Virus record (IMG/VR): IMGVR_UViG_3300046002_005803 | Span: 1 to 64,000 of that record | Length of the DNA stretch: 64,000 bases | Reading direction: 5' to 3' (one strand) | From: a virus | Taxonomy: Duplodnaviria > Heunggongvirae > Uroviricota > Caudoviricetes | The notes under the pieces: model-generated | Seen by the model: only the letters and a program-made list of their open reading frames with translations | What the model was told of the DNA's origin: nothing | Database searches by the model: none | Part shown: one piece after another, positions 1 through 64,000 of the stretch | Numbering within the stretch: the stretch's first letter is position 1 | Layout: every line of letters begins with the position of its first letter | Translations under genes and position numbers: made by a program

Positions 1-158
1 GGGCTTTAACATAAGCGGTAGTACTACCAAAATGCGGTGCACCAAAACTGTCACGACCTTTGCGTTGAGCATATTCTATTTTACCTTGTAACCAATCCTC
101 ATTGGGAACATCTATCCTCAGGGTACCTTCAGTGATGAATTCATTTGATCTCATTATA
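1..158 (-). CDS. Partial CDS (N-terminal 52 codons; the rest lies beyond the window start). N-terminus MRSNEFITEG matches the capsid-targeting-sequence pattern seen on other proteins here. Hypothetical packaged protein.
   Basis: Reverse complement of 1..158 reads ATGAGATCAAATGAATTCATCACTGAAGGT... = MRSNEFITEGTLRIDVPNEDW..., open to the window edge. The N-terminal motif M-R-x-x-E-F-I-x-E is shared with ORFs at 44448, 60514 and 41606. Confidence 0.4.
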
Positions 159-716
159 CTATTTATAGGGTTTGGCCCACCTGGTATTGATCACATTCCA
201 GTTTATGATCTTCCACTGTTCGGTTAAATACTTTTTCTTGTCTGAACCGTAGTCCAATATCCAGGCGTGTTCCCATCGGTCAACTAATAACAATATATCA
301 TCGCGTACTTCATGGTTCTTGATCGTTTTAATCTTACCATCAGTCGCTAAGTATACCCAACCCGATCCTTCTAACTTCATAAATTCAGTTTCAAATTCAG
401 ACTTCATGTTATCATAATCACCATAGTGCTTATTGATGAATCCAAACATAGGGCCGTTGGGTTTGTTATTGTTTCTTACTTCACGGAATTGAGGGAATAA
501 GGTGTTATGCAAAAAAGCACCTGCATAGTTGAAATCTCTGTCACCCTCTTTTTTGTTGTAGCGTTCAGCGTAACCGTGGGCTAGTTTCCCGTAGTGTAGA
601 TCCAATGTATCTTTGGATAGAACGGGACTAACTTCAGCCGGAGTGAAGTTTAGTGGTATAATTTCTATGTCTTGCGGTTTACTCTTTTCCTCAAGTAACT
701 GGATTAAATGTCGCAT
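159..716 (-). CDS. sod: Fe/Mn-type superoxide dismutase with an extra ~18-aa N-terminal extension
   Basis: C-terminal DRWEHAWILDYG matches the Fe/Mn SOD signature D-x-W-E-H-A-Y-Y; GSGWVYL resembles FGSGWAWL; N-terminal region has LHYGKLAHGY (SOD H..KHH-like) and LNFTPAEVSP (resembles FELPALPY..LEP). Residues 1-18 (MRHLIQLLEEKSKPQDIE) precede the normal SOD start. Confidence 0.75.
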   Translation of the reverse strand: MRHLIQLLEEKSKPQDIEIIPLNFTPAEVSPVLSKDTLDLHYGKLAHGYAERYNKKEGDRDFNYAGAFLHNTLFPQFREVRNNNKPNGPMFGFINKHYGDYDNMKSEFETEFMKLEGSGWVYLATDGKIKTIKNHEVRDDILLLVDRWEHAWILDYGSDKKKYLTEQWKIINWNVINTRWAKPYK

Positions 717-740
717 AATATGTATTTATGCGTTGTCGTC

Positions 741-953
741 TTAAAGACGCCTAATTATTCTTCCCTTAGACAAATCATAAGGTGAAAATTCTACTGAAAC
801 TGTATCACCTAGTAATATTTTAATATCGTTCTTACGCATACGACCACTGATGTAACCAGTAACTACATTACTTAGATTCATCTGTACTTTGAACATGGCA
901 TTGGGTAATACATCAATTACCTTGCCATCCATCTTAATTCCTTCTTCTTTCAT
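741..953 (-). CDS. infA: Translation initiation factor IF-1 (S1-like OB fold)
   Basis: 70 aa, [24 protein letters not shown]...[36 protein letters not shown]. Near-colinear with bacterial IF-1 ([64 protein letters not shown]). Confidence 0.8.
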   Translation of the reverse strand: [70 protein letters not shown]

Positions 954-976
954 TTAGTTTATTAAACTCCTTTTAA

Positions 977-1372
977 TTATCTACGCATCCGTGCAATATC
1001 AATTGCATCTTGGTCACAGAACACCGGTACTGCGTTGCTCTTGTGAAGTTGACCAACCCCTAACATCTTCGTTCCTGTATATTTTGGTGATGGTTTGCTA
1101 GATACAGGACCAGAATGCCCGGTATCTAAACTCTTAATGTGATGTGTGTTTGTACGACCTACTGGGGTACTAAGTGAATAGATCAATGGTTCTGCTGCCA
1201 TTGCTCGTTTTTGTTTCTTTAGCCCCTGCTCAACACCCCATTTTTTCTGTAGGGTGTGCCAGTCAGATGCTAGTTCACGATGTTTTTGTGCTTCCTCAGC
1301 ATTGCGAAACTTGACTTTACCTTTGCTTTTGCCGCCCATTGATAATGCGGGGTGCATCATGTGCATAGTCAT
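977..1372 (-). CDS. Hypothetical protein (131 aa, basic)
   Basis: Long ORF preceded by a consensus promoter. No motif recognised. Confidence 0.35.
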   Translation of the reverse strand: MTMHMMHPALSMGGKSKGKVKFRNAEEAQKHRELASDWHTLQKKWGVEQGLKKQKRAMAAEPLIYSLSTPVGRTNTHHIKSLDTGHSGPVSSKPSPKYTGTKMLGVGQLHKSNAVPVFCDQDAIDIARMRR

Positions 1373-1401
1373 ATAGATAGAAACATAGTTAATGTGACTG
1401 T

Positions 1402-1430
1402 AGTATAGCAGAAAGAGGATTTATCGTCAA
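1402..1430 (-). promoter_or_regulatory. Sigma70-like promoter (TTGACG -17 bp- TATACT) reading into 977..1372
   Basis: Reverse complement of 1402..1430 = TTGACGataaatcctctttctgcTATACT; consensus -35, 17-nt spacer, near-consensus -10. Confidence 0.5.
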
Positions 1431-1433
1431 TCA

Positions 1434-1811
1434 TTATCGTTTTAGGGTTGCCCAAATCTGTTCTTTTTCAATGATTTCAGCTTCTAATTCCATATACGCT
1501 TTACGCAATCCACGCAAGTTTTCCCATTTTTCTTCTAGTCTTTCATTGGGATGTAGTATCGCTAATCGTTCTTCAATCTTAGTCAATGACTCATTTAGAC
1601 TTTTACCTTTAATTTTAATATCACCTTCAAACTCAGCATCACCTTTAACTTGCATTACTCCCGTGCCGATCGTACCGGGTTTAATAGTAAGTGAATCCAT
1701 CCAATAAGGTGAGGCAGTTGTGTTAGTAGTAAAAACTAAGGCAGTACTATTAGGTGAAGTGTAAGTACCTAAAGTATCGGTGGCAGTTGATTGTTGAATG
1801 TTGTAGGTCAT
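1434..1811 (-). CDS. Hypothetical protein (125 aa; Thr/Ser-rich N-terminus, coiled-coil C-terminus)
   Basis: ORF only. Confidence 0.35.
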   Translation of the reverse strand: MTYNIQQSTATDTLGTYTSPNSTALVFTTNTTASPYWMDSLTIKPGTIGTGVMQVKGDAEFEGDIKIKGKSLNESLTKIEERLAILHPNERLEEKWENLRGLRKAYMELEAEIIEKEQIWATLKR

Positions 1812-1996
1812 GTTTTCTTTAATATGTAACGGCCCGCCTCATCAAAACCAATTTCAATGTTGTCTCCCTCTTTCCAACCCATTTTATCTAATAATGCCTG
1901 TGGAATAGGTAATAGTAAATCATCTTCACTATCAGGGCTTGGTTGCGTTATTACTTCATAACGCATTTTTTCTTGTCCGGGATTAGGTTTAGCCAT
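1808..1996 (-). CDS. Small protein with a possible AbrB/MazE-type swapped-hairpin DNA-binding fold
   Basis: LLLPIPQALLDKMGWKEGDNIEIGFD resembles the SpoVT/AbrB motif (vvIPkeiReklglkeGDklei). Stop-start overlap with the upstream ORF. Confidence 0.3.
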   Translation of the reverse strand: MAKPNPGQEKMRYEVITQPSPDSEDDLLLPIPQALLDKMGWKEGDNIEIGFDEAGRYILKKT

Positions 1997-2027
1997 ACAT
2001 TAGTATACTATATTAGTATAAGGATAC

Positions 2028-2594
2028 TCAAGTTTTATGGATATACGGTCCATAAATCTTTTCCAGTTCATGGATAGTTTGTGCAGTATTAGCATCTTCA
2101 TGCTTAACCGCGATACCACCTGCGTTGCTCCATGCTTCTAAATACTTACCAAAATCATCTACCAAAACATTTGGTTCACCATCTTGTGTGGCGTATTTGA
2201 ACTTTCCACTGGTGAAAATAGCTTCACCACTTGTACCCGGATTATATTGATCTAACCAGTGTTTTTTACCGTCAATGCTGCTTTGCTTAAACGGGCCTCG
2301 TAACGGAGCAGACAACACAGTATAGGGAATCTTGTTATCTTTCAGCCACATGATAATACGCATTCCACCGGTCAATGGTTTCAAGTCTTTGAAAAATTGA
2401 TAAATTTGTTCTGGACTAGAATTTGCTAATTCGTTGATAGCTTCTTCCGGATTTGGGATTGCTTTATAAGTTGAAACATTGTGTTTTTGTGCCCATGCTC
2501 CAAAAAAATCCGCTTGTACACCGTCCATATCTAGATACAAATGTGGCATTTTCGCTTCAGCCGTATCTTCTAATAATTCTCTTATTTGCATCAT
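2028..2594 (-). CDS. HAD-superfamily 5'(3')-deoxyribonucleotidase
   Basis: N-terminal HLYLDMDGVQADF is the DxDGV(L)aDF motif I of 5'(3')-deoxyribonucleotidases; size of 188 aa is typical. Confidence 0.65.
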   Translation of the reverse strand: MMQIRELLEDTAEAKMPHLYLDMDGVQADFFGAWAQKHNVSTYKAIPNPEEAINELANSSPEQIYQFFKDLKPLTGGMRIIMWLKDNKIPYTVLSAPLRGPFKQSSIDGKKHWLDQYNPGTSGEAIFTSGKFKYATQDGEPNVLVDDFGKYLEAWSNAGGIAVKHEDANTAQTIHELEKIYGPYIHKT

Positions 2595-2714
2595 AATATT
2601 TATCTGTAATTGAGTTTAGACTATTTTAACACTAAATACATGATATGTAACATAATAAGGAAAAATGCATGGTATTAAGGTGAGTAAACCATAATATTTA
2701 ACATAAATACAACT

Positions 2715-3545
2715 ATGAAACAATTACTCACACTCCTAATATTGCTGTTCTCGGCACTTGTCTATGCACAATCTCCAACTTCAACAGTACCACTTTCCCC
2801 GGATATAGCCGCAATTAAGAAGAAAAATGTCTTGGTTGTAGCAATGACCAAAAAAGATAACCCTCCCTTCTTTAGTGGGGATGAAAAAAACATACGCGGG
2901 CTAGATGTTGAAATTGCTCAACGCATAGGGGTATTACTTGGGGTGCCTGTGGAATTTCGCAGAGATGCAGAAAGTTTTGCCGATGTAGTTGAACAAGTTA
3001 GGTCTGGTGCCGCAGATGTTGCAGTAAGTAAACTGTCAATCACAGGTCCAAGACTACTTACAGTTCGCTTTAGTGATCCGTACATCAAACTCAAGCAAGC
3101 AATGATTATTAATCGCTTATGGCTAAGTCAACACGGTCAAGGCCGAGAAGTGTATGAAGTGATTAGAACATTTAACGGCAAGATATCTTTCATCCGTAAC
3201 AGTAGTTATGATACATTTGCCCGTGCAAATTTCCCCAAAGCAATATATACTCCCGAAGATAGTTGGGATACGATTGTCAATAATGTAACTAGCGGTGCAA
3301 TTGCTGCTGGATATAGAGATGAGTTTGAAATTAAGAAAATCTCATTTGAAAAGCCTAATGCAGCAATTACTACAAAAACTGTAACTATTTCTGACTCTAT
3401 TGATAATATTGCAGTTGCAGTAAATATTAACTCACCCCAACTACTAAGCATAGTAAACTATGTAATTAAAAATGATTACAGTAATATTGACACTAAAAAG
3501 TTAATGGACCGATACAAGGCTGAAAAGTCTCCTGTAAAGAAATAA
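2715..3545 (+). CDS. Periplasmic solute-binding protein (SBP_bac_3 / amino-acid ABC-type binding fold) with signal peptide
   Basis: N-terminal MKQLLTLLILLFSALVYAQS signal peptide. NVLVVAMTKKDNPPFF..GLDVEIAQRIGVLLGVPVEF...GAADVAVSKLSITGPRLLTVRFSDPY matches the family-3 SBP core. Plus strand, divergent from flanking minus-strand genes. Confidence 0.7.
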   Translation: MKQLLTLLILLFSALVYAQSPTSTVPLSPDIAAIKKKNVLVVAMTKKDNPPFFSGDEKNIRGLDVEIAQRIGVLLGVPVEFRRDAESFADVVEQVRSGAADVAVSKLSITGPRLLTVRFSDPYIKLKQAMIINRLWLSQHGQGREVYEVIRTFNGKISFIRNSSYDTFARANFPKAIYTPEDSWDTIVNNVTSGAIAAGYRDEFEIKKISFEKPNAAITTKTVTISDSIDNIAVAVNINSPQLLSIVNYVIKNDYSNIDTKKLMDRYKAEKSPVKK

Positions 3546-3557
3546 TTAGGAAATAAA

Positions 3558-4844
3558 ATGAAATTTAATTTAAAAAACTTCTTATCTAGTCCGTGGACTA
3601 TTTTAGGATCAATCATAATCGGAGTGTTGGCAGGAGTACATGCACCTGCATTAAGTATGAACTTTGAAAGTGTTGGTGGAATTTACATTAGCTTGCTTAA
3701 AGTTGTTGTAGTACCTTTCTTGCTTGCAACAATTTTAGTTGGGGTTGTTAGTCTTTTACAGAAAGAAGGCAGCGCCGCAATGATACGAAAGATTATCATA
3801 GGCTTCATTGCAAGTATGTTCATTGCCGCAGTGATAGGAGTTGGTACTGTTGCTGTTACCGGCAGTGAAATGACACCTGCAAAACAATCTCAACTTGGTG
3901 CAATTGTCAACGATAAAGATTCTGGTAGTGATCTAAACATCACTCTAACAGAACCCATGCCCAAGGCTCCACATATTGATCCAATACTGATGGCACAAAA
4001 GTTTATTCCGGAAAACATCTTTAACACCCTGGCTGCAGGTGAAAGTTTAAAGATTGTTATCTTTTGTTTGATATTTGGTATTGCACTGGGCAATATTAAA
4101 AGTTCTGGACAAGAAATGCTAGTAGATGTATTGAAAAGTGTACAACAGGCCAGCATCAGTATCTTTAAGTTTTTAAACTACTTTCTACCGTTTGCTTTAT
4201 TAGCAATGATCAGCAGTCAAGTTGGTAAAGTTGGAGTTGGCATATTCTTGACCATGGTTGAGTTTATCATGCAACAAGCAATTGGTGGATTCTTAATTAT
4301 TGCACTAGGTACTGTTGTCATCTGGAAGCGTTCAGGTCTTAGCTTGATGACTGTTATTCGTGAAACCAAAGAAACACTAATTGTTGCGGTTAGCTCACGC
4401 AGTAGTTTAGCATGTATCCCATACGCACAAGAAGCATTGCATAAGTTGAAATTTGACAAAACAGGTGTTGAGTTAACTGTTCCGCTGAGTTTTACAGTTA
4501 ATCGTATTGGTAGTATTGCGTATTATGCAATTGCCACAGTGTTTATTGCCAACATTTATGGGGCTCCAATGGGAGTAACCGGGTTGTTAGTTGTATTGTT
4601 TGGTAGTATTCTTGCTGGGCTAGCCAGTGCAGGTACAACAGGTATTCTTACAGTTGCTACCGTAGCAGTTGTTTGTGATTTATTAAAACTTCCAAGTGAA
4701 GCAGTATTGGTATTGTTGATTGCAGTTGATCCATTAATGGACATGATTCGTACAGCAAGCCATGTACACGGTAATGTGGCTGTGACCGCTTTCGTGTGTG
4801 ATAAAGAGCCAGAATATGGACAAGATCAAAGAGTTACTGCTTAG
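3558..4844 (+). CDS. Dicarboxylate/amino-acid:cation symporter (DAACS / GltP-like) integral membrane protein
   Basis: 428 aa, multiple TM segments. C-terminal IAVDPLMDMIRTASHVHGNVAVTAFV matches the conserved DAACS motif (aiDR..DM.RTavNV.GD). Confidence 0.7.
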   Translation: MKFNLKNFLSSPWTILGSIIIGVLAGVHAPALSMNFESVGGIYISLLKVVVVPFLLATILVGVVSLLQKEGSAAMIRKIIIGFIASMFIAAVIGVGTVAVTGSEMTPAKQSQLGAIVNDKDSGSDLNITLTEPMPKAPHIDPILMAQKFIPENIFNTLAAGESLKIVIFCLIFGIALGNIKSSGQEMLVDVLKSVQQASISIFKFLNYFLPFALLAMISSQVGKVGVGIFLTMVEFIMQQAIGGFLIIALGTVVIWKRSGLSLMTVIRETKETLIVAVSSRSSLACIPYAQEALHKLKFDKTGVELTVPLSFTVNRIGSIAYYAIATVFIANIYGAPMGVTGLLVVLFGSILAGLASAGTTGILTVATVAVVCDLLKLPSEAVLVLLIAVDPLMDMIRTASHVHGNVAVTAFVCDKEPEYGQDQRVTA

Positions 4845-5421
4845 TTTATTAAACTACATAGGTGAAAGTCCATTTCGCTTATTCACGGTTATTCTATTAT
4901 GTGTACTGGGATTTGGCGGATGGATCATATACTCAGAAAAAGATGCGTTTATTGCTAGTTATCGGGCTCAACAGGCCATGCCAAAGATGAATGGCCGATA
5001 TGAGGATGCACATAACTTTTTGCTGAAAAACACCACTGCTGAAATGGTGGCTATATTAGAAGTAAATACACTTTCAAATACAAGAAAAATAGCATTTTTA
5101 TCTACCCGCGGCGCCGGTAGAGATAAAAATCACGATGGTGTTAATGTTGGGTTGTTCTCAAAAAATTATGATAACAACACCGATGTGATCAGTTTAATGT
5201 CGGGTAAAATTCCCTGTAGTTCATATCTCAAACCGCAAAGTTTGATTGGATTTGTATATCGTGATTATGGGGTGAATTTCATGTGCAGAATCAGTGTACC
5301 GGCTGAACCCGGTGTTTTCATTGGACAAATAAGTGTGGGTTGGAAAGAACCCCCAGACAACATAGAAGAAATTCAAACCGCTATGATGATTGCTTCTTCA
5401 ATACTGTATAGTAAGAAATGA
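4816..5421 (+). CDS. Hypothetical membrane-anchored protein
   Basis: ORF track starts at 4798, but the in-frame ATG at 4816 (MDKIKELL...) avoids most overlap with the transporter gene. One N-terminal TM helix. Confidence 0.35.
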   Translation: MDKIKELLLSLLNYIGESPFRLFTVILLCVLGFGGWIIYSEKDAFIASYRAQQAMPKMNGRYEDAHNFLLKNTTAEMVAILEVNTLSNTRKIAFLSTRGAGRDKNHDGVNVGLFSKNYDNNTDVISLMSGKIPCSSYLKPQSLIGFVYRDYGVNFMCRISVPAEPGVFIGQISVGWKEPPDNIEEIQTAMMIASSILYSKK

Positions 5422-5476
5422 TACTTCCTTCTATTATCAGTGTTGTGTTACTAGTGATACTAATATTGGTGTTAAT

Positions 5477-6190
5477 ATGAGCAAGCGGCTTGGTGTATTG
5501 GGTGGTATGGGGCCTGCTGCTTCAGCCGAATTTATGGTAAGACTGATTGCTCAAACTCCGGCAAAGCGTGACCAAGACCATATCCCTGCAATTCTTTGGA
5601 GCGACACCACAGTTCCAGACCGTAGCACTAGTATGCGAAATGGTGATGACAAACCGTTACCCTACCTGTTAGCGGGAATACAAGGATTAATATCAACCGG
5701 TTGTAATATAATTGTTATACCATGCAATACTGCACATTTTTGGTTTAACGAAATGGAAAAACAAGCATCGTGGCATGCTAAAATTGCTCATATTGTAGAT
5801 AGTGTTGCAGATGCATTAAGAGACATAAAAGTTACTAATGCTAAAATAGGCGTCATGGGTACACAAGCAACTATTGAGTTGGGTATGTATCAGTACCGTC
5901 TAAATAAGTTAGGTTGGGATTGTATTGCACCGACTAAAGAAGAAATGGATACACTAGTACAGCCTGCCATTGATTTAATTAAAGCCAATCAGATTGCAGA
6001 AGCATATCCAATGTTAATGACTGTAATTCATAGTCTTATTGACAAAGGAGCAAAAGCAGTGGTATTAGGCTGCACTGAAATACCACTGTCTATTAAAGAA
6101 GATACAGTACAGGATACACCAATAATTAACAGCATTGACAGTTTAGTAAAGTCTGTTATTAAAGAATTCAAAAAGGGGAAACTAACATGA
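5477..6190 (+). CDS. Aspartate racemase (Asp/Glu racemase superfamily)
   Basis: MSKRLGVLGGMGPAASAEFMVRLIAQTPAKRDQDHIPAIL...IIVIPCNTAHFWF has a near-identical motif order to archaeal/bacterial aspartate racemase (IGILGGMGPLAT...TPAKRDQEH...IMPCNTAH). The track ORF starts at 5390, but the ATG at 5477 begins the conserved N-terminus. Confidence 0.8.
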   Translation: MSKRLGVLGGMGPAASAEFMVRLIAQTPAKRDQDHIPAILWSDTTVPDRSTSMRNGDDKPLPYLLAGIQGLISTGCNIIVIPCNTAHFWFNEMEKQASWHAKIAHIVDSVADALRDIKVTNAKIGVMGTQATIELGMYQYRLNKLGWDCIAPTKEEMDTLVQPAIDLIKANQIAEAYPMLMTVIHSLIDKGAKAVVLGCTEIPLSIKEDTVQDTPIINSIDSLVKSVIKEFKKGKLT

Positions 6191-6513
6191 ACTTATCATC
6201 GGTTATATTTGTAATCGCAGTATTTGCCTCAGGTGGTGTTTTCGCACAAGCAAAAAGTCCCGAAGAACTTGTGAATGTGAAAATAGCATGTTATGATACT
6301 GATATACTAATTAAAACATTACTTGATACACATAAAGAGTATCCCATACTTATGGGGATAACCGACGATAACGCAAATTCCACTATGGCAGTTTGGATAA
6401 ACTTTAGAACTAAAACATGGACTATAGTTGCTACTAAGGAAAAGGTAAGCTGTGTTATTGTATCAGGTAAGGGAATAGAATTAGTTCCATATAAAAAGGA
6501 ACCAATGATTTGA
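6187..6513 (+). CDS. Small secreted protein (signal peptide), function unknown
   Basis: MNLSSVIFVIAVFASGGVFAQA signal peptide; stop-start overlaps with both neighbours. Confidence 0.4.
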   Translation: MNLSSVIFVIAVFASGGVFAQAKSPEELVNVKIACYDTDILIKTLLDTHKEYPILMGITDDNANSTMAVWINFRTKTWTIVATKEKVSCVIVSGKGIELVPYKKEPMI

Positions 6514-7247
6514 AGAAAACTGTACTATTTTTGCTATTAGCCGCATCCCAATGTGTAACTTATGCACAATCCAATTTAACGGCTCAAGCATGGTTGATTG
6601 CAGATGCTAATGGTGCAATACTTGAGGGTGTGCATACCACTGAGGTTAGGGCTATTGCTAGTATAACTAAATTAATGACAAGTATGGTTGTATTAGATAG
6701 TGGGCAATCATTAACTGAAACAATTCCCAAGAAACTTTACAATAGAAAATTCACCAGACAAGAATTATTCAATTTAGCAATTGTTAAATCAGACAACAAT
6801 GCTGCTAGAATGTTATGCGAATACTATCCTGGTGGAGTTAAAAAATGTGTTGAAGCAATGAATACAAAAGCTAGTTCATTAGCTATGAATAATAGCCGGT
6901 TTACTGACCCAACTGGGTTGTTTAACACCAATGTAAGTACCGCAGAAGATTTAGTTAAATTAGTAATGGCTGCAAAGAATTACCCAATCATCACTAATGC
7001 AAGTAATACATCAATCATTAAATGGAAAATCAATAAGAAGAAATCTGCGGTCTTTCACAATACTAACAGGCTAGTGGGCAAAGGTGTTGATTTTATAGTA
7101 AGTAAAACAGGATGGATAACTGCCAGTGGCGGATGTATTGTTATGATGTTACAGGGTGAGCAGGGTATTAGGACTGTAATCCTATTAGGTAGCAAGAATA
7201 CACAGACACGCATCCCAGAAGCGTATATGTTATCTAAGCTACATTAA
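6510..7247 (+). CDS. Serine-type D-Ala-D-Ala endopeptidase/carboxypeptidase (peptidase S11, PbpG/PBP7-like), secreted
   Basis: Signal peptide, SxxK (ASITKLMTSMVVLD), SxN (VKSDNNAARML) and KTG (VSKTGWITASG) motifs in the canonical order. Strong resemblance to the E. coli PbpG core. Apparent TTG start at 6510. Confidence 0.75.
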   Translation: MKKTVLFLLLAASQCVTYAQSNLTAQAWLIADANGAILEGVHTTEVRAIASITKLMTSMVVLDSGQSLTETIPKKLYNRKFTRQELFNLAIVKSDNNAARMLCEYYPGGVKKCVEAMNTKASSLAMNNSRFTDPTGLFNTNVSTAEDLVKLVMAAKNYPIITNASNTSIIKWKINKKKSAVFHNTNRLVGKGVDFIVSKTGWITASGGCIVMMLQGEQGIRTVILLGSKNTQTRIPEAYMLSKLH

Positions 7248-7498
7248 TTCCGCTTGGGGGTATAATCTACTCCTGCTACGGGAGTAAAGTCTTTGGTTAG
7301 ATTGTTTACCATATCTTCACCGTACTTCAATGTAAGCATACTGAAGTTTTGATCATTGCCGTCTTTTTTCAGACCAATCATAAAATATTGATACCAGCGT
7401 ATTTTAGGATTGGCAAACTTCTTAACAATATTGTCTTTTTCAATATCATCAAAATTATTATTTTCACGGTAAAAAGTATAATATTTCATTGTTTCCAC
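7244..7498 (-). CDS. Hypothetical protein
   Basis: ORF only. Confidence 0.3.
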   Translation of the reverse strand: METMKYYTFYRENNNFDDIEKDNIVKKFANPKIRWYQYFMIGLKKDGNDQNFSMLTLKYGEDMVNNLTKDFTPVAGVDYTPKRN

Positions 7499-7686
7499 AA
7501 CACAAAAGCTGTGTAGTCTCGTTCTTTTTCAAAGTAAAATTCATACATGCCACCATCACGCCCTGCAGGTATCAAGCAAGTATAACCCCATTCACCAATA
7601 CAGTTTCTCTCTAACCAACTAGTCATTGGTCTTAATTTGCCATAATCAATAATGATTTCAGACTTAAGATTTGTGTTTAGTAACAA
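7486..7686 (-). CDS. Hypothetical protein
   Basis: ORF only. Confidence 0.3.
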   Translation of the reverse strand: MLLNTNLKSEIIIDYGKLRPMTSWLERNCIGEWGYTCLIPAGRDGGMYEFYFEKERDYTAFVLWKQ

Positions 7687-8185
7687 CTACACCACTCTTT
7701 TCTAGGAATTCAATTCCAGCTGGATCTCTATAAGTATTGCGATAGTAAAGACTATTGATACCACTTTGATAAATCAACTTAGCGCAATTGATACATGGTG
7801 CATGAGTACAAAACATTGTTGCACCCTCGCTAGATTCTGTGCTTGCGGACACTTTCATTAGGGCGTTACTTTCTGAATGGAGGACCTCTGGTTTAGTTTT
7901 CAACCGATAGCGCCTGGCATATCCCAAGTCAGGCTCTATATCATCTTCAACAAAAGGCCATTGTTCATTAATTTCTTCAGGGGCTAGCCATCCACCAGCA
8001 TCACCACTCATGTATTCAACACTTTCACAATTGTTATCCCATCCACTTGGCATGCCATTAAATCCACTTGCAAGGATTTTGTTACCCTTGACAATTACTG
8101 ATCCAACTTGTAGGCGTTTAGCATAACTCAATGTACTAGTGAGTTCTGCTATCTGCATGTAATAATTTACAAATTTTTGCTTCAT
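7664..8185 (-). CDS. dCMP deaminase (cytidine/deoxycytidylate deaminase zinc-binding fold)
   Basis: HSESNAL (H-x-E) and CTHAPCINCAKLI (PCxxC) zinc-binding motifs with canonical spacing. Confidence 0.8.
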   Translation of the reverse strand: MKQKFVNYYMQIAELTSTLSYAKRLQVGSVIVKGNKILASGFNGMPSGWDNNCESVEYMSGDAGGWLAPEEINEQWPFVEDDIEPDLGYARRYRLKTKPEVLHSESNALMKVSASTESSEGATMFCTHAPCINCAKLIYQSGINSLYYRNTYRDPAGIEFLEKSGVVVTKHKS

Positions 8186-8421
8186 TTTAGGTAGAATGTT
8201 TTAATATGTGCTCTTGCTGAATTGTTTCCTAATATACTTAGTATATAATTCGTCTGCCCATATTTTTCACAAAATGCTGGTCCTAATTTAGTATCACCCT
8301 TAATTTCTTCAAACAGAAACTCTTTGCAAAAATCTTCAAATTCTTGTTTGGTAATAGTAAAACTTTTCTTACTTTTACCCGGTGTCCACATCTGTAATTG
8401 TTTGGCCATGTTACTAAACAT
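8182..8421 (-). CDS. Hypothetical protein
   Basis: ORF only. Confidence 0.3.
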   Translation of the reverse strand: MFSNMAKQLQMWTPGKSKKSFTITKQEFEDFCKEFLFEEIKGDTKLGPAFCEKYGQTNYILSILGNNSARAHIKTFYLK

Positions 8422-8422
8422 A

Positions 8423-8971
8423 CTAATTCCACAAACTACGAAAATACTTGCCGAACAACTCTAATCCTTCTTGGATGCGTTCGTCATGTTTCAAATGCCC
8501 AACACCATCGTACCAATGCTCTGCGGGATTCCTATCTACCATTTGATATGTAGCTTCTACTTTACCTGTAATTGGAGATTGTTTATTAAGATATATTTTG
8601 TCACTTTTGATCCAGTTGTACTCGGCATCACCATGATGATATTGATCAGTATAATCATCCTTGAGTATTTGCTCAAACGACCAAATCATTTTTTCTAAGA
8701 TTTCATCCCATCGTTCTGTGCCAACTTTCCATGATTCGTCATGGGTTTCTTGGTAGAAATCAAAACTACCTTGCACCCCAAATGCTTCGCCACCAACCTC
8801 ACCAAACTCAACGGGTACACCGTTCTTAGTTGCTTTAAGTTGAAGCAATGCTGGATAGATGATTAGTGCTAGTGTACAGTCTAAATTCCAAGTGTCGTAG
8901 TTATCAATCTGTACTTTGATCTTTCTAGTACCACTAGAGTTCTTTGGGAATTTACCAATATTTATTTTCAT
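8423..8971 (-). CDS. Hypothetical protein (182 aa)
   Basis: ORF only. Confidence 0.35.
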   Translation of the reverse strand: MKINIGKFPKNSSGTRKIKVQIDNYDTWNLDCTLALIIYPALLQLKATKNGVPVEFGEVGGEAFGVQGSFDFYQETHDESWKVGTERWDEILEKMIWSFEQILKDDYTDQYHHGDAEYNWIKSDKIYLNKQSPITGKVEATYQMVDRNPAEHWYDGVGHLKHDERIQEGLELFGKYFRSLWN

Positions 8972-8974
8972 GTG

Positions 8975-9184
8975 TTAACACTCTATATCTACATTTTGTC
9001 CCTTACTCCTACCTAAACGCCGATTTGCTTCAGTCCTTAGTTCTTGATTTCTAGTATCTATGCCCTTGATTATTTTTTTAGTATCTTCAACTATTTTTCT
9101 ATACCGTTCTTCCTCGTGCGTTCTTATTACTGCTGCTCGTTGTAACTCAACCAGTTGTTGATGATTAATCCCTTGTACTTTCAT
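8975..9184 (-). CDS. Hypothetical protein
   Basis: ORF only. Confidence 0.3.
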   Translation of the reverse strand: MKVQGINHQQLVELQRAAVIRTHEEERYRKIVEDTKKIIKGIDTRNQELRTEANRRLGRSKGQNVDIEC

Positions 9185-9525
9185 ATTGAAGTTTTAACCT
9201 TTCCATCGTCAAACCATACTACTTCTTTATTGTAACTGACCACTGCAACTTTGCTGTTTTCTTTCGCAAGTTGTGCAAGTTCATCTAGTGTTTTACCTTG
9301 GGCTATAAAGCTATTGGTTTCATGTTCGTAAAGATATAGAACCTCATTGCTATTCTCCACAAAATATTTCTTTACTGCAATTACTCCTGCGTTTTCCTCT
9401 GCTTCAATATCTATGCCTGCTTCTTTTAGTTTGATACGCAGGTGATAATAGATAATTTTAGCCATTATAAACATTCCCAATATGAATGCCAAGACGAGGG
9501 CCAGAAAAGATGAAATATAATCCAT
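9181..9525 (-). CDS. Hypothetical membrane-anchored protein (N-terminal TM helix)
   Basis: MDYISSFLALVLAFILGMFIMAKIIYY hydrophobic N-terminus. Confidence 0.35.
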   Translation of the reverse strand: MDYISSFLALVLAFILGMFIMAKIIYYHLRIKLKEAGIDIEAEENAGVIAVKKYFVENSNEVLYLYEHETNSFIAQGKTLDELAQLAKENSKVAVVSYNKEVVWFDDGKVKTSI

Positions 9526-9529
9526 ACTA

Positions 9530-9811
9530 TTATTTATTAATAGTTAAGTTAGACCATTTTTTCAGCTTCTCAAATTTTTGTTTCTTTGCTAAACTGATCC
9601 CAGTTTGAGTAACTCCGATCTTCATATCAACTAGCAATTCAACCATGGCAAACAGGTCACCAATTTCTTCTTCAAGCATATTAAGATTGGTTTTATCTTT
9701 ACCTGGCTTCATTTGGTCAGGTCCAAACCGCATACACTTACTAACAGCTTGTGTTACTTCTGCACATTCTTCTTGCAGGATTAACATGATTTCTTTTAAT
9801 TCATTATTCAT
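9530..9811 (-). CDS. MazG-like all-alpha nucleoside triphosphate pyrophosphohydrolase (small)
   Basis: Two EExxE/D helices: LILQEECAEVTQAV and LEEEIGDLFAMVELLVD, as in the MazG/HisE-like NTP-PPase fold; 93 aa. Confidence 0.5.
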   Translation of the reverse strand: MNNELKEIMLILQEECAEVTQAVSKCMRFGPDQMKPGKDKTNLNMLEEEIGDLFAMVELLVDMKIGVTQTGISLAKKQKFEKLKKWSNLTINK

Positions 9812-10038
9812 TCTTCAACTCCGAAATGATTTTTAACACTATCTCTAATCCGGTGCATAGTATCTATCTCCATATAATCAACTGGAGTTTCAAGTATAAC
9901 CTTGGCACATTCTGCCACAATCAACTGAGCGAACTTTTCATCCCTGGTGTCATACCAATCTGCATTGGCATCGGTATCGCAAATATCATTGGCATATTTG
10001 TCAGCCTGTATAACAAGTTCTTTAATTTGTTTGTTCAT
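9808..10038 (-). CDS. HFGVEE-family small protein (paralog 1)
   Basis: Ends ...KFAQLIVAECAKV...NHFGVEE*. Shares the KFAQLIV(Q)ECA core and C-terminus with 7 other ORFs; ATGA stop-start overlap with the next gene. Confidence 0.55.
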   Translation of the reverse strand: MNKQIKELVIQADKYANDICDTDANADWYDTRDEKFAQLIVAECAKVILETPVDYMEIDTMHRIRDSVKNHFGVEE

Positions 10039-10244
10039 TCTTCAACTCCGAAATGATGTTTAATTTGATGTCCTGGGTCTGCCCATCCACCATCGGCAAC
10101 CTTAGCACATTCCTGAACAATCAACTGGGCGAACTTTTCTTTATTAAACTTATAGTGTTGAACTACTGTTTGATTGTAGGAATCAAAAGTTTGGTAATCA
10201 AGTTCATCAGCCTGCTGGGCAAGTTGATTAATTCGTTCGTTCAT
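10035..10244 (-). CDS. HFGVEE-family small protein (paralog 2)
   Basis: MNERINQLAQQA...KFAQLIVQECAKV...HHFGVEE*. Confidence 0.55.
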   Translation of the reverse strand: MNERINQLAQQADELDYQTFDSYNQTVVQHYKFNKEKFAQLIVQECAKVADGGWADPGHQIKHHFGVEE

Positions 10245-10402
10245 CGTATTTCCTCTAATGCTCGTTTAACGTGTTTCTTTTTGTAGTGTGAAAAGTATTT
10301 GATAATTTCTTCATCAAACAAATAGTGCGGGTTACTCAAATTATGAGCACCGATAAACTCCTCAACCTCGTCCAACAATTCTTGGAACTTTTCTGGTTTC
10401 AT
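10241..10402 (-). CDS. Small ORF (53 aa), translationally coupled by ATGA overlaps on both sides
   Basis: Not in the ORF track (<60 aa). Reverse complement gives MKPEKFQELLDEVEEFIGAHNLSNPHY...ALEEIR*. It fills the gap between two family members. Confidence 0.3.
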   Translation of the reverse strand: MKPEKFQELLDEVEEFIGAHNLSNPHYLFDEEIIKYFSHYKKKHVKRALEEIR

Positions 10403-10593
10403 TCTTCAACTCCGAAAAGTTCTGTACCTGCCGCAACATGTCCGCTAGTAACTGCTTTACCGTTGCGTATAACCATTTCATTCCACATGCCTAATTCAAA
10501 GTTCCAACGAATGTATTGTTGATTAGGCAACTCGTACCATTTTCCGTCTCGGGGAGTATCGGCAAATTTTACTCTAGTTTCAACTTCGTTCAT
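10399..10593 (-). CDS. Small protein with HFGVEE-family C-terminus (LFGVEE) but a divergent body
   Basis: Ends TELFGVEE*; the terminal DNA (cattcttcaactccgaaa) is shared with the family. Confidence 0.45.
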   Translation of the reverse strand: MNEVETRVKFADTPRDGKWYELPNQQYIRWNFELGMWNEMVIRNGKAVTSGHVAAGTELFGVEE

Positions 10594-10844
10594 TCTTCAA
10601 CTCCGAAATGTTGTTTGATCTTGCCGACATAGGTTGAAGCAGGTTCACGATGATTTACTGCATTCTCTACAACACCTGCACATTCCTGCACAATCAACGC
10701 AGCGAACTTTTCTATTTGCTCTAATCCGTCTTGTTCAGAGTCAGCCAGGGCGTCAACCGTACCCCAGTAGTGTAGCAAGAGTGCTGGACCTAGTCTAGCC
10801 TGTAGAGCAAGTTGATTAATTCGTTCGTTCATTTTATACTCCAA
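10590..10844 (-). CDS. HFGVEE-family small protein (paralog 3)
   Basis: MNERINQLALQA...KFAALIVQECAGV...QHFGVEE*. Confidence 0.55.
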   Translation of the reverse strand: MEYKMNERINQLALQARLGPALLLHYWGTVDALADSEQDGLEQIEKFAALIVQECAGVVENAVNHREPASTYVGKIKQHFGVEE

Positions 10845-11064
10845 ACCGTTTGATAATTGTATTAAGTGCAGTGATGGCTACACTGTCACCTACAACATCA
10901 TCAGGGTGCAGCCAAATACCGTCTGGGTTATCTTCCGTTAGTGGGTTCTTACGCCAAGCGGCGAGTTCTTTTGTAAGATAGCTCTTGTACTCTTTTAATG
11001 TCAGCAGTGTAATACGATCTGCTGTTTCACCGTCTAGGGTGATTGGTCCGATTCGTTTGGTCAT
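10834..11064 (-). CDS. Hypothetical protein
   Basis: ORF only. Confidence 0.3.
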   Translation of the reverse strand: MTKRIGPITLDGETADRITLLTLKEYKSYLTKELAAWRKNPLTEDNPDGIWLHPDDVVGDSVAITALNTIIKRFGV

Positions 11065-11321
11065 AGTGAATCCCTCAATTTTTGAATCTTACGCAACACT
11101 AGGAGACATTCATTAAAACTCTTGCCTTCTTTTTCCATTCTAGTCAGCAAAATCTCTAATCGCATAATCTCTTCCGACTTTTGATCACGGGTTAACATTG
11201 TCATTCTTCAACCCATGTTATCTTGTGGATGATCATCTTTTGGCTGTGTATCTAAATATTGAAAGAATTTAACAAGACAATATACACTAACAATTAACTG
11301 AACCAATTCAACAATCATGCG

Positions 11322-11555
11322 TTACTCCTTGAAATGTTCTATCACTGCGTCAGCAACATCAAGGTAAGTGTTCTGCGGGAAATTATTGGCCACAACCTGC
11401 ATTGTTTCTTTGACAATCAGTTCGGCGAACTTTTCTAAATCACGATTAGCTGATTCAGGAAAATCAATTGGGTTATCAGTGTTGGTATAGTGCGGCTGCT
11501 GTGTCTTCCACTCTAATCCAGCTTGCCGCGCAAGTTGTTTAATTCGTTCGTTCAT
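11322..11555 (-). CDS. HFGVEE-family-related small protein (ends HFKE)
   Basis: MNERIKQLARQA...KFAELIVKETMQV...EHFKE*. Same N-terminus and core as the family. Confidence 0.5.
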   Translation of the reverse strand: MNERIKQLARQAGLEWKTQQPHYTNTDNPIDFPESANRDLEKFAELIVKETMQVVANNFPQNTYLDVADAVIEHFKE

Positions 11556-11875
11556 TCTTTATGAAAGTCTGGTTTAGTAATAATCTCAATCGTAGTATTT
11601 TCTATTTTAGAAATATCTTGTTGAAACTTAGCTAGGACACTGGCACCATATCCGCTAGTTCCTTCATTTCCTTTATAACAGATGTAAAGACTTCCCGATA
11701 TATTCGTATACTCAAATCTATCATCAAATTCTACTGTTTCGGTGATACCTGAACTAAGTTTCCAACTGTCACCACCTGTATATCCGCCATACCAATTACC
11801 AAATACTTTTTGTATTTTATCACCTTGGTGATTTATTTCAACAACAATCCATTTGTCTGGTTTATATGTACTCAT
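11552..11875 (-). CDS. Hypothetical protein
   Basis: ORF only. Confidence 0.35.
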   Translation of the reverse strand: MSTYKPDKWIVVEINHQGDKIQKVFGNWYGGYTGGDSWKLSSGITETVEFDDRFEYTNISGSLYICYKGNEGTSGYGASVLAKFQQDISKIENTTIEIITKPDFHKE

Positions 11876-12324
11876 GCTAATTCCTTCAAATACTTTTCAT
11901 GTTGAACCCAATCCCCATTACACAAGAAACCCCAATCGCGTGATTGCGGTCCCATAAAGAATAATGTAGTAGCAGTACCGCCCGCTTTCAATTCAAGCCA
12001 ATGATACTCGTTTGCTTTGCGATAGATCACGCTGCCTGGTCCGCGCCATTCTTGAAATTCAGTAATCACTTTACCTTCATAATTGAAAACAGGGGTATGC
12101 TCATAGTAGCCGCCTCTAAGAATGATGGTCATGTAATCCCAAGGATGATCATGCAAAATTGGGTCGTCACTCCGAACAATCTTGTGCAAGGTGACATTAA
12201 AGGGGAACCATTTGCGATCTTTGAGAAAGATATAATAACGATGTATATAATCTGCTCCAGTCCTACGATCTGGAATCAATCTATAGCGACCTAACTTATT
12301 CATTACATTATGAAAGAAACTCAT
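11872..12324 (-). CDS. Hypothetical protein (possible cupin-like fold)
   Basis: HDHPWDYMTIILRGGYYEH...YHWLE is loosely cupin-like. Confidence 0.35.
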   Translation of the reverse strand: MSFFHNVMNKLGRYRLIPDRRTGADYIHRYYIFLKDRKWFPFNVTLHKIVRSDDPILHDHPWDYMTIILRGGYYEHTPVFNYEGKVITEFQEWRGPGSVIYRKANEYHWLELKAGGTATTLFFMGPQSRDWGFLCNGDWVQHEKYLKELA

Positions 12325-12374
12325 TCAATACTCCCTTCGCTTATTATAGCACATAAATGATTTTAGTGCAAGTG

Positions 12375-12400
12375 AAAAAGGGTGCATAAAGCACCCTTTT
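12375..12400. terminator. Bidirectional rho-independent terminator hairpin
   Basis: AAAAA-GGGTGC-ATAAA-GCACCC-TTTT: perfect 6-bp GC-rich stem flanked by an A-run and a T-run. Confidence 0.6.
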
Positions 12401-12423
12401 CTTGCTTATCTCAAGTCTTGAGA

Positions 12424-12681
12424 TTAGACTTGGCTCATTGCCAAAGCACGATATCCAGCAGCTACCACACGACGGCTAGGACGACCTAGTTCGTACTTGG
12501 TAGTAACACGGCCTTTGCTATCTTTATGCTTATTTGCATATACAGCAAAACCAGCGAAACGCAAATCGCTAACTGTTGCGGTTGGGTTCTTTACGCCAAA
12601 ACGTGCAGAAATTTGCTTTGCAGTCAATTTTTGACCGTCTTTGAGAGCCTCCAATACACGGGCTTGTTTAGTTAAAGTCAT
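12424..12681 (-). CDS. Small helix-turn-helix DNA-binding protein (putative regulator)
   Basis: 85 aa. LTAKQISARFGVKNPTATVSDLR is HTH-like, with a basic C-terminus. Isolated between a terminator and a ~120-bp noncoding region. Confidence 0.4.
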   Translation of the reverse strand: MTLTKQARVLEALKDGQKLTAKQISARFGVKNPTATVSDLRFAGFAVYANKHKDSKGRVTTKYELGRPSRRVVAAGYRALAMSQV

Positions 12682-12802
12682 TTTATTTTCCTTATTAAAT
12701 GATTCATTGTTCGTACAATGTGTAGCAATTATACGATATTTCTAACTAGGGTACAATATATATTGGGCAACGAATTGTAATTAGATTCCCAATATAATTT
12801 AC

Positions 12803-13696
12803 TCATTCCCTGGTCCAAATAACTCCGTCAAATTTAGGCGGTAGATTGTCTAAGTCAAAATAAGCCAACTCAAATAAATCAGCAGCGGGATCATGTCCAG
12901 CATAGCCCCTAGGATTTGCAGCAACCAAAGTATCACCCATGTAATACATATGAGGATCATGTACATGGCCACATGTCCAGAGGACAATCTGAGGATGATC
13001 CAAAATGAATTCACTCAAATCACTGTGATAACCACCGTTCATCAAGTCTTGCCCAACATAACGAGGATGCGTACTCATTGAAGTAGGAGTATGATGTCCT
13101 ACAATAACAACCTTGCTATCTTTTGTATCAGCCAATACTGTTTTGAAATAGCCAACTGTTTGGAGATGCCTAATCGCAGTATGTGCAGGCCGCAACTTAG
13201 TATAGCCAAGTTCATCATTACGAATGACTCTAAAATCATTCAGCATTCCACTCAATGCATGAAGCGTAAGTGGATCGCCCTTATTGCAGTCAGTCCATAG
13301 AGTTGCACCAATGAAGGTAACATCACCAATCACCTTAGTGTCTTGCTCAAGAAAATAGACATTTGGAAACTTACTATATTCATCACGCAGATATTGGATA
13401 CTTGCTTTCCAGTTGCCATGATAGAATTCGTGATTGCCTGCAACTACCACAACATGTGGGAATTGAAAACTAACTCGTTTAATAAACTCACGGAAACGCA
13501 ATGCGGTTGCTTGTCTGCGACCCAAGTCAGCGAGATTTACATTACTATAAGGACCATAAGTCATTTCAGGATGATTGTGAAGGTCCTCGGCGATAAGGAT
13601 ATCACCGGACAGGATTAGTACATCTGCATTCTCTGTATTTTGAAGATTGATATCTTGGAACTCCAAGTGGATGTCCGACGCCAGGGCTATTTTCAT
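12803..13696 (-). CDS. Calcineurin-like metallophosphoesterase
   Basis: Motifs in order: ASDIHLE (DxH), ILSGDIL (GDxxD), VVVAGNHEF (GNHE), VIVGHHTP, CGHVHDPH (GHxH). Confidence 0.65.
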   Translation of the reverse strand: MKIALASDIHLEFQDINLQNTENADVLILSGDILIAEDLHNHPEMTYGPYSNVNLADLGRRQATALRFREFIKRVSFQFPHVVVVAGNHEFYHGNWKASIQYLRDEYSKFPNVYFLEQDTKVIGDVTFIGATLWTDCNKGDPLTLHALSGMLNDFRVIRNDELGYTKLRPAHTAIRHLQTVGYFKTVLADTKDSKVVIVGHHTPTSMSTHPRYVGQDLMNGGYHSDLSEFILDHPQIVLWTCGHVHDPHMYYMGDTLVAANPRGYAGHDPAADLFELAYFDLDNLPPKFDGVIWTRE

Positions 13697-13959
13697 TTTG
13701 TTAACAATTCTATTAATTTCTTTTGGGTGATCACCTCGTGAACACTTTTTACTTCTTTGATTACCATTTCAATTTCAACGACTTCCCATTCCGATATTTT
13801 ATGATTAAGAAGTTGGTCATTCATAACCAGTGTCAAGAATGTACGCAACTGACCAATCTTCTGAAAGATTCTTCCAGAGAAGGTATATGAATTATAACGC
13901 GGTGTTCCAGTCACATACCATTCTGGATTGTCTTTACTTCTAATCTTGTAATAAATCAT
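13693..13959 (-). CDS. Hypothetical protein
   Basis: ORF only. Confidence 0.3.
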   Translation of the reverse strand: MIYYKIRSKDNPEWYVTGTPRYNSYTFSGRIFQKIGQLRTFLTLVMNDQLLNHKISEWEVVEIEMVIKEVKSVHEVITQKKLIELLTK

Positions 13960-14285
13960 GCTATCGCCACCAGATGTTTACACATGCCGCGAAAAACATA
14001 CCCCGGGCAGCTACAGGTTTTTTCTTCAGTGTCAAGTGAATAGACCTGACCTTTGCTACCGGACACTTTGACTATTGTACTCTTTTCTTTGACCTTCTTA
14101 AAAGGATTTGGGTTAAGTGCTGCAAACTTACGACCACGCTTGTCAATTGTCAATGGAGTTTTGAGATAGAGTGGGGTAGTAGAACCCTGTCTAATATACG
14201 CAAGCACCTTGGTGCCATCAAGCAAGTATTTATGATTGGGCTGAACATCGCCCGACCATTCAGTTGTTTCTACTACTGCTTCCAT
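13956..14285 (-). CDS. SWIM-type zinc-finger protein
   Basis: C-terminal TCSCPGYVFRGMCKHLVAI fits the CxCx(n)CxH SWIM pattern. Confidence 0.4.
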   Translation of the reverse strand: MEAVVETTEWSGDVQPNHKYLLDGTKVLAYIRQGSTTPLYLKTPLTIDKRGRKFAALNPNPFKKVKEKSTIVKVSGSKGQVYSLDTEEKTCSCPGYVFRGMCKHLVAIA

Positions 14286-14287
14286 TG

Positions 14288-14497
14288 TTAAACCCCAAAA
14301 TGTTTTTTAATCGTTTTATCAATTCTCCGCTGATACCGTTCGTCGGTAAATGTTTGCGGAAACAGTTCAGCACATTCCCGCACAATCAACTGAGCAAACT
14401 TTTCAACAAAATCTTTACTGTACGGAATAGTCACAGGATATCCATCCGGACTTTGGTGTGATGCCTGTTCAGCAAGTGATAGAATTCGTTCGTTCAT
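14288..14497 (-). CDS. HFGVEE-family small protein (paralog 4; ends HFGV)
   Basis: MNERILSLAEQA...KFAQLIVRECAEL...KHFGV*. Confidence 0.5.
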   Translation of the reverse strand: MNERILSLAEQASHQSPDGYPVTIPYSKDFVEKFAQLIVRECAELFPQTFTDERYQRRIDKTIKKHFGV

Positions 14498-14922
14498 TCT
14501 GCTTCAACCTTAGTCAATTGCTCACTCAATACATACAGTTGACCGGGCACCATGTTATCTTCGGCTTCATATGCAACACCAACATACCAAACACCATCCC
14601 GCATAATGTAGTAGTATTCGCAATCATACTCCTTGTCTAAGAATTCTGCATAAGATTGGTCCACAGTAAAGTCAACATCAGAATCACCACGATCACGACC
14701 GTAGAAAGTACAGCTATCAGTGAGAGCATCAAAATCGTGCTTCTCACCAATTTCTTCTTTGAGGGAACTCAAGGAACCAAGAGATACCAGACGATTTGCC
14801 TTAGCACTATCATAGTGTTCTTGCAGGATACGACCATTGTACGACAGATAACCGTCCCAATGACAGTAAACGCTTTTCAGCTTGTCACCATGCATAACAC
14901 CGATTCGTGAACGAGTACTCAT
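14494..14922 (-). CDS. Hypothetical protein
   Basis: ORF only. Confidence 0.35.
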   Translation of the reverse strand: MSTRSRIGVMHGDKLKSVYCHWDGYLSYNGRILQEHYDSAKANRLVSLGSLSSLKEEIGEKHDFDALTDSCTFYGRDRGDSDVDFTVDQSYAEFLDKEYDCEYYYIMRDGVWYVGVAYEAEDNMVPGQLYVLSEQLTKVEAE

Positions 14923-14937
14923 TTCTAATTCCTTTAA

Positions 14938-15255
14938 TTAAATTTTACCAGTTGCAAACGCAAACTCTGCTTGATACCCATTAGGGAACCAGCCAAGGCA
15001 CGCTGTGCCGTTTTCAGTTACAAAAACAGAGTCACCGCGCTGATTGATTCGCAATTTTAATACGCGGCCGTTGAACTTCATCGTGGCGCTTCTTTTGCCT
15101 TTCGCATATGTAGAATCAACTTGATTGCGAATCTCTTTACGAGCGTTAGCAAGTGTAGTGTCGAGAGTTGTATACTGCACCTTGAGGTCAGTAATCTGTT
15201 GACACAGGGCTTCTTGTGCAGCAAGCAATTTGTTGTAGTCTTTGAGATTTGTCAT
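14938..15255 (-). CDS. Hypothetical protein
   Basis: ORF; preceded by a promoter/leader cassette copy. Confidence 0.4.
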   Translation of the reverse strand: MTNLKDYNKLLAAQEALCQQITDLKVQYTTLDTTLANARKEIRNQVDSTYAKGKRSATMKFNGRVLKLRINQRGDSVFVTENGTACLGWFPNGYQAEFAFATGKI

Positions 15256-15289
15256 TTTTCAAGTCCTTTAATTAACTGTCTAAGAGTAT

Positions 15290-15318
15290 ATTATATCACC
15301 AAAACCATTTGTTGTCAA
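15290..15318 (-). promoter_or_regulatory. Consensus sigma70 promoter (TTGACA-17-TATAAT) within the reiterated ~60-bp promoter/leader cassette, copy A
   Basis: Reverse complement = TTGACAacaaatggttttggtgaTATAAT, followed by the conserved leader atactcttagacagttaattaaaggac and an ATG about 8 nt after AAAGGA. Confidence 0.6.
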
Positions 15319-15322
15319 CCTT

Positions 15323-15562
15323 TTACAGTGCTTCCAACTTAGCGATTTCAGCCTTCAATGCCTGAATTCGTTCAGCAACAACTTTAGCTTTGACAAGTGG
15401 AATCTGTTTCATTACATCATCAAAAAACTTGTTAAAAGTAACCCCTAGATTCTCGGCAGCAGGGCGCCATTCCCTTTGAGAAACCATACCTTGTGTCAGT
15501 TTGTCTTTAACTGCTTTTTCAGCATATTGATTGATTGCGTTTGTGTATTTTATTGTTGCCAT
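15323..15562 (-). CDS. Hypothetical protein
   Basis: ORF downstream of cassette copy B. Confidence 0.35.
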   Translation of the reverse strand: MATIKYTNAINQYAEKAVKDKLTQGMVSQREWRPAAENLGVTFNKFFDDVMKQIPLVKAKVVAERIQALKAEIAKLEAL

Positions 15563-15594
15563 TTTTAGTCCTTTAATTAACTGTCTAAGAGTAT

Positions 15595-15623
15595 ATTATA
15601 TACCCAAAACCATTTATTGTCAA
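15595..15623 (-). promoter_or_regulatory. Consensus sigma70 promoter, cassette copy B
   Basis: Reverse complement = TTGACAataaatggttttgggtaTATAAT plus the conserved leader. Confidence 0.6.
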
Positions 15624-15628
15624 CCTTT

Positions 15629-15907
15629 TTACACTAGATCCACTTGAATTTGTTTACCGCGGATAGTAGTTCCGAGACCAGTTGGGATTCCAAACCGATT
15701 TGCTTTAGCTAGCAGCCGATCTTGGGCCAGTATTTCTAGTGCATCCCAGCACAATGAACGAGCATTAGTCGTAGCAAATTGTTCGGACATTTGCTTGACA
15801 GTCAAGTATATGCCAATATCATTTTCACTACCATCACCCTTGAAAATCACACGAATTTTTTGAGAATTTTTCAAACCTTGGATAATAGCTTTTGTACGCA
15901 TTTTCAT
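15629..15907 (-). CDS. Hypothetical protein
   Basis: ORF downstream of cassette copy C. Confidence 0.35.
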   Translation of the reverse strand: MKMRTKAIIQGLKNSQKIRVIFKGDGSENDIGIYLTVKQMSEQFATTNARSLCWDALEILAQDRLLAKANRFGIPTGLGTTIRGKQIQVDLV

Positions 15908-15934
15908 GTCCTTTAATTAACTGTCTAAGTATGT

Positions 15935-15963
15935 ATTATATACCCAAAATCATTTAATGTCAA
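15935..15963 (-). promoter_or_regulatory. Consensus sigma70 promoter, cassette copy C (-35 overlaps the stop codon of the upstream HD-hydrolase gene)
   Basis: Reverse complement = TTGACAttaaatgattttgggtaTATAAT plus the conserved leader. Confidence 0.6.
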
Positions 15964-16403
15964 CCTAGTCGTGCTTTGATTTCCATGAAGAAAGTATGAT
16001 ATTTTGCCATCCTGGCAATATCCTTTTCTGTAACTCCCTTCAGTCGGCGAATATCGGTGTTGTGTCGCAAATCAGCCATCTTGACCCGCATCGCATCCTC
16101 GCTAGCAAAAACACCTTCCTTGTACTCATCATATGTCTGACCAGGAACTTTAGTCAATGCACGAATGCCAGAGATGACTCGCTCACTGATACCAGCATCA
16201 CGAAGGTCTTTGTAAGTAACCGAAGTATCTTCAATAACATCATGCCCCAGAGCAATGCACATCAATTCCTCGTCATCACTTTTCAGGTAGTGCATAACTT
16301 TCAGTGGATGTAGAATGTACGGGGCACCACCGCGATCAAATGCACCAGCATGGGCGTTAGTAGCAATGACTAGCATTGTTCCAAGCATTTCACCCCTTTT
16401 CAT
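15960..16403 (-). CDS. SpoT/RelA-type HD-domain (p)ppGpp hydrolase (small, Mesh1-like)
   Basis: AHAGAFDRGGAPYILHPLKVMHYL...MCIALGHDVIEDTSVTYKDL...RALTKV aligns with the SpoT hydrolase HD core (AHagQfRksGePYItHPleVA...aaLLHDViEDT.aT...l...V.elVeGVTKl). Confidence 0.7.
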   Translation of the reverse strand: MKRGEMLGTMLVIATNAHAGAFDRGGAPYILHPLKVMHYLKSDDEELMCIALGHDVIEDTSVTYKDLRDAGISERVISGIRALTKVPGQTYDEYKEGVFASEDAMRVKMADLRHNTDIRRLKGVTEKDIARMAKYHTFFMEIKARLG

Positions 16404-16433
16404 AATGTGTACCCTTTCTTTATCTGTACTTAC

Positions 16434-16462
16434 AGTATAGCATATTGCCTATTTAATGCCAA
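16434..16462 (-). promoter_or_regulatory. Sigma70-like promoter (TTGGCA-17-TATACT) for the HD-hydrolase gene
   Basis: Reverse complement = TTGGCAttaaataggcaatatgcTATACT, about 30 nt upstream of the ATG. Confidence 0.45.
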
Positions 16463-16466
16463 CCTT

Positions 16467-16562
16467 TTACGGCTTCATCATAAACGCAAAGTAATAGAAA
16501 AAAGGGCCAAACATTGTTACTGCAATGATGGCTGCTTGAAGTAGTTCAATTAAGTATTTCAT
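16467..16562 (-). CDS. Very small hydrophobic peptide (31 aa)
   Basis: MKYLIELLQAAIIAVTMFGPFFYYFAFMMKP*, immediately downstream of a promoter. Below ORF-track size. Confidence 0.25.
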   Translation of the reverse strand: MKYLIELLQAAIIAVTMFGPFFYYFAFMMKP

Positions 16563-16568
16563 GCTGTA

Positions 16569-16597
16569 AGTATATCACCGAAATCACTTATTGTCAA
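16569..16597 (-). promoter_or_regulatory. Sigma70-like promoter (TTGACA-17-TATACT)
   Basis: Reverse complement = TTGACAataagtgatttcggtgaTATACT; a related but diverged copy of the cassette promoter. Confidence 0.5.
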
Positions 16598-16602
16598 CCG
16601 TT

Positions 16603-17190
16603 TTATGGACGCTTTTTCAGTACAGAATCAGACAAACCATATGCTACTGATTCGGCAGCACTCAGAAAATAGTCTCTTTCCATATCCTTAGCTAGTTCTT
16701 CATAAGTTTTACCTACACTATTGTGGTCAACATAGATTTGTGTAAGACTCTTTTTCATAGCTAAAATTTCTTTAACTTGAATTTCCATATCAGTAGCTTG
16801 TCCACGTGCGCCGCCTGAGGGCTGATGAACCATGTGCCGAGCATTTGGTAACATATAACGCTTGCCCTTAGCACCTGCTTGTGCAAGTAAACTTCCCATT
16901 GAGCAGGCCTGACCCATAACAATAGTCATAATATCGGGTTTAATGAATTGCATACAATCATATATGGCCATGCCCGCCGTTACACTTCCACCGGGACTAT
17001 TGATGTAGATAGAAATATCTTTATCTGCTTCACTTTCTAGGTAAAGCAATTGGGCAACAACTAGATTGGCCATTTGATCATGTACTTCACCTTCAAGCAA
17101 AATAACACGGTCACGCAACATGCGGCTGTATATATCATACGACCTTTCACCTTTACTTGTTTGTTCTAAAACCATTGGGACTAGTGACAT
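16603..17190 (-). CDS. clpP: ATP-dependent Clp protease proteolytic subunit ClpP
   Basis: Near-colinear with bacterial ClpP: [28 protein letters not shown]..., catalytic-Ser region [14 protein letters not shown], His region MVHQPSGG, Asp region. Confidence 0.9.
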
Positions 17191-17212
17191 AAGATTCCTT
17201 AAATAAAGTCTT

Positions 17213-17241
17213 ATTGTACTGCAATCTCAAGCAGAAGTCAA
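17213..17241 (-). promoter_or_regulatory. Sigma70-like promoter (TTGACT-17-TACAAT) for clpP
   Basis: Reverse complement = TTGACTtctgcttgagattgcagTACAAT; AAGGA RBS 5 nt before the clpP ATG. Confidence 0.5.
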
Positions 17242-17251
17242 CTGATTGTGG

Positions 17252-17980
17252 TTAGTTACTTATCCAATCTCTGTTACGATACGGTTTACCATACATTGCA
17301 TTTGGTAAATATCGTACAACTTTTTGTTTTACTCGTTTTATGATTGGATGTTCATGGTCATGATTAAATGCTTTTAGATACATTCTCCAACTATTATAAT
17401 TTCTTTTCTTACCGTACTGATCCTCGTCAAGATATTTGATTACATGGTCAGTGCTGTTTCTAAAATTCCATAACAACTCACAAGCAATATTATATCCATA
17501 TGCGTCAATCTCATCACTAGAACCCAAATATTCTTGTTCTTTACGCTGGCGAGTTCTTGGTGCAGTGCTATTATATGAGGGTAATCCGTTGAATTCTCTC
17601 CGGCGATATTGACGCATATGAATTATCTCATGCATTATGGTGTTTGATATAGTGCGACAAGTTCTAATAAAAATTTTATCAGTGATAGATATCAAATCAG
17701 TTTTGTTCTTGTACACCACTATTAATTCAATTGAGTTTTTGTTTTCTTTATCTAGCTGACTGTAGTAGGTGCCGCCAATCCAAGCACGGTTTCTGCCAAC
17801 TTTACTATCTATCAATTTTTTTAATTTGACAGGTATCATCTGTTTTATATGATTACCTAGCAGTCTATGAAACTTTTCCATAGACATTGGGATGTTAATT
17901 ATCTTAGGATGCAATTTCCAAATATATTCAATTAATTCGTAGCGATTGATTGAAGACCAGTCAAAATTGCAAGTTGCCAC
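17252..17980 (-). CDS. Hypothetical protein with HExxH zinc-metallopeptidase motif
   Basis: IMHEIIHMRQ; otherwise unrecognised. Confidence 0.35.
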   Translation of the reverse strand: MATCNFDWSSINRYELIEYIWKLHPKIINIPMSMEKFHRLLGNHIKQMIPVKLKKLIDSKVGRNRAWIGGTYYSQLDKENKNSIELIVVYKNKTDLISITDKIFIRTCRTISNTIMHEIIHMRQYRRREFNGLPSYNSTAPRTRQRKEQEYLGSSDEIDAYGYNIACELLWNFRNSTDHVIKYLDEDQYGKKRNYNSWRMYLKAFNHDHEHPIIKRVKQKVVRYLPNAMYGKPYRNRDWISN

Positions 17981-17993
17981 GCTATATTCCTAA

Positions 17994-19523
17994 TTATTTT
18001 CTCTTAGTGCGGGATCCAGTTTCTCTTGGCTTATTGACAGGATTAACAATATCTTTTGCAGATGTTGTTAATTCGTCTTTGCCTGCATTCTTTTCTCGTT
18101 TTGATCTGATAGTTGGGGTGCTAACTTCTTCATCATCCTTAGGCTTACCTGAACCCTTATCAATTTTGAATGTATAGTTACCTTTTATACCAGTGCTATA
18201 ATATGTTTTACCTGAAGATAGATAAACGCCCTTAATACTTTCACCAGGGTAAACAGTATTGAATTCTTGTAAGGTCCATTTACCTTTGCCTTCACTTGCT
18301 TTAGTATAAACTTGTACCAACGCCCCGTTGTTTAATATATCAGCAGCGGCTGCACTAAATTTTGTCTTGTCGTTCACTTCTTTGGCTGCTTGGTGTGCAA
18401 CCACTGCCATTAAATGATAGTATAAGTTTACATTCTCTGGATCATCGGTTCTGCGTTTTTGTGCTAATTTTAATAGATTTTCACTAAGACCCAATTGCTC
18501 TATATTGTCCATACTAACTGGACCAATTTTCTTAAATGCTCTAATCATTTCAGCATCATCAGGACTGATGACACCATACTGCATACCTAACATTAGTGGT
18601 GAACTTGCTTGTCCGGCAGATCGTATAAGTTTTATCAATGAAACTACTTCACTGTGTTTTTCTAAGAATTTTTTACCATCAGATGTTTCTTCTAGTTGAT
18701 TGATTTGATCAACCAGATTCTTTATGCTGGCAGTAGCACCATTGCCACCTTTTGTGCTAATTAATACACTGTGACCATCACTCGTAGACAAAATGCTATC
18801 ACTTAACCCTGCTGTCTTGCTATCATCAAAACTGATTAATGTTTTCTGAAATGTCCCGCCCAAAAACTTAGCCGCTGCTTCACCTGCGTTACCCGTGTAT
18901 TGACCTTTTTGCAATGCAATTGGCTGTAGTATTTCACAGAAGTAATCACGGAATGCAGTAAAGCTAACTCCTTCAGGAGCATCAAATGTCATGGGTAATG
19001 GTTGACCCATTGCAATATTGTGTGCTACTTTATATAATGGATTGTTAGTTCCCAAACTACTAGCCAGTTGATTCATTAAGCTAGCGATAGTTAAATCAAG
19101 TTTATTAACTAACAAATCTTGTGGACTTAAGCCTGCTTCTGATTTAGCGGCAGCTTTGCTACTGAGCTTATAAGTTGACCCGTCTACAGTAAATGTATTT
19201 GATACTTTGTTGTCAGTTCTGGATGGTTTAATTTCTTGTAGATATTGTCCTATGGTAAAATTACCAAATGAGATTAGTGCGAATCCACCTGTTCGTCCCG
19301 AACGACTGTTTTGCCAAACAATTCCAGGAACTTGTTTTTCAATTTCTGCTAAGGATTGATCTAGTTCTTCGGGTTTGTATTTTCCACCACTTTCTGGGAA
19401 GAATTTAATATCGTTGAATATTGCTTCTTCCCCGTTTTCATTTTTAAAAATCTCGCCGGGTTTACGACCGGCTAAGCCAGTACTTTCAGTTAGTTGTTTA
19501 ATTATATTAATAAATTCACGCAT
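17994..19523 (-). CDS. Hypothetical protein (509 aa); N-terminus MREFINIIKQLTE weakly resembles the capsid-targeting pattern
   Basis: Large ORF with a Lys-rich C-terminus. Confidence 0.35.
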   Translation of the reverse strand: MREFINIIKQLTESTGLAGRKPGEIFKNENGEEAIFNDIKFFPESGGKYKPEELDQSLAEIEKQVPGIVWQNSRSGRTGGFALISFGNFTIGQYLQEIKPSRTDNKVSNTFTVDGSTYKLSSKAAAKSEAGLSPQDLLVNKLDLTIASLMNQLASSLGTNNPLYKVAHNIAMGQPLPMTFDAPEGVSFTAFRDYFCEILQPIALQKGQYTGNAGEAAAKFLGGTFQKTLISFDDSKTAGLSDSILSTSDGHSVLISTKGGNGATASIKNLVDQINQLEETSDGKKFLEKHSEVVSLIKLIRSAGQASSPLMLGMQYGVISPDDAEMIRAFKKIGPVSMDNIEQLGLSENLLKLAQKRRTDDPENVNLYYHLMAVVAHQAAKEVNDKTKFSAAAADILNNGALVQVYTKASEGKGKWTLQEFNTVYPGESIKGVYLSSGKTYYSTGIKGNYTFKIDKGSGKPKDDEEVSTPTIRSKREKNAGKDELTTSAKDIVNPVNKPRETGSRTKRK

Positions 19524-19595
19524 AGTTTAGTATTTATCTATAGAAAAAAATATAAAATTCTTAACCGATAGTAAATAGATGTGAAGGAGAAAATT

Positions 19596-19886
19596 ATGAT
19601 CAAATTTCTAAAAAGTCTATTCGGGATTGAAACCACAGCCCCAGTAGCAACACCCGCACCTATGGTAACAGCCCCTTATAAGATTCCGGAACCAGTAACA
19701 GCAACACCAATTCCATTAGTAGTTGAAGCTGCACCGGTCGTAGTAGCTAAAAAAGCACCTGTCAAAGCTAAAGCACCTGCTAAGCCAAAGGTAGCAAAGC
19801 CTGCCGCGGTTAAAGCACCTGCTAAAGCACCTGCTAAAGCACCTGCTAAAGTACCAAAAAAGCCTAAGATTAGCATCGCCAAGTAA
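19596..19886 (+). CDS. Lys/Ala/Pro-rich histone-H1-like low-complexity protein with AKAP tandem repeats
   Basis: AGGAG RBS 7 nt before the ATG at 19596. C-terminal KKAPVKAKAPAKPKVAKPAAVKAPAKAPAKAPAKVPKKPK, encoded by 3x 12-bp tandem repeats (gcacctgctaaa). Confidence 0.45.
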   Translation: MIKFLKSLFGIETTAPVATPAPMVTAPYKIPEPVTATPIPLVVEAAPVVVAKKAPVKAKAPAKPKVAKPAAVKAPAKAPAKAPAKVPKKPKISIAK

Positions 19887-20584
19887 TGAATACGATAGGG
19901 TTTGACCTAATTAGTGATTTGAATCTATACCCCGAGGATAGTTTCAATTGGGAAGGTAAAGCAACTAGTTTATACTGCATAATAGCAGGAAATATTAGTG
20001 AAGATTTACGCACTATAAAACAAACTCTGTCGCATTTATCTAAATTTTATCAAGGTATATTTTATACTCTGGGTTCGTTGGAATATCATAATACAAGTGA
20101 TATAGTAAAAAGAACGAACGAAATTTATAAGGCTTGTCTTTCAATTAGTAATTTAGCAATAATGCACCACAATGTGGTTGTTGTTGATGGGATAGCAGTT
20201 GTGGGAGCAAATGGATGGTATGGAAATACTATACACGATGAAGAAGCTGAAAGCATACTTGAAGTGCATCGTAATGCAGATATATTATACCTCAGAAATA
20301 CAATAGAACGACTGCAAAAACACCTAGATGTTAAAAAGATTATAGTGGTCACTAACTCAGTTCCCAGTATAGAGTTATACTTTGGAGAACATCCCAGCAC
20401 TATAGATAAGCAACTTAATTTAAATATCGCTTTAGTTGCTGACACCGAAAGCAAAATTTCACATTGGTTATATGGTACATATGAAAAAGTAGTTGACACC
20501 AATATAAACGATATCAACTACATTAACAATAGCAGTTTCAAAAGAAACCCCTATTGGTCTAGGCGAATAGAAATTTCTATTTAA
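19886..20584 (+). CDS. Hypothetical protein (possibly a degenerate metallophosphoesterase-like fold)
   Basis: Weak DxH/GD/GNH-like spacing (ISDLNLY, IIAGNISED, LEYHN); not convincing. Confidence 0.3.
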   Translation: MNTIGFDLISDLNLYPEDSFNWEGKATSLYCIIAGNISEDLRTIKQTLSHLSKFYQGIFYTLGSLEYHNTSDIVKRTNEIYKACLSISNLAIMHHNVVVVDGIAVVGANGWYGNTIHDEEAESILEVHRNADILYLRNTIERLQKHLDVKKIIVVTNSVPSIELYFGEHPSTIDKQLNLNIALVADTESKISHWLYGTYEKVVDTNINDINYINNSSFKRNPYWSRRIEISI

Positions 20585-20886
20585 GCATCAGCCTCTACTT
20601 TAATCTGCAACGGAAAACCTTGACTTCGCGCATCAAGTGTAACTTCAATACCTCGTTGTTCAGCAATCTCGTAGGGTAAAACAGCAACTACCGCACTACC
20701 CTCTTCATGGATATTATGAGTAATTGTTTTCGCTGTATCTTGGTTATAATTAAAGTAATCAATCAAACTACTCACTACAAATTCCATACTAGTAACATTG
20801 TCATTAATATAAATGATTTTGAACAACGGTGGTTCAACTAATGCGAGGTTAGGTTTAATCTTGATTTTTGTTTCTGTTTTAGACAT
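20581..20886 (-). CDS. clpS: ATP-dependent Clp protease adaptor ClpS
   Basis: PPLFKIIYINDNVTSMEFVVSSLIDYF...TITHNIHEEGSAVVAVLPYEIAE is colinear with E. coli ClpS ([28 protein letters not shown]...[22 protein letters not shown]). Confidence 0.8.
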   Translation of the reverse strand: MSKTETKIKIKPNLALVEPPLFKIIYINDNVTSMEFVVSSLIDYFNYNQDTAKTITHNIHEEGSAVVAVLPYEIAEQRGIEVTLDARSQGFPLQIKVEADA

Positions 20887-20901
20887 ATTAGTTACCGGTT
20901 A

Positions 20902-20935
20902 TAATTTATAAAAATGTGCAGCTTTTCAACTGCAC
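20902..20935 (-). terminator. Rho-independent terminator after hsp20
   Basis: GTGCAG-cttttcaa-CTGCAC hairpin followed, in the minus-strand sense, by AUUUUUAU. Confidence 0.45.
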
Positions 20936-20947
20936 ACTGCTATTATA

Positions 20948-21400
20948 CTATTTAGTATGGGATATTACAATTGATCTGGGCTTTTGTTCTTCAGGTACTT
21001 CACGCTTTAGATGAACACTAAGAATACCCAATTCAAGATGTGCATTTACTATCTCAACATGATCAGCAAGTTTGAATTCTCTGCGAAAATCTCTATTACT
21101 GATACCCTTGTGTAGATAGTTAATCTCAGGTAAGTCTTCTTCATTGATAGTATTTTTACCTTCAATAATCAAAAAGTTTTTATCTTTTGTTACTGAAAGG
21201 TTATCAAAACCAAATCCAGCTACTGCTATACTAATCATATATTCGTCCTCAGTAATTTGGACGACATTGTATGGGGGATAGTTTGTGTTAGATTGTTGGG
21301 AATGCATCCTATGTAAATCATCAAAAATAGTATCAAAACCGATACCAAATTTGTGAAGTTGCGGAATGTCAAGGGAACGAAGGGTTAATGTTTTTGTCAT
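20948..21400 (-). CDS. Small heat-shock protein (Hsp20/alpha-crystallin family)
   Basis: Alpha-crystallin-domain pattern PPYNVVQITEDEYMISIAVAGFGFDNLSVTKDKNFLIIEGK. Start moved to the ATG at 21400 (MTKTLTL), which has an AGGAG RBS. Confidence 0.75.
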   Translation of the reverse strand: MTKTLTLRSLDIPQLHKFGIGFDTIFDDLHRMHSQQSNTNYPPYNVVQITEDEYMISIAVAGFGFDNLSVTKDKNFLIIEGKNTINEEDLPEINYLHKGISNRDFRREFKLADHVEIVNAHLELGILSVHLKREVPEEQKPRSIVISHTK

Positions 21401-21500
21401 GTTATTTCTCCTATAAGCAAATATGACTGTGTGAGCCCGACTATCGGCACTCACATATATTTAGTGTATCAGCAATACGCAAAAAATTATACTATTTAGA

Positions 21501-22703
21501 TTAAATCATTGATTTTGGTTCTAAAACTTGCTCTCTTGATATATCTATCTTGGTAATGTTATTTTCTCTGTATTTCTTCGTATTAAACATTGCCGGCATC
21601 AAAACTTTTTCTATTTCAGTGTGTAATCCACGTGCCCCTGTCTTGAGCTTTAAGCAGTTTTCAACTATTTGATCCAATGCACTTGGAGAAAATGTCAACT
21701 TAATATTATCAATACTCAACAGATATTTGTACTGTTCAATATAGTTGTTTTTAACTTCAGTAAGAACTTTGAGTAATTCCTCTTTGTTTAATTCACCAAT
21801 ACTAACTGTAGTAGTGAAACGACCGATAAATTCGGGAATCATTCCATATTTGGTCAAATCATCTGGGGTAACTTCTTTAAGATCACCCTCTGCCTTTTTA
21901 TCTTTGATATCTGCACTAAATCCAATATTAGAACCATTTTTACGATCACTGATCAAGTCTTTCAACCCGACAAATGCACCTCCTGCTATGAATAGGATGT
22001 TTTTTGTATCAATTTCTAACATATCACCACCAGGATGCTTTCTACCACCTGCTGCTGGGATACGACAAATTGTACCTTCTACTAATTTAAGCAATGCTTG
22101 TTGAACACCCTCACCCGACACATCACGGGTAATACTTGCACTTTCACTCTTGCGGGCAATCTTGTCAATTTCATCAACAAACACAATGCCGCGTTCCGCC
22201 AGTCTAGGATCTCCACCAGCAGCATTAACTAACATACTAATCATTGATTCAACATCATCACCCACATAACCAGCTTCTGTCAAACTAGTAGCATCAGTTA
22301 CAACAAAAGGAACTTTAAGATATTTTGCCACTGTCTTTGCCAGCAAAGTTTTACCTGATCCCGTGGGCCCGATCAGTAACACATTGCCCTTTTGAATTTC
22401 TAAGTCTTTTGGCGGATAGGTAATGCGTTTGTAATGATTAGCAATAGCAACACTCAATACCATTTTAGCATTATCTTGACCGATAACATGCTCATCTAAG
22501 TATTCCTTGATATCAGAAGGATCGTATTTAACTTCTTCTTTGGATTGAGTATCAACTACTAAACTATCATCTTCAACCAAGTTATTACATAATACAATAC
22601 AATCGCTGCAAATTGCAACATCTTCACTTACGATAAGTTTTTTAACTTTATCTTTGTGGGTGTTACAAAAAGAACAATGTATTAGTTTATTTTCTGAAGT
22701 CAT
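21501..22703 (-). CDS. clpX: ATP-dependent Clp protease ATP-binding subunit ClpX
   Basis: N-terminal C4 zinc finger ([16 protein letters not shown]...CSDC), Walker [17 protein letters not shown], Walker [11 protein letters not shown], ClpX-specific GYVG pore loop, sensor-2 region. Confidence 0.9.
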
Positions 22704-22758
22704 ATAGTAATTTTACCTTTTTGCAATTTGTCTTTGAGTCCTCTTACTTTGCTAAAGA

Positions 22759-23841
22759 TCATGTAATGTTTTCCAGTAAGTTTGTTGCACTAAAAAAGTT
22801 ATGATGCATAAGTTCTCGGGTTTGAATTATTTTCTCAAAATGCAATGAACCATCCATCTCTGTCATTATAGTACGTATATGCTCAACTAACCTATCTTTA
22901 AATTGTAAGTAACTATTAAAGCTATCTGACCATCTAGAATCATATTTAAATGCACTTGGATACATTTCTGTATAACTTAGTCTATTAGGAACTAATGGAA
23001 ATGCATTAACACATAATGCTTCAAAGCAACTGATACCTAATGTTTCTTGTAAGTTTGCACTAAACACAATTTTACTTTTACCTAACAATGTATGATATTC
23101 ATGTTTAGATAGGTGTTGATCCTGTGCAATAACAAATTTATATTCTGGTAATGCTTCTGCCAAGTCCCTAAAGATATCAAGTTGCTTTTCAGGAGCAATA
23201 CGATGTGGAAACAAAATGATGTTTTCTTTTTCTAAATTGCTATATGTCACTAGCGTATCTTTAAGATACTCCATTGGCCAGCCAGTCTTTACAATTTTCT
23301 TAGACATTATCAATGATTTCTTTGCTTCCGGAAGCAAAAAGCAATCACTCCATAATTGTATATGAAAGTCTGTTGCAAAGTAATTATGATTAATAGCTTC
23401 AAAGAAACTACATTCTGCATGTCTGACCCATTTAGCATCACCGATAATTCGTCCCAAGAAGTCTTGAGGGTCATAACTGCCAGCATGCCATAATCCGTGT
23501 ATAGTCCAGTTGAAGCCTAATAGGTCTGACATATATTTCAGTTGGATCACTGTGGGGTTCCACGCATCTGTAAAGATAAAGTGATCGTCGGGGCCAGTCT
23601 TGCCTTGATTGTGCTGTTCTAAGAACGCACACATTTGAGCACTCTTCCAATAGTTAGTATCGGAGAAGTTTAAGAACGCACCCGGAGTCAGTTGGCTGTT
23701 CTTCTGAACACCATCTACTTGAACCACATTAAAACGGTCGCCTAACTTGTTCTTGAGTAGAGCGGGCACATGACTGTGCCACTGTGCTGTATAGCGAGTC
23801 TCAATAGGCTCCAGCGAGAATATCCATATTGTTGATTTCAA
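22759..23841 (-). CDS. Hypothetical protein, possible GT-B-fold glycosyltransferase
   Basis: C-terminal ILFPHRIAPEKQ and ETLGISCFEALCVNAFPLVPN resemble GT-B donor-binding motifs (E-x7-E). Weak. Confidence 0.3.
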   Translation of the reverse strand: MKSTIWIFSLEPIETRYTAQWHSHVPALLKNKLGDRFNVVQVDGVQKNSQLTPGAFLNFSDTNYWKSAQMCAFLEQHNQGKTGPDDHFIFTDAWNPTVIQLKYMSDLLGFNWTIHGLWHAGSYDPQDFLGRIIGDAKWVRHAECSFFEAINHNYFATDFHIQLWSDCFLLPEAKKSLIMSKKIVKTGWPMEYLKDTLVTYSNLEKENIILFPHRIAPEKQLDIFRDLAEALPEYKFVIAQDQHLSKHEYHTLLGKSKIVFSANLQETLGISCFEALCVNAFPLVPNRLSYTEMYPSAFKYDSRWSDSFNSYLQFKDRLVEHIRTIMTEMDGSLHFEKIIQTRELMHHNFFSATNLLENIT

Positions 23842-23902
23842 AGTTGTCTCCTATACGAGTTAGTTAAAGATAATAGTATTATAGACTATATTGGATTAAA
23901 GA

Positions 23903-25591
23903 TCAATCGCGTTTGGTCAAATATTCTTCAATTTGCTGTCTTTCAATATCAGACAACAATTCAATATCATACTCGCCCGCTTCAATCTTTTTGATCAAAT
24001 ACTTGATATATTCTTGGTCATGCAAGTAGCTAGTTGATTGGTCTTTATTAATAATGATCCATCTGTTTCCGTCAAATTTGTAAACCTTATTTGGTAAGGC
24101 ATCTACTCGTACAAAGGTATCACCTTTTGTGGATACAGATGGAAATGTAGTGCCAAAACTAGTTTTGCTCTCTCTTCCTGTATCAGTGAATAATTTCAAC
24201 ATATCTGGATGCTTACCCAATAACACATCTTTATGCATGTGCTTACCGTCAAACATTACATATCCGCCTTCTAAATTTTCAAAAGAAATAGTATTGGCTA
24301 CGATTTTATCAGCTAATTCAGTTTTAGGTATTTCTTTAAAAGCAGGACCTGTTTGTATCCATTCACCATCAACTTTTATACCTTCAAAGTTTGGATCTTG
24401 ATCAACAATTTTCTCAGTAGAATCTCTAGTCATTTCTTTTTCATCTACAGATTCTATTGATAACGATCCAAACGGAATATAAGTAATTTCAATTGGTTCT
24501 TTATCTTTTAAATAAGGTCCATCAAATACATCACACTTTTTATTTGGGCAGAACGGACCAATTCCAGGAGCATCAACTAATGGTGTACCGCACTTATAAC
24601 AAGGCTCTAATGTATCATAGCTTGGTTCTGGGTTGTATACTTGAATCGGAGCAGGTTCTATTCCAGGTGGGGTATGACTGCCTGCAGGTTTAAACAAATA
24701 TGGATGATCTTTAATATCAAATTCTTTTACAGGTTCTTCTTCAATTTTGGATTTAGGTTCATCAACTGTTTCTAGTAGATCATCTGTGCGCTCTTGGTGA
24801 TCAATCTCTGATTCAAGTTCTTCATTGTCCCAGTCTTTGCTTGCATTAGCAGCTAGAACAAGTGCAATAGCAAGTGGATCAAATACGATAACAAGTAATA
24901 TAATAACCCATCGTACTGCTTTTTCTAAAAGATTTTGATCAGGATCATCGCCGTATAGCAATGCTGCTATGTATTTGATCGGACCAACCTCTGCTTCTAC
25001 TTTTCTAACCTCAGCAGCAATAGGCGCGCGGGCATCGTTAAGTACCGCGATAGACTTCTGCGACTGTAGTATTTCATTTTGAAGTCTGATCCGTTCTTTC
25101 TGCTGAGACTTACGCATAACCACAGCTTTCTCGGCACCTTTTTCATCGGTTGATCGGCCTAAAACTTGATCCACTCCCTCATCCATTTGTTTTAGTGCCT
25201 TACGATTTGCTTCAATATTCTCTTTTTCTGTTTTAATCTTCTCATCATAAATTGCTATCTTGGCTTGCACATCACCTGAGGTAACACCTTGATCCATGTG
25301 TGCTTTACTTAAAAAGCCAAAAATACCCATACTGGTAATCAATGCAATAGCTATTACAGCAGGCACTAAGTACAGTTTAATTAACCAACCGGCACGATTC
25401 CAATACTTACGCAGCCAAACTGTTGTGGTTATCTTTGCAAGTTCAAGTACTGAACCCATGATGATTACTGGAATCACTGCCCCGGCAAAAATAGTAGTTA
25501 ACCCAATAATACTATACCATGCGGCGATAGTACTAAGGATTAATGCTACTAATAGTGTGAAATTGGAAAAACTGAATATTCTTTTGAGCAT
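23903..25591 (-). CDS. Integral membrane protein (about 4 TM helices, a long coiled-coil segment, and a Cys-containing C-terminal domain)
   Basis: Hydrophobic N-terminal segments, then a Lys/Glu/Gln-rich heptad region, then CYKCGTPL...CPNKKC. Confidence 0.4.
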   Translation of the reverse strand: MLKRIFSFSNFTLLVALILSTIAAWYSIIGLTTIFAGAVIPVIIMGSVLELAKITTTVWLRKYWNRAGWLIKLYLVPAVIAIALITSMGIFGFLSKAHMDQGVTSGDVQAKIAIYDEKIKTEKENIEANRKALKQMDEGVDQVLGRSTDEKGAEKAVVMRKSQQKERIRLQNEILQSQKSIAVLNDARAPIAAEVRKVEAEVGPIKYIAALLYGDDPDQNLLEKAVRWVIILLVIVFDPLAIALVLAANASKDWDNEELESEIDHQERTDDLLETVDEPKSKIEEEPVKEFDIKDHPYLFKPAGSHTPPGIEPAPIQVYNPEPSYDTLEPCYKCGTPLVDAPGIGPFCPNKKCDVFDGPYLKDKEPIEITYIPFGSLSIESVDEKEMTRDSTEKIVDQDPNFEGIKVDGEWIQTGPAFKEIPKTELADKIVANTISFENLEGGYVMFDGKHMHKDVLLGKHPDMLKLFTDTGRESKTSFGTTFPSVSTKGDTFVRVDALPNKVYKFDGNRWIIINKDQSTSYLHDQEYIKYLIKKIEAGEYDIELLSDIERQQIEEYLTKRD

Positions 25592-25625
25592 TGTTTATTT
25601 AGTCTGTAATAGACTACCTAAATAG

Positions 25626-25823
25626 TCATTCAAATAACTGTCCGTAGATTTCAATGAATTGATCTAAATTTAATATTAATTTCTGTGGAATACCAGGACC
25701 TTGATAAGCCAAATAAGTAACACTAGCACCGCCGCGCAGTTCATCTTGTTCTCTTACTTGGATTATCTCCATCCTATTGCCATCCTCAAAGGTATATGAT
25801 TTACCTACTAAAGGATGTGTCAT
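25626..25823 (-). CDS. Hypothetical protein
   Basis: ORF only. Confidence 0.3.
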   Translation of the reverse strand: MTHPLVGKSYTFEDGNRMEIIQVREQDELRGGASVTYLAYQGPGIPQKLILNLDQFIEIYGQLFE

Positions 25824-26044
25824 ACAACGTGGCCAAGCATCTGATAAATCAACTGATCCAATTCTTCTTGATAGTTGTCATTTTTAATCCTACGCTTTAA
25901 CCAGATCGCTTCTAGCAATTCTTTAGCAGTATCATCTTCTCCTGCTGATCCACGACTTGCTAATTCTTCAACTAGCTCCTTGGTCTCAAACTCGCTCAAG
26001 TCAACTTCAATTTCAACTTCAACTTCTTTGTAAAATAATGCCAT
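25820..26044 (-). CDS. Hypothetical acidic protein
   Basis: ORF only. Confidence 0.3.
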   Translation of the reverse strand: MALFYKEVEVEIEVDLSEFETKELVEELASRGSAGEDDTAKELLEAIWLKRRIKNDNYQEELDQLIYQMLGHVV

Positions 26045-26061
26045 GATTTATTCATTCAATG

Positions 26062-26856
26062 TCATTTGGTCATCATCAATGCGTTAAAGTTTGAAGGAAC
26101 AACAATTGTCTGCACTTTGCCATTCTTGATACCTTCACTAATGTTCAACATGGCCTGTGCCTGCATGAATGCAATTGAACTACCGCTGTTGTTAGCCAAT
26201 GCTGCCATACGACGGCTTTCAGCCTCAGCAGTCTTAACTTCAACTTCTTTCTGCTTGAGTTCGTTCTTGGCTTTGACTAATTCATTAGCACTTGCCACAA
26301 CTGAATCTGCTGGTACTACATTACGAATCAACACTTGACTGATCATAATGCTACCATCCAGCTTTTCTTCAGTAAGATTGCGAACAATTTCTTCCTTGAT
26401 GAAGTTTTCCATATCGCTACGAGCATCTGCCATGTCCAGGGCCTCGTACTTACGGGCTGCCTTGTAGATGGCATTACGAGCATTTTGCACAATGTAATTG
26501 TACATCACATAAGTATCACCCTTGAATTCAGTGTGGAAGCTCTTGTTCTTAGTAGAATATAGCTCTGCTACTTGTGCAGGGTTGATGTTATAGACAACCA
26601 CAGCATCAAAGTCTTTCATTGTTGAGTTGTCTTTGGCAACGGGAGTCATATCATTCAACGGGACATTGACATCTTTAATCGGGAATGTAAGTACATCTCC
26701 GATCAATACTTGATTGAACGAGCCGGGCAAGAGTTCACCACTTTGTACCTGCTTGTCAAATCCCACACGCACACCCACCTCACCGGTTTCAATACGAGTG
26801 CAACCTGTTGCCAATACTGCCGCAGCAAGAACGGAGAGAGTTAAAATACGCTTCAT
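26062..26856 (-). CDS. SPFH/band-7 (stomatin/HflKC-like) lipoprotein
   Basis: Signal peptide plus lipobox LATGC. ETGEVGVRVGF...PGSFNQVLIGDVLTFPIKDVNV...DFDAVVVYNINP follows the SPFH-domain pattern. Confidence 0.65.
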   Translation of the reverse strand: MKRILTLSVLAAAVLATGCTRIETGEVGVRVGFDKQVQSGELLPGSFNQVLIGDVLTFPIKDVNVPLNDMTPVAKDNSTMKDFDAVVVYNINPAQVAELYSTKNKSFHTEFKGDTYVMYNYIVQNARNAIYKAARKYEALDMADARSDMENFIKEEIVRNLTEEKLDGSIMISQVLIRNVVPADSVVASANELVKAKNELKQKEVEVKTAEAESRRMAALANNSGSSIAFMQAQAMLNISEGIKNGKVQTIVVPSNFNALMMTK

Positions 26857-26865
26857 GTTTTTTCC

Positions 26866-27045
26866 TTAAAATAAAATTACAATTACAGTTATTACTAGAA
26901 CAGCTAGCAATGAGACAAGTATACTATAGACAGCAGTTTTTGTCAATGACCAACGCTCTTTTCTTTCCATCTTTCGCCAGACAGTAATACCAAAATGAAT
27001 CAATGCTGCAAAGATAATAAATGCCAACCAAAGTTTAATCATCAT
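26866..27045 (-). CDS. Small two-TM membrane protein (59 aa)
   Basis: MMIKLWLAFIIFAALIHFGITVWRKMERKERWSLTKTAVYSILVSLLAVLVITVIVILF*. Start overlaps (ATGA) the stop of an HFGVE* remnant. Confidence 0.3.
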   Translation of the reverse strand: MMIKLWLAFIIFAALIHFGITVWRKMERKERWSLTKTAVYSILVSLLAVLVITVIVILF

Positions 27046-27093
27046 TCAACTCCAAAATGTTCAAGCAGTAATAAAAGGTCAACTGTTATTTGT
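27043..27093 (-). pseudogene. Start-less C-terminal remnant of an HFGVEE-family gene (...LLLLLEHFGVE*)
   Basis: In-frame stop upstream and no ATG, yet the terminal 18 nt (cattttggagttgaatga) match the family gene ends. Confidence 0.4.
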
Positions 27094-28432
27094 CAGTGCG
27101 GAATGTCTTGAATCTGGGAAACCGGAGACTGTATGATCCATCCTGATTCTGAGTAATAGCATCAGCCATTACTACAATAGTTTGACCAATAACTGAATAT
27201 CCATCATTCCAGTATGCTTGTCGTTCTTCATCGGTGTACCCACTACCCACATTAACTACAATGTGCTTACCATCATCAATTCCTTCGCAAACAAGAGCGC
27301 CCATACGACCTACATTCTTACCAGTACCTTCTTCAATCGCAATAACGGTTAAATCATAGTCATACACCGGTTTATATTTCATCCAACTAGTTGACCTCTT
27401 GCATTCGTAAGGTGCATCTACTGATTTTATCATAACGCCCTCAAAGCCAGCGTTTACCATATCTGTACAATATCTACTAAACTGATCCTTACCTGCTGCG
27501 GTGTCAAGATCAACCATAATATGGGGTAGCAATTCCATATTGGTCATTGCTTCAATTACAGGACGCATTGCATCAAGCAATTCAATACGCTTACTCAAAG
27601 GAGCATTCCACTGTCCTTTACGGAAATCTTGTAGTGGGATAATATCAAACACATTGAACACACTATCTGCTGCTTGTACATTATCCTTACGCCGTGCTTG
27701 TCGCATAAGTTCTTGGAATGAGTTGCCAATCACTTCACCGTCAAGTACAAAACCATTAACCAGACTACGACCTTGATCTACACCTGCACATGCACGAACC
27801 ATTAGGGTCCAATTAGCATGAATCTGTTCTTCAATATGACCAAAGTTCTCAAACACTTTACCATTGCGGCTATAGCAAACTACAGTGATGCCAAAGTCGC
27901 TAGGGATAACCGTGAACAATGCCCGAACCCCATCTAGTTTGGGTTCAAGCCGTTTTGTACCCTTCATTTCAGGACGACCTTCACCATTGGCTGCTAGTTG
28001 ACAGCTAAAGATTGGGATTTCGTATTCAGTCTTTTTACAGATTTTGTTGATAGTAGTTGATGAGATACCCACACGAAGGTCTCTGCGTAACACTGGTGCT
28101 AAGAAAGTATTCCATTCATTACTATCAAACCGTTCAGCTAAACTGTGTACCGCATCTCGTGCAGCATGACCGGTCAATTTTCGTTGACTAAGATCGGTCA
28201 GTAGTTGATTAAAATCATCCCAGGGATTTTCTGCGTCAACGATTCCCGCAGTATCGGGAATCTGTTTAACACCAAAAACCAAGTACGGGTTATAGCAGGC
28301 TTTTGCAAATTTCAAAAAATTTTGAGCATTTGTACTACCCAGGACACTCGCCTCTAATGCTTGCAATACTACATCTTCTTTGTGAAGGCGACTATTTGAT
28401 AGATTTAATTTTGTTATCCATGAAGCTGACAT
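27086..28432 (-). CDS. ATP-dependent DNA ligase
   Basis: Adenylation motif I KxDG (LEPKLDGVRALF); size of 448 aa and motif spacing are consistent with phage/T4-type ATP ligases. Confidence 0.75.
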   Translation of the reverse strand: MSASWITKLNLSNSRLHKEDVVLQALEASVLGSTNAQNFLKFAKACYNPYLVFGVKQIPDTAGIVDAENPWDDFNQLLTDLSQRKLTGHAARDAVHSLAERFDSNEWNTFLAPVLRRDLRVGISSTTINKICKKTEYEIPIFSCQLAANGEGRPEMKGTKRLEPKLDGVRALFTVIPSDFGITVVCYSRNGKVFENFGHIEEQIHANWTLMVRACAGVDQGRSLVNGFVLDGEVIGNSFQELMRQARRKDNVQAADSVFNVFDIIPLQDFRKGQWNAPLSKRIELLDAMRPVIEAMTNMELLPHIMVDLDTAAGKDQFSRYCTDMVNAGFEGVMIKSVDAPYECKRSTSWMKYKPVYDYDLTVIAIEEGTGKNVGRMGALVCEGIDDGKHIVVNVGSGYTDEERQAYWNDGYSVIGQTIVVMADAITQNQDGSYSLRFPRFKTFRTDK

Positions 28433-28444
28433 TGTTTTTCCTAT

Positions 28445-28663
28445 TTAAATTTTTGTTTTGTTACGGGTAGTAGCCGCTACTGCACGGGCACGACATTCAG
28501 CAGTTACTTCTGGGGGTACATTTTCATAATCAGCTAGATTGTTACACTCATATTCAATGACAACAGTGTTGGGATCATCTGTACACAAATTCTCAGGATC
28601 CGGTCGTAGCGCAAGCATCAGTGTTATGAGGAGAAGTCCCCCAATTGTAATATTTTTTGTCAT
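28445..28663 (-). CDS. Small secreted Cys-containing protein
   Basis: Signal-peptide-like ITIGGLLLITLMLAL. Confidence 0.3.
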   Translation of the reverse strand: MTKNITIGGLLLITLMLALRPDPENLCTDDPNTVVIEYECNNLADYENVPPEVTAECRARAVAATTRNKTKI

Positions 28664-29007
28664 GTTATCACTAAACTATTCTTTTCATTTTTCAAGATGT
28701 TGACCAACTGACGATTGCGTTCATCTTGTTCTTTGCGTTCACGCTTTTTGACATCGCTAATCTTTAGCATTTGATCATAATCACGCGCCCACACTACACC
28801 TTGCATAAACTTGCCAGCCTCTTCCAATGATCCAACAAATAAGACAGCATCACGACAATAGATAGGCAATGAATCTTTATCTTTGGGAACCAATGCTATA
28901 GTTTCACCATAAGTATTATCGTATTTATTTGAGGCAAACTTCATTCCGATCTGATCGGTCATTTCTTCTAACTTGCGAATTTTTTGAATTGTAACCCAGC
29001 CTAACAT
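28660..29007 (-). CDS. Hypothetical protein
   Basis: ORF only. Confidence 0.3.
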   Translation of the reverse strand: MLGWVTIQKIRKLEEMTDQIGMKFASNKYDNTYGETIALVPKDKDSLPIYCRDAVLFVGSLEEAGKFMQGVVWARDYDQMLKISDVKKRERKEQDERNRQLVNILKNEKNSLVIT

Positions 29008-29008
29008 A

Positions 29009-29371
29009 TTATGCTTTCAATGTTTCCCAAATATATTCTTTTTCCATCTTTTCAACCCACTTGGTTCTGATACCACCTTCATCATGCAACCAAGCTATTA
29101 CATTTTCATTACATCCCCAGCTAGTTGGCGGGAGTCTTGATTCAGTAGTTAACCATTTGACAATCTCAAAGATAACATGCTTGTTGGCATTGTCTGCGCT
29201 TGATACGGCTCCATACAAATTATTAGTAAGTATGCTTGTGAGAAAACCACCAGGCGGGTAACCTTTAAGGAAATAATTGTCCAATGCTTCCATTGTATGC
29301 TCAGGAAAAGCTAACTCACCCAATCGACGACTTTCTTTCTGTTTTGAAACCAGTGATAATTTTTTAGTCAT
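29009..29371 (-). CDS. Hypothetical protein
   Basis: ORF only. Confidence 0.3.
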   Translation of the reverse strand: MTKKLSLVSKQKESRRLGELAFPEHTMEALDNYFLKGYPPGGFLTSILTNNLYGAVSSADNANKHVIFEIVKWLTTESRLPPTSWGCNENVIAWLHDEGGIRTKWVEKMEKEYIWETLKA

Positions 29372-29489
29372 GCTAATTCAAAAATAACATTAGTCCCGTG
29401 TTTTACATCTTCACCGACTCCCTTGACTGCTCCCGCTATTGTACTGCATCCTGAGATAAAAGTCAATAGCAATATACCCAATATCGTTT

Positions 29490-30131
29490 TCATGCGATTA
29501 CCTTTACCCGATTCAATTGAGTAACATTGTCACGGTGTGCTTTGACAGTGCCCTGCAGGTCAACCATCATACCCACTTCTAGTTGATGTTTGAATGCAAA
29601 GAACAACACTTGGTCATCACTGGTGATGCCAGTGACATAGTTGGTGTCCCATTGTTGCGAATAGAAAGTTTTGAGAACTTCAATCCTGACCGAGACTTTA
29701 TCAGTCAGTTGGCCAATGAATCCACCGGTAGCAAACGCAACTCGCTGGTCCACAGTTTGTCGTTTCATGCCACGCTCGTAGCATGAAGGCAAACTAGTGA
29801 GTACTGCGATATCATAATTAGTTTCAATAGTTTCACGATTGGCAAGTAGCATTGCAGTGTTGTCAAACTCCGACAACTTGATACCTTTAAGGATTTTGAA
29901 TGTGAATGCTTGATAGAACTGTCGAACCAATTTACCTTGCTCAACATCTTCTGCGGTAATCATACTGGGTTCAGCAAGCAAATTCAGTACCAATCGGCGA
30001 TTAGTTTGACCAGCGGGAGCATCTGCATCAACCTTGATATAACCTTGATTGAGGCGTTGTGCTTGACAGGCCGCAGCCCATGCGTCATCAGCGTTGATAT
30101 TCAGGAGAGCAGGTTTGTGATAGTTAGCCAT
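29490..30131 (-). CDS. Hypothetical protein (213 aa)
   Basis: ORF downstream of cassette copy D. Confidence 0.35.
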   Translation of the reverse strand: MANYHKPALLNINADDAWAAACQAQRLNQGYIKVDADAPAGQTNRRLVLNLLAEPSMITAEDVEQGKLVRQFYQAFTFKILKGIKLSEFDNTAMLLANRETIETNYDIAVLTSLPSCYERGMKRQTVDQRVAFATGGFIGQLTDKVSVRIEVLKTFYSQQWDTNYVTGITSDDQVLFFAFKHQLEVGMMVDLQGTVKAHRDNVTQLNRVKVIA

Positions 30132-30153
30132 TTTGAGTCCTTTAATTAACTGT

Positions 30154-30182
30154 CTAAGATTGTATTATATACCCAAATTCAT
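30154..30182 (-). promoter_or_regulatory. Consensus sigma70 promoter, cassette copy D
   Basis: Reverse complement = TTGACAttaaatgaatttgggtaTATAAT plus the conserved leader. Confidence 0.6.
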
Positions 30183-30188
30183 TTAATG

Positions 30189-30518
30189 TCAAATTTGGTT
30201 AATTGCGGACACCCGAATCTCAGCACTATCAACTTTGATACTGCGACTATAAACAGTGTTTTTGAACTTTTCACGCAGGTTGTATTTGCGATATTTGTCC
30301 AATGTCAGTGTCTTACCTTTAGTGCCAATTCCACCGCGACCCATAGAAATCAATGTATTCAATTGCTTGGAAAAGTAATAGTTACTATGTGTCAAATCAA
30401 CGCCAATACCATTAGAGACAATGCGTTTGAGTTTATATACACTAGTAGGTCCTACAACACCTTCAACAAGTTTGTATTCAGCATTTTTAGAGAATTCAGC
30501 ATAGTCAGATAAAATCAT
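30189..30518 (-). CDS. Hypothetical protein
   Basis: ORF downstream of cassette copy E. Confidence 0.35.
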   Translation of the reverse strand: MILSDYAEFSKNAEYKLVEGVVGPTSVYKLKRIVSNGIGVDLTHSNYYFSKQLNTLISMGRGGIGTKGKTLTLDKYRKYNLREKFKNTVYSRSIKVDSAEIRVSAINQI

Positions 30519-30550
30519 TTTGAGTCCTTTAATTAACTGTCTAAGATTGT

Positions 30551-30579
30551 ATTATATACCCAAATTCATTTAATGTCAA
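30551..30579 (-). promoter_or_regulatory. Consensus sigma70 promoter, cassette copy E
   Basis: Reverse complement = TTGACAttaaatgaatttgggtaTATAAT; the leader is identical to copy D. Confidence 0.6.
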
Positions 30580-30584
30580 GGCAG

Positions 30585-30608
30585 AAACGCCCCAATTAAG
30601 GGGCATTA
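30585..30608. terminator. Hairpin terminator (GCCCC-aattaa-GGGGC) immediately upstream of cassette copy E
   Basis: Perfect 5-bp GC stem with T-rich flank. Confidence 0.4.
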
Positions 30609-30620
30609 TTTGGGTAAGAA

Positions 30621-30890
30621 TTACTTCTTAGGTGTGTTTTGGTTTACGAAAGCATACATCTTTTCAGCAGTTTCCAATACTTTGTCAAGTCCCGGGAACT
30701 CTGGCATACCAAATTTGGTTAAGATGCTACCGTCTTGGGCTTTTGATTGAGCCATTTCCCAGCCTTGCCATTTGTATGAAAACTCTTGGCTAGTAAGGTG
30801 CTGTGCTTGTTTAAGAATCTCGGTACGAATCTCGTAACCGTTTTTTGATACCCGAATTTCGGGCATCTTGGGAAAAGTATTTTCTGACAT
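30621..30890 (-). CDS. Hypothetical protein
   Basis: ORF only. Confidence 0.3.
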   Translation of the reverse strand: MSENTFPKMPEIRVSKNGYEIRTEILKQAQHLTSQEFSYKWQGWEMAQSKAQDGSILTKFGMPEFPGLDKVLETAEKMYAFVNQNTPKK

Positions 30891-30967
30891 ATTAATCTCC
30901 TTATGTGTTAATGTCGGTGTGTGAATGGCTTATTTTATCAGTCTTTGCCTTGACTATTTCACCCTCA

Positions 30968-31216
30968 TTATGAGGATAACTTGTTTTTACTGATACTGTC
31001 AGCAGCATAAGACAACATCTCTATTGTATTCTTTGCTAGCATCTTTGCAAAGACTGTTTGGGCATCTATAAAGTCATTGGCAACTTTATTTAATCTCTCG
31101 TCTTTGTAAATTTGATTAGTTGCCATCCTTTTTGAGGATTGAATCAGATCAATATAAAATTCAGGTGTAAACATAATATTTCCTTTGTGTGTGTAATGAG
31201 TTTTTACAGAACTCAT
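30968..31216 (-). CDS. Hypothetical protein
   Basis: ORF only. Confidence 0.3.
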   Translation of the reverse strand: MSSVKTHYTHKGNIMFTPEFYIDLIQSSKRMATNQIYKDERLNKVANDFIDAQTVFAKMLAKNTIEMLSYAADSISKNKLSS

Positions 31217-31224
31217 AACTGTAT

Positions 31225-31533
31225 TTATACTTCAATATAGGTTTCTCTATACTTCTGCATAGCTTTTGCTCTGGCAACTGCTAATCTTACGATTACATAA
31301 TCAGATAATGGTTCATCATCTAAATCTATAACCTTTATGTCTACTTCGTAGACTTTAGGACGACTGTATGCACGATGACAGTCCAAATCTTCTGGGCCAT
31401 CATCGTCCCTATTATTGTCGTCTATTGTTAGATTACTTAGAAGCAGGAGTTGCTGGCTTGACTGCCGGTGCTGCTGGAGCAGCTTTATCTGTAGCTTTTT
31501 TGTCCTTGACAGGTTTATCACTTTTAGTGGCAT
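31225..31533 (-). CDS. Hypothetical protein (5' end uncertain; N-terminal third overlaps the next gene out of frame)
   Basis: ORF only. Confidence 0.25.
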   Translation of the reverse strand: MPLKVINLSRTKKLQIKLLQQHRQSSQQLLLLSNLTIDDNNRDDDGPEDLDCHRAYSRPKVYEVDIKVIDLDDEPLSDYVIVRLAVARAKAMQKYRETYIEV

Positions 31534-31792
31534 CCACTTTTTTGTCTTCCTTTTTCTTAGCCAATTTAAGTTCTTCTTTGGCTGGTGCTGTAGCCTTAGC
31601 AGGTGCTGCTACTGGTTTAGCCGCGGCTGGTGCCGCGGCTTCAACTTTGTCAGCTGGAGTCTTTTTAGCTTCTTCTTTCTTGGACGGGGCCGCAGCGGGT
31701 GCAGCAACAGCGGGTGCTGTAGTCTTGGCTGGCTCAGCAGCCAAGGCGGCAGTGGCCAATAAAGTAGCGATAACAGTGACGATTTTCTTCAT
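31433..31792 (-). CDS. Secreted Ala/Pro/Lys-rich low-complexity (histone-H1-like) protein
   Basis: Signal peptide MKKIVTVIATLLATAALAA, then AP/K-rich repeats; AAAGGAAAC RBS. Confidence 0.45.
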   Translation of the reverse strand: MKKIVTVIATLLATAALAAEPAKTTAPAVAAPAAAPSKKEEAKKTPADKVEAAAPAAAKPVAAPAKATAPAKEELKLAKKKEDKKVDATKSDKPVKDKKATDKAAPAAPAVKPATPASK

Positions 31793-31894
31793 TTGTGGTT
31801 TCCTTTTAAAGTATGAAAGTTGGTAGCAACATTATTGTGTCTACATATATATAACGTGGCAGCCCACGGAACCGTTGACAAGACTAAATACTAA

Positions 31895-32389
31895 ATGCAA
31901 TTACAATACATTTCTTATCAGGGCATCTACGATGGAACTAATTTTGAGGATGCTGCCTTACCTAAACAAATAACCAAATCCATGAATCATGGATTTAGTA
32001 CCATGGTGAATGTCTGGCGCGATAGTGGGAAACTTTATTTGGGTGTTAATCAACCAATTACTGAAGTGACTGAGAAATATCTGCAAGGACCTAGATTTTG
32101 GCTAAATGCCATGAATAGTGATATGCAGAATTGGATTGTAACTCAACCAAGCAATCTTTACCCAAACTACTTCTGGTTCCCCACTGCTACCGAAAGTACA
32201 CCGGTAACCGCAAGTAATGGAAAAATTATTACTCCCGGTACTGTTCCTGTAAACAATACCAGTGTTATATTTCTTCCTGAGATACAGGATAGAGGAATGT
32301 TCAGTACAGTACACCTACGATGTTTCGGTGTATGTAGTAATTATTTGTCTTTTATTAAACGAATGCGTAATGAAGGTGTGTGGTATTAA
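31895..32389 (+). CDS. Hypothetical protein (only plus-strand gene in this region)
   Basis: 164-aa ORF, divergent from its neighbours. Confidence 0.35.
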   Translation: MQLQYISYQGIYDGTNFEDAALPKQITKSMNHGFSTMVNVWRDSGKLYLGVNQPITEVTEKYLQGPRFWLNAMNSDMQNWIVTQPSNLYPNYFWFPTATESTPVTASNGKIITPGTVPVNNTSVIFLPEIQDRGMFSTVHLRCFGVCSNYLSFIKRMRNEGVWY

Positions 32390-32405
32390 CTGGATTTTCC
32401 TTCAG

Positions 32406-32795
32406 TTATTGTCGCACCCTAACTGATTCTAAATAACTTTCTATATCACCATATAGTGCTAGCATCATTGCTATCTTACTATCATATAGTCTTATAAACG
32501 GTTCTTTTGCTTCTATGGTTTTATTTACGCTAAAGTAATATGGACATTTAATTTTCTTATTACATTCAGTTAGAAACTTATACCAATGGTTAAGTTTAAT
32601 CTTAACCGGTAAGTCAAAATATTCAATTTCTGCTTGTCTAAACATTAGATCACCTTGTGGGGTGAGGCGTAGACTATCACCTGATTTGGTGAACCACCAA
32701 TCACTTATAACTGTTTCAATTGGGATGTTATTACTAGGCAGTTGATCCATAACTGCTCTAGTGATTGTGTATTTTACTTTTCGTCTATCATTCAT
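32406..32795 (-). CDS. Hypothetical protein
   Basis: ORF only. Confidence 0.3.
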   Translation of the reverse strand: MNDRRKVKYTITRAVMDQLPSNNIPIETVISDWWFTKSGDSLRLTPQGDLMFRQAEIEYFDLPVKIKLNHWYKFLTECNKKIKCPYYFSVNKTIEAKEPFIRLYDSKIAMMLALYGDIESYLESVRVRQ

Positions 32796-33081
32796 CTGGG
32801 TACACTGTGGTACCGGTATTCATAAACACCACAGTGAACAAAGCTGTTTTAAATTGTATGTTTAGTTTGCGACAAAGATTCCGTGCATGTCCAGGATTAC
32901 TGAAACTTGTTTTCTTATACTTGGGAGTAGCATCCGGATCTTGATAGTGCTGTGACTTTAAATTGATAGGTTGACCATCATAGAATACAGCCCATATACC
33001 TGCAGCTTCTACGATTTGATCAGACTTGTATGTTACTTTATCTACAAATTCTAATAATACTTTTGGTTGCATTCTTGCCAT
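32788..33081 (-). CDS. Hypothetical protein
   Basis: ORF only. Confidence 0.3.
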   Translation of the reverse strand: MARMQPKVLLEFVDKVTYKSDQIVEAAGIWAVFYDGQPINLKSQHYQDPDATPKYKKTSFSNPGHARNLCRKLNIQFKTALFTVVFMNTGTTVYPDE

Positions 33082-33278
33082 TAAAATTTACCTCCGACTA
33101 TTTCAAGTTGAATAACTTCGGAAGTGTTTTTCTTTCCCTCAGTAACCTCATAGTGATCTACCAACAATTTAGCTAATTCATCACGCAGACCACGCGCATC
33201 GGATAATGGGATAACCACATCCTTACCCTGTCTACTTTCAATATTAGTTACTCTATCAATAAATCGTTTAATATGCAT
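33081..33278 (-). CDS. Hypothetical protein
   Basis: ORF only. Confidence 0.3.
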   Translation of the reverse strand: MHIKRFIDRVTNIESRQGKDVVIPLSDARGLRDELAKLLVDHYEVTEGKKNTSEVIQLEIVGGKF

Positions 33279-33736
33279 TAGATATTTATCTGAGTTTTTG
33301 CTTCGTCCTCAGTTTTATAAGGACCCATATACTCATAACGCTGGATAAAGATGTATTTAGGACAAAAAATGATATTTGGTTCTTCACCTTGATACAAAAC
33401 ATACCAACCCGCGGCATGAAAGCACTTGCTTTTCAGTGTTTTTGTAAAAACATGTATCTTGCGCTTGATATCAAGTATAGAGTTATATGCCTTCTTGGTA
33501 GTGGGATAATCGTTGAAAGGAACTTCTTTTTTTGTTTTATCTAGCTTAATGGTTTGAAACTCTATATTGGTTTGCTTTTGAATACTATTAGTATTTTTAA
33601 AATGAGTTTTACTGCCGTTAAGTTTTACCTCAAAGCCGGACCCATCAGCAATAACATTTCCTACCTTTTCAGTACCATCAGTAACAATCCAAAATTGATT
33701 CTTAACGACGGGTTTTGCGATTAGTGGTTTTGTCAT
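33278..33736 (-). CDS. Hypothetical protein
   Basis: ORF only. Confidence 0.3.
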   Translation of the reverse strand: MTKPLIAKPVVKNQFWIVTDGTEKVGNVIADGSGFEVKLNGSKTHFKNTNSIQKQTNIEFQTIKLDKTKKEVPFNDYPTTKKAYNSILDIKRKIHVFTKTLKSKCFHAAGWYVLYQGEEPNIIFCPKYIFIQRYEYMGPYKTEDEAKTQINI

Positions 33737-34022
33737 CTTCTTTCATTTCTATTAATTTTGTAATCTTTTTAAAATTACTTTGTTTGTCTACTATAACATT
33801 ATAGGTTACATCTGCAAAGCGAATTGGCAAATCTAAATGAATGACAAACTGCGGACCAATTGTATCATTGATTACAGTATCAAGTCCAATCGCACCCACA
33901 AACGGAATTTTGTTCCAATATCCAAAGACTCGTTGACCAAATGCATATTTAGCCTTGTGCCTATTCTTAGCAAAATAATCAGCTAGACTTACCATACTAT
34001 TCCCATTGATGTGTTTTGTCAT
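33702..34022 (-). CDS. Hypothetical protein (start moved to an internal ATG to limit overlap)
   Basis: ORF only. Confidence 0.25.
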   Translation of the reverse strand: MTKHINGNSMVSLADYFAKNRHKAKYAFGQRVFGYWNKIPFVGAIGLDTVINDTIGPQFVIHLDLPIRFADVTYNVIVDKQSNFKKITKLIEMKEDDKTTNRKTRR

Positions 34023-34260
34023 TCCAGTGACGAGTATCGTACAGGTACAATTCACATTCGTAACCAAACAGTCCAAATTCCATGCGTAGTCCAGCATGAT
34101 CTTGTCTAATTGAATATGCTAATGCTAATTTAACAATATTTGCTGTACAGTAAATATTGGCTTCAACTGCTTTATTCTTAGTGAGTAGCTTGCTAGTACC
34201 TGTTAATATTTCAAAGCGGGTGCTGAAGGGATAGTCAATAGAAAAATTTATATTGATCAT
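33997..34260 (-). CDS. Hypothetical protein
   Basis: ORF only. Confidence 0.3.
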   Translation of the reverse strand: MININFSIDYPFSTRFEILTGTSKLLTKNKAVEANIYCTANIVKLALAYSIRQDHAGLRMEFGLFGYECELYLYDTRHWNDKTHQWE

Positions 34261-34466
34261 TCTTCAACTCCGAAATATTCTTCTATCTCTTTCATCGCAG
34301 CGACTCCTACCATGCCTGATACTTTTTTATCAACAATGTCGAGGCATTTAATAACAATCAACCGGGCGAACACCTCTAAGTCTGGTTGTGGAAACGGGAT
34401 TTCATTACCTAGCCTGTCGTATTTTCTAGTTGCTTCTTCAGCAAGCAGTTTAATTTGTTCGTTCAT
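34257..34466 (-). CDS. HFGVEE-family small protein (paralog 5; ends YFGVEE)
   Basis: MNEQIKLLAEEA...VFARLIVIKC...EEYFGVEE*. Confidence 0.5.
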   Translation of the reverse strand: MNEQIKLLAEEATRKYDRLGNEIPFPQPDLEVFARLIVIKCLDIVDKKVSGMVGVAAMKEIEEYFGVEE

Positions 34467-34498
34467 GTTATATCTGCTAGGATGTTTAGTAAAGTCGT

Positions 34499-35053
34499 TT
34501 ATTCATTTTCTTTTTCGTTACTATGGGCTGCACATACTGTTTTAATCCAACCGCCACTAGTTTGCTCACCGGGAGCTCCGCATTCTTCACAAGTAACCCC
34601 ACTCATGCTTTCTGCCATACGGACCATTCCGTCAATAATATCATCGCCACCTGTGTAGTAGAAGCGTAGTGTGCCAAACTTTTCTTTAACTTGATCTAGT
34701 GTAACTTGTGGAATCGGTTCAGGCACTTGTCTACTGTCTCCGGCAATAATTTCCGCAAGCCGTTTTTCTTTGTACTCTGGATTGATAACACTTTTCATTT
34801 CTTCTTCAAACAGATCAAAATTGCCCCCTCTGGCTTGTGTAGCCATATTGTTATAATCTATGGCCCACTTACGCTGTTTCTCTTGCCAATCAAGATGATG
34901 TTGGATATTGCCCATAAGTTGATCCAATATATTGAACCATCCTTCACCGCATGAAAAACCCCAACACATGCAAGTCTCCATTGGAGATTTATTGCGGTTG
35001 ACCATCATCTTTGGATACTTCTCGCATAATAGCGTATCTAATTCTTGTTTCAT
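34499..35053 (-). CDS. Hypothetical Cys-rich protein
   Basis: ORF only. Confidence 0.35.
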   Translation of the reverse strand: MKQELDTLLCEKYPKMMVNRNKSPMETCMCWGFSCGEGWFNILDQLMGNIQHHLDWQEKQRKWAIDYNNMATQARGGNFDLFEEEMKSVINPEYKEKRLAEIIAGDSRQVPEPIPQVTLDQVKEKFGTLRFYYTGGDDIIDGMVRMAESMSGVTCEECGAPGEQTSGGWIKTVCAAHSNEKENE

Positions 35054-35298
35054 TCTTCAACTCCAAAATGTTCTTTAATTTGATCAATACCTTGATCTAC
35101 AGCATCATGCCAAGTACTTGAGTATTCTTGATTATTCATAGTCTGCCACGAGTGCATTTCATTCAGAATGGCACAACATTCACCTACAATCAACTTGGTG
35201 AACTCTCTCATTTGATCAAAAGTATACCCGTGCATATCTCCTTGTTCAGGATCATACCCTAACCATTCTTGCGCTGGTAATTTAATTTGGTTGTTCAT
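35050..35298 (-). CDS. HFGVEE-family small protein (paralog 6)
   Basis: Start at the ATG at 35298 (MNNQIKLPAQEW...), which has a GGAGGTGG RBS; ...FTKLIVGECCAI...EHFGVEE*. Confidence 0.5.
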   Translation of the reverse strand: MNNQIKLPAQEWLGYDPEQGDMHGYTFDQMREFTKLIVGECCAILNEMHSWQTMNNQEYSSTWHDAVDQGIDQIKEHFGVEE

Positions 35299-35416
35299 AC
35301 CACCTCCACTACACGATATTGACTGTGCGGGTAATTCTTCATAAGCCATTCAATCATACCTTCTTCATAAGGAAGAAATACACTATTGAATTTGTTGGTT
35401 ATACACTTTTGCATGA

Positions 35417-35881
35417 TCAATCCTTTGTTAATTCAGCAACTAATAAGAAATGATCGTATGCTTTCTTAACTGCTGGATTAGAGTATAACACATCTGCTTC
35501 CTTTTGTAAAGCCTTTATAGCTACTTGGGCAATATCATGTGCGCTTGAATGGCTCAATGAGCAAAGTTCATCACCAAACTCTTTGGCCAATTTCTTCCAT
35601 GCTCGTTGTTGTCCTTTGGTAACAGGAGTTTGTTGTGGACGCATTTCACTGGCCACACGTATAGCATGAGTAATCGCATCCTCTGCTACGCGGCCTGCTG
35701 CAATCATTGCTGCATAGTTAGGATCGATGTTGTACCTGCGACTCTGCCCTCCCGGATAGCACATCACAAGATGATTACCTTTTGGAAAACTATCAATGTA
35801 TTCACTGTCATATTCTGCAACAGGTTTATAAATTACCCTACCTGCATTAGATAGTAGTTTTTCGTAGTAAATCTTTTTCAT
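35417..35881 (-). CDS. Hypothetical protein
   Basis: ORF only. Confidence 0.3.
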   Translation of the reverse strand: MKKIYYEKLLSNAGRVIYKPVAEYDSEYIDSFPKGNHLVMCYPGGQSRRYNIDPNYAAMIAAGRVAEDAITHAIRVASEMRPQQTPVTKGQQRAWKKLAKEFGDELCSLSHSSAHDIAQVAIKALQKEADVLYSNPAVKKAYDHFLLVAELTKD

Positions 35882-35882
35882 A

Positions 35883-36722
35883 TCATGTCCACAAACTCTG
35901 CCTGATCTTAATTAAACGAATCAGCATTTCTGTATCTTCTTTTTCGTAGGCTTTTTCAATCTTGGATAACAGTTTCATGGCCTTGTTGCTTGCTTTTTTA
36001 CTAGCAGTATCTTTTGAATTCATCCCAATCCAGTGATCACCATGTTCATTCCGCAAACTATCGCAGTAAGCACTCCACCCACTTGCATCATGTGGATCGG
36101 GACGATTGCGATAGGTAACTGTCCACCAAGTATAAAGTTCTTTGAGTTCCTTGGCCCTAATTGCTTGACTAGTAAGTACTGCCTCACCTTTCTTATCTTC
36201 ATCCAAGAATTCTTCATTGGTAAGTGTCATTTCCCAATCAAGATGATCTAGCCCAGCCTGTGGACAGCGCCACACCCTCCAACGCCACCAACCACTGGCC
36301 CAGAATGGAGGATTGTACTTAGCGCGGGCTGTTTTATCACCCCAGGCAATGTGTGACCATGCTTGTTCAATTTCAACAAAGTCTACCAGTTCGTTAAACA
36401 AGCAAGGAAGAAACCGATTACCAACATCGCACCAATCACCAGGCTTAATATCACGCGCATGGGCAGTAAGACTGTGAGTACGACTAACCCAGCGATTATT
36501 GATGTAATACTTGATGCTGTATAAACTTCTAATAGGCCAAGTGACAAAATCTTGGATATCACCAAGGGCTTCTTCAGCTACCCAATAGCGGAAGTTATGT
36601 TTCATTTGAGCCCGAGTTGTCCATTCATTCCATTCTTCGGCTGTGCCTGCTTTAAGTTTGTTAGTGCCTCGAATCCAATCAGCGAGTGGACCGCAAGACC
36701 AATAGTGTGTGTGCTGTGCCAT
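35883..36722 (-). CDS. Hypothetical Trp-rich protein (279 aa)
   Basis: ORF only. Confidence 0.35.
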   Translation of the reverse strand: MAQHTHYWSCGPLADWIRGTNKLKAGTAEEWNEWTTRAQMKHNFRYWVAEEALGDIQDFVTWPIRSLYSIKYYINNRWVSRTHSLTAHARDIKPGDWCDVGNRFLPCLFNELVDFVEIEQAWSHIAWGDKTARAKYNPPFWASGWWRWRVWRCPQAGLDHLDWEMTLTNEEFLDEDKKGEAVLTSQAIRAKELKELYTWWTVTYRNRPDPHDASGWSAYCDSLRNEHGDHWIGMNSKDTASKKASNKAMKLLSKIEKAYEKEDTEMLIRLIKIRQSLWT

Positions 36723-36956
36723 TTATTCTCCTAGTTTTTCCCATACCCATTCAGACTCTTTCATGTGTGCTACTGGTTTCAACCATCCATTACTAATGCA
36801 GTCAGATATAATTTGCTTATAATTTTCAGGACATTCTCTGTTAATTTCAAAACTAGCCCTAGGAATATTAACAAAACCCTTTTTATCAATCATAGTAAAC
36901 TCTGGATCACCGCATCGTATTGTCTTAATGCGAAAAGATGATTCAGTTACCTTCAT
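36723..36956 (-). CDS. Hypothetical protein
   Basis: ORF only. Confidence 0.3.
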   Translation of the reverse strand: MKVTESSFRIKTIRCGDPEFTMIDKKGFVNIPRASFEINRECPENYKQIISDCISNGWLKPVAHMKESEWVWEKLGE

Positions 36957-37948
36957 TTCAAAATACCCTCATAAGGACTGTTAAGCCATTTTGCATAAGT
37001 CTCAGCATTTGTACTAATTTTAGCCAAATCGTATTTACCACAAAACTTCAGAAAGTGAATACCAACTTGCGGAATAGTAGTTGTACGAACACCCTCACGA
37101 ATATGTGTGTCTACTGACAGTTTAACATCATCGGGCTGGGCTGTCAAGTCTATGAGTACCCGATTGCGTTCATAATCATCACGCACACGATGTTCCACAC
37201 CATTGTGGTCCTGCCAATGTTGCAACATCAGATTGTTCCACGCATAGCCTTGCTTAGTTCTATCAGCGTATGCCTCAATCAATCCAGCTTTCTTTTGTGT
37301 ACCTTTTTCTCTTACACCCGGATAAGCCGAAAACACATTGTCAGTGGCATCACCCCTCATGGTCTTCTTGAACAGCAGATATTGTGGATCCTCTAGTAGT
37401 TTAATATTCTTTTCTTTGTCCTTTACAGGTTTACCCTTGTCATCAAAATATCCTTCAAGTGTGATTAGATGCCCAGCGACACCGTTATACTGTTTTACCT
37501 TGGGAGTGATAAGTTGCAAATAATCAGTATCGCTACTGATAATAAAATGTTCATCATCGGGATGCAAGTGAATGAATCGTGCAATCAAGTCATCAGCCTC
37601 AGCTTTTGGATCACGCAGGACACTACAGTTTGTGCGGTCTTTAAGATATGTGCAAAATGTCTCATACGTGGTCCAAAACAGGGTGTTCTCATCGGCCTCA
37701 GCTACTGTTTGAGACAAGGTATCTACTACGCGGTTCTTCTTGTACGGAGCATAGAAGTTTTTGCGCCAGCTTTTCCCCTCCAAGCAGAAGACCACATGAT
37801 CCACCCCAAACTTACGCACAATTTGATTTGTGCTAGCCAAGGTAAGATGTAGGGCCATTCCTATTTTCTCCTCAACTGTACTACTGCGTGATGCAATGTG
37901 CCGGGCACGAAAAAATGTATTTGCGGTATCGATCAGGGCGTATTTCAT
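36953..37948 (-). CDS. rnh: T4-type RNase H / 5'-3' flap endonuclease (FEN family)
   Basis: MKYALIDTANTFF (compare T4 ICLIDFSQIA), YAPYKKNR (T4 YYYKKNRG), EADDLIARF (T4 EADDHIAVL), SSDTDYLQL (T4 SSDGDFTQL). Confidence 0.7.
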   Translation of the reverse strand: MKYALIDTANTFFRARHIASRSSTVEEKIGMALHLTLASTNQIVRKFGVDHVVFCLEGKSWRKNFYAPYKKNRVVDTLSQTVAEADENTLFWTTYETFCTYLKDRTNCSVLRDPKAEADDLIARFIHLHPDDEHFIISSDTDYLQLITPKVKQYNGVAGHLITLEGYFDDKGKPVKDKEKNIKLLEDPQYLLFKKTMRGDATDNVFSAYPGVREKGTQKKAGLIEAYADRTKQGYAWNNLMLQHWQDHNGVEHRVRDDYERNRVLIDLTAQPDDVKLSVDTHIREGVRTTTIPQVGIHFLKFCGKYDLAKISTNAETYAKWLNSPYEGILK

Positions 37949-37991
37949 ATGTGTGTATTATATATTACTATGTAGATATTGTCAAACTATA

Positions 37992-39968
37992 TTAATCACC
38001 GTTTACCCGCTTACCATTTTGATCATATTTATTTAGGTAATCCTCATTGATTGAGGTTTTCAACGCATCGCTGCTTGCACACCGGGTATATAAATTTTCT
38101 GGTCTATTGTCAGTTCGGTCACCGTTAAGATGATCACATTTCAACTGTCTTTTCCAATGCATATTGAATTCATCATCAGTCAATTTACGCTTCAATTTAT
38201 GCAGCGCCAGATCATCTGCTTGTACGCTCCCAGTACGTTTACAGAAGGTAACTCCCTTAGCATCAACTAATCCCAAGTCGGTGCAATGTTGGCAATAGTC
38301 TTTCTTGTTCATTTGATTTTGTGAACCCGGATCGTAACCCTGATCAAAGTGAGGCTTAATCACTTTAGTTACATTATTCTTTTCAACGGGCACATGAGTG
38401 CGAATGATGTTCAGATACAAGTCTAACCCTTCATTAGGGGTGTGCATGTTTTGCCGGAACTGATCAAACGCAACATCTAGCAATGATGAATCATTGGGAA
38501 TGACAATTTTAACAGTATTAACAAACACTACATACTTTGCCAACAGAATTTTTTGTTCAAGTGACACCTCCAATTCAGCAATTTGTCGTGCTTTGTCGGT
38601 GTGATCATATACTCCGCACAATAAACGCTTTGCTCTTGCCATTGTTTGCAATTGCATCAAGCAAACATTCTTTGCGCTAGGATAACCCAAGAATGAAATT
38701 TGTTTCAGTCTAGGTATATCCCAACCCATATTACCTTGCATAACCACACCTAGCAAAAACGGATCTATAATATTAGATTTGTTATTAGCCAAATCAATAA
38801 TGTCATACGCATCATTGCAGTTATTATATTGATTATGGCTTGTTTTAAAATACACTTTTTCGTCTGATGTAACAATACCAATATCTGCTTGCAATGATTT
38901 AGCAAAATTTATGAAATTATTCTTCCGACCACGAGTTTTATACAATGGAATAGACTTACCGGCATCATAACGCCCAAATTTAAAAAACGCACCGGGAATA
39001 ATTTGAACAATGTCAATTTCCATTGCCTTTTTCCAAGTTTCTACATCAATGTCATTGAAAAATTTATCACACTTTTCAACAGTCACTTCATAAGTCAACT
39101 TTGACAATTCATATGTATTCAACAATTCACTCCGGTAAGTAGATGAATTGACATATGGTTTAATAGGTGTCATTTCTGCAAACACACTAGTATTTTTATA
39201 CTCAGGCATAGGGGACAACGATTTAAACACCTTAGCACCCAATGTAGTTCCGCCTTGCTGACTTACAGTAGCAGTACCGGTATAACCTAAGACACGCGAT
39301 CCGGCAACTGCCATACCATTTATAGTAGGCAACCACTTGGGGTCAAAGTTTTTGTTATTACGACCTTGATCATAAAAGATTGTAGTAGCATCAATTGTAC
39401 CCATACCAAAGTGAATTTCATCAACAAAAATATATTGAGGGACTCCTATATTTTTAGGAATAGCCGGATCACGATAGCTTCCCCAGATACGGCCGAGCCA
39501 CTGAGTAGACACAAACCAAACATCAACTACATTTTCCGGTGTTAGTTCATGTAGTTCCCATGACTTTTTAATTTCATCCTTGCAGCGGGCACGAATCGTT
39601 TTGATTTTACCATCATCACACTGAATACGCCTTTCATTCCACTCTGCGTGAAACTTATGGTAAGGACCAGATACACACCCACTATCAGGTGATGTGAACA
39701 CGATAGTTTTCACTGACGAATCACGCTGGATCACAGATGGGATTGTGATTTTAGTAATCACAGTAGATTTGCCTGCGTTAGTCCCTGCAGGTATGATTGT
39801 AATACGATTGTCGTTAGCTAGTTCAGAATCGGCAATAGAAGTAAAAAGATTGTCGTGCAAATATTTCTTTTGCAGCGGCCGCATAAAATCTAAATCAATC
39901 TTCTTTGTTGCAGTTGACAATTTGATTATGTTTGTATTTGTGTTTGTGTTTGGAAACAAATGGCTCAT
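37992..39968 (-). CDS. SF2-type ATPase/helicase with C-terminal zinc-binding HNH endonuclease domain
   Basis: Walker A PAGTNAGKST, DExH-like Walker B IFVDEIHF, C-terminal CQHC...KCDHLNGDRTDNRPENLYTRC (HNH core). Confidence 0.5.
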   Translation of the reverse strand: MSHLFPNTNTNTNIIKLSTATKKIDLDFMRPLQKKYLHDNLFTSIADSELANDNRITIIPAGTNAGKSTVITKITIPSVIQRDSSVKTIVFTSPDSGCVSGPYHKFHAEWNERRIQCDDGKIKTIRARCKDEIKKSWELHELTPENVVDVWFVSTQWLGRIWGSYRDPAIPKNIGVPQYIFVDEIHFGMGTIDATTIFYDQGRNNKNFDPKWLPTINGMAVAGSRVLGYTGTATVSQQGGTTLGAKVFKSLSPMPEYKNTSVFAEMTPIKPYVNSSTYRSELLNTYELSKLTYEVTVEKCDKFFNDIDVETWKKAMEIDIVQIIPGAFFKFGRYDAGKSIPLYKTRGRKNNFINFAKSLQADIGIVTSDEKVYFKTSHNQYNNCNDAYDIIDLANNKSNIIDPFLLGVVMQGNMGWDIPRLKQISFLGYPSAKNVCLMQLQTMARAKRLLCGVYDHTDKARQIAELEVSLEQKILLAKYVVFVNTVKIVIPNDSSLLDVAFDQFRQNMHTPNEGLDLYLNIIRTHVPVEKNNVTKVIKPHFDQGYDPGSQNQMNKKDYCQHCTDLGLVDAKGVTFCKRTGSVQADDLALHKLKRKLTDDEFNMHWKRQLKCDHLNGDRTDNRPENLYTRCASSDALKTSINEDYLNKYDQNGKRVNGD

Positions 39969-40026
39969 ATAATTTTCCTACAGTTTAAAAATAAAGTATA
40001 AACACTGCTATTCATATTCAATATGC

Positions 40027-40055
40027 ATTATAGCATAGAATTCATTTATCGTCAA
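40027..40055 (-). promoter_or_regulatory. Sigma70-like promoter (TTGACG-17-TATAAT) upstream of the helicase gene
   Basis: Reverse complement = TTGACGataaatgaattctatgcTATAAT. Confidence 0.5.
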
Positions 40056-40058
40056 CCT

Positions 40059-40529
40059 TTAGCTGACTTCTGTACGCCCGTCACCCAAATCCTTAGCACG
40101 GACCACTCTCATATCAGTAGCTTGTGCCCGATTCTCGGGATCGGCTTGCTGCTGTTCATATAGCTCTAATGCCACATTGCGGCAAACCGTCTGAAACCAC
40201 CGATCGACTATGATAGTATCACTATCATCATCACGCATCTTATACCCTGCACGAATTAAATTTAATACAAATTTGTCATTAAAATCAAGTTCAAACGCAC
40301 CGCTGTTAATATCGTACGGATCAATTTCCATCTTTAAAATATTAACATAGGGAAGACCCTCACTATCTGCTTTTGCCTTGTCAGATATAATAGGTGCTTC
40401 TTTCTTTTCCTTAGGTTTGCGTGGTTTCTTTTCCTTAGTAGTCTTTGGCACCTCTGCTACTGGTTCTGGCTCTGGCTCTGGCTTTTTGCCAAATAGTTTA
40501 TCAAATAATCCCATTTTTATATCTTTCAA
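40059..40529 (-). CDS. Hypothetical protein with an N-terminal PEPEPEP / Lys-rich linker
   Basis: ORF; short GAGCCAGAACCAG tandem repeats. Confidence 0.3.
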   Translation of the reverse strand: MKDIKMGLFDKLFGKKPEPEPEPVAEVPKTTKEKKPRKPKEKKEAPIISDKAKADSEGLPYVNILKMEIDPYDINSGAFELDFNDKFVLNLIRAGYKMRDDDSDTIIVDRWFQTVCRNVALELYEQQQADPENRAQATDMRVVRAKDLGDGRTEVS

Positions 40530-41568
40530 ATAATTTAAAACTAGCTAGGTTTTTTCCTTTACTCTCGGTCATTATATCAAAATTGTCAAGAAATGTCAAT
40601 GCCCAATCGTTAACCGCAGTATTCCAATAGTGGTCGCTATGTGCCCGAAGTTTCTGTTTATTATACCCTGCATTAATCAACGCACCATGATCGGGTAATT
40701 GTGTAGTGGAATGATCTGTGAGTACATTTTCGCGGCTAACACTGTAATGCATAGTAGGGCGAACACCACGCCAACTATCAATAACCCGTTGTACAAGCGT
40801 ATCAGTAGATTGAATATATTCACCTTCACGAATCCAGTTGTGATGGATATCGAGTACCGTAGGCACGAGGTCAGATAACGATAAGCAGTCAGATAGTCCA
40901 TGTGTGTATTCCTCATTTTCTAGTGTAAGTGTGTTTCGGGCTTCTGGGGACAAACGACCATAAACATCTCTGATACCCTGAGGCCCTTTTCTACCAGAAA
41001 TGTGTACATTAACTTTGAAGTCTTGAAATGATTTGCCATAGCCCATCCAACGAACCATGTCACAATGATATTCAAATTCTTCTATACTCTTATTTACTAC
41101 TTCTTCACGGTCACTCGCTAAAACTGTAAATTGTCCGGGGTGCATACTAAGACGAACATCATTGGCTCTAGCTGTTTCACCAATTGGTGCCATCCAGTGT
41201 GCTAGTTTGTTTTGAATATCACTATCTTGCCAGAAGTCTTTCCAGTCATCATGGGTGTAAAAACTCAGCATGTCACTAGTCAGACGAACCATGCGTAGTT
41301 CGGGTTGTAGTGTTGCTACCTTTTTGACTAGATTATGAGTATGTAGAATGTTGCGTTTGGCAACTTCAATTACCTTTTCTTCTGCTACACTACGCTTTTG
41401 CCTTGCGGCCCAAGCCAGAGTAGTACCGCCTGTATTCAATTCAGGTATGCTGGTAATCTCACCCTTCTTGTTTAGTTCTGAAAATTTGCAAGCAAATCCA
41501 ATCCGTTTGATATTATTATTTGTCAAGATAAAAGCCCAAAGCGATAAATAAGATATGTATTGTCGCAT
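40501..41568 (-). CDS. Putative UV-damage endonuclease (UvdE-like TIM-barrel) or other xylose-isomerase-like fold enzyme
   Basis: Motif flow LHPGQF ... HISG ... TLENEEYTH ... LDIHHNWI resembles UvdE; tentative. Confidence 0.35.
   Translation of the reverse strand: MRQYISYLSLWAFILTNNNIKRIGFACKFSELNKKGEITSIPELNTGGTTLAWAARQKRSVAEEKVIEVAKRNILHTHNLVKKVATLQPELRMVRLTSDMLSFYTHDDWKDFWQDSDIQNKLAHWMAPIGETARANDVRLSMHPGQFTVLASDREEVVNKSIEEFEYHCDMVRWMGYGKSFQDFKVNVHISGRKGPQGIRDVYGRLSPEARNTLTLENEEYTHGLSDCLSLSDLVPTVLDIHHNWIREGEYIQSTDTLVQRVIDSWRGVRPTMHYSVSRENVLTDHSTTQLPDHGALINAGYNKQKLRAHSDHYWNTAVNDWALTFLDNFDIMTESKGKNLASFKLFERYKNGII
41543..41550 (+). promoter_or_regulatory. Possible T4-type late promoter element (GATAAATA, compare T4 TATAAATA) upstream of the plus-strand operon
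   Basis: ATAAATA about 55 nt upstream of the ATG at 41606. Confidence 0.25.
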
Positions 41569-41605
41569 AATTGCACAATAAAGTCAACTATTTACGGGCA
41601 ACAAC

Positions 41606-42796
41606 ATGAGATTTAATGAAATTATATCCGAAGCAGGTAGTCCTGCCCAACAAGCAGCAATTGCAATTGCCATGAAAAAAGCTGGAAAGAAGCCAAAGCA
41701 AGGTGTGGCGGAAGGCAACCTAGAAGAAATTGACCGCAGAGGATTCTTAAGAGGCTTGGGTGCGGCCACTGTGGCAGGTGCGACTAATAATGCAATGGCT
41801 GCTCTAGGGTCACCTACTGCTCCAAGGGCACAGGTTAAAGTGCCGCCTGTGCCACAGTTACCCGCACGAGACGGTGATCTAGGTAATGGCAATAGAGTAA
41901 CAACAAACAAAGATGGTACTAGAACTTATTCTGGCGGGTTTGGTTCATTTACATACAATGCTCAGGGTAAGGCTATAACATATAGTAGTCCTAACTTTAA
42001 TGGATCTGGCCAAACCATCGACTTAACTACTAATCAAATTACGCAAAATTACAATGCAGGACCATTGAAGATTAAACAAACTACCGATGCTACCGGTAAG
42101 CAAGTAGCGGCTGATAAATCATATGATCTTGGTGCAGCAACTGTCAGACAGCAAACCGACGCAACGGGGAAAAATACTAACACAGCTTATGTTCCAATGG
42201 ATGATACAACTCATGTTGTAGATAAACCAACCCTTAGAAAAGCCTTTGCGAAATGGCTGCCGGAAGGCTCTGAGGCAAGTGATAATCTAGTATCCACACT
42301 GAATTCTTTCGGATATTACTCTGACAACAGTAGTGTTTATGCAAATGATGACGGTGATAAGATTGTTCGTCAAGGTTCTAATTGGAAACATCAAGATGGT
42401 CAACGTGGTACTGGTGCTGAAGAATTAGGTAATTTCCTCAGTTCACAAGAAGTTGATGAAGGCGAAACTTGGTCAAAGCATAACAACCCAAGAGCAGGTG
42501 GGATGAGTAAAAAGTCTGTTAGTAGCTATCGCCGCAGTCATCCTGGTAGCAAGATTCAAACAGCGGTAACAACTAAGCCAAGCAAACTTAAAAAAGGTAG
42601 CAAGGCAGCAAAGCGTAGAGCTAGCTTTTGTGCCAGAATGCGTGGAATGAAGAAACATCGTACTGGTGCAAAAACAGCAAGAGATCCAAATAGCAATATA
42701 AATAAAAGTTTGCGTAGATGGCATTGCGAAAGCATTGAAGAACTACATGAATTAGTAATGCTTGCTGAACAATTTATTAGGAATAACAAGAAATGA
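41606..42796 (+). CDS. Capsid-targeted (CTS-bearing) protein with internal Tat-like twin-arginine signal and highly basic C-terminus
   Basis: N-terminal MRFNEIISEAG (CTS-like), then DRRGFLRGLGAATVAGATNNAMAALGSP (S/T-RRxFLK-like motif plus hydrophobic h-region), a Gly/Thr/Asn-rich middle and a KR-rich tail. Confidence 0.5.
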   Translation: MRFNEIISEAGSPAQQAAIAIAMKKAGKKPKQGVAEGNLEEIDRRGFLRGLGAATVAGATNNAMAALGSPTAPRAQVKVPPVPQLPARDGDLGNGNRVTTNKDGTRTYSGGFGSFTYNAQGKAITYSSPNFNGSGQTIDLTTNQITQNYNAGPLKIKQTTDATGKQVAADKSYDLGAATVRQQTDATGKNTNTAYVPMDDTTHVVDKPTLRKAFAKWLPEGSEASDNLVSTLNSFGYYSDNSSVYANDDGDKIVRQGSNWKHQDGQRGTGAEELGNFLSSQEVDEGETWSKHNNPRAGGMSKKSVSSYRRSHPGSKIQTAVTTKPSKLKKGSKAAKRRASFCARMRGMKKHRTGAKTARDPNSNINKSLRRWHCESIEELHELVMLAEQFIRNNKK

Positions 42797-44448
42797 ACTT
42801 CAAAGAATTATTAGAAGGCGCAGAGCCAAAGTTGCCGGGCGCCCCAAAGGGTATCTCAATTATGACACCTCAGCAATTTGTTGCTAGTGCTGGTGATATG
42901 CCAGATGAAGAAGTAGATGAAGGCAGATTTACACATGGTCCAGGTGGCGTTCCACTTGATCGCCAGGGTAATCCCAAGGTAGCAAAGCCAGCTATGCCTA
43001 AATTATCAAGAATGTCTGCACCAGAACCTAAATTAGATTTAGATAAGATTTGGTTTGATGTTACTCAGATCATCAGCAACATTTTCCCAGATGGTGATCC
43101 AGCTGACTACTTGCCAAAGTATGCCCGCAAACATGGGATAACATATGATGATATTCGCGCAGCAGCTAAAAAGAATGGTTATGAAGATGAGTATGCTTAC
43201 ATTGATGATATGAAAACCGGTGACTATGGTTATGATGAGCAAAGTTTAGCGGAAGGTGAAGAACATCTAGCAAGAATTCGTAGTCTATCTGGACTAGATG
43301 AAGCAACTAAACTACCAGCACAAACTCGTGACTTAAAGGGTCAAGAGTTTCAAGATTACATGAAACGAATCGTTGGTACTCCCGATGTAGATAAAGCAGG
43401 CAATGTTAAAGTAGATAAAAAGGGCAATGAAAAATATACAACTGGTAAAACTAAAGGTGACAAGTACAAGATGCCTTACATCCATCGTAGTAGTGTAGTT
43501 ACATACTTAAGTCCAGATGGTAAAACATACGATGAAGATGCTGTTAAACAAACATTAGCAATTCGTCCCAAAGCATTACTTAAACAAAACGAAAAGATGA
43601 AGCACAGCAATGGTGAGTTTGAACAATTCTTTAATGTTGGGTTCGCGGCATTGGTAGGTATTGCATTAGATGAACAAACAAATAATCTAATTGTTGTTAA
43701 CACATGTCCAGGCGCCGGCTCTTGTAAAGTTGATTGTTTCGCCATGAAGGGCGGCAAGATTCAATTTAAGGCTGCATGGCAAAGTGACGGCAGAATACTT
43801 ACATATCTGTTGAATGATCCAGATGGTTTCTTTAATCAACTAAGCAATGAAATCTCTGCTGAATCACAAGAGGGTGCTGCAGGCGATAAGAAATTCCCCA
43901 ATGGATGGAAAGTAACGGTTCGTTGGCATGATGCCGGCGACTTCTTCAGTCCAGAATACTTGGATATGGCATTAAAAATGGCTGCTAAACATCCTGATGT
44001 TAGATTCTATGCGTACACTAAGATGGCAGGAGCAGCATTAGCTAAGAAGCCAGATAACTTCATCATCAATTGGAGTGAAGGTGCTAACACCGAGCAAGAG
44101 AAACAAGTAAAGGCTCAGGATCCTAAATTAGATAAGACAAAGAACAGTCGTATTGTTCCAGAGAAACTATTCTATGACTTATTGGCCAAGGATGAGAAGG
44201 GTAACTTGAAAAAGACGGATGACGGAGCATGGCAACCTGCTGATGACGCAGCACTTAAACAAATGAAACAACGAATTGCTAACGAATACGGCATTAGTTC
44301 TTCAAGTATTTTAAGTTATAATGAATATATGTCTAAGAGAAATTCAATTCCAGCTGGAATGAAGTACAATGTTATCGTTGCACCGGGTGAAGGTGATGTT
44401 AGTGCGAATGATCCTGGTGTATTGAGTACCCTATTGTTAAGACATTAA
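42793..44448 (+). CDS. Capsid-targeted (CTS-bearing) large protein, function unknown
   Basis: N-terminal MNFKELLEGAE; ATGA overlap with the upstream gene; 551 aa. Confidence 0.45.
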   Translation: MNFKELLEGAEPKLPGAPKGISIMTPQQFVASAGDMPDEEVDEGRFTHGPGGVPLDRQGNPKVAKPAMPKLSRMSAPEPKLDLDKIWFDVTQIISNIFPDGDPADYLPKYARKHGITYDDIRAAAKKNGYEDEYAYIDDMKTGDYGYDEQSLAEGEEHLARIRSLSGLDEATKLPAQTRDLKGQEFQDYMKRIVGTPDVDKAGNVKVDKKGNEKYTTGKTKGDKYKMPYIHRSSVVTYLSPDGKTYDEDAVKQTLAIRPKALLKQNEKMKHSNGEFEQFFNVGFAALVGIALDEQTNNLIVVNTCPGAGSCKVDCFAMKGGKIQFKAAWQSDGRILTYLLNDPDGFFNQLSNEISAESQEGAAGDKKFPNGWKVTVRWHDAGDFFSPEYLDMALKMAAKHPDVRFYAYTKMAGAALAKKPDNFIINWSEGANTEQEKQVKAQDPKLDKTKNSRIVPEKLFYDLLAKDEKGNLKKTDDGAWQPADDAALKQMKQRIANEYGISSSSILSYNEYMSKRNSIPAGMKYNVIVAPGEGDVSANDPGVLSTLLLRH

Positions 44449-45344
44449 TGAGAGCAACTGAATTTATCGCAGAAGCAATACTAGATGAAGCAGCTACTGC
44501 TATTGTCTACCATTATGCCGGTGTATCTGCTGCTGCAAAAATTCTAACTACTGGAGTTTTTCAATTAAGTAGTGTCACAGGTAACTCTAGTGAAGAACAA
44601 TATGCACCGCCGGGATATCTTTACTTTCTAAGCACAACTCGCAGCAAAGTGGGAGACTATCACCGATATACTGGTAGCAGCGCCGCTATGTTTGTAATTG
44701 ATGGGAACTGGTTAAATCGGCATTACAAAACAAAAGCAATTGATTATTGGGAAAGGTCTTGGCAACATAGTAACGGTACTCGTACCAGTGAAAGCGAAGA
44801 TAGAGTATTTTCAAAGACACCTGAAATTCCAATTAACGGAGTAATTGCTGTTCATGTTTTGCTCAAAGAACAGAGCGAAAATCGTAGCCCCGAAGTTAGA
44901 ACAATTTTAATCACTGCCAAGAAGCAAGGTATATCAGCTTACTTATACACAGATGAGAAGGCATGGCGTTTACAAGATACCCGCAAAGCAGTTACTCCCG
45001 GTGACGCTGCTAAATTGCTTAAAGGACAACAACCAAAAGGTTACACACCAAGTCGTCCGCCGACAATGTACCTTGAACCGTGGGTAGAACTAATATATAA
45101 AAACAAAAAATCAGATTTAACTAGCCGTGCTGAAAAGTTGCGATATGAATTAGTCTACTATGGCAGTAGACGTCCAGATTCCGATAGTAATCTTGGTGTA
45201 GATATGAGCAATGCTCGTAAACCTAATTCTACTGATTATCCAACTGCTGTTAAATTAAATGATTTTATGCGTAAGAATAAGTTACCAGATACAGTAGCAC
45301 TTAAAAATATGCTAGTTGATAAATGGGTTAAAATTAAATCTTAA
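44448..45344 (+). CDS. Capsid-targeted (CTS-bearing) protein, function unknown
   Basis: N-terminal MRATEFIAEAI is almost identical to the T4 IPI/II/III CTS core (EFIAEA); TAATG coupling. Confidence 0.5.
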   Translation: MRATEFIAEAILDEAATAIVYHYAGVSAAAKILTTGVFQLSSVTGNSSEEQYAPPGYLYFLSTTRSKVGDYHRYTGSSAAMFVIDGNWLNRHYKTKAIDYWERSWQHSNGTRTSESEDRVFSKTPEIPINGVIAVHVLLKEQSENRSPEVRTILITAKKQGISAYLYTDEKAWRLQDTRKAVTPGDAAKLLKGQQPKGYTPSRPPTMYLEPWVELIYKNKKSDLTSRAEKLRYELVYYGSRRPDSDSNLGVDMSNARKPNSTDYPTAVKLNDFMRKNKLPDTVALKNMLVDKWVKIKS

Positions 45345-46167
45345 GCAAATCTTCCAAAGAGTATACCTCTTTCATATAGGGTGACACATTATCTAATACA
45401 GATATTGCTAAGTCACCCTTTCTTCTTGGGCCTATCTTTGTAAGCAAATTAATATTAGGTATATTATTTACTTCTTTGAACTTATTAACTATCTCGGCAA
45501 CAGTATAACCTACCCCATGCCCTAAACATTCTATTTGATTACTTGGCTTCTCAATAGCAGTACATAATGCGTCACATATCTCGTTAACATGAACATAATC
45601 ACGAATGCAGGTTCCATCTCGTGTATCATAATCATTGCCAAAGATGGTAAACTCGCCTCTTTCCTTAGCCTTCATTAGATTATACATTAATCCATCAGGA
45701 TTGGTTGGATCAAACCCATCACTACCAATAACATTGTAGAATCTAAATATTGTATAAGGTTTAGGATTATGCTGAGTAAAATACTCACGCACCACATCCT
45801 CTGCTGCTCGTTTACTAATGCCATACGCACTAGCACATCCCACTGCTGCTCCAGTGCTGGCAAATATAAAGTTCTTTGTCCGTACCTTATTGATAACATT
45901 CATTGTACCATTCAAATTAGTGATGTAATAACTTAGTGGGATACGCTCACTTTCACCCACATTGACTAGTGCTGCCAAGTGAATCGTTGCATCAAACTCG
46001 GTTGGTAATTCAAATAGTCTACGAATATCAACTTGATAGAATTCTTGTAATCCGTCAGCTTGCGGAACATTGATATCTAGGCCGTGTACCTCGTAGTCAT
46101 TTGCTAGCATCTTAACTAGATGACTACCAATGTAACCCGAACAACCTGTAATTAATATTTTTTTCAT
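45334..46167 (-). CDS. NAD-dependent epimerase/dehydratase (extended SDR)
   Basis: N-terminal Rossmann ILITGCSGYIGSHL; catalytic YxxxK (YGISKRAAE). Confidence 0.65.
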   Translation of the reverse strand: MKKILITGCSGYIGSHLVKMLANDYEVHGLDINVPQADGLQEFYQVDIRRLFELPTEFDATIHLAALVNVGESERIPLSYYITNLNGTMNVINKVRTKNFIFASTGAAVGCASAYGISKRAAEDVVREYFTQHNPKPYTIFRFYNVIGSDGFDPTNPDGLMYNLMKAKERGEFTIFGNDYDTRDGTCIRDYVHVNEICDALCTAIEKPSNQIECLGHGVGYTVAEIVNKFKEVNNIPNINLLTKIGPRRKGDLAISVLDNVSPYMKEVYSLEDLLKI

Positions 46168-47507
46168 TCAAAACTAAAAAGACTCTCGCCTTCTTCCTCT
46201 GGTTCAAACGACGGGTCCTTACTCAAGTAAGTATCATCGTCCGTGTATAGTATACGAAACTTATGCTTGTTTGTCAATACTGATTTGATATCATCAATGC
46301 ATAACAAGCTACGACCTAACTGTGTATTAAAATCACTCAATTTAATTGTGGGTTCTTCGCATATCTTTGCAGTGTTGCTATTAGACTTCTTGCCTTCAAA
46401 TTCATTGAAGCAGGTATTCCACTTGTGAAATACAGTGGCTTCCACTTGTCGTGCATGTGTTAATGAATCTAAGTTGTACCAAGTTGCGGCGTGTTCAAAC
46501 GAATCATACAACTGTTTTGCTCGTTCAGCCATATTTTTCTTAGTACATTTATAGAAAAAATTCTCGTTGAAATTATTAGTCCAGCGTTGATTCTCTAATA
46601 CTAGTGTAGGCAACTGAATATGTTGCTCATAAAAAGCCATACCATAACTCTCTACATTACTTGGGTTAAAAGCAACTCTGCAACTGGTGATGAAGTCTAC
46701 TTTCGTTTGCCCAATGATACTAACACCAATCTTATAGTCAGTTATTCCCATCTTCTTAAATCGTTCTTCAAACTTCTTAGCACCGTTTGTATTAGTCATA
46801 ACTCGTGCAGGTAATTTAGTTTGTTCAATTAGTTCCAAGTAAAGTTCCGGGTTCTTACCTTCTTCCCATCTGCCAACAAACAATACACCATCACGCGGAT
46901 GGTGATGTTCTTCTAACAAACCTTGTTCGGTGATTGGAATTGGTAAATGATATGAATCATCAATCTCTAATTGATTGAATTTACTCTGTGTACCAATAAA
47001 TATACCAGTAGTAGTAAGCTGTTGACGCATCAACTCATTTGTGTTATGCAAAAAAGGATTACTGGTATCTCTGAAGATTTGACTTTCTAAATGAGTATAA
47101 GCAATTATCTGTATAACATCCTCTAGACCCATTGTACTTGCAACTTGTACAGTTTCATATGTATTGCATACTAATGCATCGTATATATTATGCTCTAATG
47201 CTTCAATGATACTATTGCGAAAGTTAGCCATGCGTTCATAACAAAATGTATCCCCGAACATAAAGATATTACTGTGGTCAGTGTACTTTAATGATTCATT
47301 TGGACAAACAATATTAGCTTTGAGAGATTTAACAAACTCACTATCTTGTGGTTTTTTATCTGTGATAATATCAACTTTAATATTATGAATATCCATCAAT
47401 TCACAAAAACTCTTAGCAAACTGTCCTATTCCACCATGCGGAATAAGATACTGGTAGCTAATTAGAAATCCAATTCGTTTGTTATATGTTCGCATTCTTA
47501 ACCTCAT
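46164..47507 (-). CDS. Glycosyltransferase, GT-B fold (GT4-like)
   Basis: N-terminal IGFLISYQYLIPHGGIGQFAKSF (GT4 N-terminal GG motif); C-terminal GVLFVGRWEEGKNPELYLE and ESYGMAFYEQ (E-x7-E). Confidence 0.5.
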   Translation of the reverse strand: MRLRMRTYNKRIGFLISYQYLIPHGGIGQFAKSFCELMDIHNIKVDIITDKKPQDSEFVKSLKANIVCPNESLKYTDHSNIFMFGDTFCYERMANFRNSIIEALEHNIYDALVCNTYETVQVASTMGLEDVIQIIAYTHLESQIFRDTSNPFLHNTNELMRQQLTTTGIFIGTQSKFNQLEIDDSYHLPIPITEQGLLEEHHHPRDGVLFVGRWEEGKNPELYLELIEQTKLPARVMTNTNGAKKFEERFKKMGITDYKIGVSIIGQTKVDFITSCRVAFNPSNVESYGMAFYEQHIQLPTLVLENQRWTNNFNENFFYKCTKKNMAERAKQLYDSFEHAATWYNLDSLTHARQVEATVFHKWNTCFNEFEGKKSNSNTAKICEEPTIKLSDFNTQLGRSLLCIDDIKSVLTNKHKFRILYTDDDTYLSKDPSFEPEEEGESLFSFE

Positions 47508-47676
47508 CTACCGTTGGAACAGTAATCCAATCAGTTAACTCATTTTGTTTTGTAATTTCACCTGTTTTTGGATTTAGTATACAGTAATCCGGTGTTTCTC
47601 TTTCAAAGCGATATTGTAGTATTTTTTCAGGGCCGTCCCAACCAGCTGTTATAAGCCAGCGCATTTCTAAATTCAT
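47482..47676 (-). CDS. Hypothetical small protein
   Basis: ORF only. Confidence 0.25.
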   Translation of the reverse strand: MNLEMRWLITAGWDGPEKILQYRFERETPDYCILNPKTGEITKQNELTDWITVPTVDEVKNANI

Positions 47677-47897
47677 ATTAAATCCTTTAATCTTGCTATT
47701 AAATATTCATTTTTATCATACCAGCGATATTCAAATATAGGCTCACCGGGACCTGTATACATTGCGGTAATACAATATGCGTACTCTAACCATAGTAGAC
47801 GATTTGTTATATGGCAATGTCTAGGCATAAGTGCAACCTTCAATTGTCTGCCCACAACATGGTCCATGAAGTAGTCATTAGGTATAGGACTGTACAC
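47673..47897 (-). CDS. Hypothetical small protein
   Basis: ORF only. Confidence 0.25.
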   Translation of the reverse strand: MYSPIPNDYFMDHVVGRQLKVALMPRHCHITNRLLWLEYAYCITAMYTGPGEPIFEYRWYDKNEYLIARLKDLI

Positions 47898-47997
47898 TAT
47901 TTAATTCCAGTATAGTCTCTGTCATTTTCATTTGAACGATAGCACATATAGAAAACCCCTACTATATACCCAAGTAAAAATCCCCAAAAGAAATCCA

Positions 47998-48846
47998 TTA
48001 GGTATTCCATGCGTTTTTAAAGAGTGGCACCTGAAGTCTATCACTATAACGCCAGCCTAACCGCATTGCTTCAAGTGCAACTGTTTTGGCATTCATGTTA
48101 TATACACTTTCAACTCCGCCACATGGCATCAAGTAAGCATTACCCCTAAATCCGTGAGTACGATATTGATTAACTGCTTCTTGTGCTTCTTCTACATCTT
48201 GTCTATTGGCCACAACAAACTTCAGATATGTATGACCTACTTGACTATATTCATCAATAATTTCAGGACATATTGCTTCTTCCCACTTCTCGCCACTGAT
48301 ACCAAGTTTAGGACTAACACTAAATGTTATTGCACCTCTAGAACGATTGATGGCCCATTGATGCAAGTAGGTTTTCAATTGATGTTGCAACGGTTGAGTG
48401 CCATTTGTTTCAAATGTTAGTTCTTGTAAACCCGTCATGTTTTCATGTGAAAGTAAATCAATATAACTGCGTTGCCAACCTAGCAAAGGTTCACCCCCTG
48501 TAATAACAAGATGTTCTTCCATCCAACGCTTGTGCGGAAGCATTGTCATAATACTTTCAACAATACTATCAGTAGTACGTATTGGACTGAAATCTTTGAA
48601 ACGAGGATCCCAACTTGCATAACTATCGCAACCTGTACTAACTAATGGTAGTTGGGTGTAAGCCGTGTAGTAATGCACACGGGCTGCGATATCTTCTACT
48701 TCACTACTTATTTCGCCCCTTGGCATACCAAACCCTGCACATTTGAAGTTGCAACCAAATGTTCGTAGGAAAATACTTGGTACTCCGATATATCGGCCTT
48801 CTCCTTGAATACTATAAAATAGTTCACTAATTTTTAATTTGCTCAT
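47998..48846 (-). CDS. queE: 7-carboxy-7-deazaguanine synthase QueE (radical SAM)
   Basis: N-terminal ELFYSIQGEGRYIGVPSIFLRTFGCNFKCAGFG matches the QueE signature (F.S.QGEG...G.P..F.R..GCN..C). Confidence 0.7.
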   Translation of the reverse strand: MSKLKISELFYSIQGEGRYIGVPSIFLRTFGCNFKCAGFGMPRGEISSEVEDIAARVHYYTAYTQLPLVSTGCDSYASWDPRFKDFSPIRTTDSIVESIMTMLPHKRWMEEHLVITGGEPLLGWQRSYIDLLSHENMTGLQELTFETNGTQPLQHQLKTYLHQWAINRSRGAITFSVSPKLGISGEKWEEAICPEIIDEYSQVGHTYLKFVVANRQDVEEAQEAVNQYRTHGFRGNAYLMPCGGVESVYNMNAKTVALEAMRLGWRYSDRLQVPLFKNAWNT

Positions 48847-49013
48847 TTTTTGATCCTTAATCTAACTAATTGCACCTGCTATGATAAACAAGTTTGTAAT
48901 GACATAGCATAACACAATACAAGTTCTAATACACGCAATACGGTCAGATTCTGTATCGGTTGTGCCCGCTTTCTCACCTAGGGATTTTGCCCATATTCTC
49001 CAAAATATCTTCA

Positions 49014-49232
49014 TTATTTCTTTAATGGCTTTAGAGGCATATCAGGAAATGAACCCCATGCTTGTTTCAATTCGGCTGAAACTCCTTCTGGTCCTCCACT
49101 ATTTACCCACGCACGATTGATAACAACAGTTGGATTACCATTGACTATAACATATCGTGTAAGAAAGTCACTGTAATCATAAGTACCATCAGGTACCCAT
49201 TTAAACATTTTAAAGTCTGAATCAGAACTCAT
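49014..49232 (-). CDS. Hypothetical small protein
   Basis: ORF only. Confidence 0.25.
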   Translation of the reverse strand: MSSDSDFKMFKWVPDGTYDYSDFLTRYVIVNGNPTVVINRAWVNSGGPEGVSAELKQAWGSFPDMPLKPLKK

Positions 49233-49732
49233 TCAAACAAATCCTCATTCCATTCACGATGCCCCTCTCTAAAAGCCATATTTGCCTGTGTTTCACGTAC
49301 TTCAACCCGATAGCACCACAAACGCTTTGCTTCACTTTCACCCCACATATCAGGAATGTAAACCCCGTTAACATACTTGTATAGCATATCTGCAAGACTT
49401 TCACATCCTAAGTTGGGGAGAATAGTTAATTTCATAATGCCACGATGTTCCGCCTGCACATACCAGTCTAGATGTGGATCTGATTCAGCCACTAATGTTG
49501 TATGGTCAAATTGACTCTCTAATGTTTGCTTTAGTTCTTTCAAGCCGCCATAATCCGCAGCCCATCGGCGCGCATCTAAGTCGTTTGTTCCAAAATAGAA
49601 CTTCATTGAGAAGCTATAACCATGTAAAAACTGGCAATGGCTGTCGGCTTTGTACTGTCTATAAGCACAGGGGAACGCATCGTGATACTCTTTTGTGGAA
49701 GTCCACTTATATGTTACTGGTAGTTGTGTCAT
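49229..49732 (-). CDS. queD: 6-carboxy-5,6,7,8-tetrahydropterin synthase QueD-like (PTPS family)
   Basis: FPCAYRQYKADSHCQFLHGYSF compares with QueD FEAAHRL...KCGRLHGHSF (CxxxHG(H/Y) zinc motif). Start moved to the ATG at 49732 (MTQLPVTY) to abut the upstream gene. Confidence 0.6.
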   Translation of the reverse strand: MTQLPVTYKWTSTKEYHDAFPCAYRQYKADSHCQFLHGYSFSMKFYFGTNDLDARRWAADYGGLKELKQTLESQFDHTTLVAESDPHLDWYVQAEHRGIMKLTILPNLGCESLADMLYKYVNGVYIPDMWGESEAKRLWCYRVEVRETQANMAFREGHREWNEDLFE

Positions 49733-49733
49733 T

Positions 49734-50213
49734 TTACTTATCTTTTTGATGTGCGTCCGCAACTCGTTTACGTAGACTTGAACTACTGAAACTGTGATCA
49801 CGCTCATTAAATACTATTTCAATTCTGCGAGTTTGACAAATATCGCTACCCGTAAAATCCTTATCTTTGTATTCTACACCCAAGATACGAACATCAATAG
49901 GTAGTATGAGTAGAATATCTTCCAAGTCCTTCTCAGTATTGTAAACAACAATTTCATCTACAAAACGGACAGCACTTAAACTAATCTGCCTCTCAACAAT
50001 ACTTTGAATAGGAGCATTCTTCTCCGCTCTATCCCATTGTGCGTTATTCTGCAAACCAGCAATAAGATAGTCGCAATGATTTTTAGCTTCACTAAGCATT
50101 GCAATATGCCCGGCATGTAGAATATCAAATTGGGAGAATACGATACCTATCTTAAGCCCTTGTTGTTTTAGTTCTTTGATTCTGTTGAATATCATTTTTT
50201 TAATGTTCTCCAC
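49734..50213 (-). CDS. Cytidylyltransferase-like nucleotidyltransferase (HxGH family)
   Basis: GIVFSQFDILHAGHIAML has the (T/H)xGH motif; about 160 aa as in TagD/RfaE-domain-II-type enzymes. Confidence 0.55.
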   Translation of the reverse strand: MENIKKMIFNRIKELKQQGLKIGIVFSQFDILHAGHIAMLSEAKNHCDYLIAGLQNNAQWDRAEKNAPIQSIVERQISLSAVRFVDEIVVYNTEKDLEDILLILPIDVRILGVEYKDKDFTGSDICQTRRIEIVFNERDHSFSSSSLRKRVADAHQKDK

Positions 50214-50503
50214 ATCTTTATTTTAGAATGTTCATCAAGAAATTCTTCTTCGCCGGCGAATGTAGGTGAATCAGCCATAATCTCATCAAGCAACCACTTG
50301 ATACGATGTAAGTCTTTTTTGATTTCAAACTGATTGAAACCATCGTTGTAGTTGCTATGCAATTCTATTCCAGCTGTGTAAATTTGATGATGAACACCGG
50401 TATAGTCCATTGGTTTACGAAATCCCATTTTTTCCTCTGCATGTACAGTTACGACCTTGATTACAATTTCCGGTACATACCGAGTTTGTACTTTTCCAAG
50501 CAT
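50192..50503 (-). CDS. Hypothetical protein
   Basis: ORF only. Confidence 0.3.
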   Translation of the reverse strand: MLGKVQTRYVPEIVIKVVTVHAEEKMGFRKPMDYTGVHHQIYTAGIELHSNYNDGFNQFEIKKDLHRIKWLLDEIMADSPTFAGEEEFLDEHSKIKMWRTLKK

Positions 50504-50596
50504 TAGTAAATATTGATATAAATGCTGCTAGCAGTGGATTTAGTATATATCCAATTATAATTCCCATCATCAAATTGTCTATATTGATCCAGTTCA

Positions 50597-51271
50597 TTAT
50601 CGTCCCCTTGCTAATTGATAGAATTCTGCTCTAGCTGCTGGATCAGTTTTAAACCCACCACCTAATCTACTTGTTACAGTACTACTACCCGTATCCTCAA
50701 CTCCCCTGCTTTTCACACAGTAATGTTGTGCGTCAACCATAACCGCAACATCTTCTGTTTCAAGTATGTATTGTAATGCGTGAAAGACTTGTTCTGTTAA
50801 TCGTTCTTGGATTTGTGGTCGCTTGCTAAAGTATTCTACGATACGATTGATTTTACTCAATCCAAGTACCTTTTGTTTAGGCACATATGCGACAGTTGCT
50901 AGACCGGAGATAATCACTAAATGATGTTCACAATTACTTTGTACATTAATATTGCGTTCACATACCATTTCATTGTACTTCATTTTGTTATCAACTGCGG
51001 TACATTTAGGGAATGCTTCGTAATCAAGACCCCAAAAGATTTCGTTGACATACATTTTTGCTACACGCTTTGGGGTATCCATTAAACTATCGTCTGATAA
51101 GTCAAGACCTAAGATACGCATAATATGTGCAAAGTGCGCTTCAATATGGTCTATCTTTTCTTTACGGTCGTAGTTGTTTGGGATAGTAGGAGTTTCAACT
51201 CCCATCTTAACTAAATGTTCGTGTACTCGTTGACCCAACTCTGGGTCTGTTTTTTGCTTATTATACGCCAT
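50597..51271 (-). CDS. folE: GTP cyclohydrolase I (FolE)
   Basis: DTPKRVAKMY, NVQSNCEHHLV (CEHH), QERLT motifs in canonical order. Confidence 0.85.
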   Translation of the reverse strand: MAYNKQKTDPELGQRVHEHLVKMGVETPTIPNNYDRKEKIDHIEAHFAHIMRILGLDLSDDSLMDTPKRVAKMYVNEIFWGLDYEAFPKCTAVDNKMKYNEMVCERNINVQSNCEHHLVIISGLATVAYVPKQKVLGLSKINRIVEYFSKRPQIQERLTEQVFHALQYILETEDVAVMVDAQHYCVKSRGVEDTGSSTVTSRLGGGFKTDPAARAEFYQLARGR

Positions 51272-51437
51272 AGATAACCTTCCTTTGTGATGGTTTTTGT
51301 TTTGAAATGTAAACTACCGTTGTGTATCTTACATTTTATTTATCACAGATTAAGCCTTAGCTTCTTTTCTTGCTGCTTTTTCAGCGGTAATTTCGTTACG
51401 GCGATCCTTAACCGCTTTAGCTAGTTCACCCAATACC

Positions 51438-51644
51438 TCATGGACGAACCGTTTCCTGCCACTGATCTCTTGCAACTTTACCAGATGCAAGTTTTGTATA
51501 CTGACGATACACATAACTACGTTGGTCGTAGAGTTCTGCTTCGTTGTACTTATAACCAAAATCCACACAGAATGTTAGATATTTCTCTAGGTCCTCAAAG
51601 ATTTGAGTAACACGTGGGTTTGATTGAAAAGTTTGTTTTGCCAT
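51438..51644 (-). CDS. Hypothetical small protein (region of three mutually overlapping small ORFs)
   Basis: ORF only. Confidence 0.25.
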   Translation of the reverse strand: MAKQTFQSNPRVTQIFEDLEKYLTFCVDFGYKYNEAELYDQRSYVYRQYTKLASGKVARDQWQETVRP

Positions 51645-51656
51645 GTTATATTCCTT

Positions 51657-52109
51657 TTAAATAGCGAGTGATTGATACGGGTGAGTTTTACTATAAAAAA
51701 TCGTAGCACCATTCTCATTGTCCTCTGAGACTGTGATAGTGATATTACGATTTGGATACCGAGTTGCAATAACCTCATAAAGATCATCACTAATCATTTC
51801 ACAACTTTTATGGTTCAATTCAAGAATATTACCGGCATAGAGATTTTCTAACCAGCGTTTTACTTGAATAAATTCCAAATCACGGTCGTTGTGAAATACT
51901 TCCATAGTCACTTCAAAATGAAAGATGTGACGATGCAAAGTTCCTAAAAAGCTAACATCATACTCATCACCTGTAGCAAGTGCTGGGTCTGTTGCTGCTG
52001 CCGGGTAACAATGAATACCCTCTTTCTGAAAACGTACAAAAATTGTACGAATTGCTTTTTCTTTAATGCGCTGCCGCTTTTCTGCTTGTGCTTGTATCAT
52101 CTGTTCCAT
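51657..52109 (-). CDS. Hypothetical protein within the deazapurine cluster
   Basis: HCYPAAATDPA loosely recalls the QueF CP.TGQPD segment; not convincing. Confidence 0.3.
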   Translation of the reverse strand: MEQMIQAQAEKRQRIKEKAIRTIFVRFQKEGIHCYPAAATDPALATGDEYDVSFLGTLHRHIFHFEVTMEVFHNDRDLEFIQVKRWLENLYAGNILELNHKSCEMISDDLYEVIATRYPNRNITITVSEDNENGATIFYSKTHPYQSLAI

Positions 52110-52277
52110 TATCTATCCCTTTTGTAATCATATGTATCACGTATACTTGCCCACTGCAACTTATTAAGTCGCTGTATGTTATAGTATATCATACTATGTT
52201 GTGATTGCATAGCTTTACGGGAATCTTTGTCAAAGTTATCAACCTTTTTTTCTATTGCAATTTGTTGGCTATACATA

Positions 52278-53864
52278 TTACTCCAAAACTAATGCGATAG
52301 CATCATCACTATCTTCTAGTTCTTCTAACGGTTCTTCATCTACTGAAAACAATTCATCAAACATACTCATAGCATTAACAGTTTTCTTACCACTAATACC
52401 CTGACTACCTGATTGGAATTGTTTCCAATAACTATTATGAAAATCAATCAAATCTAGTGATTCTTGTTTAGTTTTCTTTGCAAAGATTTCATCAACTAAT
52501 TGAGTAAAGAACCTATCACCTTCAAACTTATGTACTAACATCTTTGGAACTACACCTTGTTCATACTGACGATTAGCCTCTTGAACTGCATTCATATGCA
52601 TCCAAACATTGTGACTTTGTAACAGTGTATAACTTAATGTATCCCAACTTGTTTTAGTTTCTTTACCGTGCTGTCCCAAGAAACCTACACCACGATAACA
52701 TAAATCTTTCATAACTAATGCATCAGTTACTGGACTATCTGTAAATAATTTATGTATACCATCAGCTAATACAGCATCACGATACTTGCGATTATCATTG
52801 GCATAACTTTTCTTTTCAGCAGTCTTTTCCATGCTGTAAGACCATTTTTTATTATGCTGGATATTAGTATTGAAATATGCCAATCCTTTAGCAGCACTAA
52901 AGAATGGGCTGGCACAGTCAAATGTAATTTGTAGTTTTGGATTATGATACTTTCGTATTGCCTTCTGTATATCAGTAAACAACACAGCATATTCCAAGAT
53001 ACTTGTTCCCAAGCAATGAATCAAATCATGCTTACCTTCAACTAACAATCCATCATGGATAATACCAACTAATCTACGTAGCATTAAATGTATATCAATC
53101 TTGTTCTGTCCACCGAATGCCCAGCCATTGAAATGATTATCTGGAAAGATGTTAGTATCGCAATACTTTTTCATTTCTTCATACCAATCATCTGATTGAG
53201 TATGATTGCGACCCTGTAATACATTTAATAACTTGCATTTCCCTGAGCGATTATTTATAAAGTATTCGTTATTAATATGTGTAGCTGCAATGGCTTCTTC
53301 AATAGTACTGATACCGTGTAAACTGTTGCCGTTCTTATCTTTCATTCCAAATGTAGTCAATGATTGACTTGGAATATCTAAACACATACCATAATCCATG
53401 TATGTGTCCATCCAATTCAATACTGCTTTACGCTTTACCATAGCCCGTGGACAGTTGGGATCCTTCCAATCAGCTGGCCATTGACCTTTTAAAATCTGAA
53501 AGCCACCACTATCGCCCAATATGAATGTACCTTCTTCACGTTCACGGATGATTGATTCACTTGAATCATCTTTGGTAGTATCCAAATTAGCGTGACCAGC
53601 ACTGTATAGTCCCCACTTGTAGTAGTAAAGACCTTCTTTGCTGTTAAGAAAGTTTAGTTTCTCTACATCACCTTTGAAACTGGCAGGGATACGTGCTTGG
53701 TCAAAATAGTTTTCACCCTTACGTTGCTTACCCAAGCCAGCAATATAAAAACTACTGACTGCGGGTAAGAACAATGCCCAATCTGGGTTATGCTTCGCTG
53801 ATAGATTATCTTGTTTCAATTGATACTCTTGATCATTTCTTATTAGCTGGCAACAAGTAAACAT
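52278..53864 (-). CDS. tRNA-guanine-transglycosylase-superfamily protein, DpdA-like (candidate DNA 7-deazaguanine transglycosylase)
   Basis: ILGDSGGFQIL matches the TGT substrate-pocket motif (DSGGFQ); 528 aa; sits among FolE/QueD/QueE. Confidence 0.5.
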   Translation of the reverse strand: MFTCCQLIRNDQEYQLKQDNLSAKHNPDWALFLPAVSSFYIAGLGKQRKGENYFDQARIPASFKGDVEKLNFLNSKEGLYYYKWGLYSAGHANLDTTKDDSSESIIREREEGTFILGDSGGFQILKGQWPADWKDPNCPRAMVKRKAVLNWMDTYMDYGMCLDIPSQSLTTFGMKDKNGNSLHGISTIEEAIAATHINNEYFINNRSGKCKLLNVLQGRNHTQSDDWYEEMKKYCDTNIFPDNHFNGWAFGGQNKIDIHLMLRRLVGIIHDGLLVEGKHDLIHCLGTSILEYAVLFTDIQKAIRKYHNPKLQITFDCASPFFSAAKGLAYFNTNIQHNKKWSYSMEKTAEKKSYANDNRKYRDAVLADGIHKLFTDSPVTDALVMKDLCYRGVGFLGQHGKETKTSWDTLSYTLLQSHNVWMHMNAVQEANRQYEQGVVPKMLVHKFEGDRFFTQLVDEIFAKKTKQESLDLIDFHNSYWKQFQSGSQGISGKKTVNAMSMFDELFSVDEEPLEELEDSDDAIALVLE

Positions 53865-54564
53865 AAATTGCTATACCACTATCAACTGTGATTTCCGTTG
53901 CACCTTGTTCACTAATCTTAACTGTCTTGTCCCCGACTAAATCCATGATACTCAAGAATTCTTTAACGGGCCACTTATGTGTACCAGCTAGTGTTCCGGT
54001 AACTGGAGTATTGAATACAAAGTTACCGCTATGTGTTGATGCGTCACCAAAGTATACTTTCAAATCACTTCCATCAGTTTTGAATACAAAATGATCTTCT
54101 TCGCTATTTGCTTGTGATTGCTTCTTAAGTCGTTGAATACCAGCAATTGTAGGTTCAAATTCAACATTCCACTTAGCACCCTTAAAGGATACACTTTTAA
54201 CTTTCTCGTCAACTACACTTTTAAGCATAAGACGATAATCATTAACAAAGTCACCACTCTTTGTTTCAAAGTGAATAGTAGAAGGTACATCTACCCCGTC
54301 ACGTTGAGTACGAACAACATTAATTTTAGATGTTCCGTCATATTCATCAAACCCAATAATTGTCTTGAGTTTATTCAAGTTGGGCATTCCGAATACACCA
54401 ATAAAGTCGGCAATCGGATCTTTGAATGTACCACTAATAATTACGCTTTTGTTTTCTGCTACCGCATTGATTACTGTTTCAGTATCAGTACCTGTAACTT
54501 TAATCAGTTCAATTGTACCAAGACCAAGAGTATGATCAATTAAGTCTTTTAAAAAATCTTTCAT
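53833..54564 (-). CDS. Sliding clamp (T4 gp45-like)
   Basis: Start at the ATG at 54564 (MKDFLKD), which has an AAAGGAAAC RBS; 243 aa; C-terminal YFGDASTHSGNF compares with T4 gp45 VALEADSTHDF; lies close to the polymerase gene (separated by the 2OG-Fe(II) oxygenase gene). Confidence 0.5.
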   Translation of the reverse strand: MKDFLKDLIDHTLGLGTIELIKVTGTDTETVINAVAENKSVIISGTFKDPIADFIGVFGMPNLNKLKTIIGFDEYDGTSKINVVRTQRDGVDVPSTIHFETKSGDFVNDYRLMLKSVVDEKVKSVSFKGAKWNVEFEPTIAGIQRLKKQSQANSEEDHFVFKTDGSDLKVYFGDASTHSGNFVFNTPVTGTLAGTHKWPVKEFLSIMDLVGDKTVKISEQGATEITVDSGIAIYVYLLPANKK

Positions 54565-54623
54565 TTTGTTTCCTTTGTATGTTAAATTGTACACGTTTTT
54601 AATAAAATATGCATTTAATATGT

Positions 54624-55190
54624 TCACTTCCAATATGGGCCCCATGCCCAACAATTCAGTGACCATCGTTCACCTGCTGTTATTGGTTTTACTTCATGTA
54701 AATAGAATGCAGGTAAAATGGTCAATGATCCTATTGTTTTACTTACCGCATTCCTAATTACATGAAGATTGCCTCCCTGATATTCTGATCCATCAGTTAA
54801 TTGCAATAGCATTGTTAATTTTCGTTCAGTACCTGCTGTGCCATAATATTGGTCAACATGTTCTGTGACGTAATCTCCTTCGCTATATCTTTTTATCTCA
54901 TATTGTTCTACATGAGTTACATGAAAACCATAATAGTTAAACGCTTCTTCCCAAATAGGAGACAATATTTCGTGTAATTTATTGTCATTCCAATTTAAAG
55001 GTACTCTACAAGTATGGCATTCAATGTCCCAATGTTTGGGAGTACGATTAACAGAACGATGCCAGCCTGATTCACTGCTTAATGCAAACTCTCGTAGTGA
55101 ATGGCAAATATCAAAACTTAATGCTTTTTCTTTTTTAAATAATTTTATTGGGAAACTATTATTTCTAGTAAATTCAATTTGTTGTATCAT
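54624..55190 (-). CDS. 2OG-Fe(II) oxygenase (prolyl-4-hydroxylase-like)
   Basis: HVDQYYG...LHVIRN...HEVKPI form an HxD...H triad plus an Arg in the jelly-roll region; common in T4-like phages. Confidence 0.6.
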   Translation of the reverse strand: MIQQIEFTRNNSFPIKLFKKEKALSFDICHSLREFALSSESGWHRSVNRTPKHWDIECHTCRVPLNWNDNKLHEILSPIWEEAFNYYGFHVTHVEQYEIKRYSEGDYVTEHVDQYYGTAGTERKLTMLLQLTDGSEYQGGNLHVIRNAVSKTIGSLTILPAFYLHEVKPITAGERWSLNCWAWGPYWK

Positions 55191-55255
55191 AATAATATAT
55201 TTAAATGTCCCTGTTGCGTATTATAACGGAATATTTTACTAAAAGCAATAGCAGT

Positions 55256-57961
55256 TTACCCGAAGCTGAACAAATCATCAAATGTTGAGTTAACATCAGT
55301 ATTACTTCTGATATCCCAATCCAATACACCAAGTAAGTTGTCTATCTTCTCATCTACTAGTGTTGATTCCATTAGTAAATCATCAAATGGCAAGTCTTTG
55401 AACCATTGTGGTAATCTTAATTCATCAACCGGATATGCAATACTAGTGAATCCCAATGCATTATCTTTGAGTTTACATACAACAATCTTCATACCATCTA
55501 TAATCTTTTGACTGTAATTATCCCCGTATACTCTGCGTAGATAGTTCCAGTTAATTGCTGCTCGGGCATGACCAACACCACACTTGCCCGACTTTTCAAA
55601 CTCAATAGTATGTTTAGTTAGATTGTTAACACTCTTTGGTGATCCCTTTGTCCAGCTATCTTGTTCAGACAACTTGTTTTTGAATTCTTTAACCATTTCA
55701 ATAACTTTGTCCCGCTGCTCACCAGCAAGGACCTTTGTAAGCACCGTCATTAAGAATTCTTGTATATACTTTGGGGTATCGGCACGCTTTAAGTCAAGGC
55801 CCGTCGCTTTGATATCACCATTCTTACCATTGATATCTTTACGCTTGCCTTCTTTATCAAAGATATTGATGGCATAGCGTTTCTTTGTGATGAAGATAGC
55901 ACGATCACCAATCAATTCACGACCAGCTTTGATGATTTCACCGTTCTTTCTTGGGGCATGAAATGCCTTTTCCATGAATGCAGGGAATGATTCATTTGCT
56001 TGATCAGCTATACTATCATACAAGCCGATACAAGTTTCTTTGTTCCACTCTAGTTCACCACTTGCTATTTGTGTTTTGAGAATAGGATATGCAGTAAAAT
56101 AACATGAGTCAGTATCTCCATACACAATAGCTTGACCATCATGTGAATATTCACCTGCGATTGTTTCATTGATTGTACTCATCATATGCTTAACAATCTG
56201 ACGACCACTCAAGGTAACACTTTGACCGATGCGCTTATCATAGAATCTGCAATGCTCATTCAACAACGCACCATATGCTGAGTTCAACAAAATTTTACGA
56301 ACAAGCTGACGCTTATCAAAATATTCATATTGATCAGTGCCATAAGCTGATTTAGCTTTAGCTTGCATTTCTTTACGCTCACTATACCAGCGAGTAAGTA
56401 GTCCAGGGACTACACCCTCTTTTTCGTAAGTAAAGATAGTAGCATTAGCTGACAACATCCATGGGCGATTGCTATCAAAAATCATCTTCCAAATCTCGGC
56501 TGCACTCATCTCTACTGACCTGCCATCTTCGTAGTCTAATGTCAGTATTGTTCCGCGTTCTTGATTCATAATAGCAGTATATTCTAATACGCTAAACAAG
56601 TTTTCCCAAAGAATAGCACCAGTAACGTCCTCGTCACCCTCTTTGAATCGTTTCTTAACGCTAGCAAGTTGCTTGCCTTTGTCGTCCATATACTTGTCAG
56701 TTAATGTCTGTCGGACTTGACCGATGATGGTTTCTCCTGCCATGTTGAGGGCACGAATAACCGAGGGATAGAGCGAGTTGATGTCAACTGCTCCGACATA
56801 TTCGTGCATGCCTCTTTTCGGCGTAGCAACGAAGGCACCTGCTGCTGTCGTTGTTTCTTCTGCATTTTCAATCTTTCGTTTTTTGTCTGGCACTACCAAT
56901 CCACGTTCGTGGGCTTCATTAAAAATTGCCATCTCAACCATTGCTACTGAACCCATGACTGTTGGAAGCAGTACAGTGTTCTCGTGCGCCAATTGATTAG
57001 CAAGTTCTAAAAACTTAAGTTTGTTGTGAATCTTCACCAACAACATAGTATCTTGTCTGTTGTATTCAATAAACTTTTTAAAGTCTTTGTTATACAATTG
57101 ATCTAGCGTACCTTCGTATTGAGTTTTGTTTTCTCCTACTTCCATTTCACCAATCGCATCTAACTTGTAGCTGTGACGGGATTCATAGTTGTATTTCTTG
57201 TAGAGTTGTAAGTAGTCCAAATGAATACGACCAACTAAGTCGTATGTTTGTTCTTCTTTACCAAACCGTTCATATGTGCGTGGTTTAGGCAGTTGACCCA
57301 TCAAACAAAACTTGCGTGTATCATCTTTACTCATTACTCGGGTAACCCGATTAACCATGTAAGGTATGTCATATCCTTCTGAGTTCCAACCAGTCAATAC
57401 ATCAGCATCTTCAATGAGTTGAAAGAAAACATCAAACATATCCTTCTCATTGGCAAAAAGTAAACAGTTTTCAAACTCATTACAAATTTCCTGTGCTGTT
57501 TCTTTACTCATATGCTTGGGAGCAATGACCAATGTAACCAATTGATCCAGCCAATCTAGATAACAACTGATAGCGGTTACTGGATTGAACGGATCGGTTG
57601 TTGGACTAAACCCCTTAATCGGATCAAAATCAGTTTCAATGTCAAAGAAGCAAGTATGCAGATTGGGAACATCTGCCTTAAGATAGTTTTCACTAAGGCA
57701 ACGAAACACCACTGGTACATCACTTTCAAATAATTTCTTACCTGAATGGATGCGTCTTTCTTTTTCAAACTCTTGTCGTTTGCGTGTGCTGAAACGATTT
57801 ACGGGGTCACCGTATATACTGCGATACTTGCCCTTACGATCAGGATAATACAGTACATAGTTTGTGGAATATTCTTTGTATTGACGCTTGCCATTCTTAT
57901 CCCGTTCTACTACAAAAATTTTATCTTCATCTCTGGAATGTATTGCATCCACATATGACAT
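55256..57961 (-). CDS. Family-B DNA polymerase (T4 gp43-like)
   Basis: 901 aa; motif A AVDINSLYPSVI, motif B RKILLNSAYGAL, motif C IVYGDTDSCYF; an N-terminal exonuclease region is present. Confidence 0.9.
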   Translation of the reverse strand: MSYVDAIHSRDEDKIFVVERDKNGKRQYKEYSTNYVLYYPDRKGKYRSIYGDPVNRFSTRKRQEFEKERRIHSGKKLFESDVPVVFRCLSENYLKADVPNLHTCFFDIETDFDPIKGFSPTTDPFNPVTAISCYLDWLDQLVTLVIAPKHMSKETAQEICNEFENCLLFANEKDMFDVFFQLIEDADVLTGWNSEGYDIPYMVNRVTRVMSKDDTRKFCLMGQLPKPRTYERFGKEEQTYDLVGRIHLDYLQLYKKYNYESRHSYKLDAIGEMEVGENKTQYEGTLDQLYNKDFKKFIEYNRQDTMLLVKIHNKLKFLELANQLAHENTVLLPTVMGSVAMVEMAIFNEAHERGLVVPDKKRKIENAEETTTAAGAFVATPKRGMHEYVGAVDINSLYPSVIRALNMAGETIIGQVRQTLTDKYMDDKGKQLASVKKRFKEGDEDVTGAILWENLFSVLEYTAIMNQERGTILTLDYEDGRSVEMSAAEIWKMIFDSNRPWMLSANATIFTYEKEGVVPGLLTRWYSERKEMQAKAKSAYGTDQYEYFDKRQLVRKILLNSAYGALLNEHCRFYDKRIGQSVTLSGRQIVKHMMSTINETIAGEYSHDGQAIVYGDTDSCYFTAYPILKTQIASGELEWNKETCIGLYDSIADQANESFPAFMEKAFHAPRKNGEIIKAGRELIGDRAIFITKKRYAINIFDKEGKRKDINGKNGDIKATGLDLKRADTPKYIQEFLMTVLTKVLAGEQRDKVIEMVKEFKNKLSEQDSWTKGSPKSVNNLTKHTIEFEKSGKCGVGHARAAINWNYLRRVYGDNYSQKIIDGMKIVVCKLKDNALGFTSIAYPVDELRLPQWFKDLPFDDLLMESTLVDEKIDNLLGVLDWDIRSNTDVNSTFDDLFSFG

Positions 57962-58221
57962 TATAAAGTTTTTCCCACAGTTTCCAAAATTGTCACAAGT
58001 TCTTCGTGGTCAGCAGTGGTTTGGCCAAGACTTGCTTTGTGTGCCACAGAGATTGCTTTCTTAAGTATACTAGGCTTAACTTCTAGTTCTTCACCAATAG
58101 CCTTAATAGTATCGGATAGTCCCTCACGAAGGGTATCAATCTCATGTAGGACTACCATTCCTTCATTCACCAATTGGGTTAACTTAATTTTTTGCTCACC
58201 TGTAAACATTTTTGCTGACAT
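57961..58221 (-). CDS. Hypothetical small protein
   Basis: ORF; ATG overlaps the polymerase stop. Confidence 0.3.
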   Translation of the reverse strand: MSAKMFTGEQKIKLTQLVNEGMVVLHEIDTLREGLSDTIKAIGEELEVKPSILKKAISVAHKASLGQTTADHEELVTILETVGKTL

Positions 58222-58267
58222 AAAAACTCCTTATAAAAATATAGTATACAGGCTTTGTGTAGAAAAG

Positions 58268-58876
58268 TCAAACATTTTGCTGATTTTCTACAATCTTTTT
58301 TACCACCGTTCTTAGCCCGGGGTTAATATGGAATGCGTGTGGTATAATATGTTGTCTGACATAGTTACGCATATATTTGGTGTCATCATTACTATTATCG
58401 TGACACCAATCAATAGATTTCTGTTTACACCAATTTGTGAATTCGGTTTTAGTTGTTGTTAGAAATGGGCGTACTACATTGTTTCTTTTTGCTGGGATAA
58501 CTTTTGCCTGGCCATGCATTGATGACCAAAGATATGTTTCTACGCAGTCATCTAAGTGATGACCGGTAATAATTGGACCCAATGAATCACCAAAGCTGTC
58601 CAAGAAGTCATAGCGTTCGTTGCGCCAGTGTTCTTCTGTACTAAGTACTTTAGGTTTATCATTCTTAATCAGGCCAACCATAAGTGGAAGATTTCGTTCA
58701 GTGCAGAATTTAGCAACAAATTCAAATGCCCGTTCACTATTCTCTGTTCCATGATGGAAGAAAGCGCAAGTTACTTTATGTTTACGGGAAAGGAAATCTG
58801 TAATAGCAACAGAGTCAACCCCGCCGCTTAGTGCGACAACAACTTCTTTTGGCAACGGAAAGAGTAGTTTAAGCAT
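58268..58876 (-). CDS. PP-loop ATPase, TilS (tRNA-Ile lysidine synthetase) N-terminal-domain-like; QueC-type alternative not excluded
   Basis: SGGVDS PP-loop (VVALSGGVDSVAI) and ITGHHLDDCVETYL, which matches the TilS GHHxDDQxET motif. Confidence 0.5.
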   Translation of the reverse strand: MLKLLFPLPKEVVVALSGGVDSVAITDFLSRKHKVTCAFFHHGTENSERAFEFVAKFCTERNLPLMVGLIKNDKPKVLSTEEHWRNERYDFLDSFGDSLGPIITGHHLDDCVETYLWSSMHGQAKVIPAKRNNVVRPFLTTTKTEFTNWCKQKSIDWCHDNSNDDTKYMRNYVRQHIIPHAFHINPGLRTVVKKIVENQQNV

Positions 58877-58902
58877 CTATGCATTATAGCATAGAAATGA
58901 TT

Positions 58903-59487
58903 TTATTGAAAGATTTCCGGGTGATCTTTGCCAAATACTTTCATATATTTTCCGGCACTCATATCAGCTAGCATTTCAATTGGACTACCTGGGTAACTAT
59001 CACCTGGTTTAATCATATCCAATTCACCTTGACGGACATGAGTAAGTTCATGCAGGACCGTACGCATAATATCAACCATATTACGATTAGCAACATATAC
59101 CCAAACATTATTATCATTTGTACTATGGCGACCAGTATGATGACCTTCTTGTGCTTCTTCAGTATCGTAGCTGAATTCAATTTCGGGTACTGATTGTAGA
59201 TTAAGTTTTTGTGCTGCAAATTGAATGAATTTCTGCATTATTGGGTTATCTGCTAAAAAGTCTGGTTCGTCATTTTCTTCATCTAGCTTGCCCTTAACCC
59301 AGTTATCCGGTGATCGTTTGAATTTCCGCACAAATAGGTCATGTAGTGCTTTGCTAGTAATACTATGTCTACTAGCAACTTGACGCATTAATTTGTCAAT
59401 CGTTGTGTAGTCATGTTTTTGCAATGACGGCAAGCGTTTTGCCAATTCATTTGTAGCGGATTCAATAATAATGTGTTCAGTGAGCAT
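58903..59487 (-). CDS. Hypothetical protein with HExxH motif (VLHELTHV)
   Basis: Motif only. Confidence 0.3.
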   Translation of the reverse strand: MLTEHIIIESATNELAKRLPSLQKHDYTTIDKLMRQVASRHSITSKALHDLFVRKFKRSPDNWVKGKLDEENDEPDFLADNPIMQKFIQFAAQKLNLQSVPEIEFSYDTEEAQEGHHTGRHSTNDNNVWVYVANRNMVDIMRTVLHELTHVRQGELDMIKPGDSYPGSPIEMLADMSAGKYMKVFGKDHPEIFQ

Positions 59488-59583
59488 TATGTATTTATCA
59501 AAAGGTGCTCACTTTAACGAACTAAATGGGTAGCGATTCCTATTCGTTGGCCAGCAGCCGGCCACACGGCCCTAAGGGTGTTC

Positions 59584-60036
59584 TTACCAAGAACTTTCTT
59601 TAAGTTCTAGTGTATATTTATCAAATCGTTTTAATCTGGCCAAGAATTCATTAGATTCTTCTGTTGATATTCCAGTAAGTTGTAATATAATTCTGTCACT
59701 ATTTCCTGCGTTTGCACTAGCATAAGAAGTATTATGCCAATCAATTCCATACACTTCCCCTGCTTTCCAGTTGGTATGATTAACATCATCAAAGCAATAA
59801 AAATGCCCTGGTACCCAATCTGTTAAATGAATACAGATTCTTTTAACAGTGAAAGGTTGATCCAAATTATAATGTTCTAAATTATCTTTAATAAAAGTAG
59901 AGACTTGATTTGGCTTTTGTCTATCTAAATTAATATTGCAATTTCTAAGTTTGATTAGATTGCTTAGTTGTTGAAGTAAAGTATCATTGATATTACTCCA
60001 ATCACCGATAAATGTACCTAATTTTGTGATGTTCAT
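59584..60036 (-). CDS. Hypothetical protein
   Basis: ORF only. Confidence 0.3.
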   Translation of the reverse strand: MNITKLGTFIGDWSNINDTLLQQLSNLIKLRNCNINLDRQKPNQVSTFIKDNLEHYNLDQPFTVKRICIHLTDWVPGHFYCFDDVNHTNWKAGEVYGIDWHNTSYASANAGNSDRIILQLTGISTEESNEFLARLKRFDKYTLELKESSW

Positions 60037-60076
60037 ACTGATATTTAGTGTGAACTATTAATGTTAATATTAAACC

Positions 60077-60517
60077 TTAATTACACCAACTAGTTTTAGC
60101 TTCACCATAGTATTCTCGGGCAAAACCTTGACTAATTAACATTTGTCTAAGACTTTGTCCATTTAATATTACATCACCCAACACACGCCCGCCATACTTG
60201 TCCCAATCCATGAGAACAATTTGTCTTTTAGTTGCTACTTCAATTGCATGTTTAGTGAAGGCAGTTGCTGCTTGACCTCGTTGCTCCTCACTAGGACATT
60301 TTGCCCTGAAACCTTTTTCCGGTGTATCAACACCAAACACACGAATACTTAATTCTTTCTTTAATGGATCAGGTAAGAACGGTGCGTGAAAGGCTACCGT
60401 ATCACCATCAATAACCCTAGTTATTACAGCATCATATGTTACACCTTCTTTTTGTTTTTGTGCTAATACAACACTAGATAGTATTGTCAATGCTAATAAT
60501 ATTATTATTTTTTTCAT
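60077..60517 (-). CDS. Secreted staphylococcal-nuclease-like (SNase/thermonuclease) protein
   Basis: Signal peptide MKKIIILLALTILSSVVLAQ; VIDGDTV...RVFGVDTPE...DKYGGRVLG...G.AREYY follows the SNase core pattern. Confidence 0.7.
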   Translation of the reverse strand: MKKIIILLALTILSSVVLAQKQKEGVTYDAVITRVIDGDTVAFHAPFLPDPLKKELSIRVFGVDTPEKGFRAKCPSEEQRGQAATAFTKHAIEVATKRQIVLMDWDKYGGRVLGDVILNGQSLRQMLISQGFAREYYGEAKTSWCN

Positions 60518-61890
60518 GTTGATTTAATGCGTTTCTTGTAATCTATAAAGTTTGCGTGTCTATCTTCTAATCCTGATAGTGAAGAATTAATTTTCTTAGT
60601 AACTGCGGCAGTATCATCAAAGTTATTTATCCCCGGTTTAACTCTTGTGTTCCAATACCACAGTGCTACCTTTAACGCTATGTCAGGCCTTGCTGCAAGT
60701 TCAGGTTGTTTGAGTAAGTTTATCTTCAAGGCGTCACCTGCCATACGATAGTTGTCACGACCGGTCAATTGAATATATCCTCTGCCGTGATATCTAGCAC
60801 CATCTCCCACTTGTTTATTACCAAGTATCTTAGCAGTTCTGGGTGAATGTTTAACATCGTATTTTTTAGCAAAATAATCTTTTACCTTTGGTTGTGGCTT
60901 TTCTTGTAACCTACTAAAATTCCAAGTTTCATGTTTCGTCTGAGCTAAAAATTGTGCTAATTCTGATCCCTTCATTCCTTCTTTTTTTGCAGTTTGATAT
61001 AAAACATTTTCTGCTTGTGTATCTACTGTGGGAGATGCTGCTTTAACTACGGGTGTTGCTGCTTTAACTTGTACTTCAGGAGCAGCATCGGGTTGAGTTA
61101 TTTTAGATATTTTAGCTGTTCTAACTGGTTCTACCGGAGAATTATATTGATTAGCAGCACCTAATGCTCCCAATGCCATAGCACCACCAGCGACCCAGTT
61201 CTTCCAATCTTCTTCTAAATCATCTAGTTCAACTAATTGTCTATATGGCTCATCACCGGTCCATCTTGAACCCTGATCCATTGCTTCGCCGACTGCTGGA
61301 TCCCACTTCATGCTCTTACTACCCTTGTGTATAGGAGCGAAGCCTTGCCCCTTGTAGAACTTTGTTAGTTTACTTTGACTTACTTGACCGTGTTGCCAAG
61401 GGAACAATGTTAGTGCAATTCCATCTGCTTGTGCCATGGCTTGCAATTCTTTCATTGCGCGTGAGCCGACCCCTTGACGTAGTGGATATGCTTGAAACCA
61501 TTTTACTTCTACTGCACCTCGTTTGCTGAAACTTGGGGTTAGTTCAAACATTGCAAGCTGCTGAGTGTCACCTTCGCCCCACATCATTACATGATTATTT
61601 TTAAAGATAGTTGGATACTTTTGATAGACCTTTTCAATCCAAGCCTTTGCGGCATCGTTGTTGCTTATTTTGATTGGTTCATCTTCCTTCATTAATTTAC
61701 TAATGCGAGGCTTGAATAACTGTACTTCACCTTTGTTAGTTTTTAGTACAGGTTGATTGTGCTTGTCTTTAGTAAAGCCTTTAATCTCTGCTGGACTATT
61801 CTTAAATTTACCCTTGAGGATTTTATCACCAACTGATAACTTGGGCGGTTGATATGAGGCAGTCTCATTAATAAATTCAATTGCTCTCAT
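60514..61890 (-). CDS. Capsid-targeted (CTS-bearing) fusion protein: GNAT-like acetyltransferase domain plus glycoside-hydrolase family 19 lysozyme/chitinase domain
   Basis: N-terminal MRAIEFINETA; GNAT motif A VKWFQAYPLRQGVGSRAM; GH19 catalytic/signature segments KHETWNF, YHGRGYIQLTGRDNY, VALWYWN. Confidence 0.6.
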   Translation of the reverse strand: MRAIEFINETASYQPPKLSVGDKILKGKFKNSPAEIKGFTKDKHNQPVLKTNKGEVQLFKPRISKLMKEDEPIKISNNDAAKAWIEKVYQKYPTIFKNNHVMMWGEGDTQQLAMFELTPSFSKRGAVEVKWFQAYPLRQGVGSRAMKELQAMAQADGIALTLFPWQHGQVSQSKLTKFYKGQGFAPIHKGSKSMKWDPAVGEAMDQGSRWTGDEPYRQLVELDDLEEDWKNWVAGGAMALGALGAANQYNSPVEPVRTAKISKITQPDAAPEVQVKAATPVVKAASPTVDTQAENVLYQTAKKEGMKGSELAQFLAQTKHETWNFSRLQEKPQPKVKDYFAKKYDVKHSPRTAKILGNKQVGDGARYHGRGYIQLTGRDNYRMAGDALKINLLKQPELAARPDIALKVALWYWNTRVKPGINNFDDTAAVTKKINSSLSGLEDRHANFIDYKKRIKST

Positions 61891-62330
61891 TACTCACGGG
61901 CTTTTTTAAGTGTAGCACGAATCATCCATGCTTTCTTGGCATATAAGTCTTGTAGTTCAGCTAGATAATTGGCAATTCCCTGTGCTTTTTCTTCTGTTGC
62001 AATGTCAAATAATTCAGTTACTAACTTAATCATTTTTTCACAATCAACTAGTAGTTCTTCAAGCATTAATTCAGCACGAGGAATTTTATGTTGTTCTTCA
62101 ATGATACTCAATTCAAGCATTCTGCCTAAGCTGCCTGGAGAATAACTGCCTAAAGTTCTGATATATTCGGCAATAGTATCAATAGTTCCATAGATTTCAT
62201 CATACATTTTATTTAAAAATTTATGATATTGCGGGAAATTGCTTCCTTCGATATTCCAGTGAAATCCGTGAGTTTTTGTATACAGTACAAATGTACTGCC
62301 CAATAGTGTTTTTAAGTTATCTGATAACAT
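61890..62330 (-). CDS. dps: Dps (DNA-binding ferritin-like protein)
   Basis: FVLYTKTHGFHWNIEGSNFPQYHKFLNKMYDEI is the Dps ferroxidase-centre signature (LYqKTHnFHWNvkG.nF..lHe.fee.Yde). Confidence 0.8.
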   Translation of the reverse strand: MLSDNLKTLLGSTFVLYTKTHGFHWNIEGSNFPQYHKFLNKMYDEIYGTIDTIAEYIRTLGSYSPGSLGRMLELSIIEEQHKIPRAELMLEELLVDCEKMIKLVTELFDIATEEKAQGIANYLAELQDLYAKKAWMIRATLKKARE

Positions 62331-62332
62331 TA

Positions 62333-63484
62333 TTATCCTTTAGTTTTCTTTGTGTTGACATTGATGGCTTTACCACTACGCTCTGGATTGGGATCTTCTC
62401 TGCGTTTTCTTGCTGCTGCACTTGCACGACCCTTTTTACCTAAACTGTGTGCTTTACTTTGAGGCAAACATTTTGGTTTACCTTCTCCCGGCTCTCTTGC
62501 ACATGGACCCTTGATATTACCTTTGGTATCCATGCGAACCCACTTTTCTTTATTAAACCAATCATGTAAACTTTCATCCGTTTGATTTATGCCTTCTAGT
62601 ATAGAACTTTCATTCTTACTACTATTACCCCAATTACTTGCACCTTTTTTACGACATTTGACTAATGCACCGCTAGCATAGGCACTTGGCCATACTTTAT
62701 AACGGCTTTTTACTTTATAGTAGCAAGCATCTTTCTTTTCATTCATTATCATTTCACTGAACATTGGTCCATTACAGTGTGGGCAACTATGTTGTTCCTC
62801 CGCCACACCTTGTTCTTTTTGACCTTGCTGTTGCGCCCATTGAGCAATTTTTCCAAAGAGTGTATCAGGAACACCGAGGTCTGTAGCAGCCTTTGGATCG
62901 CTAATATCAACTACGTTAATAGTTCTATCAGCAAGTGGACCGCTTGATTGAATAGGGCCACCTGATGCAATCGTTGCGGCACCTGTGTATTTTTTTTCTG
63001 GATCATTTAGTCTTTGATCTAATCCCAATTGTTTAGCAACATTAGGAGCCACTGGTTTTATGTCAATAAATGATGCTGAGTTACTTGCAGTAGATAAATT
63101 TTGGTTGCGGCGCCAACTGGCTGCAACGTATGTGCCATTGGCTAATCTAACATAAGTGGTCACTGGAGCAAAGATATCTAATTCATTTAACTTGTCCTCC
63201 GACACACCTTGTTCGGTTGTTAGTGTACCAGTGCGTCTTTGTCCGGAACCTTTGAACATATCATTTGTTTCTTCATATGTTCCTGGATAAGGTATACCAA
63301 CTGATTCTTTCTTAACATCATTTGCAAATTGTTTATTAGTTGCTTTTACAATGCCACTAAAACGCTTGTTGCCACGAGCAAAATCTTTTTCTTTATCTGC
63401 TTTACTGGCATCGGCTGCGGCAGCAGTTTTGTATTGTGCTAACTTTTCGTTAGATAGTTCTGTTAAAAAATCTGATGGTTTCAT
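62333..63484 (-). CDS. Hypothetical large basic protein with CTS-like N-terminus (MKPSDFLTEL)
   Basis: 383 aa; Cys cluster CPHCNG; KR-rich C-terminus. Confidence 0.4.
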   Translation of the reverse strand: MKPSDFLTELSNEKLAQYKTAAAADASKADKEKDFARGNKRFSGIVKATNKQFANDVKKESVGIPYPGTYEETNDMFKGSGQRRTGTLTTEQGVSEDKLNELDIFAPVTTYVRLANGTYVAASWRRNQNLSTASNSASFIDIKPVAPNVAKQLGLDQRLNDPEKKYTGAATIASGGPIQSSGPLADRTINVVDISDPKAATDLGVPDTLFGKIAQWAQQQGQKEQGVAEEQHSCPHCNGPMFSEMIMNEKKDACYYKVKSRYKVWPSAYASGALVKCRKKGASNWGNSSKNESSILEGINQTDESLHDWFNKEKWVRMDTKGNIKGPCAREPGEGKPKCLPQSKAHSLGKKGRASAAARKRREDPNPERSGKAINVNTKKTKG

Positions 63485-63485
63485 A

Positions 63486-63974
63486 TTATTTCTTATTCTT
63501 GTTATCTAACATGCCGCGTTTGTTAGCAGTTGCCCAAGCAATGTTCTTAGCGACTTTCTTTGACTTGCCTGCCTTTTCTTCACTCTTTTCAATATGACTA
63601 ACCATACGATCTACTTTGGCACCTTCACTAACTTTTTTCTTAGCAGCATCCCATGCAGCATCAGTCTTTACATTGTATTCTTTACCACCGGCGCCAATAT
63701 CAGCAATTTCGTCCTTGTCGAAATTTGGATATCTGGACCAGCGGGTGGAAGGTGTGTATCCTTTACGGCATAATTTCATCTCTGCGTTAGCTTGTTTGTC
63801 TGACATATAGGGACTTGGAGAGCTGCCTTCCGCCACATCTTTCTCTGGTTCTGTTGGTTTGGGTTTCTTTCTGGGACTATCTAACCAAGGATACTTGGAG
63901 CCTTCCGCTACATCTTGTGTTGCATACTTGGCGTACACCTTGCTATTTTCACCATAGCCATGTCTCCTAGCCAT
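63486..63974 (-). CDS. Hypothetical Lys-rich protein with internal DVAEGS repeats
   Basis: QDVAEGSKYPW / KDVAEGSSPSPY repeat. Confidence 0.35.
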   Translation of the reverse strand: MARRHGYGENSKVYAKYATQDVAEGSKYPWLDSPRKKPKPTEPEKDVAEGSSPSPYMSDKQANAEMKLCRKGYTPSTRWSRYPNFDKDEIADIGAGGKEYNVKTDAAWDAAKKKVSEGAKVDRMVSHIEKSEEKAGKSKKVAKNIAWATANKRGMLDNKNKK

Positions 63975-64000
63975 TTGTTGTAATTGCGCTTGGGTCTTGC

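Follow-up and report, generated by a model that had tools for sequence, protein, structure and literature searches.

Four genes on the minus strand of an uncultured jumbo phage, encoding ClpX, a small heat shock protein (Hsp20), ClpS and ClpP, probably represent the core of a functional and vertically inherited phage system for Clp proteolysis and not a recent capture from a host, as suggested by their conservation and synteny. They are located in a window of 64,000 nucleotides (positions 1 to 64,000 of IMG/VR record IMGVR_UViG_3300046002_005803). All four open reading frames were recovered at the coordinates given in the original prediction (Table 1), and both the identities assigned to them and their phage-encoded status are borne out by family profiles and the phage context. 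The other claims about completeness, contiguity and novelty fared differently and are taken up below.

Table 1. Features of the Clp locus, with coordinates in the 64,000-nucleotide window
Feature	Position	Strand	Description
clpP, 195 aa	16603..17190	-	Cellular-type ClpP peptidase without propeptide
Candidate sigma70-like clpP promoter, TTGACT-17-TACAAT	17241-17213	-	10/12 matches, 22 nt upstream of clpP
o242	17252-17980	-	Variable filler gene; HExxH-like HEIIH motif; in few clade loci
o509	17994-19523	-	Variable filler gene; only in a subset of clade loci
o101	19581-19886	+	Variable filler gene; no family match
o232	19886..20584	+	Convergent with clpS, stop codons overlap; present in 76 clade loci
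Candidate terminator, 13-bp hairpin + TTTTT	20489..20521	-	60 nt downstream of clpS, within 3' end of convergent gene; terminator scan
clpS, 101 aa	20581..20886	-	N-degron adaptor for ClpA
Hairpin + T-run (TTTTT)	20906..20938 (stem about 20938-20913)	-	dG -16.6 kcal/mol, z = -3.35
TATAAT box, -10-like for clpS	20942..20947	-	Abuts hsp20 stop codon, immediately 5' of hairpin; 10/12 matches in scan
hsp20, 150 aa	20948..21400	-	IbpA/AgsA-like small heat shock protein, C-terminal I-V-I motif
clpX-hsp20 spacer	21401..21500	-	TAGTATAAT at 21494-21486 and imperfect GTGAG...CTCAC hairpin, read from sequence
clpX, 400 aa	21501..22703	-	AAA+ unfoldase, N-terminal C4 zinc finger

As an adaptor, ClpS serves ClpA (or ClpC) and not ClpX. 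Because no ClpA or Clp_N sequence is present in the 64-kb window, the interval does not contain the complete module that had been claimed for it. Among relatives of the same clade, walking outward from the homologs of the last genes of the window located a ClpA of 742-759 amino acids with a Clp_N domain (38 bits) on the same contigs as the ClpX-ClpS-ClpP block, 38-60 kb away; at least nine of these block-bearing contigs encode a ClpA in which Clp_N is combined with two AAA+ rings and an IGF loop. Judging from the relatives, the clpA gene of the present phage is probably located about 7-10 kb past the right end of the window.

The phage ClpS clearly belongs to its Pfam family (PF02617; 79.5 bits, cutoff 23) but scores below every NCBIfam equivalog cutoff (best 67.7 vs. 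149), which identifies it as a divergent member; its best matches in the PDB are ClpS2 of A. tumefaciens and the ClpS proteins of Caulobacter and E. coli (4YJM, 3DNJ, 1MBU). The N-degron pocket, which the original prediction had singled out for inspection, is formed in E. coli ClpS by N34, D35, T38, M40 and H66 (PMC8346999). The counterparts in the window are all retained (N28, D29, T32, M34 and H60). All 78 clade sequences share the N, D, T and H, and 72 have the M; the position matching E. coli D36 varies (N, E, D or T). The contacts with ClpA, for which a check had likewise been proposed, involve E79, E82 and K84 of ClpS and E28, T81 and R86 of ClpA (PMC12493166). The window ClpS has E73, E76 and R78 at these positions, the glutamates being invariant and position 78 always K or R among the 78 sequences, and the ClpA equivalents of E28, T81 and R86 are retained in 79 of 79 clade sequences, so that both sides of the interface are conserved; at the position of ClpA E23, which pairs with ClpS K84, most clade sequences have Q. 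The flexible N-terminal extension described for ClpS, with its Pro-Pro junction (PMC9663308), is present also in the window homolog (19 residues, ending P19-P20). Homologs of ClpS are rare among phage records (only about 20 of 50,697); the window ClpS matched more than 2,600 sequence clusters at E <= 1e-5, the 120 best of which are 83-99% identical.

These results bear on a scenario in which ClpS, and perhaps ClpX, serves chiefly to take over the proteolytic machinery of the host, with ClpS docking on host ClpA or ClpC to redirect or inhibit host ClpAP, and with phage ClpX and ClpP mixing with host subunits. Iyer et al. proposed that phage ClpS brings targets to host ClpAP (PMC7824862). The ClpS residues that contact ClpA are generic, conserved ones, and cross-docking with host components is plausible because ClpP is 62% identical to its E. 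coli counterpart and most of its docking pocket is kept. However, contigs of the clade that carry the block also encode a ClpA with Clp_N, and the interface residues are invariant in both ClpS and ClpA, as a cognate phage pair predicts; a takeover of this kind therefore seems unlikely, and the view of ClpS as an orphan adaptor for host ClpA is corrected as a recurring annotation error. The use of a phage-owned protease and the takeover of that of the host are not mutually exclusive.

It is very improbable that the ClpP homolog is a prohead (head-maturation) protease unrelated to ClpX and ClpS, even though phrog_94 ("head maturation protease") ranks first among its PHROG matches and RefSeq applies the same label to the homologs of PA5oct and Atu_ph07. 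The protein matches the Pfam family CLP_protease (PF00574; 1e-76, 257 bits) and exceeds the cutoff of the cellular model PRK00277 of NCBIfam (299 vs. 249 bits), whereas it falls below that of the head-maturation model Clp_rel_HeadMat (104 vs. 120 bits). It aligns over its full length with E. coli ClpP, including the conserved N-terminal LVPMV gating loop, lacks any fusion to a scaffold or capsid protein, and is surrounded by genes of replication and metabolism and not by head genes. The label "head maturation protease" is thus a recurring annotation error for this cellular-type ClpP of MEROPS family S14. Its catalytic triad (S97, H122 and D173) aligns with that of E. coli (S97, H122 and D171) and is invariant in all 62 clade sequences. 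On sequence alone, six of the eight residues in the pocket that docks the IGF or IGL loops are identical to those of E. coli; the exceptions are Y60, replaced by S, and F112, replaced by Y.

The window derives from the genome of an uncultured jumbo phage with genes for a family B DNA polymerase, an ATP-dependent ligase and an endolysin; no tmRNA, tRNA or other Rfam family was detected within the 64 kb. Since a megablast search of GenBank phages with the locus as query returned no match, the lineage was placed via its proteins. The DNA polymerase is closest to those of Phosso, Atu_ph07 and Rak2-like jumbo phages, and Atu_ph07 and Phosso are the nearest cultured relatives by both DNA polymerase (47-48%) and ClpP (64-68%). 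Metagenomes are rich in relatives, with contigs that reach 345-524 kb; the clade comprises at least 249 IMG/VR contigs, and the order ClpX-(bS21)-Hsp20-ClpS-...-ClpP is kept in about 80 IMG/VR loci and one 345-kb ENA contig. In a neighbor-joining tree, phage ClpX is monophyletic with respect to 81 bacterial ClpX sequences among the matches listed (bootstrap 86/100), and the homologs of Atu_ph07 and Phosso form the sister group of the window clade (bootstrap 80). Long-branch attraction could group fast-evolving phage ClpX sequences in a tree of this type.

A recent host-derived island, bacterial contamination or a chimeric assembly is accordingly a most unlikely origin of the locus. Some GenBank records of ClpS-ClpA or ClpX-ClpP that are assigned to phages do resemble bacterial fragments (e.g. 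Acinetobacter MD-2021a, Ralstonia YO084_1, and short Listeria and Staphylococcus contigs). By contrast, hundreds of metagenomic contigs of independent origin share the synteny described here, as do three lineages of cultured phages, the bacterial ClpX among the matches listed reach at most 53% identity, with the top matches spread over different phyla and phage ClpX forming a group of its own, and the GC content is uniform across the Clp locus (0.34-0.40).

The enzymes encoded by the locus look active. ClpX exceeds the cutoff of its NCBIfam equivalog (NF003745; 512 vs. 359 bits) and contains the zf-C4_ClpX domain (PF06689; 45 bits) with the zinc-binding cysteines C10, C13, C32 and C35. The motifs of the AAA+ module comprise Walker A (K118), Walker B (D177-E178), GYVG (145-148), RKH (221-223), the ClpP-docking IGF loop (260-262), and R295 and R358 of the Arg finger and sensor-2 set; they vary little or not at all among 85 clade sequences. 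Mutations in the ClpP triad or the Walker motifs of ClpX had been named in advance as the mark of pseudo-enzymes, and all these residues are intact and invariant in 62-85 orthologs. That the proteins are inactive decoys meant to poison the Clp complexes of the host is hardly credible, since nothing was found in favor of it, and the triad, the Walker motifs, and the pore and docking loops remain intact, without variation in the clade. The dN/dS values indicate purifying selection on all four genes (about 0.07 for ClpP, 0.09 for ClpX, 0.10 for ClpS and 0.21 for Hsp20) and are approximate because dS is near saturation (about 1.4-1.6).

The small heat shock protein matches Pfam HSP20 (PF00011; 52.3 bits, cutoff 20.8; 6.7e-14) and phrog_432 (1.3e-39), and in the PDB it is closest to 7CK4 and AgsA (4ZJA). 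Since its score against the NCBIfam model of IbpA (124 bits) remains under the equivalog cutoff (212), it is IbpA-like and not an equivalog; the C-terminus (...RSIVISHTK) carries the I-x-I/V motif. The ATG start at 21400 in the original prediction is the preferred one, given an AGGAG ribosome-binding site 7 nt upstream and the length of the orthologs (148 aa). The GTG at 21454 represents only the maximal open reading frame.

The locus is organized as clpX-hsp20, clpS with a predicted promoter of its own, four genes that are unrelated and specific to the clade, and clpP. It does not form the single contiguous module that had been proposed, because the four genes that split clpS from clpP have no family match and two of them are on the opposite strand. 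Neither Pfam, NCBIfam, PHROGs nor PDB contained a match to o232, o101, o509 or o242, even at permissive thresholds, and none of these genes has homologs adjoining clpS in PA5oct, Atu_ph07 or Phosso. They are therefore treated as filler and were rejected as parts of the module. Among relatives, three of them vary or are missing, and the family searches provided no evidence that ties o101, o509 or o242 to proteolysis. The fourth, o232, is kept across the clade without an explanation.

The claim of a terminator downstream of hsp20 stands in part. The hairpin in the hsp20-clpS spacer is conserved in 46 relatives, and the RNAalifold consensus includes double compensatory changes in five of its eight pairs. 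Only 18 of 50 spacers of relatives, however, have the T-run after it, and the sequence just 5' of the hairpin contains an essentially invariant TA(A/G)TATAAT (46 distinct hsp20-clpS spacers), with a -35-like hexamer (TTGTAA at 20970-20965) within the 3' end of hsp20. The structure is a candidate for an intrinsic terminator or attenuator, for a stem-loop in the 5'-UTR of clpS, or for both. The combination of TATAAT with a GTG...CAC hairpin was rejected as a regulatory unit repeated across the window (three hairpins vs. about 1.1 in shuffled sequences, one of them with TATAAT), as was TAGTATAAT as a repeated phage promoter motif (three copies vs. 1.2 expected, not significant). As for clpP, the sigma70-like promoter ascribed to it does exist as a site, and TTGCAA-N17-TATACT takes its place in the nearest relatives. 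Nevertheless, the background is high, with 40 such sites in the region vs. 31 expected (barely enriched), and a comparable element is present in only about half of the relatives; TTGACN-16..18-TANNNT occurs in 13 of 47 distinct clpP upstream regions, and one subclade lacks any such site.

In the favored reading of a phage-owned Clp system, ClpX hexamers would dock via their IGF loops on tetradecamers of phage ClpP to form ClpXP, and phage ClpA, with its predicted gene about 40-60 kb away and shortly past the window, would dock on the same ClpP by its own IGF loop. ClpS would contact E28, T81 and R86 in the N-domain of ClpA with E73, E76 and K/R78, its 19-residue extension would enter the ClpA pore, and the adaptor would deliver proteins with bulky hydrophobic N-termini, turning ClpAP away from other substrates. 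The small heat shock protein may hold proteins that unfold or aggregate. Transcription is predicted to proceed from clpX and hsp20 as one unit, from clpS with its own -10 box followed by the conserved hairpin, and from clpP separately. The system may serve in phage-run protein quality control and in the selective turnover of host or phage proteins during the long infection by a large virus. Processed CTS-protein fragments, suggested as possible targets in the original prediction, are a conjecture.

A more far-reaching version is possible, albeit doubtful: together with phage ClpA and ClpP, the block might provide self-contained, host-independent proteolysis with a co-evolved ClpA-ClpS N-degron pathway that is tied to the remodeling of translation initiation, and the hsp20-clpS hairpin might act as a switch that sets the level of ClpS relative to ClpX and the small heat shock protein. 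The persistent linkage of the block to bS21 or IF3 suggests such a coupling of proteolysis to the remodeling of translation initiation by the phage. A host-independent pathway could act on targets selected by the phage, such as host proteins or phage proteins with new N-termini uncovered by phage proteases.

The full Clp set (ClpX, ClpA, ClpS and ClpP) with a small heat shock protein is not confined to a few exceptional jumbo phages in culture. The Clp block is ancient, under strong purifying selection, and present also in a very abundant uncultured clade, which makes the cultured phages PA5oct and Atu_ph07 good experimental models for asking how a phage benefits from possessing regulated proteolysis and an N-degron adaptor of its own.

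The locus had been considered to go beyond the lone ClpP of large phages. Lone ClpP, ClpP-like prohead proteases or ClpX and ClpP pairs without ClpS are encoded by Lak megaphages and Bacillus phage G, but a block of the same order with a distant clpA is already present in published jumbo phages, and the claim of novelty does not hold. Atu_ph07 has been published with ClpX, ClpA, ClpB, ClpP and ClpS (PMC6102473) and with Hsp20 (PMC7824862), and PA5oct has the same gene order. In PA5oct (vB_PaeM_PA5oct, MK797984; Arenbergviridae), ClpX, the small heat shock protein and ClpS are encoded in order on one strand, as in the window; ClpP follows at a distance of about 8 kb and DnaJ-ClpA at about 21 kb. 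The homologs are 42% (ClpX), 29% (ClpS), 29% (Hsp20) and 49% (ClpP) identical to those of the window. Unlike in the window, bS21 overlaps the stop codon of clpX, two extra genes separate bS21 from the small heat shock protein, and FtsH, DNA ligase and others are located between ClpS and ClpP; ClpA is within 26 kb, whereas that of the window phage is expected about 50 kb away. Also the filler genes differ, as do host and habitat (the window belongs to an uncultured metagenomic clade). The GenBank record of PA5oct states that its ClpP was detected by ESI-MS/MS; the literature searched yielded no usable report on the expression of the PA5oct Clp genes.

In most loci of the clade, as in PA5oct, a bS21 gene lies between clpX and hsp20, but none was found there in the window. 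The window follows the order ClpX, sHsp, ClpS of the ClpX-(bS21/IF3)-sHsp-ClpS block; the match to the block's other feature, a translation-initiation gene after clpX, is partial, since bS21 is present in most clade members but missing from the window. Agrobacterium phage Atu_ph07 and Sinorhizobium phage Phosso (470-490 kb) both encode ClpX, ClpA, ClpP, ClpS and a small heat shock protein, and share with the window the order ClpX ... sHsp-ClpS. Their block is stretched over about 5-17 kb, with IF3 after clpX, thymidine kinase between the small heat shock protein and ClpS, and ClpP far away, whereas that of the window measures 6 kb including clpP; Atu_ph07 additionally has ClpB and DnaJ. With the ClpXP and ClpAPS systems of E. 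coli, the window proteins share domain architectures and functional residues (62% identity for ClpP, 49% for ClpX and 34% for ClpS). They differ from the bacterial systems by the distant clpA, a ClpP without propeptide, and a ClpS whose N-terminal extension is six residues shorter. Bacterial genomes have clpS immediately before clpA and clpP immediately before clpX, whereas in the window clpS is linked to clpX and hsp20.

The genes clpX, hsp20, clpS, and clpP correspond to four minus-strand frames of the ORF table whose coordinates match exactly those of the original prediction, which had described, from sequence alone, a complete ClpX/Hsp20/ClpS/ClpP module. The identities are supported as well: all four proteins score above curated family thresholds in profile searches, ClpP with 257 bits (Pfam) and 299 bits (NCBIfam PRK00277; cutoff 249), ClpX with 512 bits (NCBIfam equivalog; cutoff 359) and an additional match to the ClpX zinc finger, ClpS with 79.5 bits (Pfam; cutoff 23), and Hsp20 with 52.3 bits (Pfam; cutoff 20.8). 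ClpS and Hsp20 do not reach the stricter NCBIfam equivalog cutoffs and thus count as divergent within their families. The longest frame of hsp20 begins with GTG at 21454, but the predicted ATG at 21400 is the correct start because it is accompanied by an AGGAG ribosome-binding site and the resulting length agrees with that of the 148-aa orthologs.

Features of the window and of comparison phages
Feature	Position	Strand	Description
Fe/Mn superoxide dismutase	159-716	-	
Plus-strand cassette	2715-7247	+	five ORFs: family-3 solute-binding protein; Na+:dicarboxylate/amino-acid symporter (SDF, 218 bits); unknown ORF; Asp/Glu racemase; S11 D-Ala-D-Ala carboxypeptidase
HD-domain protein	15960-16403	-	147 aa, stand-alone, just downstream of clpP
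clpP	16603-17190	-	195 aa
o509 + o242	17252-19523	-	between clpS and clpP, no detectable family
o242	17252-17980	-	242 aa, HEIIH (HExxH-like) motif, between o509 and clpP
o101 + o232	19581-20584	+	between clpS and clpP, no detectable family
o232	19886-20584	+	convergent with clpS, stop codons share 4 nt
clpS	20581-20886	-	101 aa
Box and hairpin	20906-20947	-	between hsp20 and clpS
hsp20	20948-21400	-	150 aa counted from ATG
clpX	21501-22703	-	400 aa
Glycosyltransferase-like gene	22759-23841		upstream of clpX
SPFH/Band-7 protein	26062-26856	-	stomatin/HflK/C-like, 3.4 kb upstream of clpX
GTP cyclohydrolase I; radical-SAM protein	47998-48846; 50597-51271	-	
PA5oct bS21	170955-171161		overlaps clpX stop codon
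Phosso IF3	382308		
Phosso bS21	389675		
Atu_ph07 IF3	244-747		

ClpS serves ClpA, rather than ClpX, as an adaptor. The 64-kb window contains neither a ClpA nor a Clp_N sequence, and the claim that these coordinates encode the full protease including its adaptor does not hold. ClpA homologs are widespread in the same phage lineage (Phosso, Atu_ph07, PA5oct, GAP32, 121Q); in the Sinorhizobium phage Phosso and the Agrobacterium phage Atu_ph07, clpA is located 11–18 kb upstream of the polymerase gene. A walk outward in the uncultured IMG/VR relatives (hereafter, the clade) located ClpA 8–10 kb beyond the homologs of the last genes of the window, and a scan with this clade ClpA located it 38–60 kb from the ClpX-ClpS-ClpP block on the same contig in at least nine cases, including IMGVR_UViG_3300023174_000038 (348.7 kb) and IMGVR_UViG_3300027969_000039 (303 kb). 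The clpA of the window phage is predicted at ~71–74 kb, just past the window end.

The ClpA of the clade comprises Clp_N, two AAA+ modules, and an IGF loop, and the equivalents of E. coli ClpA E28, T81, and R86, which contact ClpS E79 and E82 (PMC12493166), are kept in all 79 sequences. Alignment to E. coli also showed that ClpS retains the residues proposed for inspection: the N-degron pocket N28, D29, T32, M34, and H60 (E. coli N34, D35, T38, M40, and H66; PMC8346999) and the ClpA contacts E73, E76, and R78 (E. coli E79, E82, and K84; PMC12493166), together with a 19-residue N-terminal extension ending in Pro-Pro (cf. PMC9663308). Judged by these residues, both faces of the ClpS–ClpA interface are conserved, which favors a cognate phage ClpA–ClpS pair over an orphan adaptor parasitizing host ClpA. 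A comparative survey suggested that phage ClpS feeds host ClpAP (PMC7824862); action of the phage proteins on host ClpA or ClpP may occur and could coexist with a cognate system.

The model scores contradict the head maturation protease label carried by homologs of ClpP, as does the 62% identity of ClpP to its cellular counterpart. In alignments with the E. coli proteins, ClpP retains the triad S97/H122/D173 (E. coli S97/H122/D171) and most of the IGF-docking pocket but lacks a propeptide, and ClpX retains four zinc cysteines, Walker A K118, Walker B D177-E178, the GYVG and RKH motifs, the IGF loop, the Arg finger, and sensor-2. Mutated triad or Walker motifs, named in advance as the mark of pseudo-enzymes, were absent; by these motifs, ClpP and ClpX are not pseudo-enzymes, and decoy proteins are excluded. 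The motif positions are invariant or nearly so among 62–85 clade orthologs, with the sole exception of the ClpS position matching E. coli D36 (N/E/D/T). Pairwise dN/dS ratios among clade orthologs, approximate because dS is near saturation, are ~0.07 (ClpP), ~0.09 (ClpX), ~0.10 (ClpS), and ~0.21 (Hsp20).

The genes clpX, hsp20, and clpS adjoin, but a single contiguous module is not present, because clpP is separated from clpS by four genes without detectable family, two of them on the plus strand. The order ClpX-(bS21)-Hsp20-ClpS-[o232, convergent]-variable-ClpP is retained in ~80 related loci, with a ClpX-to-ClpP distance of 3.4–7.9 kb. The o232 gene is conserved in 76 clade loci (46–82% identity), and neither a family nor a solved-structure relative was detected; no homolog lies beside clpS in PA5oct, Atu_ph07, or Phosso. 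The genes o509 and o242 are sporadic among related loci; o242, which matches no family and occurs in only a few relatives (L008, L012-L015, L022), could encode a zincin-like metallopeptidase. The glycosyltransferase-like gene is present only in the window. In most relatives, a bS21 gene overlaps the clpX stop codon (L001:9181-9402 and most of L007-L086), and a translation-initiation gene persistently occupies the position after clpX, bS21 in the clade and in the Pseudomonas phage PA5oct and IF3 in Atu_ph07 and Phosso. In the window, bS21 is absent at 21401-21500 and from the rest of the 64 kb; like a minority of other clade members, the window has lost the gene after clpX. The HD-domain protein resembles the SpoT/RelA hydrolase domain (phrog_990, 5.6e-56; N-terminal region of TIGR00691, 50 bits) and is a candidate (p)ppGpp hydrolase. 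In PA5oct, the region corresponding to the SPFH gene encodes FtsH as well as a membrane protein described as “FtsH-interacting,” a hint that the protease-related neighborhood may be wider.

After hsp20, where a terminator had been predicted, a hairpin (ΔG −16.6 kcal/mol, z = −3.35) is followed by TTTTT. It is conserved in 46 distinct hsp20-clpS spacers of relatives, with a stem of 9–13 bp whose base (GTGTG/CACAC) is conserved and whose distal part covaries; double compensatory changes in five of eight consensus pairs argue for a selected RNA structure. No repeats of the element occur elsewhere in the window. Because the T-run is present in only 18 of 50 spacers (about a third of the clade) and an invariant TA(A/G)TATAAT box fills the gap between the hsp20 stop codon and the hairpin, the hairpin may not be a plain terminator: it may terminate or attenuate the clpX-hsp20 transcript, form a stem-loop in the 5'-UTR of a clpS with its own promoter, or do both. 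The proposed promoter of clpP is present as a sigma70-like site (TTGACT-17-TACAAT) 22 nt upstream of the gene; it is plausible but weak, because the region contains only slightly more such sites than expected (40 vs. 31) and a comparable element is found there in no more than about half of the relatives.

In a neighbor-joining tree of ClpX (14 phage and 81 bacterial sequences, 363 columns), all jumbo-phage homologs form one group (bootstrap 86), in which Phosso and Atu_ph07 are sister to the freshwater clade (bootstrap 80). The closest bacterial ClpX among ~600 sampled species shares 53% identity, and the best matches come from a wide range of phyla. Combined with the synteny, this phylogeny, one of the checks originally proposed, indicates a single ancient acquisition followed by vertical descent rather than host capture, with the provisos that the tree was built by neighbor joining and that fast-evolving phage sequences may group by long-branch attraction. 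The sequence distances and the recurrence of the synteny exclude both bacterial contamination and a recent island.

The window is phage DNA, encoding a family B DNA polymerase, an ATP-dependent DNA ligase, and an endolysin. It has no nucleotide-level relative among GenBank phages; its polymerase is 42–48% identical to those of Phosso, Atu_ph07, Vibrio phage 2.275.O, XaC1, and Rak2-like jumbo phages. ClpS matches >2,600 clusters in a metagenomic protein collection (the best 120 with 83–99% identity, on contigs of ≤345 kb), and IMG/VR contains 249 ClpX relatives (contigs ≤524 kb); the window thus belongs to a jumbo-phage clade that is abundant but uncultured. One ClpS cluster (P0068; 89% identity) is labeled “Candidatus Nanopelagicus sp.” MAG at NCBI; it probably stems from a phage contig that ended up in the bin of a freshwater actinobacterium, and the label may hint at habitat or host. 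The 524,565-bp contig IMGVR_UViG_3300027749_002876 carries two copies of ClpA and three of the homolog of window 62333-63484 (L177, L178, L196, L290, and L305), which suggests that related genomes were concatenated or assembled into a chimera and that this is not a true 524-kb phage. The window also encodes a superoxide dismutase and a cassette, unusual for a phage, whose gene content suggests amino-acid uptake and peptidoglycan-related auxiliary metabolism. GTP cyclohydrolase I and the radical-SAM protein are possibly part of a 7-deazaguanine/queuosine-type pathway; in PA5oct, the genes for GTP cyclohydrolase I and QueD lie directly upstream of clpX.

The observation behind the original prediction is thus confirmed and its interpretation partly supported; the view that the locus goes beyond what large phages are known for is not. 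ClpS is rare in phages (~20 of 50,697 records, several of which look like bacterial fragments), but Atu_ph07 was published with ClpX, ClpA, ClpB, ClpP, ClpS, and DnaJ (PMC6102473), and a comparative survey documented ClpP, ClpS, ClpA, ClpX, and Hsp20 in jumbo phages (PMC7824862). According to the annotated records, the cultured phages share not only this inventory but also a similar gene order: ClpX-bS21-(two genes)-heat-shock protein-ClpS in PA5oct, with ClpP (detected by MS according to the record) 8 kb and DnaJ-ClpA 21 kb further on; ClpX-IF3 ... sHsp-TK-ClpS in Atu_ph07, spanning the record origin; and ClpX-IF3 ... bS21 ... sHsp-TK-ClpS in Phosso. The modest novelty lies in how deeply and how strongly the ClpX-(bS21/IF3)-sHsp-ClpS order is conserved, in the sequence-based evidence for a cognate ClpA–ClpS pair, and in the covarying hairpin between hsp20 and clpS. 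Because the same Clp block is already documented in jumbo phages, the locus is not new in kind but a compacted version of that block.

Follow-up and report, generated by a model that had tools for sequence, protein, structure and literature searches.

A recurrent N-terminal tag resembling the T4 capsid-targeting sequence on unrelated proteins of a jumbo phage

Described systems and the tagged genes

In phage T4, the internal proteins IPI, IPII and IPIII and the packaged protein Alt carry a capsid-targeting sequence (CTS) (reviewed in PMC3012670 and PMC9026906; original work, Mullaney and Black 1996), and mutagenesis has tied CTS residue 7 to targeting and residues 8 and 10 to processing (PMC9026906). 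Two other systems are related to it in part. In the polyvalent proteins of Iyer et al. 2017 (PMC5512222), effector domains are shuffled combinatorially, and joint delivery with the phage or plasmid-type DNA that encodes them is predicted. In phiKZ, 201phi2-1 and SPN3US, the head-internal proteins number in the dozens, and a gp21-related protease cleaves after Glu at multiple sites per protein, with a hydrophobic segment exposed once processing has occurred (PMC5694885, PMC7411985, PMC10052503). These phages are members of another jumbo group, one that carries an RNA polymerase in its virions. T7 gp16 and the P22 ejection proteins offer a further parallel, in which a head-internal peptidoglycan-cleaving domain is ejected before the DNA; they have no cleavable N-terminal tag, are assembled in another way and show no sequence relationship to the proteins considered here.

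The window, which is the whole 64,000-nucleotide stretch of DNA that was analysed, contains the following genes with a tag or a possible tag (a slash marks the predicted cut).

Gene A, 41606-42796, plus strand, 396 aa, begins MRFNEIISEA
Gene B, 42793-44448, plus strand, 551 aa, begins MNFKELLEGA
Gene C, 44448-45344, plus strand, 298 aa, begins MRATEFIAEA
Gene D, 60514-61890, minus strand, 458 aa, begins MRAIEFINET
Gene E, 62333-63484, minus strand, 383 aa, begins MKPSDFLTEL
Gene F, 1-154, minus strand, N-terminal 51 aa of 160 aa, begins MRSNEFITEG
789-aa protein, C-terminal part, 63486-64000, minus strand, start MRFNQIVE/N about 1.9 kb past the right edge
194-aa protein, 58903-59487, minus strand, degenerate tag MLTEHIIIE/SAT
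509-aa protein, 17994-19523, minus strand, possible degenerate tag MREFINIIKQLTE/S
185-aa Fe-SOD-C-like protein, 159-716, minus strand, MRHLIQLLE/E, possible member
188-aa NT5C-type 5'-nucleotidase, 2028-2594, minus strand, MMQIRELLE/D, possible member

The N-termini of genes A to F had been reported in an earlier note on this DNA, and all six are present as described there. The positions that it gave for D and E (60514 and 62333) are the 3' ends of minus-strand genes whose start codons lie at 61890 and 63484, and gene F, given as 1..158, starts at 154. Gene F opens a row of four adjacent tagged genes; its three neighbours in that row (287, 229 and 609 aa) are located past the left edge. Beyond the window edges there are four further tagged genes, one of which extends into the right end, and one B-type variant of 1021 aa, and four genes within the window carry degenerate tags. 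The count comes to at least nine tagged genes, and probably about 15 in total, within 84 kb, compared with a handful in T4.

Homologues of the 194-aa protein in related contigs begin MRA.EFITE, followed by a basic extension, and one homologue of the 509-aa protein begins MRALEFISES. The N-terminus of the Fe-SOD-C-like protein is conserved (MREFITLLEE in its homologues). Some homologues of the 5'-nucleotidase have no such extension, and one homologue forms an internal part of a 551-aa fusion protein with a canonical tag. The housekeeping-like bodies of these possible members would be odd cargo, which counts against a packaging reading.

The tag and its likeness to gp21 substrates

The recurrence of the N-terminal tag is real and lies far beyond chance. 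Five ORFs in the window begin with the strict motif M-[RK]-x-x-[ED]-[FI]-[IL]-x-E, where about 0.002 would be expected at the starts of 104 genes (P for five or more, approximately 1e-16), and a six-frame scan of the 64 kb with a looser expression returned six matches, five of them at the starts of long ORFs. When IMG/VR was scanned, 142 of the 144 strict matches proved to begin an ORF of 60 aa or more, and the strict matches sit on at least 38 unrelated bodies. The single consensus that had been proposed for all six N-termini does not fit gene B. Because 120 homologues of gene B read MNFKEL[LHYFM]EG, its tag can be described as L-x-E/G, one residue short of the canonical form.

Comparison with the T4 record (NC_000866), in which IPII and IPIII begin MKTYQEFIAE/A, bore out the claimed match to the T4 sequence. 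The gene C core EFIAE/A is identical to that of IPII and IPIII, and the conserved tag residues F6, I/L7 and E9 correspond to T4 CTS residues 7, 8 and 10. T4-type internal head proteins have an N-terminal propeptide of some 10-19 residues, in which two adjacent hydrophobic residues and a P1 Glu are conserved (..E-F-I-x-E/); the tags in the window fit this description and agree with the gp21 cleavage logo. Sites of the form (F/L)-(I/L)-x-E/ are also present in T4 gp21 itself, gp24 (MAKINELLRE/S), gp22 (MLKEQLIAE/A), Alt (MELITELFDE/D) and gp23 (..SFLTE/A). Head proteins of the RaK2-like phage K64-1 have N-terminal sites in this style (MLFKDIFE/S and MTKLEKLLKE/S), as do those of Vibrio 2.275.O (MKLVELFE/A and MSKLEQLLKE/S), and the major capsid protein of a freshwater clade has the site ..RKYLAE/SATAGA. 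The tag here resembles the T4 sequence as a short putative propeptide on unrelated proteins of variable loci, which a gp21-type protease is predicted to cleave behind Glu. It differs in being one residue shorter, with 9 residues (8 in gene B), and in starting with MRA instead of MKTYQ. The T4 late-promoter motif TATAAATA was not enriched in the window, with 4 copies against about 10 expected, which also counts against the packaging reading, although two of the four precede genes B and F.

Bodies, linkers and hypervariable arrays

The bodies behind the tag carry effector-type domains, which include an ADP-ribosyltransferase fold, GNAT, a ParB-like motif, GH19, GP88 and DUF6321, as well as a weak kinase match. 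In gene A, the tag MRFNEIISE/A (41606-41632) is followed by a basic helix, a QGVAE/G linker (aa 32-37) and a hydrophobic segment with a Tat-like RRGFL (aa 41-64). The middle of the protein is rich in Thr and Gly, and a DUF6321 module forms the C-terminus. Gene B, of which a 96%-identical version lies on a 344-kb contig, has the short tag MNFKELLE/G, a conserved 35-aa segment ending EEVDE/G and an insert of about 100 aa that is hypervariable across homologues; after a SLAE/G linker (aa 151-155; QGVAEG in most homologues) comes a conserved body of about 400 aa with the Pfam GP88 domain. The AF2 model of gene B was too poor for use. For gene C, the model gives a body with an ADP-ribosyltransferase fold whose nearest counterparts are Tpt1 and DarT; the beta-sandwich core is present, and a helical C-terminal domain comes after the body. 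Residues H22, Y59, R65, E115, E117 and R119 do not vary among 37 homologues and are candidates for the catalytic His, Arg/Tyr and Glu, and the tag MRATEFIAE/A is disordered in the model (residues 1-15, pLDDT below 50). The 298-aa and 551-aa proteins, both listed as unknowns in the earlier note, carry this fold and a GP88 domain, respectively.

In gene D, a GNAT-like motif region, read by eye and with no profile match, lies behind the tag, and a hydrophobic segment (aa ~232-246) precedes a GH19 muramidase/chitinase-type domain (aa 299-419) that was found by profile search. By virtue of this GH19 domain, gene D may act as the T7 and P22 proteins do. Gene E ends in Cys-rich basic modules (DUF5872-like, phrog_727). 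The body of gene F has a ParB/Srx-like motif, read by eye, and no Pfam match. The 609-aa protein combines a GNAT profile match and a weak Kinase-PolyVal match with a second GNAT-like motif and a ParB-like motif, both read by eye, while most other tagged proteins consist of one or two modules each.

Tagged proteins span 160-1021 aa and are mostly enzymes, many of them large and multidomain. In this they resemble Alt, and gene C shares its ADP-ribosyltransferase fold, rather than IPI-III, the classical internal proteins, which are small, basic and DNA-associated. With the polyvalent proteins they share the occurrence of ADP-ribosyltransferase next to GNAT, ParB-like motifs, a weak polyvalent-type kinase match and lysozyme (PMC5512222), and several effector domains occur on one polypeptide in the 609-aa protein and in D. 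However, the domains here are distributed over many small and medium tagged proteins and not on one giant polypeptide, and the proposed delivery signal, a T4-type CTS, is absent from PMC5512222. Pfam and PHROG searches covering the window and its flanking DNA showed no association with MuF/portal packaging, an MPTase or a T4SS.

The earlier note had suggested that VAEG-type motifs (QGVAEG, DVAEGS twice, SLAEGE) might be additional protease sites. All of these motifs are present, and the suggestion is supported by their enrichment and by the way in which linkers bracket the hypervariable insert of gene B. Tagged proteins contain 12 copies of the pattern [VIL][AS]E[GE] in 5,181 aa and untagged proteins 5 in 20,263 aa, a nine-fold enrichment in which 9 of the 12 matches come from the repetitive 789-aa protein, where nine [VIL][AS]EG linkers separate short repeated units (GSKYPWLDSPRKKP...). 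In gene E, QGV[SA]E linkers occur at aa 92-96 and again at aa 225-229. Such GVAEG linkers suggest a polyprotein-like processing that sets this locus apart from T4. They recall the multiple cleavage sites of phiKZ, 201phi2-1 and SPN3US, whose propeptides, however, are about 80-130 residues long, have no common 9-residue motif and are cleaved at (S/A/G)-x-E.

The tag is a portable module on unrelated, recombining bodies within hypervariable gene arrays. As the earlier note had claimed, the bodies are unrelated to one another: when the first 12 residues were removed from 15 tagged proteins, no BLASTP cross-matches were obtained at E<=1e-3. The claim of a hypervariable locus also held, as gene content differs and domains are shuffled between close relatives. 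Homologues keep the tag while the domains behind it change by insertion, swap or fusion; in the C family, it is fixed at the extreme N-terminus with unrelated domains inserted behind it. One homologue, that of SCTP-2, has no tag. In relatives, bodies reappear in new combinations, nearly always under a tag. Nine genes with the tag lie close together next to PolB in a 337-kb relative, and six of these follow one another directly.

Lineage, alternative readings and the proposed route

On sequence relatedness, the phage, which is uncultured, is placed in a T4-superfamily jumbo group, as distant kin of T4 with a genome of about 344 kb. The PolB in the window is closest to those of Phosso and Vibrio 2.275.O, with matches also to RaK2 and K64-1. 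A gp21-type (S77) protease is encoded by 2.275.O (annotated) and by K64-1 (34% identical to T4 gp21), a gp23-type major capsid protein is found in Phosso, 2.275.O and K64-1, and gp20 and gp21 orthologues occur throughout the jumbo-phage group (Iyer et al. 2021, PMC7824862). Searches of the window and of 10 kb on either side showed neither a gp21-family protease nor a gp22-type scaffold; because the phage is related to phages that encode one, it is likely to have a gp21-type protease. A protease of the same family is present in a related freshwater clade. At seven metagenomic loci, a module of portal, S77 protease, scaffold and gp23 lies 9.5 kb downstream of a tagged ORF. In Alishewanella phage Slicko01, 7 or 8 genes starting MKI..LYE/S..LEE form an array, several of them with C-like bodies, and the same genome encodes a gp21-like protease. 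RaK2 is the closest relative for which a virion proteome is available. There, hydrophobic-x-E occurs in the first 12 residues of 3 of 10 virion proteins detected by MS (those encoded at 95-145 kb), the closest site being that of gp135 (MSDIKKIME/A), and of 6 of 48 non-virion proteins, so that the link between tag and virion was not validated in this phage.

The most likely reading, drawn from the genes, is that the tag is a T4-type capsid-targeting propeptide and that its cargo is packed into the head, trimmed and injected with the DNA, since the same near-T4 tag is found on many unrelated enzymes. It is unlikely that the tag directs scaffold or "inner body" parts, DNA-condensing proteins or in-capsid enzymes to the prohead, with optional cleavage and no injection. 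The 789-aa protein, with nine VAEG-separated units, does resemble a precursor such as T4 gp22, gp67 or gp68, and the basic Cys-rich modules (DUF6321, DUF5872-like) could bind DNA. However, most bodies are enzymes whose substrates occur only in cells (ADP-ribosyltransferase, GNAT, GH19 muramidase and a weak kinase match), and the loci are hypervariable between close relatives, as is the case for conflict genes and not for structural parts.

An N-terminal degron or adaptor signal, by which potentially toxic enzymes are destroyed at a set time by phage Clp machinery, is conceivable because the phage encodes ClpP (16603-17190), ClpX (21501-22703) and, just beyond the window, a ClpA/B-like ATPase, and the tag is short, terminal and disordered in the model. 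This is nevertheless distinctly improbable. The core of the tag is identical to the CTS of T4, which has no Clp genes, the head-scaffold and capsid proteins of relatives bear the same motif, and the internal VAE/G linkers would be left without a role. The tag is also not known to resemble the published N-motifs of ClpX.

Selection at the nucleotide or translation level, in which a 5' cassette boosts initiation or provides microhomology for exchange and the peptide has no role, is very improbable. Overlaps of the ATGA/TAATG type couple the translation of most tagged genes, body shuffling behind the tag is rampant, and modular exchange in T4-like phages is thought to run through conserved flanks (PMC4122927). 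Against this, synonymous codons vary (TTT/TTC, ATC/ATT/ATA, GAA/GAG) while the amino acids are constant, the longest common DNA stretch is only about 10-12 nt, and conservation tracks the residues that are important in the T4 CTS. A nucleotide-level role could coexist with targeting.

Finally, it is extremely improbable that the tag belongs to an export or membrane-insertion signal that makes the proteins periplasmic during infection (gene D, for example, as an exported endolysin), since the RRGFL segment of gene A (a Pfam TAT_signal match at E=0.002, short of the curated cut-off), the RRGFL immediately behind the tag of one IMG/VR GH19 protein and the hydrophobic segment of gene D are set against the presence of such a segment in only 2 of 161 tagged proteins, the acidic, amphipathic and not signal-like character of the tag, the cytoplasm-acting enzymes that make up most bodies, and the known ejection protein SPN3US gp47, which also exposes a hydrophobic segment upon propeptide removal (PMC5694885).

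Under the capsid-targeting reading, the tagged proteins would be produced late in infection, with a propeptide of the form M-[RK]-A-x-[ED]-F-[IL]-x-E or, in its short form, M-x-x-K-E-L-x-E. The scaffolding core would bind the tag and bring the proteins into the assembling prohead, where a gp21-family (Peptidase S77) protease would remove it by cleaving after Glu (hydrophobic-x-E/). The same protease would probably also cut the G-V-[AS]-E/G linkers, releasing separate modules and short peptides. The interpretation of the tagged set in the earlier note, as proteins packaged in the virion and injected into the host, is supported; the kind of system is already known, and its scale here is unusually large. 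The mature enzymes would remain in the DNA-filled head, enter the next host cell along with the DNA and act ahead of any phage gene expression, by candidate activities such as ADP-ribosylation of nucleic acid or protein, acetylation, DNA nicking, phosphorylation and local peptidoglycan cleavage. An anti-defence role for this cargo is a guess, and host takeover fits the domains equally well.

The shared N-terminal tag

Six genes, A to F, had been set apart in the earlier note by a common N-terminal tag, and all six N-termini are present as they were given there. The tag is nine residues long (M-[RK]-x-x-[ED]-[FI]-[IL]-x-E). The pattern first written for it describes the other starts well, but B falls outside that pattern, with an L-x-E↓G start (the arrow marks the predicted cut) that is one residue shorter. 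In 120 database homologues, the B family starts with MNFKEL[L/H/Y/F/M]EG, and the B homologue of a 337-kb relative bears the canonical MRAHEFLIEN. On the same contig, three further tagged genes follow F to the left of the window, and comparison with relatives revealed degenerate tags on four genes inside it.

Tagged genes in the window and its flanks
A, 41606-42796 (+), 396 aa
B, 42793-44448 (+), 551 aa
C, 44448-45344 (+), 298 aa
D, 60514-61890 (-), tagged
E, 62333-63484 (-), tagged
F, 1-154 (-), truncated by the window edge; 160 aa when complete
287-aa gene, beyond the left edge, MRANDFISEN
229-aa gene, beyond the left edge, MRAKEFLNEL
609-aa gene, beyond the left edge, MRAKEFINEE
789-aa gene, starting beyond the right edge with MRFNQIVENT; its tail is the ORF at 63486-63974
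1021-aa gene, beyond the right edge, MKISALLEGR
58903-59487, degenerate tag MLTEHIIIESAT; homologues start MRA.EFITE
17994-19523, degenerate tag; homologue start MRALEFISES
159-716, Fe-SOD-like, MRHLIQLLEE
2028-2594, 5'-nucleotidase, MMQIRELLED

The total in approximately 84 kb is at least nine clear members and about six variant or degenerate ones, and some of the possible members have housekeeping-type bodies. A six-frame scan of the 64 kb with a loose pattern, M-x(2-4)-[ED]-[FILMV]-[ILVF]-x-E, returned 6 matches, five of which are the first codons of long ORFs. Given the N-terminal amino-acid composition of the window, about 0.002 strict tags are expected among the 104 gene starts, and the probability of five or more is approximately 1e-16. 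When the first 12 residues were removed from 15 tagged proteins, no BLASTP match among them was found at E<=1e-3, in agreement with the earlier statement that the bodies behind the tag are mutually unrelated.

The corresponding T4 N-termini and sites were read from NC_000866.

T4 head proteins used for comparison
IPII and IPIII, N-terminus MKTYQEFIAEA
gp24, N-terminus MAKINELLRES
gp22, N-terminus MLKEQLIAEA
Alt, N-terminus MELITELFDED
gp21, N-terminus MNEPQLLIET
gp23, cleavage site ..GSFLTE, then AEIGG

The proposed resemblance to the T4 capsid-targeting sequence (CTS) is exact in the case of C, because its EFIAEA core is that of the MKTYQEFIAEA of IPII and IPIII. The first ten residues of T4 IPIII are enough for encapsidation (mutagenesis by Mullaney and Black, per review PMC9026906), with residues 4 and 7 assigned to targeting and residues 8 and 10 to processing (PMC9026906). 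The new tag is shorter by one residue, and its near-invariant F6, I/L7 and E9 align with T4 positions 7, 8 and 10; the tag logo is partly biased by the selection of IMG/VR matches, and the same residue pattern is seen in the C family, which was chosen independently of that selection. T4 Alt is annotated as a packaged ADP-ribosyltransferase, and C likewise has an ADP-ribosyltransferase fold.

A conserved CTS with diverse cargo and variable loci is already established for T-even phages (PMC3012670; PMC9026906). Full-text searches on capsid-targeting sequences and jumbo phages found only the phiKZ/SPN3US work, in which the propeptides are long and dissimilar, in contrast to the short, shared motif of the window's tags. 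The principle is known; what is notable here is the scale, the enzymatic cargo of polyvalent type, the candidate polyprotein linkers, and the wide presence in uncultured freshwater jumbo phages.

Modularity, candidate cargo and internal linkers

Nearly all of 120 C homologues begin with MRA.EF[IL].E, MKI.ELI.EA or MRLQELLEAA. In the longer ones (404-464 aa), the tag stays at the extreme N-terminus, and an inserted domain, unrelated and either GNAT-like or ParB-like by eye or of no known type, separates it from the C body. The homologue from Salicola phage SCTP-2 consists of the body from its first residue, without a tag. AlphaFold modelled residues 1-15 of C with a pLDDT below 50 and placed the start of the fold at residue 19.

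IMG/VR was scanned with a degenerate DNA pattern for MRA.EFI.E, which yielded at least 119 loci. Among the matches listed, 142 of 144 mark the beginning of an ORF of 60 aa or more, and their bodies form at least 38 unrelated clusters. Because at least 65 of the listed loci share further genes with the window (PolB in at least 22), they are, judging by gene content, mostly fragments of the same freshwater lineage. The commonest tagged family among the listed matches is about 125 aa long (MRA.EFI.E..GKIS...; loci L014-L016, L034, L036, L078 and others), often in tandem pairs about 400 bp apart; it had no Pfam match, no cultured-phage match and no copy in the window.

The bodies of A, D, E, F and the 609-aa protein recur elsewhere at other positions in differently composed proteins, almost always with the tag present. 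The 337-kb relative carries nine tagged genes clustered beside PolB, six of them consecutive, and a close variant of this locus differs by gene insertions and fusions. Such body shuffling and differences in gene content are what the earlier note had predicted in calling the locus hypervariable.

Structure prediction, which had been proposed for the two large bodies, gave an ADP-ribosyltransferase fold for the 298-aa C and a model of pLDDT 48 for the 551-aa B, in which it was uninformative. B contains a GP88 domain and the C-terminus of A is DUF6321. D has a GNAT-like motif region (by eye), a hydrophobic segment and then a GH19 muramidase/chitinase domain, and E has DUF5872-like Cys-rich basic modules. 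F shows a ParB-like EGNHR motif by eye, and a Pfam search of F found no domain. The 609-aa protein has a GNAT profile match, a weak match to the 'Kinase-PolyVal' family, and, by eye, a second GNAT-like and a ParB-like motif. For B and for the 229-aa and 1021-aa proteins, PDB profile and sequence searches returned nothing useful. The same domain repertoire is found in the injected 'polyvalent proteins', where an ADP-ribosyltransferase occurs next to GNAT, a ParB-like DNase, a dedicated kinase family and lysozyme (Iyer et al. 2017, PMC5512222).

Directly behind the tag and linker of A (aa 41-64; 41726-41797) lies a twin-arginine-like signal, IDRRGFL, followed by an Ala/Gly-rich stretch and AxA; a similar signal stands behind the tag and ahead of a GH19 domain at 2992-3612 of the IMG/VR locus L020. 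Either segment would become the new N-terminus once the tag is removed, which hints that some cargo may be re-exported to the periplasm or inserted into the membrane. Accessory genes at 741-953, 61890-62330, 60077-60517 and 40501-41568 comprise IF1/eIF-1A-like, Dps/ferritin, staphylococcal-nuclease-like (with signal peptide) and UvdE UV endonuclease genes, the Dps/ferritin gene sitting between E and D.

The internal motif [VIL][AS]E[GE] was found 12 times in the 5,181 residues of the tagged proteins versus 5 in the 20,263 residues of the untagged proteins; 9 of the 12 lie in the 789-aa protein between short repeated units and are therefore not independent. This protein (63486-64000, continued at 7630-9999 of the right-flanking locus L135) is built of repeated units of about 22 residues, GSKYPWLD[SN]PRKKP..EK[DG]V[AS]E, each of which closes with a candidate protease site, and looks like a precursor of small internal peptides. 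The alignment of B with its homologues is more informative than these counts: the tag is followed by a conserved stretch of 35 residues with EEV.E-G at its end, an insert of about 100 residues that differs from homologue to homologue, QGVAE-G, and a conserved body. We infer that this layout would fit cutting at hydrophobic-x-E↓G sites to free modules.

The phage lineage and head genes of its relatives

The window and its flanks were read on JGI metagenome contig Ga0485158_0000001 (234,546 bp). The full genome is probably about 344 kb, because a 344,054-bp contig carries a protein 96% identical to B. The window has a GC content of about 38% and encodes a T4-type family-B DNA polymerase, an ATP-dependent ligase, an RNase H-like 5'-3' exonuclease, UvdE, ClpP, ClpX, 7-deazaguanine synthesis genes and glycosyltransferases. 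By tblastn, its PolB is closest to those of the jumbo phages Sinorhizobium Phosso (48%) and Vibrio 2.275.O (47.5%), with further matches in Atu_ph07, XaC1 and RaK2/K64-1 (42-47%); all of them belong to 'group 2.2' of the T4-superfamily jumbo phages (Iyer et al. 2021, PMC7824862). At the nucleotide level, no cultured phage matched the locus by megablast.

Several other features of the window were observed. The Clp set is full, with ClpP (16603-17190), ClpX with a zinc finger (21501-22703), and a 753-aa ClpA/B-type double-AAA ATPase beyond the right edge (L135 1-328). A bacterial-looking island at 2715-7247 (+), transcribed opposite to its neighbours, encodes an SBP_bac_3 periplasmic solute-binding protein, a 428-aa Na+:dicarboxylate symporter (SDF), an Asp/Glu racemase, a small secreted protein and a Peptidase_S11/beta-lactamase-like protein; its recurrence in the same arrangement in two independent contigs excludes an assembly chimera. 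A DNA-hypermodification-like cluster (45334-51271, 54624-55190, 58268-58876) holds an NAD-dependent epimerase, a glycosyltransferase, radical-SAM QueE-like, PTPS/QueD, cytidylyltransferase-like, GTP cyclohydrolase I, 2OG-Fe(II) oxygenase and QueC/ATP_bind_3 proteins, and its content suggests 7-deazaguanine and possibly sugar modification of the DNA. Three small paralogues (10590-10832, 11322-11555 and 14288-14497, all -) share a second recurring N-terminus, MNERI.QLA.QA. The T4 late promoter TATAAATA is under-represented rather than enriched (4 copies versus approximately 10 expected); two copies lie just upstream of tagged genes, at 160-167 (-) for F and 42697-42704 (+) for B.

Scans of IMG/VR and the metagenome collection for protease, capsid and PolB linked no head module to any contig bearing the window's genes, and neither the window nor the tag-bearing loci examined gave a match to T4 or K64-1 head proteins; the evidence on head genes is thus from the same clade. 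The protease of K64-1 (RaK2-like) is 34% identical to T4 gp21, its head proteins start with MLFKDIFES, MTKLEKLLKES and MSNKLLTES, and its capsid protein contains ..RALFESATAG. According to the RaK2 paper, the capsid protein runs smaller than its predicted size, which would fit cleavage. In the RaK2 stretch examined, a hydrophobic-x-E near the N-terminus is present in 3 of 10 MS-detected virion proteins (gp135 being the best) and also in 6 of 48 non-virion proteins.

In a very widespread freshwater and marine clade, the head genes are ordered portal (Portal_T4), an 80-aa protein (MLLKEFIYF), an acidic scaffold, Peptidase_S77 (MKLSYLREH), a scaffold (MLDAFKQLVES) and Gp23 (..RKYLAESATAGA). Its capsid protein has Phosso (70%) and 2.275.O (71%) as nearest cultured relatives, the top two also for the window's PolB. 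2.275.O has an annotated 'prohead core protein serine protease' and a capsid gene 8 kb upstream of PolB, and its head proteins begin MKLVELFEAN and MSKLEQLLKES. Seven metagenomic loci of the clade carry a tagged ORF (MRINDIILES, MKIYEIISEQ, MKINELLVES...) 9.5 kb upstream of the capsid gene.

In the cultured Alishewanella phage Slicko01 (141 kb), seven or eight genes beginning with MKI[DE].LYES.LEE form an array, and the bodies of several are C-like. The phage also has a gp20/gp21/gp23-type head module and would be a tractable system for tag-directed packaging. In OQ508956.1 (loci L008 and L468), the array spans 85888-91558 and the head region 136048-141377; the gp23-like capsid gene (140130-141377) bears the annotation 'DNA polymerase I', apparently in error. 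The C homologue of the 253-kb, KVP40-like Vibrio phage D484, a carrier of rIIA/rIIB, starts with MKKFNEFAKELEE.

Proposed role of the tag

By analogy with T4, the tag probably serves in head packaging, S77 trimming and injection with the DNA. The motif, its statistics, its modularity, the C fold and the head modules of relatives were observed directly, whereas we infer each step of the pathway. By binding the scaffolding core, the tag would bring the protein into the prohead. Cutting by the S77 protease after Glu9 (Glu8 in B), and perhaps also at the internal linkers, would follow, and the trimmed enzymes would stay inside the head until they are delivered to the host along with the DNA. This reading is weakened by the housekeeping-type bodies of some possible members, by the lack of late-promoter enrichment and by the RaK2 counts.

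Capsid targeting without injection, in a scaffold or inner-body role, is unlikely overall; it is plausible for the repetitive 789-aa protein and not for enzymes. Somewhat less likely still, the tag could be a degron read by the ClpXP and ClpA/B-like proteins that the phage encodes. The presence of Clp genes makes this conceivable, but it leaves unexplained why the tag core is identical to that of the T4 CTS, why scaffold and capsid proteins of relatives bear the same motif, and what the internal linkers are for. Selection at the nucleotide or translational level has a marginally smaller chance of accounting for the conservation, and synonymous codon variation argues against it. An export signal is the least probable, and Tat/export was rejected as a general explanation with a Tat-like segment in only 2 of 161 tagged proteins.

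Returning to T4-type packaging and injection, a wider reading is possible and is held more tentatively. In an abundant uncultured freshwater jumbo-phage lineage, the nine-residue T4-type tag may be a universal 'shipping label' behind which dozens of modules (ADP-ribosyltransferase, GNAT, ParB-like, kinase-like, muramidase, nucleotidase, uncharacterised) are recombined, with G-V-A-E↓G linkers as prohead-protease cuts that would release several effectors or peptides per precursor. If so, the injected arsenal could be read directly from sequence with a simple motif. Because of its near-identity with the T4 tag, the new tag is directly testable in the T4 expression-packaging system.

Identifying head-packed proteins normally requires a cultured phage and virion proteomics. 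Should the tag function as it does in T4, the head-packed, injected proteins of a whole uncultured jumbo-phage clade, and of Slicko01-like and KVP40-like phages with related tags, could be listed from sequence alone. The tagged proteins form a catalogue of candidate enzymes for early host takeover or anti-defence, with a new Tpt1/DarT-like ADP-ribosyltransferase family and many uncharacterised proteins among them. The T4 CTS principle would be extended across a deep branch of the T4 superfamily, and the findings suggest that polyvalent-protein domains may be delivered by a second route, behind a cleavable tag and not within one giant fusion protein.

Follow-up and report, generated by a model that had tools for sequence, protein, structure and literature searches.

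The gene at positions 41606-42796 of the window (the whole 64,000-nucleotide stretch of DNA analysed here) is best explained as encoding an accessory protein built like 'beads on a string', from a T4-related jumbo phage that is uncultured and known solely from metagenomes. Five parts make up its 396 aa: a leader, a basic module, a Tat-type (twin-arginine) signal with an all-beta domain, an acidic module and a very basic DUF6321 module, with hydrophobic-x-Glu/Gly joints between them (VAE36/G, LPE220/G and VDE285/G; a slash marks the bond after the glutamate). We propose, with a probability of roughly 0.4, that the protein is packaged and cut at its joints, and that the fragment 37-220, which would then carry the Tat signal first, is exported by the next host.

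The ORF 41606..42796 (+) put forward by an earlier sequence-only reading exists and translates to 396 aa, and the residue string quoted there is exact (D43 to P70, DRRGFLRGLGAATVAGATNNAMAALGSP). Both cleavage-type sites that it named, ISE9/A10 and VAE36/G37, are present in the protein. The first ATG is taken as the start because the 43 residues upstream of the twin arginines are conserved as protein in many homologues; the Tat-type segment is thus not N-terminal in the translation product. An alternative start at M23, which would give an ordinary N-terminal signal, was rejected: dozens of homologues show protein-level conservation of residues 1-22, and the Tat-type modules of relatives lie at residues 100-774, several of them without a nearby Met. 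Some copies of the module have a Met right before the motif (MNRRGFL, MDEDLSRRGFL), which hints that the module arose through fusions to genes whose signals were formerly N-terminal.

Table 1. Positions in the window of the gene, its modules and joints, and other genes.
Feature	Position	Strand	Description
Whole gene	41606..42796	+	396 aa plus stop; opens a three-gene array of leader-bearing genes
Leader, aa 1-9	41606..41632	+	MRFNEIISE/A; T4 CTS-like, ends I-S-E
Small basic module, aa 10-36	41633..41713	+	AGSPAQQAAIAIAMKKAGKKPK; closes at joint QGVAE36/G37
Tat-type signal module, aa 37-66	41714..41803	+	n-region GNLEEID, motif DRRGFLR, hydrophobic core GLGAATVAGATNN, AMA end
Twin arginines R44-R45	41735-41740	+	
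Signal-peptidase-type site A63-M64-A65/A66	41792-41800	+	
Cargo, all-beta domain, aa ~76-205	41831..42220	+	Starts QVKVPPVPQLPARDG; joined to the Tat-type signal without a joint
Joint L218-P219-E220/G221	42257..42265	+	Aligns to (Q)GVAE/GSESSDNL of homologues
Acidic module, aa 221-285	42266..42460	+	GSEASDNLVSTLNSFGYYSDN..., pI 4.2; closes at joint V283-D284-E285/G286
DUF6321 domain, aa 296-372	42491..42721	+	Pfam PF19846
C-terminal helix, aa 373-396	42722..42793	+	ESIEELHELVMLAEQFIRNNKK; AlphaFold helix 363-393; kept in close homologues
Second array gene, 551 aa	42793..44448	+	Leader MNFKELLEG; GP88 domain; start overlaps the first gene's stop (ATGA)
Third array gene, 298 aa	44448..45344	+	Leader MRATEFIAE/A; EFIAE as in the T4 CTS, same position
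789-aa gene	63486-63974		End portion of the gene

The segment DRRGFLRGLGAATVAGATNNAMA/A (residues 43-66) is supported as a probable Tat-type signal by one of two curated HMMs and by its features. It scores 19.0 bits against the NCBI model TIGR01409 (TAT_signal_seq), exceeding the cut-off of 16.7, and 18.4 bits against Pfam TAT_signal (PF10518), short of the gathering cut-off of 22.7. The RR.F[LIV] motif occurs once among the window's 146 ORFs. Using an HMM built in this analysis from 99 bacterial N-terminal Tat signals, we found a sole match among 585 six-frame segments of the window, namely ORF 41606-42796 with 30.4 bits (runner-up 4.8). A chance match was rejected on the basis of the TIGR01409 score, the single motif occurrence, this unique HMM match and the scores of relatives. 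The polar-R-R-x-F-L-K motif, defined by its consecutive arginines (PMC7317946), is present as D43-R44-R45-G46-F47-L48-R49 and is followed by an uncharged stretch of 24 residues. The segment has an AxA end, A63-M64-A65/A66, and then G68-S69-P70; the c-region of this copy has no basic 'Sec-avoidance' residue. With RR at 44-45, the signal would become N-terminal only after cleavage at E36 or E41. Its AlphaFold pLDDT is below 50, i.e. it lies outside any fold. The sequence-only reading had described an RRxFL signal with a typical h-region; the motif stands and has its curated TIGR01409 match, but the h-region is weak. Its best 12-residue Kyte-Doolittle mean is 1.05, compared with 1.67 +/- 0.28 in bacterial Tat signals (more than 2 SD lower), and it is the weakest among the phage copies, including as it does T55, T60, N61 and N62. 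The best 12-mers of the window's Sec signals have means of 2.4-2.9; the core of this copy thus has the length (at least 12 residues) and the lower-than-Sec hydrophobicity of a Tat signal, at the weak end. In the GH19 protein of the window, an internal hydrophobic segment rich in Gly and Ala lacks RR.

In metagenomic relatives, the module RRGFL[KR]G.GAA...AxA is found at residue positions from 13 to 774, always directly after the leader or a Glu-ending linker or joint. It is joined straight to its cargo (the domain downstream), and a QGVAEG-type joint never lies between the two. TIGR01409 was passed by 9/10 relatives tested, with modules at internal positions 37-283. An alignment of 11 diverged copies shows RRGFL.G.G.A to be invariant and the hydrophobic core variable, and most relatives have a module end of the AxA type (ANA, ALA, AMA, AQA or ARA). 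Conversely, a profile made from the phage modules picks up authentic Tat signals of bacteria, such as those of formate dehydrogenase and of the NCBI 'twin-arginine translocation signal domain-containing protein'. More than ten different kinds of cargo are fused to the module. Three families among them are cell-envelope cargos: LysM+SLT, the TonB/TolA C-terminal domain (TonB_2/TonB_C/TolA match of 66.8 bits) and peptidase M48. The LysM+SLT version (relative L026, Tat-like + LysM + SLT) is located in an array of leader genes adjoining tail-fibre genes, and no other lysis-type gene is apparent among its neighbours. One relative's cargo is HD-like, with a match below threshold, and would as such be cytoplasmic. 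The signal slot may also be filled otherwise: in P0227 the beta cargo of the 396-aa protein has a Sec-like signal in front of it, and L017 and L021 have GWKSALGAAALAG...AxA. At the level of sequence, this is a Tat-type signal module that is both conserved and portable, standing before many cargos, envelope-acting domains included. Its presence ahead of such domains in relatives suggests that virion-delivered proteins may be re-exported by the host.

T4-type prohead proteases cut after Glu, with a hydrophobic residue at P3, and act inside proheads. The T4 capsid targeting sequence (CTS) is MKTYQEFIAE, and the internal proteins (IPs) receive a single cut beside it (PMC8442874); in T4 Alt the cleavage sites are ITE-6 and LTE-619 (PMC5694885). 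The CTS-like N-terminus noticed from the sequence alone is indeed there: as in T4 IPI/IPII/IPIII and Alt, a leader of about 10 residues with a hydrophobic-x-Glu end opens the 396-aa protein (MRFNEIISE/A) and its operon partner (MRATEFIAE/A). The consensus in many homologues is M[KR][IF][TN][DE][IF]I[ST]EA. Leader-bearing paralogues are present in the window and in its flanks, and leaders are confined to accessory proteins, one of which has a GNAT and a weak Kinase-PolyVal match. All four h-x-E[GA] sites of the 396-aa protein fall at module joints defined by homology (0.53 expected in shuffles; four reached by 0/2000 shuffles). In 120 homologues there are 59 occurrences of QGVAEG and 332 linker-like tetrapeptides, compared with 30.7 +/- 5.8 in shuffles (~11-fold enrichment), and the small basic module (aa 10-36) is also found N-terminal, internal or C-terminal in homologues. 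AlphaFold gives a pLDDT below 50 at the joints aa 36/37 and aa 285/286 (residues 282-297), and places the joint aa 220/221 inside a stretch of about 60 pLDDT flanked by structured helices.

A real Tat signal might instead be used in the producing cell, the protein being made during infection and not injected. The signal would then work N-terminally extended or internal, by loop insertion, or after a cut by a cytoplasmic phage protease, and would take the beta domain (in relatives, the TonB-like, SLT or M48 domain) into the infected cell's periplasm, where it might serve superinfection exclusion or lysis, for instance; the conserved leader would be a cassette boundary or an n-region rather than a capsid signal. 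We hold this to be rather unlikely. The leader is fused directly to the module in some relatives (MRASEFIAEDLSRRGFL..., RR at residues 12-20), which could be ordinary N-terminal Tat signals requiring neither cleavage nor injection, and actinobacterial Rieske proteins provide known cases of Tat signals away from the N-terminus (PMC7317946). However, modules that lie as far in as residues 300-774, in proteins of 366 to 1067 aa, would be hard to use uncleaved, the joints show the P1-Glu, P3-hydrophobic pattern of T4-type prohead proteases, which are active inside proheads, and the leader is very close to the T4 CTS. A special Tat module would moreover be left unexplained, because the ordinary exported proteins of this phage have classical Sec signals.

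The body and tail of the protein had been said to give no functional clue; both turn out to be recognisable families, although of unknown function. What was called a 'Gly/Thr/Asn-rich body' belongs to a conserved family of all-beta domains that forms at least 137 clusters at 50% identity, and the 'very basic tail' is Pfam DUF6321 (PF19846; 38.4 bits over residues 296-372, exceeding the gathering score of 28.5), the fragment 286-396 having a pI of 11.3. The DUF6321 part matches eight PHROG families, all of unknown function, and with tblastn 383 cyanophage and pelagiphage records match the 396-aa protein, in this part only; the P-TIM68 homologue (DUF6321) has no leader. The acidic module is common to many otherwise different proteins (P0020-P0036). 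Most of the 153 relatives with the beta cargo have it without any hydrophobic segment, and the beta cargo therefore does not need the periplasm. This absence of the signal from most cargo relatives would suit a vestigial copy, in which module shuffling put a Tat-type module before a beta domain, where it is now decaying and inactive, and the protein is cytoplasmic or retained in the head. The weak core would suit it too, as would the TIGR01409 score, the second lowest of the 10 copies that reach the cut-off (range 17.4-27.2). We nevertheless consider decay improbable, since the curated cut-off is still passed, the 96%-identical relatives P0121 and P0005 keep the module with hardly a change although their upstream modules differ, and the identical protein (P0001) occurs on 21 metagenome contigs, with the same neighbours.

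Other relatives have the beta cargo behind Gly-zipper transmembrane segments, in large proteins resembling tape measures (P0218, P0240 and P0251), or behind transmembrane helices (P0228 and P0246). We may wonder whether the segment is rather a Tat-independent membrane segment of an ejection protein, which, weakly hydrophobic and Gly/Ala-rich, would form the new N-terminus once the head has matured and would enter the host membrane during genome delivery, RR being a positive-inside flank only. The RR-less segment of the GH19 protein points the same way, as does gp47 of the Salmonella giant phage SPN3US, an ejection protein that, once processed, has a transmembrane helix at the mature N-terminus. 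We give this reading little probability: diverged copies all retain the full Tat consensus (polar-R-R-G-F-L-K/R-G), rather than just charge and hydrophobicity, and this consensus scores with curated Tat models; AxA ends are typical for cleaved signals, and the core, with its Kyte-Doolittle mean of 1.05, lacks the length and hydrophobicity of a stable transmembrane helix.

The packaging and re-export that we favour could proceed as follows. The leader would bring the 396-aa protein into the prohead, where a T4-type prohead protease would cut at ISE9, VAE36 (perhaps LEE41 too), LPE220 and VDE285. The fragment 37-220 would then start with the Tat signal, and the basic DUF6321 fragment would remain with the DNA, like T4 internal proteins. 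As long as the precursor is uncut the signal would be masked, so that the cell making the protein would not export it. Once injected into the next host, the ready-made, refolded fragment 37-220 would be recognised by TatBC and exported on proton-motive force alone, and signal peptidase would release it at AMA65/A66. A Tat rather than a Sec signal fits this scheme because the protein would arrive fully synthesised and folded.

The DNA polymerase of the phage is of the T4 type. No head genes, including those for a prohead protease and the major capsid protein, were found in the 84 kb read (the window plus 10 kb on each side); the 10 kb beyond each window end hold further leader genes, tail-fibre-like genes and one ClpB-like gene. 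The T4 late promoter TATAAATA is not enriched (4 found versus 7.5 expected), and no tRNAs were found. No near-identical DNA exists in 50,697 phage genomes, and tblastn with the leader, Tat and cargo part, or with the Tat and cargo part of a relative, gave no match even at E = 1. Our literature search found no paper in which twin-arginine occurs together with either capsid targeting sequence or ejection protein, and no mention of DUF6321; the arrangement of leader, joints and Tat signal was found in no paper and in none of the deposited phage genomes searched.

Several known systems can be compared with this one. The T4 internal proteins likewise have basic modules and belong to arrays of hypervariable accessory genes, and both phages have a replication module of the T4 type. 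Unlike them, which are cut once and are cytoplasmic, the 396-aa protein has several joints between shuffled modules, one of which is an export signal, and is a candidate virion protein only. Sec-exported endolysins (signal-peptide or SAR) have N-terminal Sec-type signals and are active in the producing cell. There too, a host translocase signal brings a phage peptidoglycan hydrolase to the periplasm, as may be the case in L026, whereas gene 41606-42796 has no muralytic domain. Bacterial Tat signals (S-R-R-x-F-L-K; TIGR01409, PF10518; for example TIGR02811, the formate-dehydrogenase-region TAT target) have the same RR, F-L-K/R, Gly/Ala-rich core of at least 12 uncharged residues, AxA and below-Sec hydrophobicity; the phage segment differs in being non-N-terminal (RR 44-45; in relatives up to 774), phage-encoded and flanked by a protease-type joint. 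In SPN3US gp47, which is thought to enter the host, prohead-protease processing likewise puts a hydrophobic membrane segment at the mature N-terminus (PMC5694885), but this is a predicted transmembrane helix without Tat consensus, after a propeptide of 79-111 aa, in a phiKZ-like phage whose protease motif is A-x-E. Actinobacterial Rieske iron-sulphur proteins have a non-N-terminal Tat signal too, their last transmembrane helix being inserted by Tat (PMC7317946); in the Rieske proteins, however, Sec-inserted helices precede an uncleaved signal in a host housekeeping protein. Finally, the polyvalent proteins of phages and conjugative elements are also multi-module effectors; they are believed to be packaged and injected, and their processing has been proposed (Iyer et al., 2017, PMC5512222); signal peptide, twin-arginine and periplasm all go unmentioned in that paper. 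Relatives of 1055-1067 aa have polyvalent-like traits (ParB-like, deaminase-like and zincin-like motifs, by eye only), as does a neighbour gene with its weak Kinase-PolyVal match. The modules here are, unlike those of polyvalent proteins, small, with uniform trans-protease-type joints, and some have export signals. Polyvalent proteins have 2-15 catalogued effector domains per polypeptide, which fits the larger relatives and a neighbouring gene better than the 396-aa protein, in which DUF6321 and the Tat signal are the only parts recognised.

More tentatively still, such 'masked pre-proteins' may be a general strategy of uncultured T4-related jumbo phages. Mosaic polyproteins would be packaged and their Glu joints cut by the prohead protease, releasing Tat-type (and some Sec-like) pre-proteins that would be injected and exported by host translocases. 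The cargos, i.e. TonB/TolA-like decoys, peptidoglycan hydrolases, M48 proteases and this beta domain, could remodel the envelope before phage gene expression, with superinfection exclusion as one possible purpose. Phage proteins that enter together with the DNA are known to act in the cytoplasm, T4 IPI and Alt among them. To our knowledge, host export signals on phage proteins are known only where the proteins are made during infection, and Tat is the only exporter we know of that takes finished, folded proteins without ATP. Even if export takes place in the producing cell only, joint-delimited, shuffled 'signal plus cargo' cassettes would be an undescribed build of phage accessory proteins, and the combination of leader, Glu joints and signal module would give a sequence rule for finding such effectors in metagenomes. 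If the proposal is true, a signal that stays silent in the precursor until head maturation exposes it, and then works in the next host, would constitute a new route for virion proteins to the periplasm, a new use for the Tat pathway and an additional layer of immediate-early host takeover.

The ORF proposed in the sequence-only reading exists and translates into 396 residues. Residues 43-70, DRRGFLRGLGAATVAGATNNAMAALGSP, are identical to the string reported there, with R44-R45 (nt 41735-41740) within the twin-arginine motif D-R-R-G-F-L-R; the RR.F[LIV] pattern occurs a single time among the 146 ORFs of the window. TIGR01409, the curated Tat-signal model of NCBI and our independent test of Tat identity, recognizes the segment (19.0 bits, cut-off 16.7), whereas Pfam TAT_signal leaves it just below the cut-off (18.4 versus 22.7 bits); the curated scores are thus split, and E-values for such short, low-complexity signal models are rough. 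A Tat-independent membrane segment, comparable to the transmembrane helix at the N-terminus of SPN3US gp47 after processing, appears to us rather improbable. Our own bacterial-Tat HMM matches the studied ORF alone among 585 six-frame segments of the window (30.4 bits; next best 4.8), but since it was made from 99 bacterial N-terminal Tat signals that the phage modules themselves had pulled out, it measures how unique the segment is in the window and not Tat identity.

We compared the segment with Tat signals as defined by Palmer and Stansfeld 2020 (PMC7317946). The motif is followed by an uncharged stretch of 24 residues and a signal-peptidase-type site, A63-M64-A65|A66. G68-S69-P70 could provide a helix-destabilising residue, but sits after the AMA65|A66 site and not at the end of the core. 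Unlike Tat signal peptides, the segment is not N-terminal unless cleavage occurs. Its weak point is low hydrophobicity: the highest Kyte-Doolittle mean over 12 residues is 1.05, compared with 1.67 +/- 0.28 for bacterial Tat signals and 1.2-1.6 for the other phage copies (2.4-2.9 for the Sec signals of the window). The RRxFL motif first noticed stands, but the h-region is less hydrophobic than the typical one claimed.

The homologues show a protein built from a row of independently shuffled modules, with a nearly uniform joint (typically QGVAE|G) between them. The tetrapeptide [GDSE][VMLI][ATS]E occurs 332 times in 120 homologues versus 30.7 +/- 5.8 times in shuffles, and QGVAEG 59 times in the same set. 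The studied protein has four hydrophobic-x-Glu|Gly/Ala sites (ISE9|A, VAE36|G, LPE220|G and VDE285|G), where shuffling leads one to expect 0.53 and reached four in 0 of 2000 trials. All four coincide exactly with module boundaries placed by homology, including the two sites, ISE|A and VAE|G, already picked out from the sequence. The leader end and the internal joints follow one common pattern, P1 Glu with a hydrophobic P3, as do T4 gp21 sites; T4 internal proteins are cut once beside their capsid targeting sequence, MKTYQEFIAE (PMC8442874), and T4 Alt at ITE-6 and LTE-619 (PMC5694885). AlphaFold models the full-length protein as separate folded beads, with pLDDT below 50 at residues 1-11, 31-84 and 282-297 (the leader, the joints 36/37 and 285/286, and the signal), while the 220/221 joint lies within a stretch of about 60. 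The basic tail, thought to give no functional clue, belongs to a recognized family, DUF6321, of which the protein is thus a member. Otherwise different mosaic proteins (P0024, P0025, P0027, P0029, P0033, the L030 ORF and L031 2162-5227) share the C-terminal motif ...S[TA]DYL[EPD]EK, which may be a C-terminal signal or a cleavage remnant.

The signal module is portable. Its copies in relatives share an invariant RRGFL.G.G.A, differ in their Gly/Ala core and mostly end in AxA, and a profile made from them pulls out authentic bacterial Tat signals. Of ten relatives tested, nine pass TIGR01409 and have the module at positions 37-283; P0005, the tenth, has it at residue 305. Scanning IMG/VR revealed the module at 19 loci and in 15 different ORFs, where its position ranges from residue 13 to residue 774; the RR invariance is there by construction, as the pattern contained RRGFL, and the unbiased set is that of the homologues found through other modules. 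Every copy starts directly behind either the leader or a Glu joint (VAE|GNLEEIDRR, VDE|DLTRR, IAE|DLSRR). The QGVAEG-type joint typical of other boundaries never separates the module from the next domain, so that signal and cargo form one unit. The cargos are numerous (more than ten in total) and unrelated, and those recognized by Pfam are for the most part envelope proteins: TonB_2 (66.8 bits), TonB_C and TolA C-terminal in L013 (IMG/VR 3300042566_001181), LysM plus SLT in L024, L025 and L026 (L024 and L026 from 3300025417; a 1067-aa polyvalent protein in L024, 294 aa in L026), and Peptidase_M48 in L028 (3300027749_002876). An exception is one HD-like cargo, which scores below threshold. In L026 the LysM-SLT gene lies in the leader-gene array adjoining tail-fibre-like genes, the same position as in the studied contig, and no further lysis-type gene is apparent among its neighbours.

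What sequence analysis shows is a Tat-type signal recognized by a curated model, its conservation as a module associated with envelope cargos, and the leader and Glu-joint architecture. We infer that the leader would carry the protein into the prohead and that the prohead protease would cleave at the joints. Fragment 37-220 (or 42-220) would now begin with the signal; once injected, it would be recognized by the host TatBC, exported and cut by signal peptidase at A65|A66, the basic DUF6321 piece remaining with the DNA. We give this reading as a whole a probability of roughly 0.4. It would explain why the signal is internal (masked in the producing cell), why it has a joint on one side only, and why it is of the Tat and not the Sec type (the passenger would arrive fully made). 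The short-leader versions, with RR at residues 12-20, speak for a signal working in the producing cell, with no injection, a reading that we consider unlikely.

Two further signal-like modules occupy this slot: in P0227, a textbook Sec-like signal placed between the leader and the beta cargo that the studied protein has too, and 'E|GWKSALGAAALAG...AxA' in loci L017 and L021. The GH19 protein of the window has an internal hydrophobic segment, rich in Gly/Ala and lacking RR (about residues 243-258, WVAGGAMALGALGAA), before its muralytic domain; this layout, a signal-like segment and then an envelope-acting domain, is that of the Tat-module proteins. Most of 153 relatives have the beta cargo straight behind a leader and no hydrophobic segment before it; a smaller number have it after a Tat-like signal, a Sec-like signal, a transmembrane helix or the Gly-zipper membrane region of large tape-measure-like proteins. 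The periplasm would thus be a recurrent but not an obligatory destination of this domain. This usually signal-less cargo and the weak hydrophobic core would agree with a decaying, functionless copy in the studied gene, an explanation that we regard as having little probability.

The window (GC content 38%) comes from an uncultured jumbo phage. Its family B DNA polymerase is of the T4 type and shares 42-48% identity with the enzymes of Sinorhizobium phage Phosso, Vibrio phage 2.275.O, Atu_ph07 and the RaK2 group. No near-identical DNA was found among 50,697 deposited phage genomes, and no phage head genes within the window and the flanks read. Identical copies of the protein, with unchanged neighbours, are carried by 21 JGI metagenome contigs, the largest of 234,546 bp. 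The gene heads a trio of + strand genes with overlapping stops and starts and the leaders MRFNEIISEA, MNFKELLEGA and MRATEFIAEA. Similar leaders are found in the GH19 protein and two mosaic proteins of the window, more loosely in SOD, NT5C and a 509-aa protein, in four successive genes past the left end (MRSNEFITEG, MRANDFISEN, MRAKEFLNEL and MRAKEFINEE, the last encoding 609 aa with GNAT and a weak Kinase-PolyVal match) and in genes of 789 and 1021 aa past the right end; they are absent from replication genes. The 789-aa polyprotein has many QGVAEG and DVAEG joints, repeated 'GSKYPWLD.PRK' units and one module in common with P0121, which is related to the studied protein but longer. The 383-aa mosaic protein combines a module, LNELDIFAPVTTYVRLANG..., also present in P0005, P0121 and other relatives, with a DUF5872-like zinc-ribbon part and a basic C-terminal module that cyanophage P-TIM68 has as well.

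Features of the studied protein, the window and the loci read
Feature	Location	Remarks
Studied gene	window 41606-42796 (+)	
Predicted leader	aa 1-9	
Predicted basic AQQAAIAIAMKKAGKK module	aa 10-36	
Predicted Tat-type signal + beta domain	aa 37-220	19.4 kDa
Predicted acidic module	aa 221-285	pI 4.2
Predicted DUF6321 + helix	aa 286-396	pI 11.3
Leader-gene quartet	L009 10563-14426	just to the left of position 1 of the window; adjoins tail-fibre-like genes
Fe/Mn superoxide dismutase (SOD)	window 159-716 (-)	leader-like N-terminal extension
IF1-like gene, small	window about 741-953 (-)	Pfam eIF-1a; precomputed Pfam tables, L009/L031
NT5C nucleotidase	window 2028-2594 (-)	leader-like N-terminal extension
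Host-like gene block	window 2715-7247 (+)	SBP_bac_3 (periplasmic solute-binding protein with Sec signal), sodium:dicarboxylate symporter family protein, Asp/Glu racemase, Peptidase_S11 (D-Ala-D-Ala carboxypeptidase)
658-aa protein	window 37992-39968 (-)	C-terminal HNH motif; past UvdE gene
UvdE UV-damage endonuclease	window 40501-41568 (-)	127 bits; divergent from studied gene
Staphylococcal-nuclease-like gene	window 60077-60517 (-)	Sec signal; precomputed Pfam tables, L009/L031
GH19 protein, 458 aa	window 60514-61890 (-)	leader MRAIEFINE; Glyco_hydro_19 muralytic domain, 55.1 bits
Ferritin-like gene	window 61890-62330 (-)	precomputed Pfam tables, L009/L031
383-aa mosaic protein	window 62333-63484 (-)	leader MKPSDFLTE
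789-aa mosaic polyprotein	window 63486-64000 (-), C-terminal end; rest in L031 7630-9999	leader MRFNQIVEN...
Second signal-like module, recurrent	L017 ORF 2077-3978; L021 ORF 2716-4203	'E|GWKSALG[AS]AALAG[AT]MAMG...AxA'; straight after a Glu joint; without twin arginine

No paper was found in the literature that mentions DUF6321 or ties twin-arginine signals to capsid targeting or ejection proteins; the polyvalent-protein survey makes no mention of export signals, and leader, signal and cargo have no match among deposited phage genomes. The studied protein is not one of the catalogued polyvalent proteins, although its larger relatives resemble them. By its sequence, it has a leader like that of T4-type internal proteins, and can be likened to a CTS-led internal protein of T4 and a bacterial Tat pre-protein in one. 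Each part is known; what is new is their combination. On a less conservative reading, which we put forward tentatively and with some doubt, masked pre-proteins may be a general strategy.
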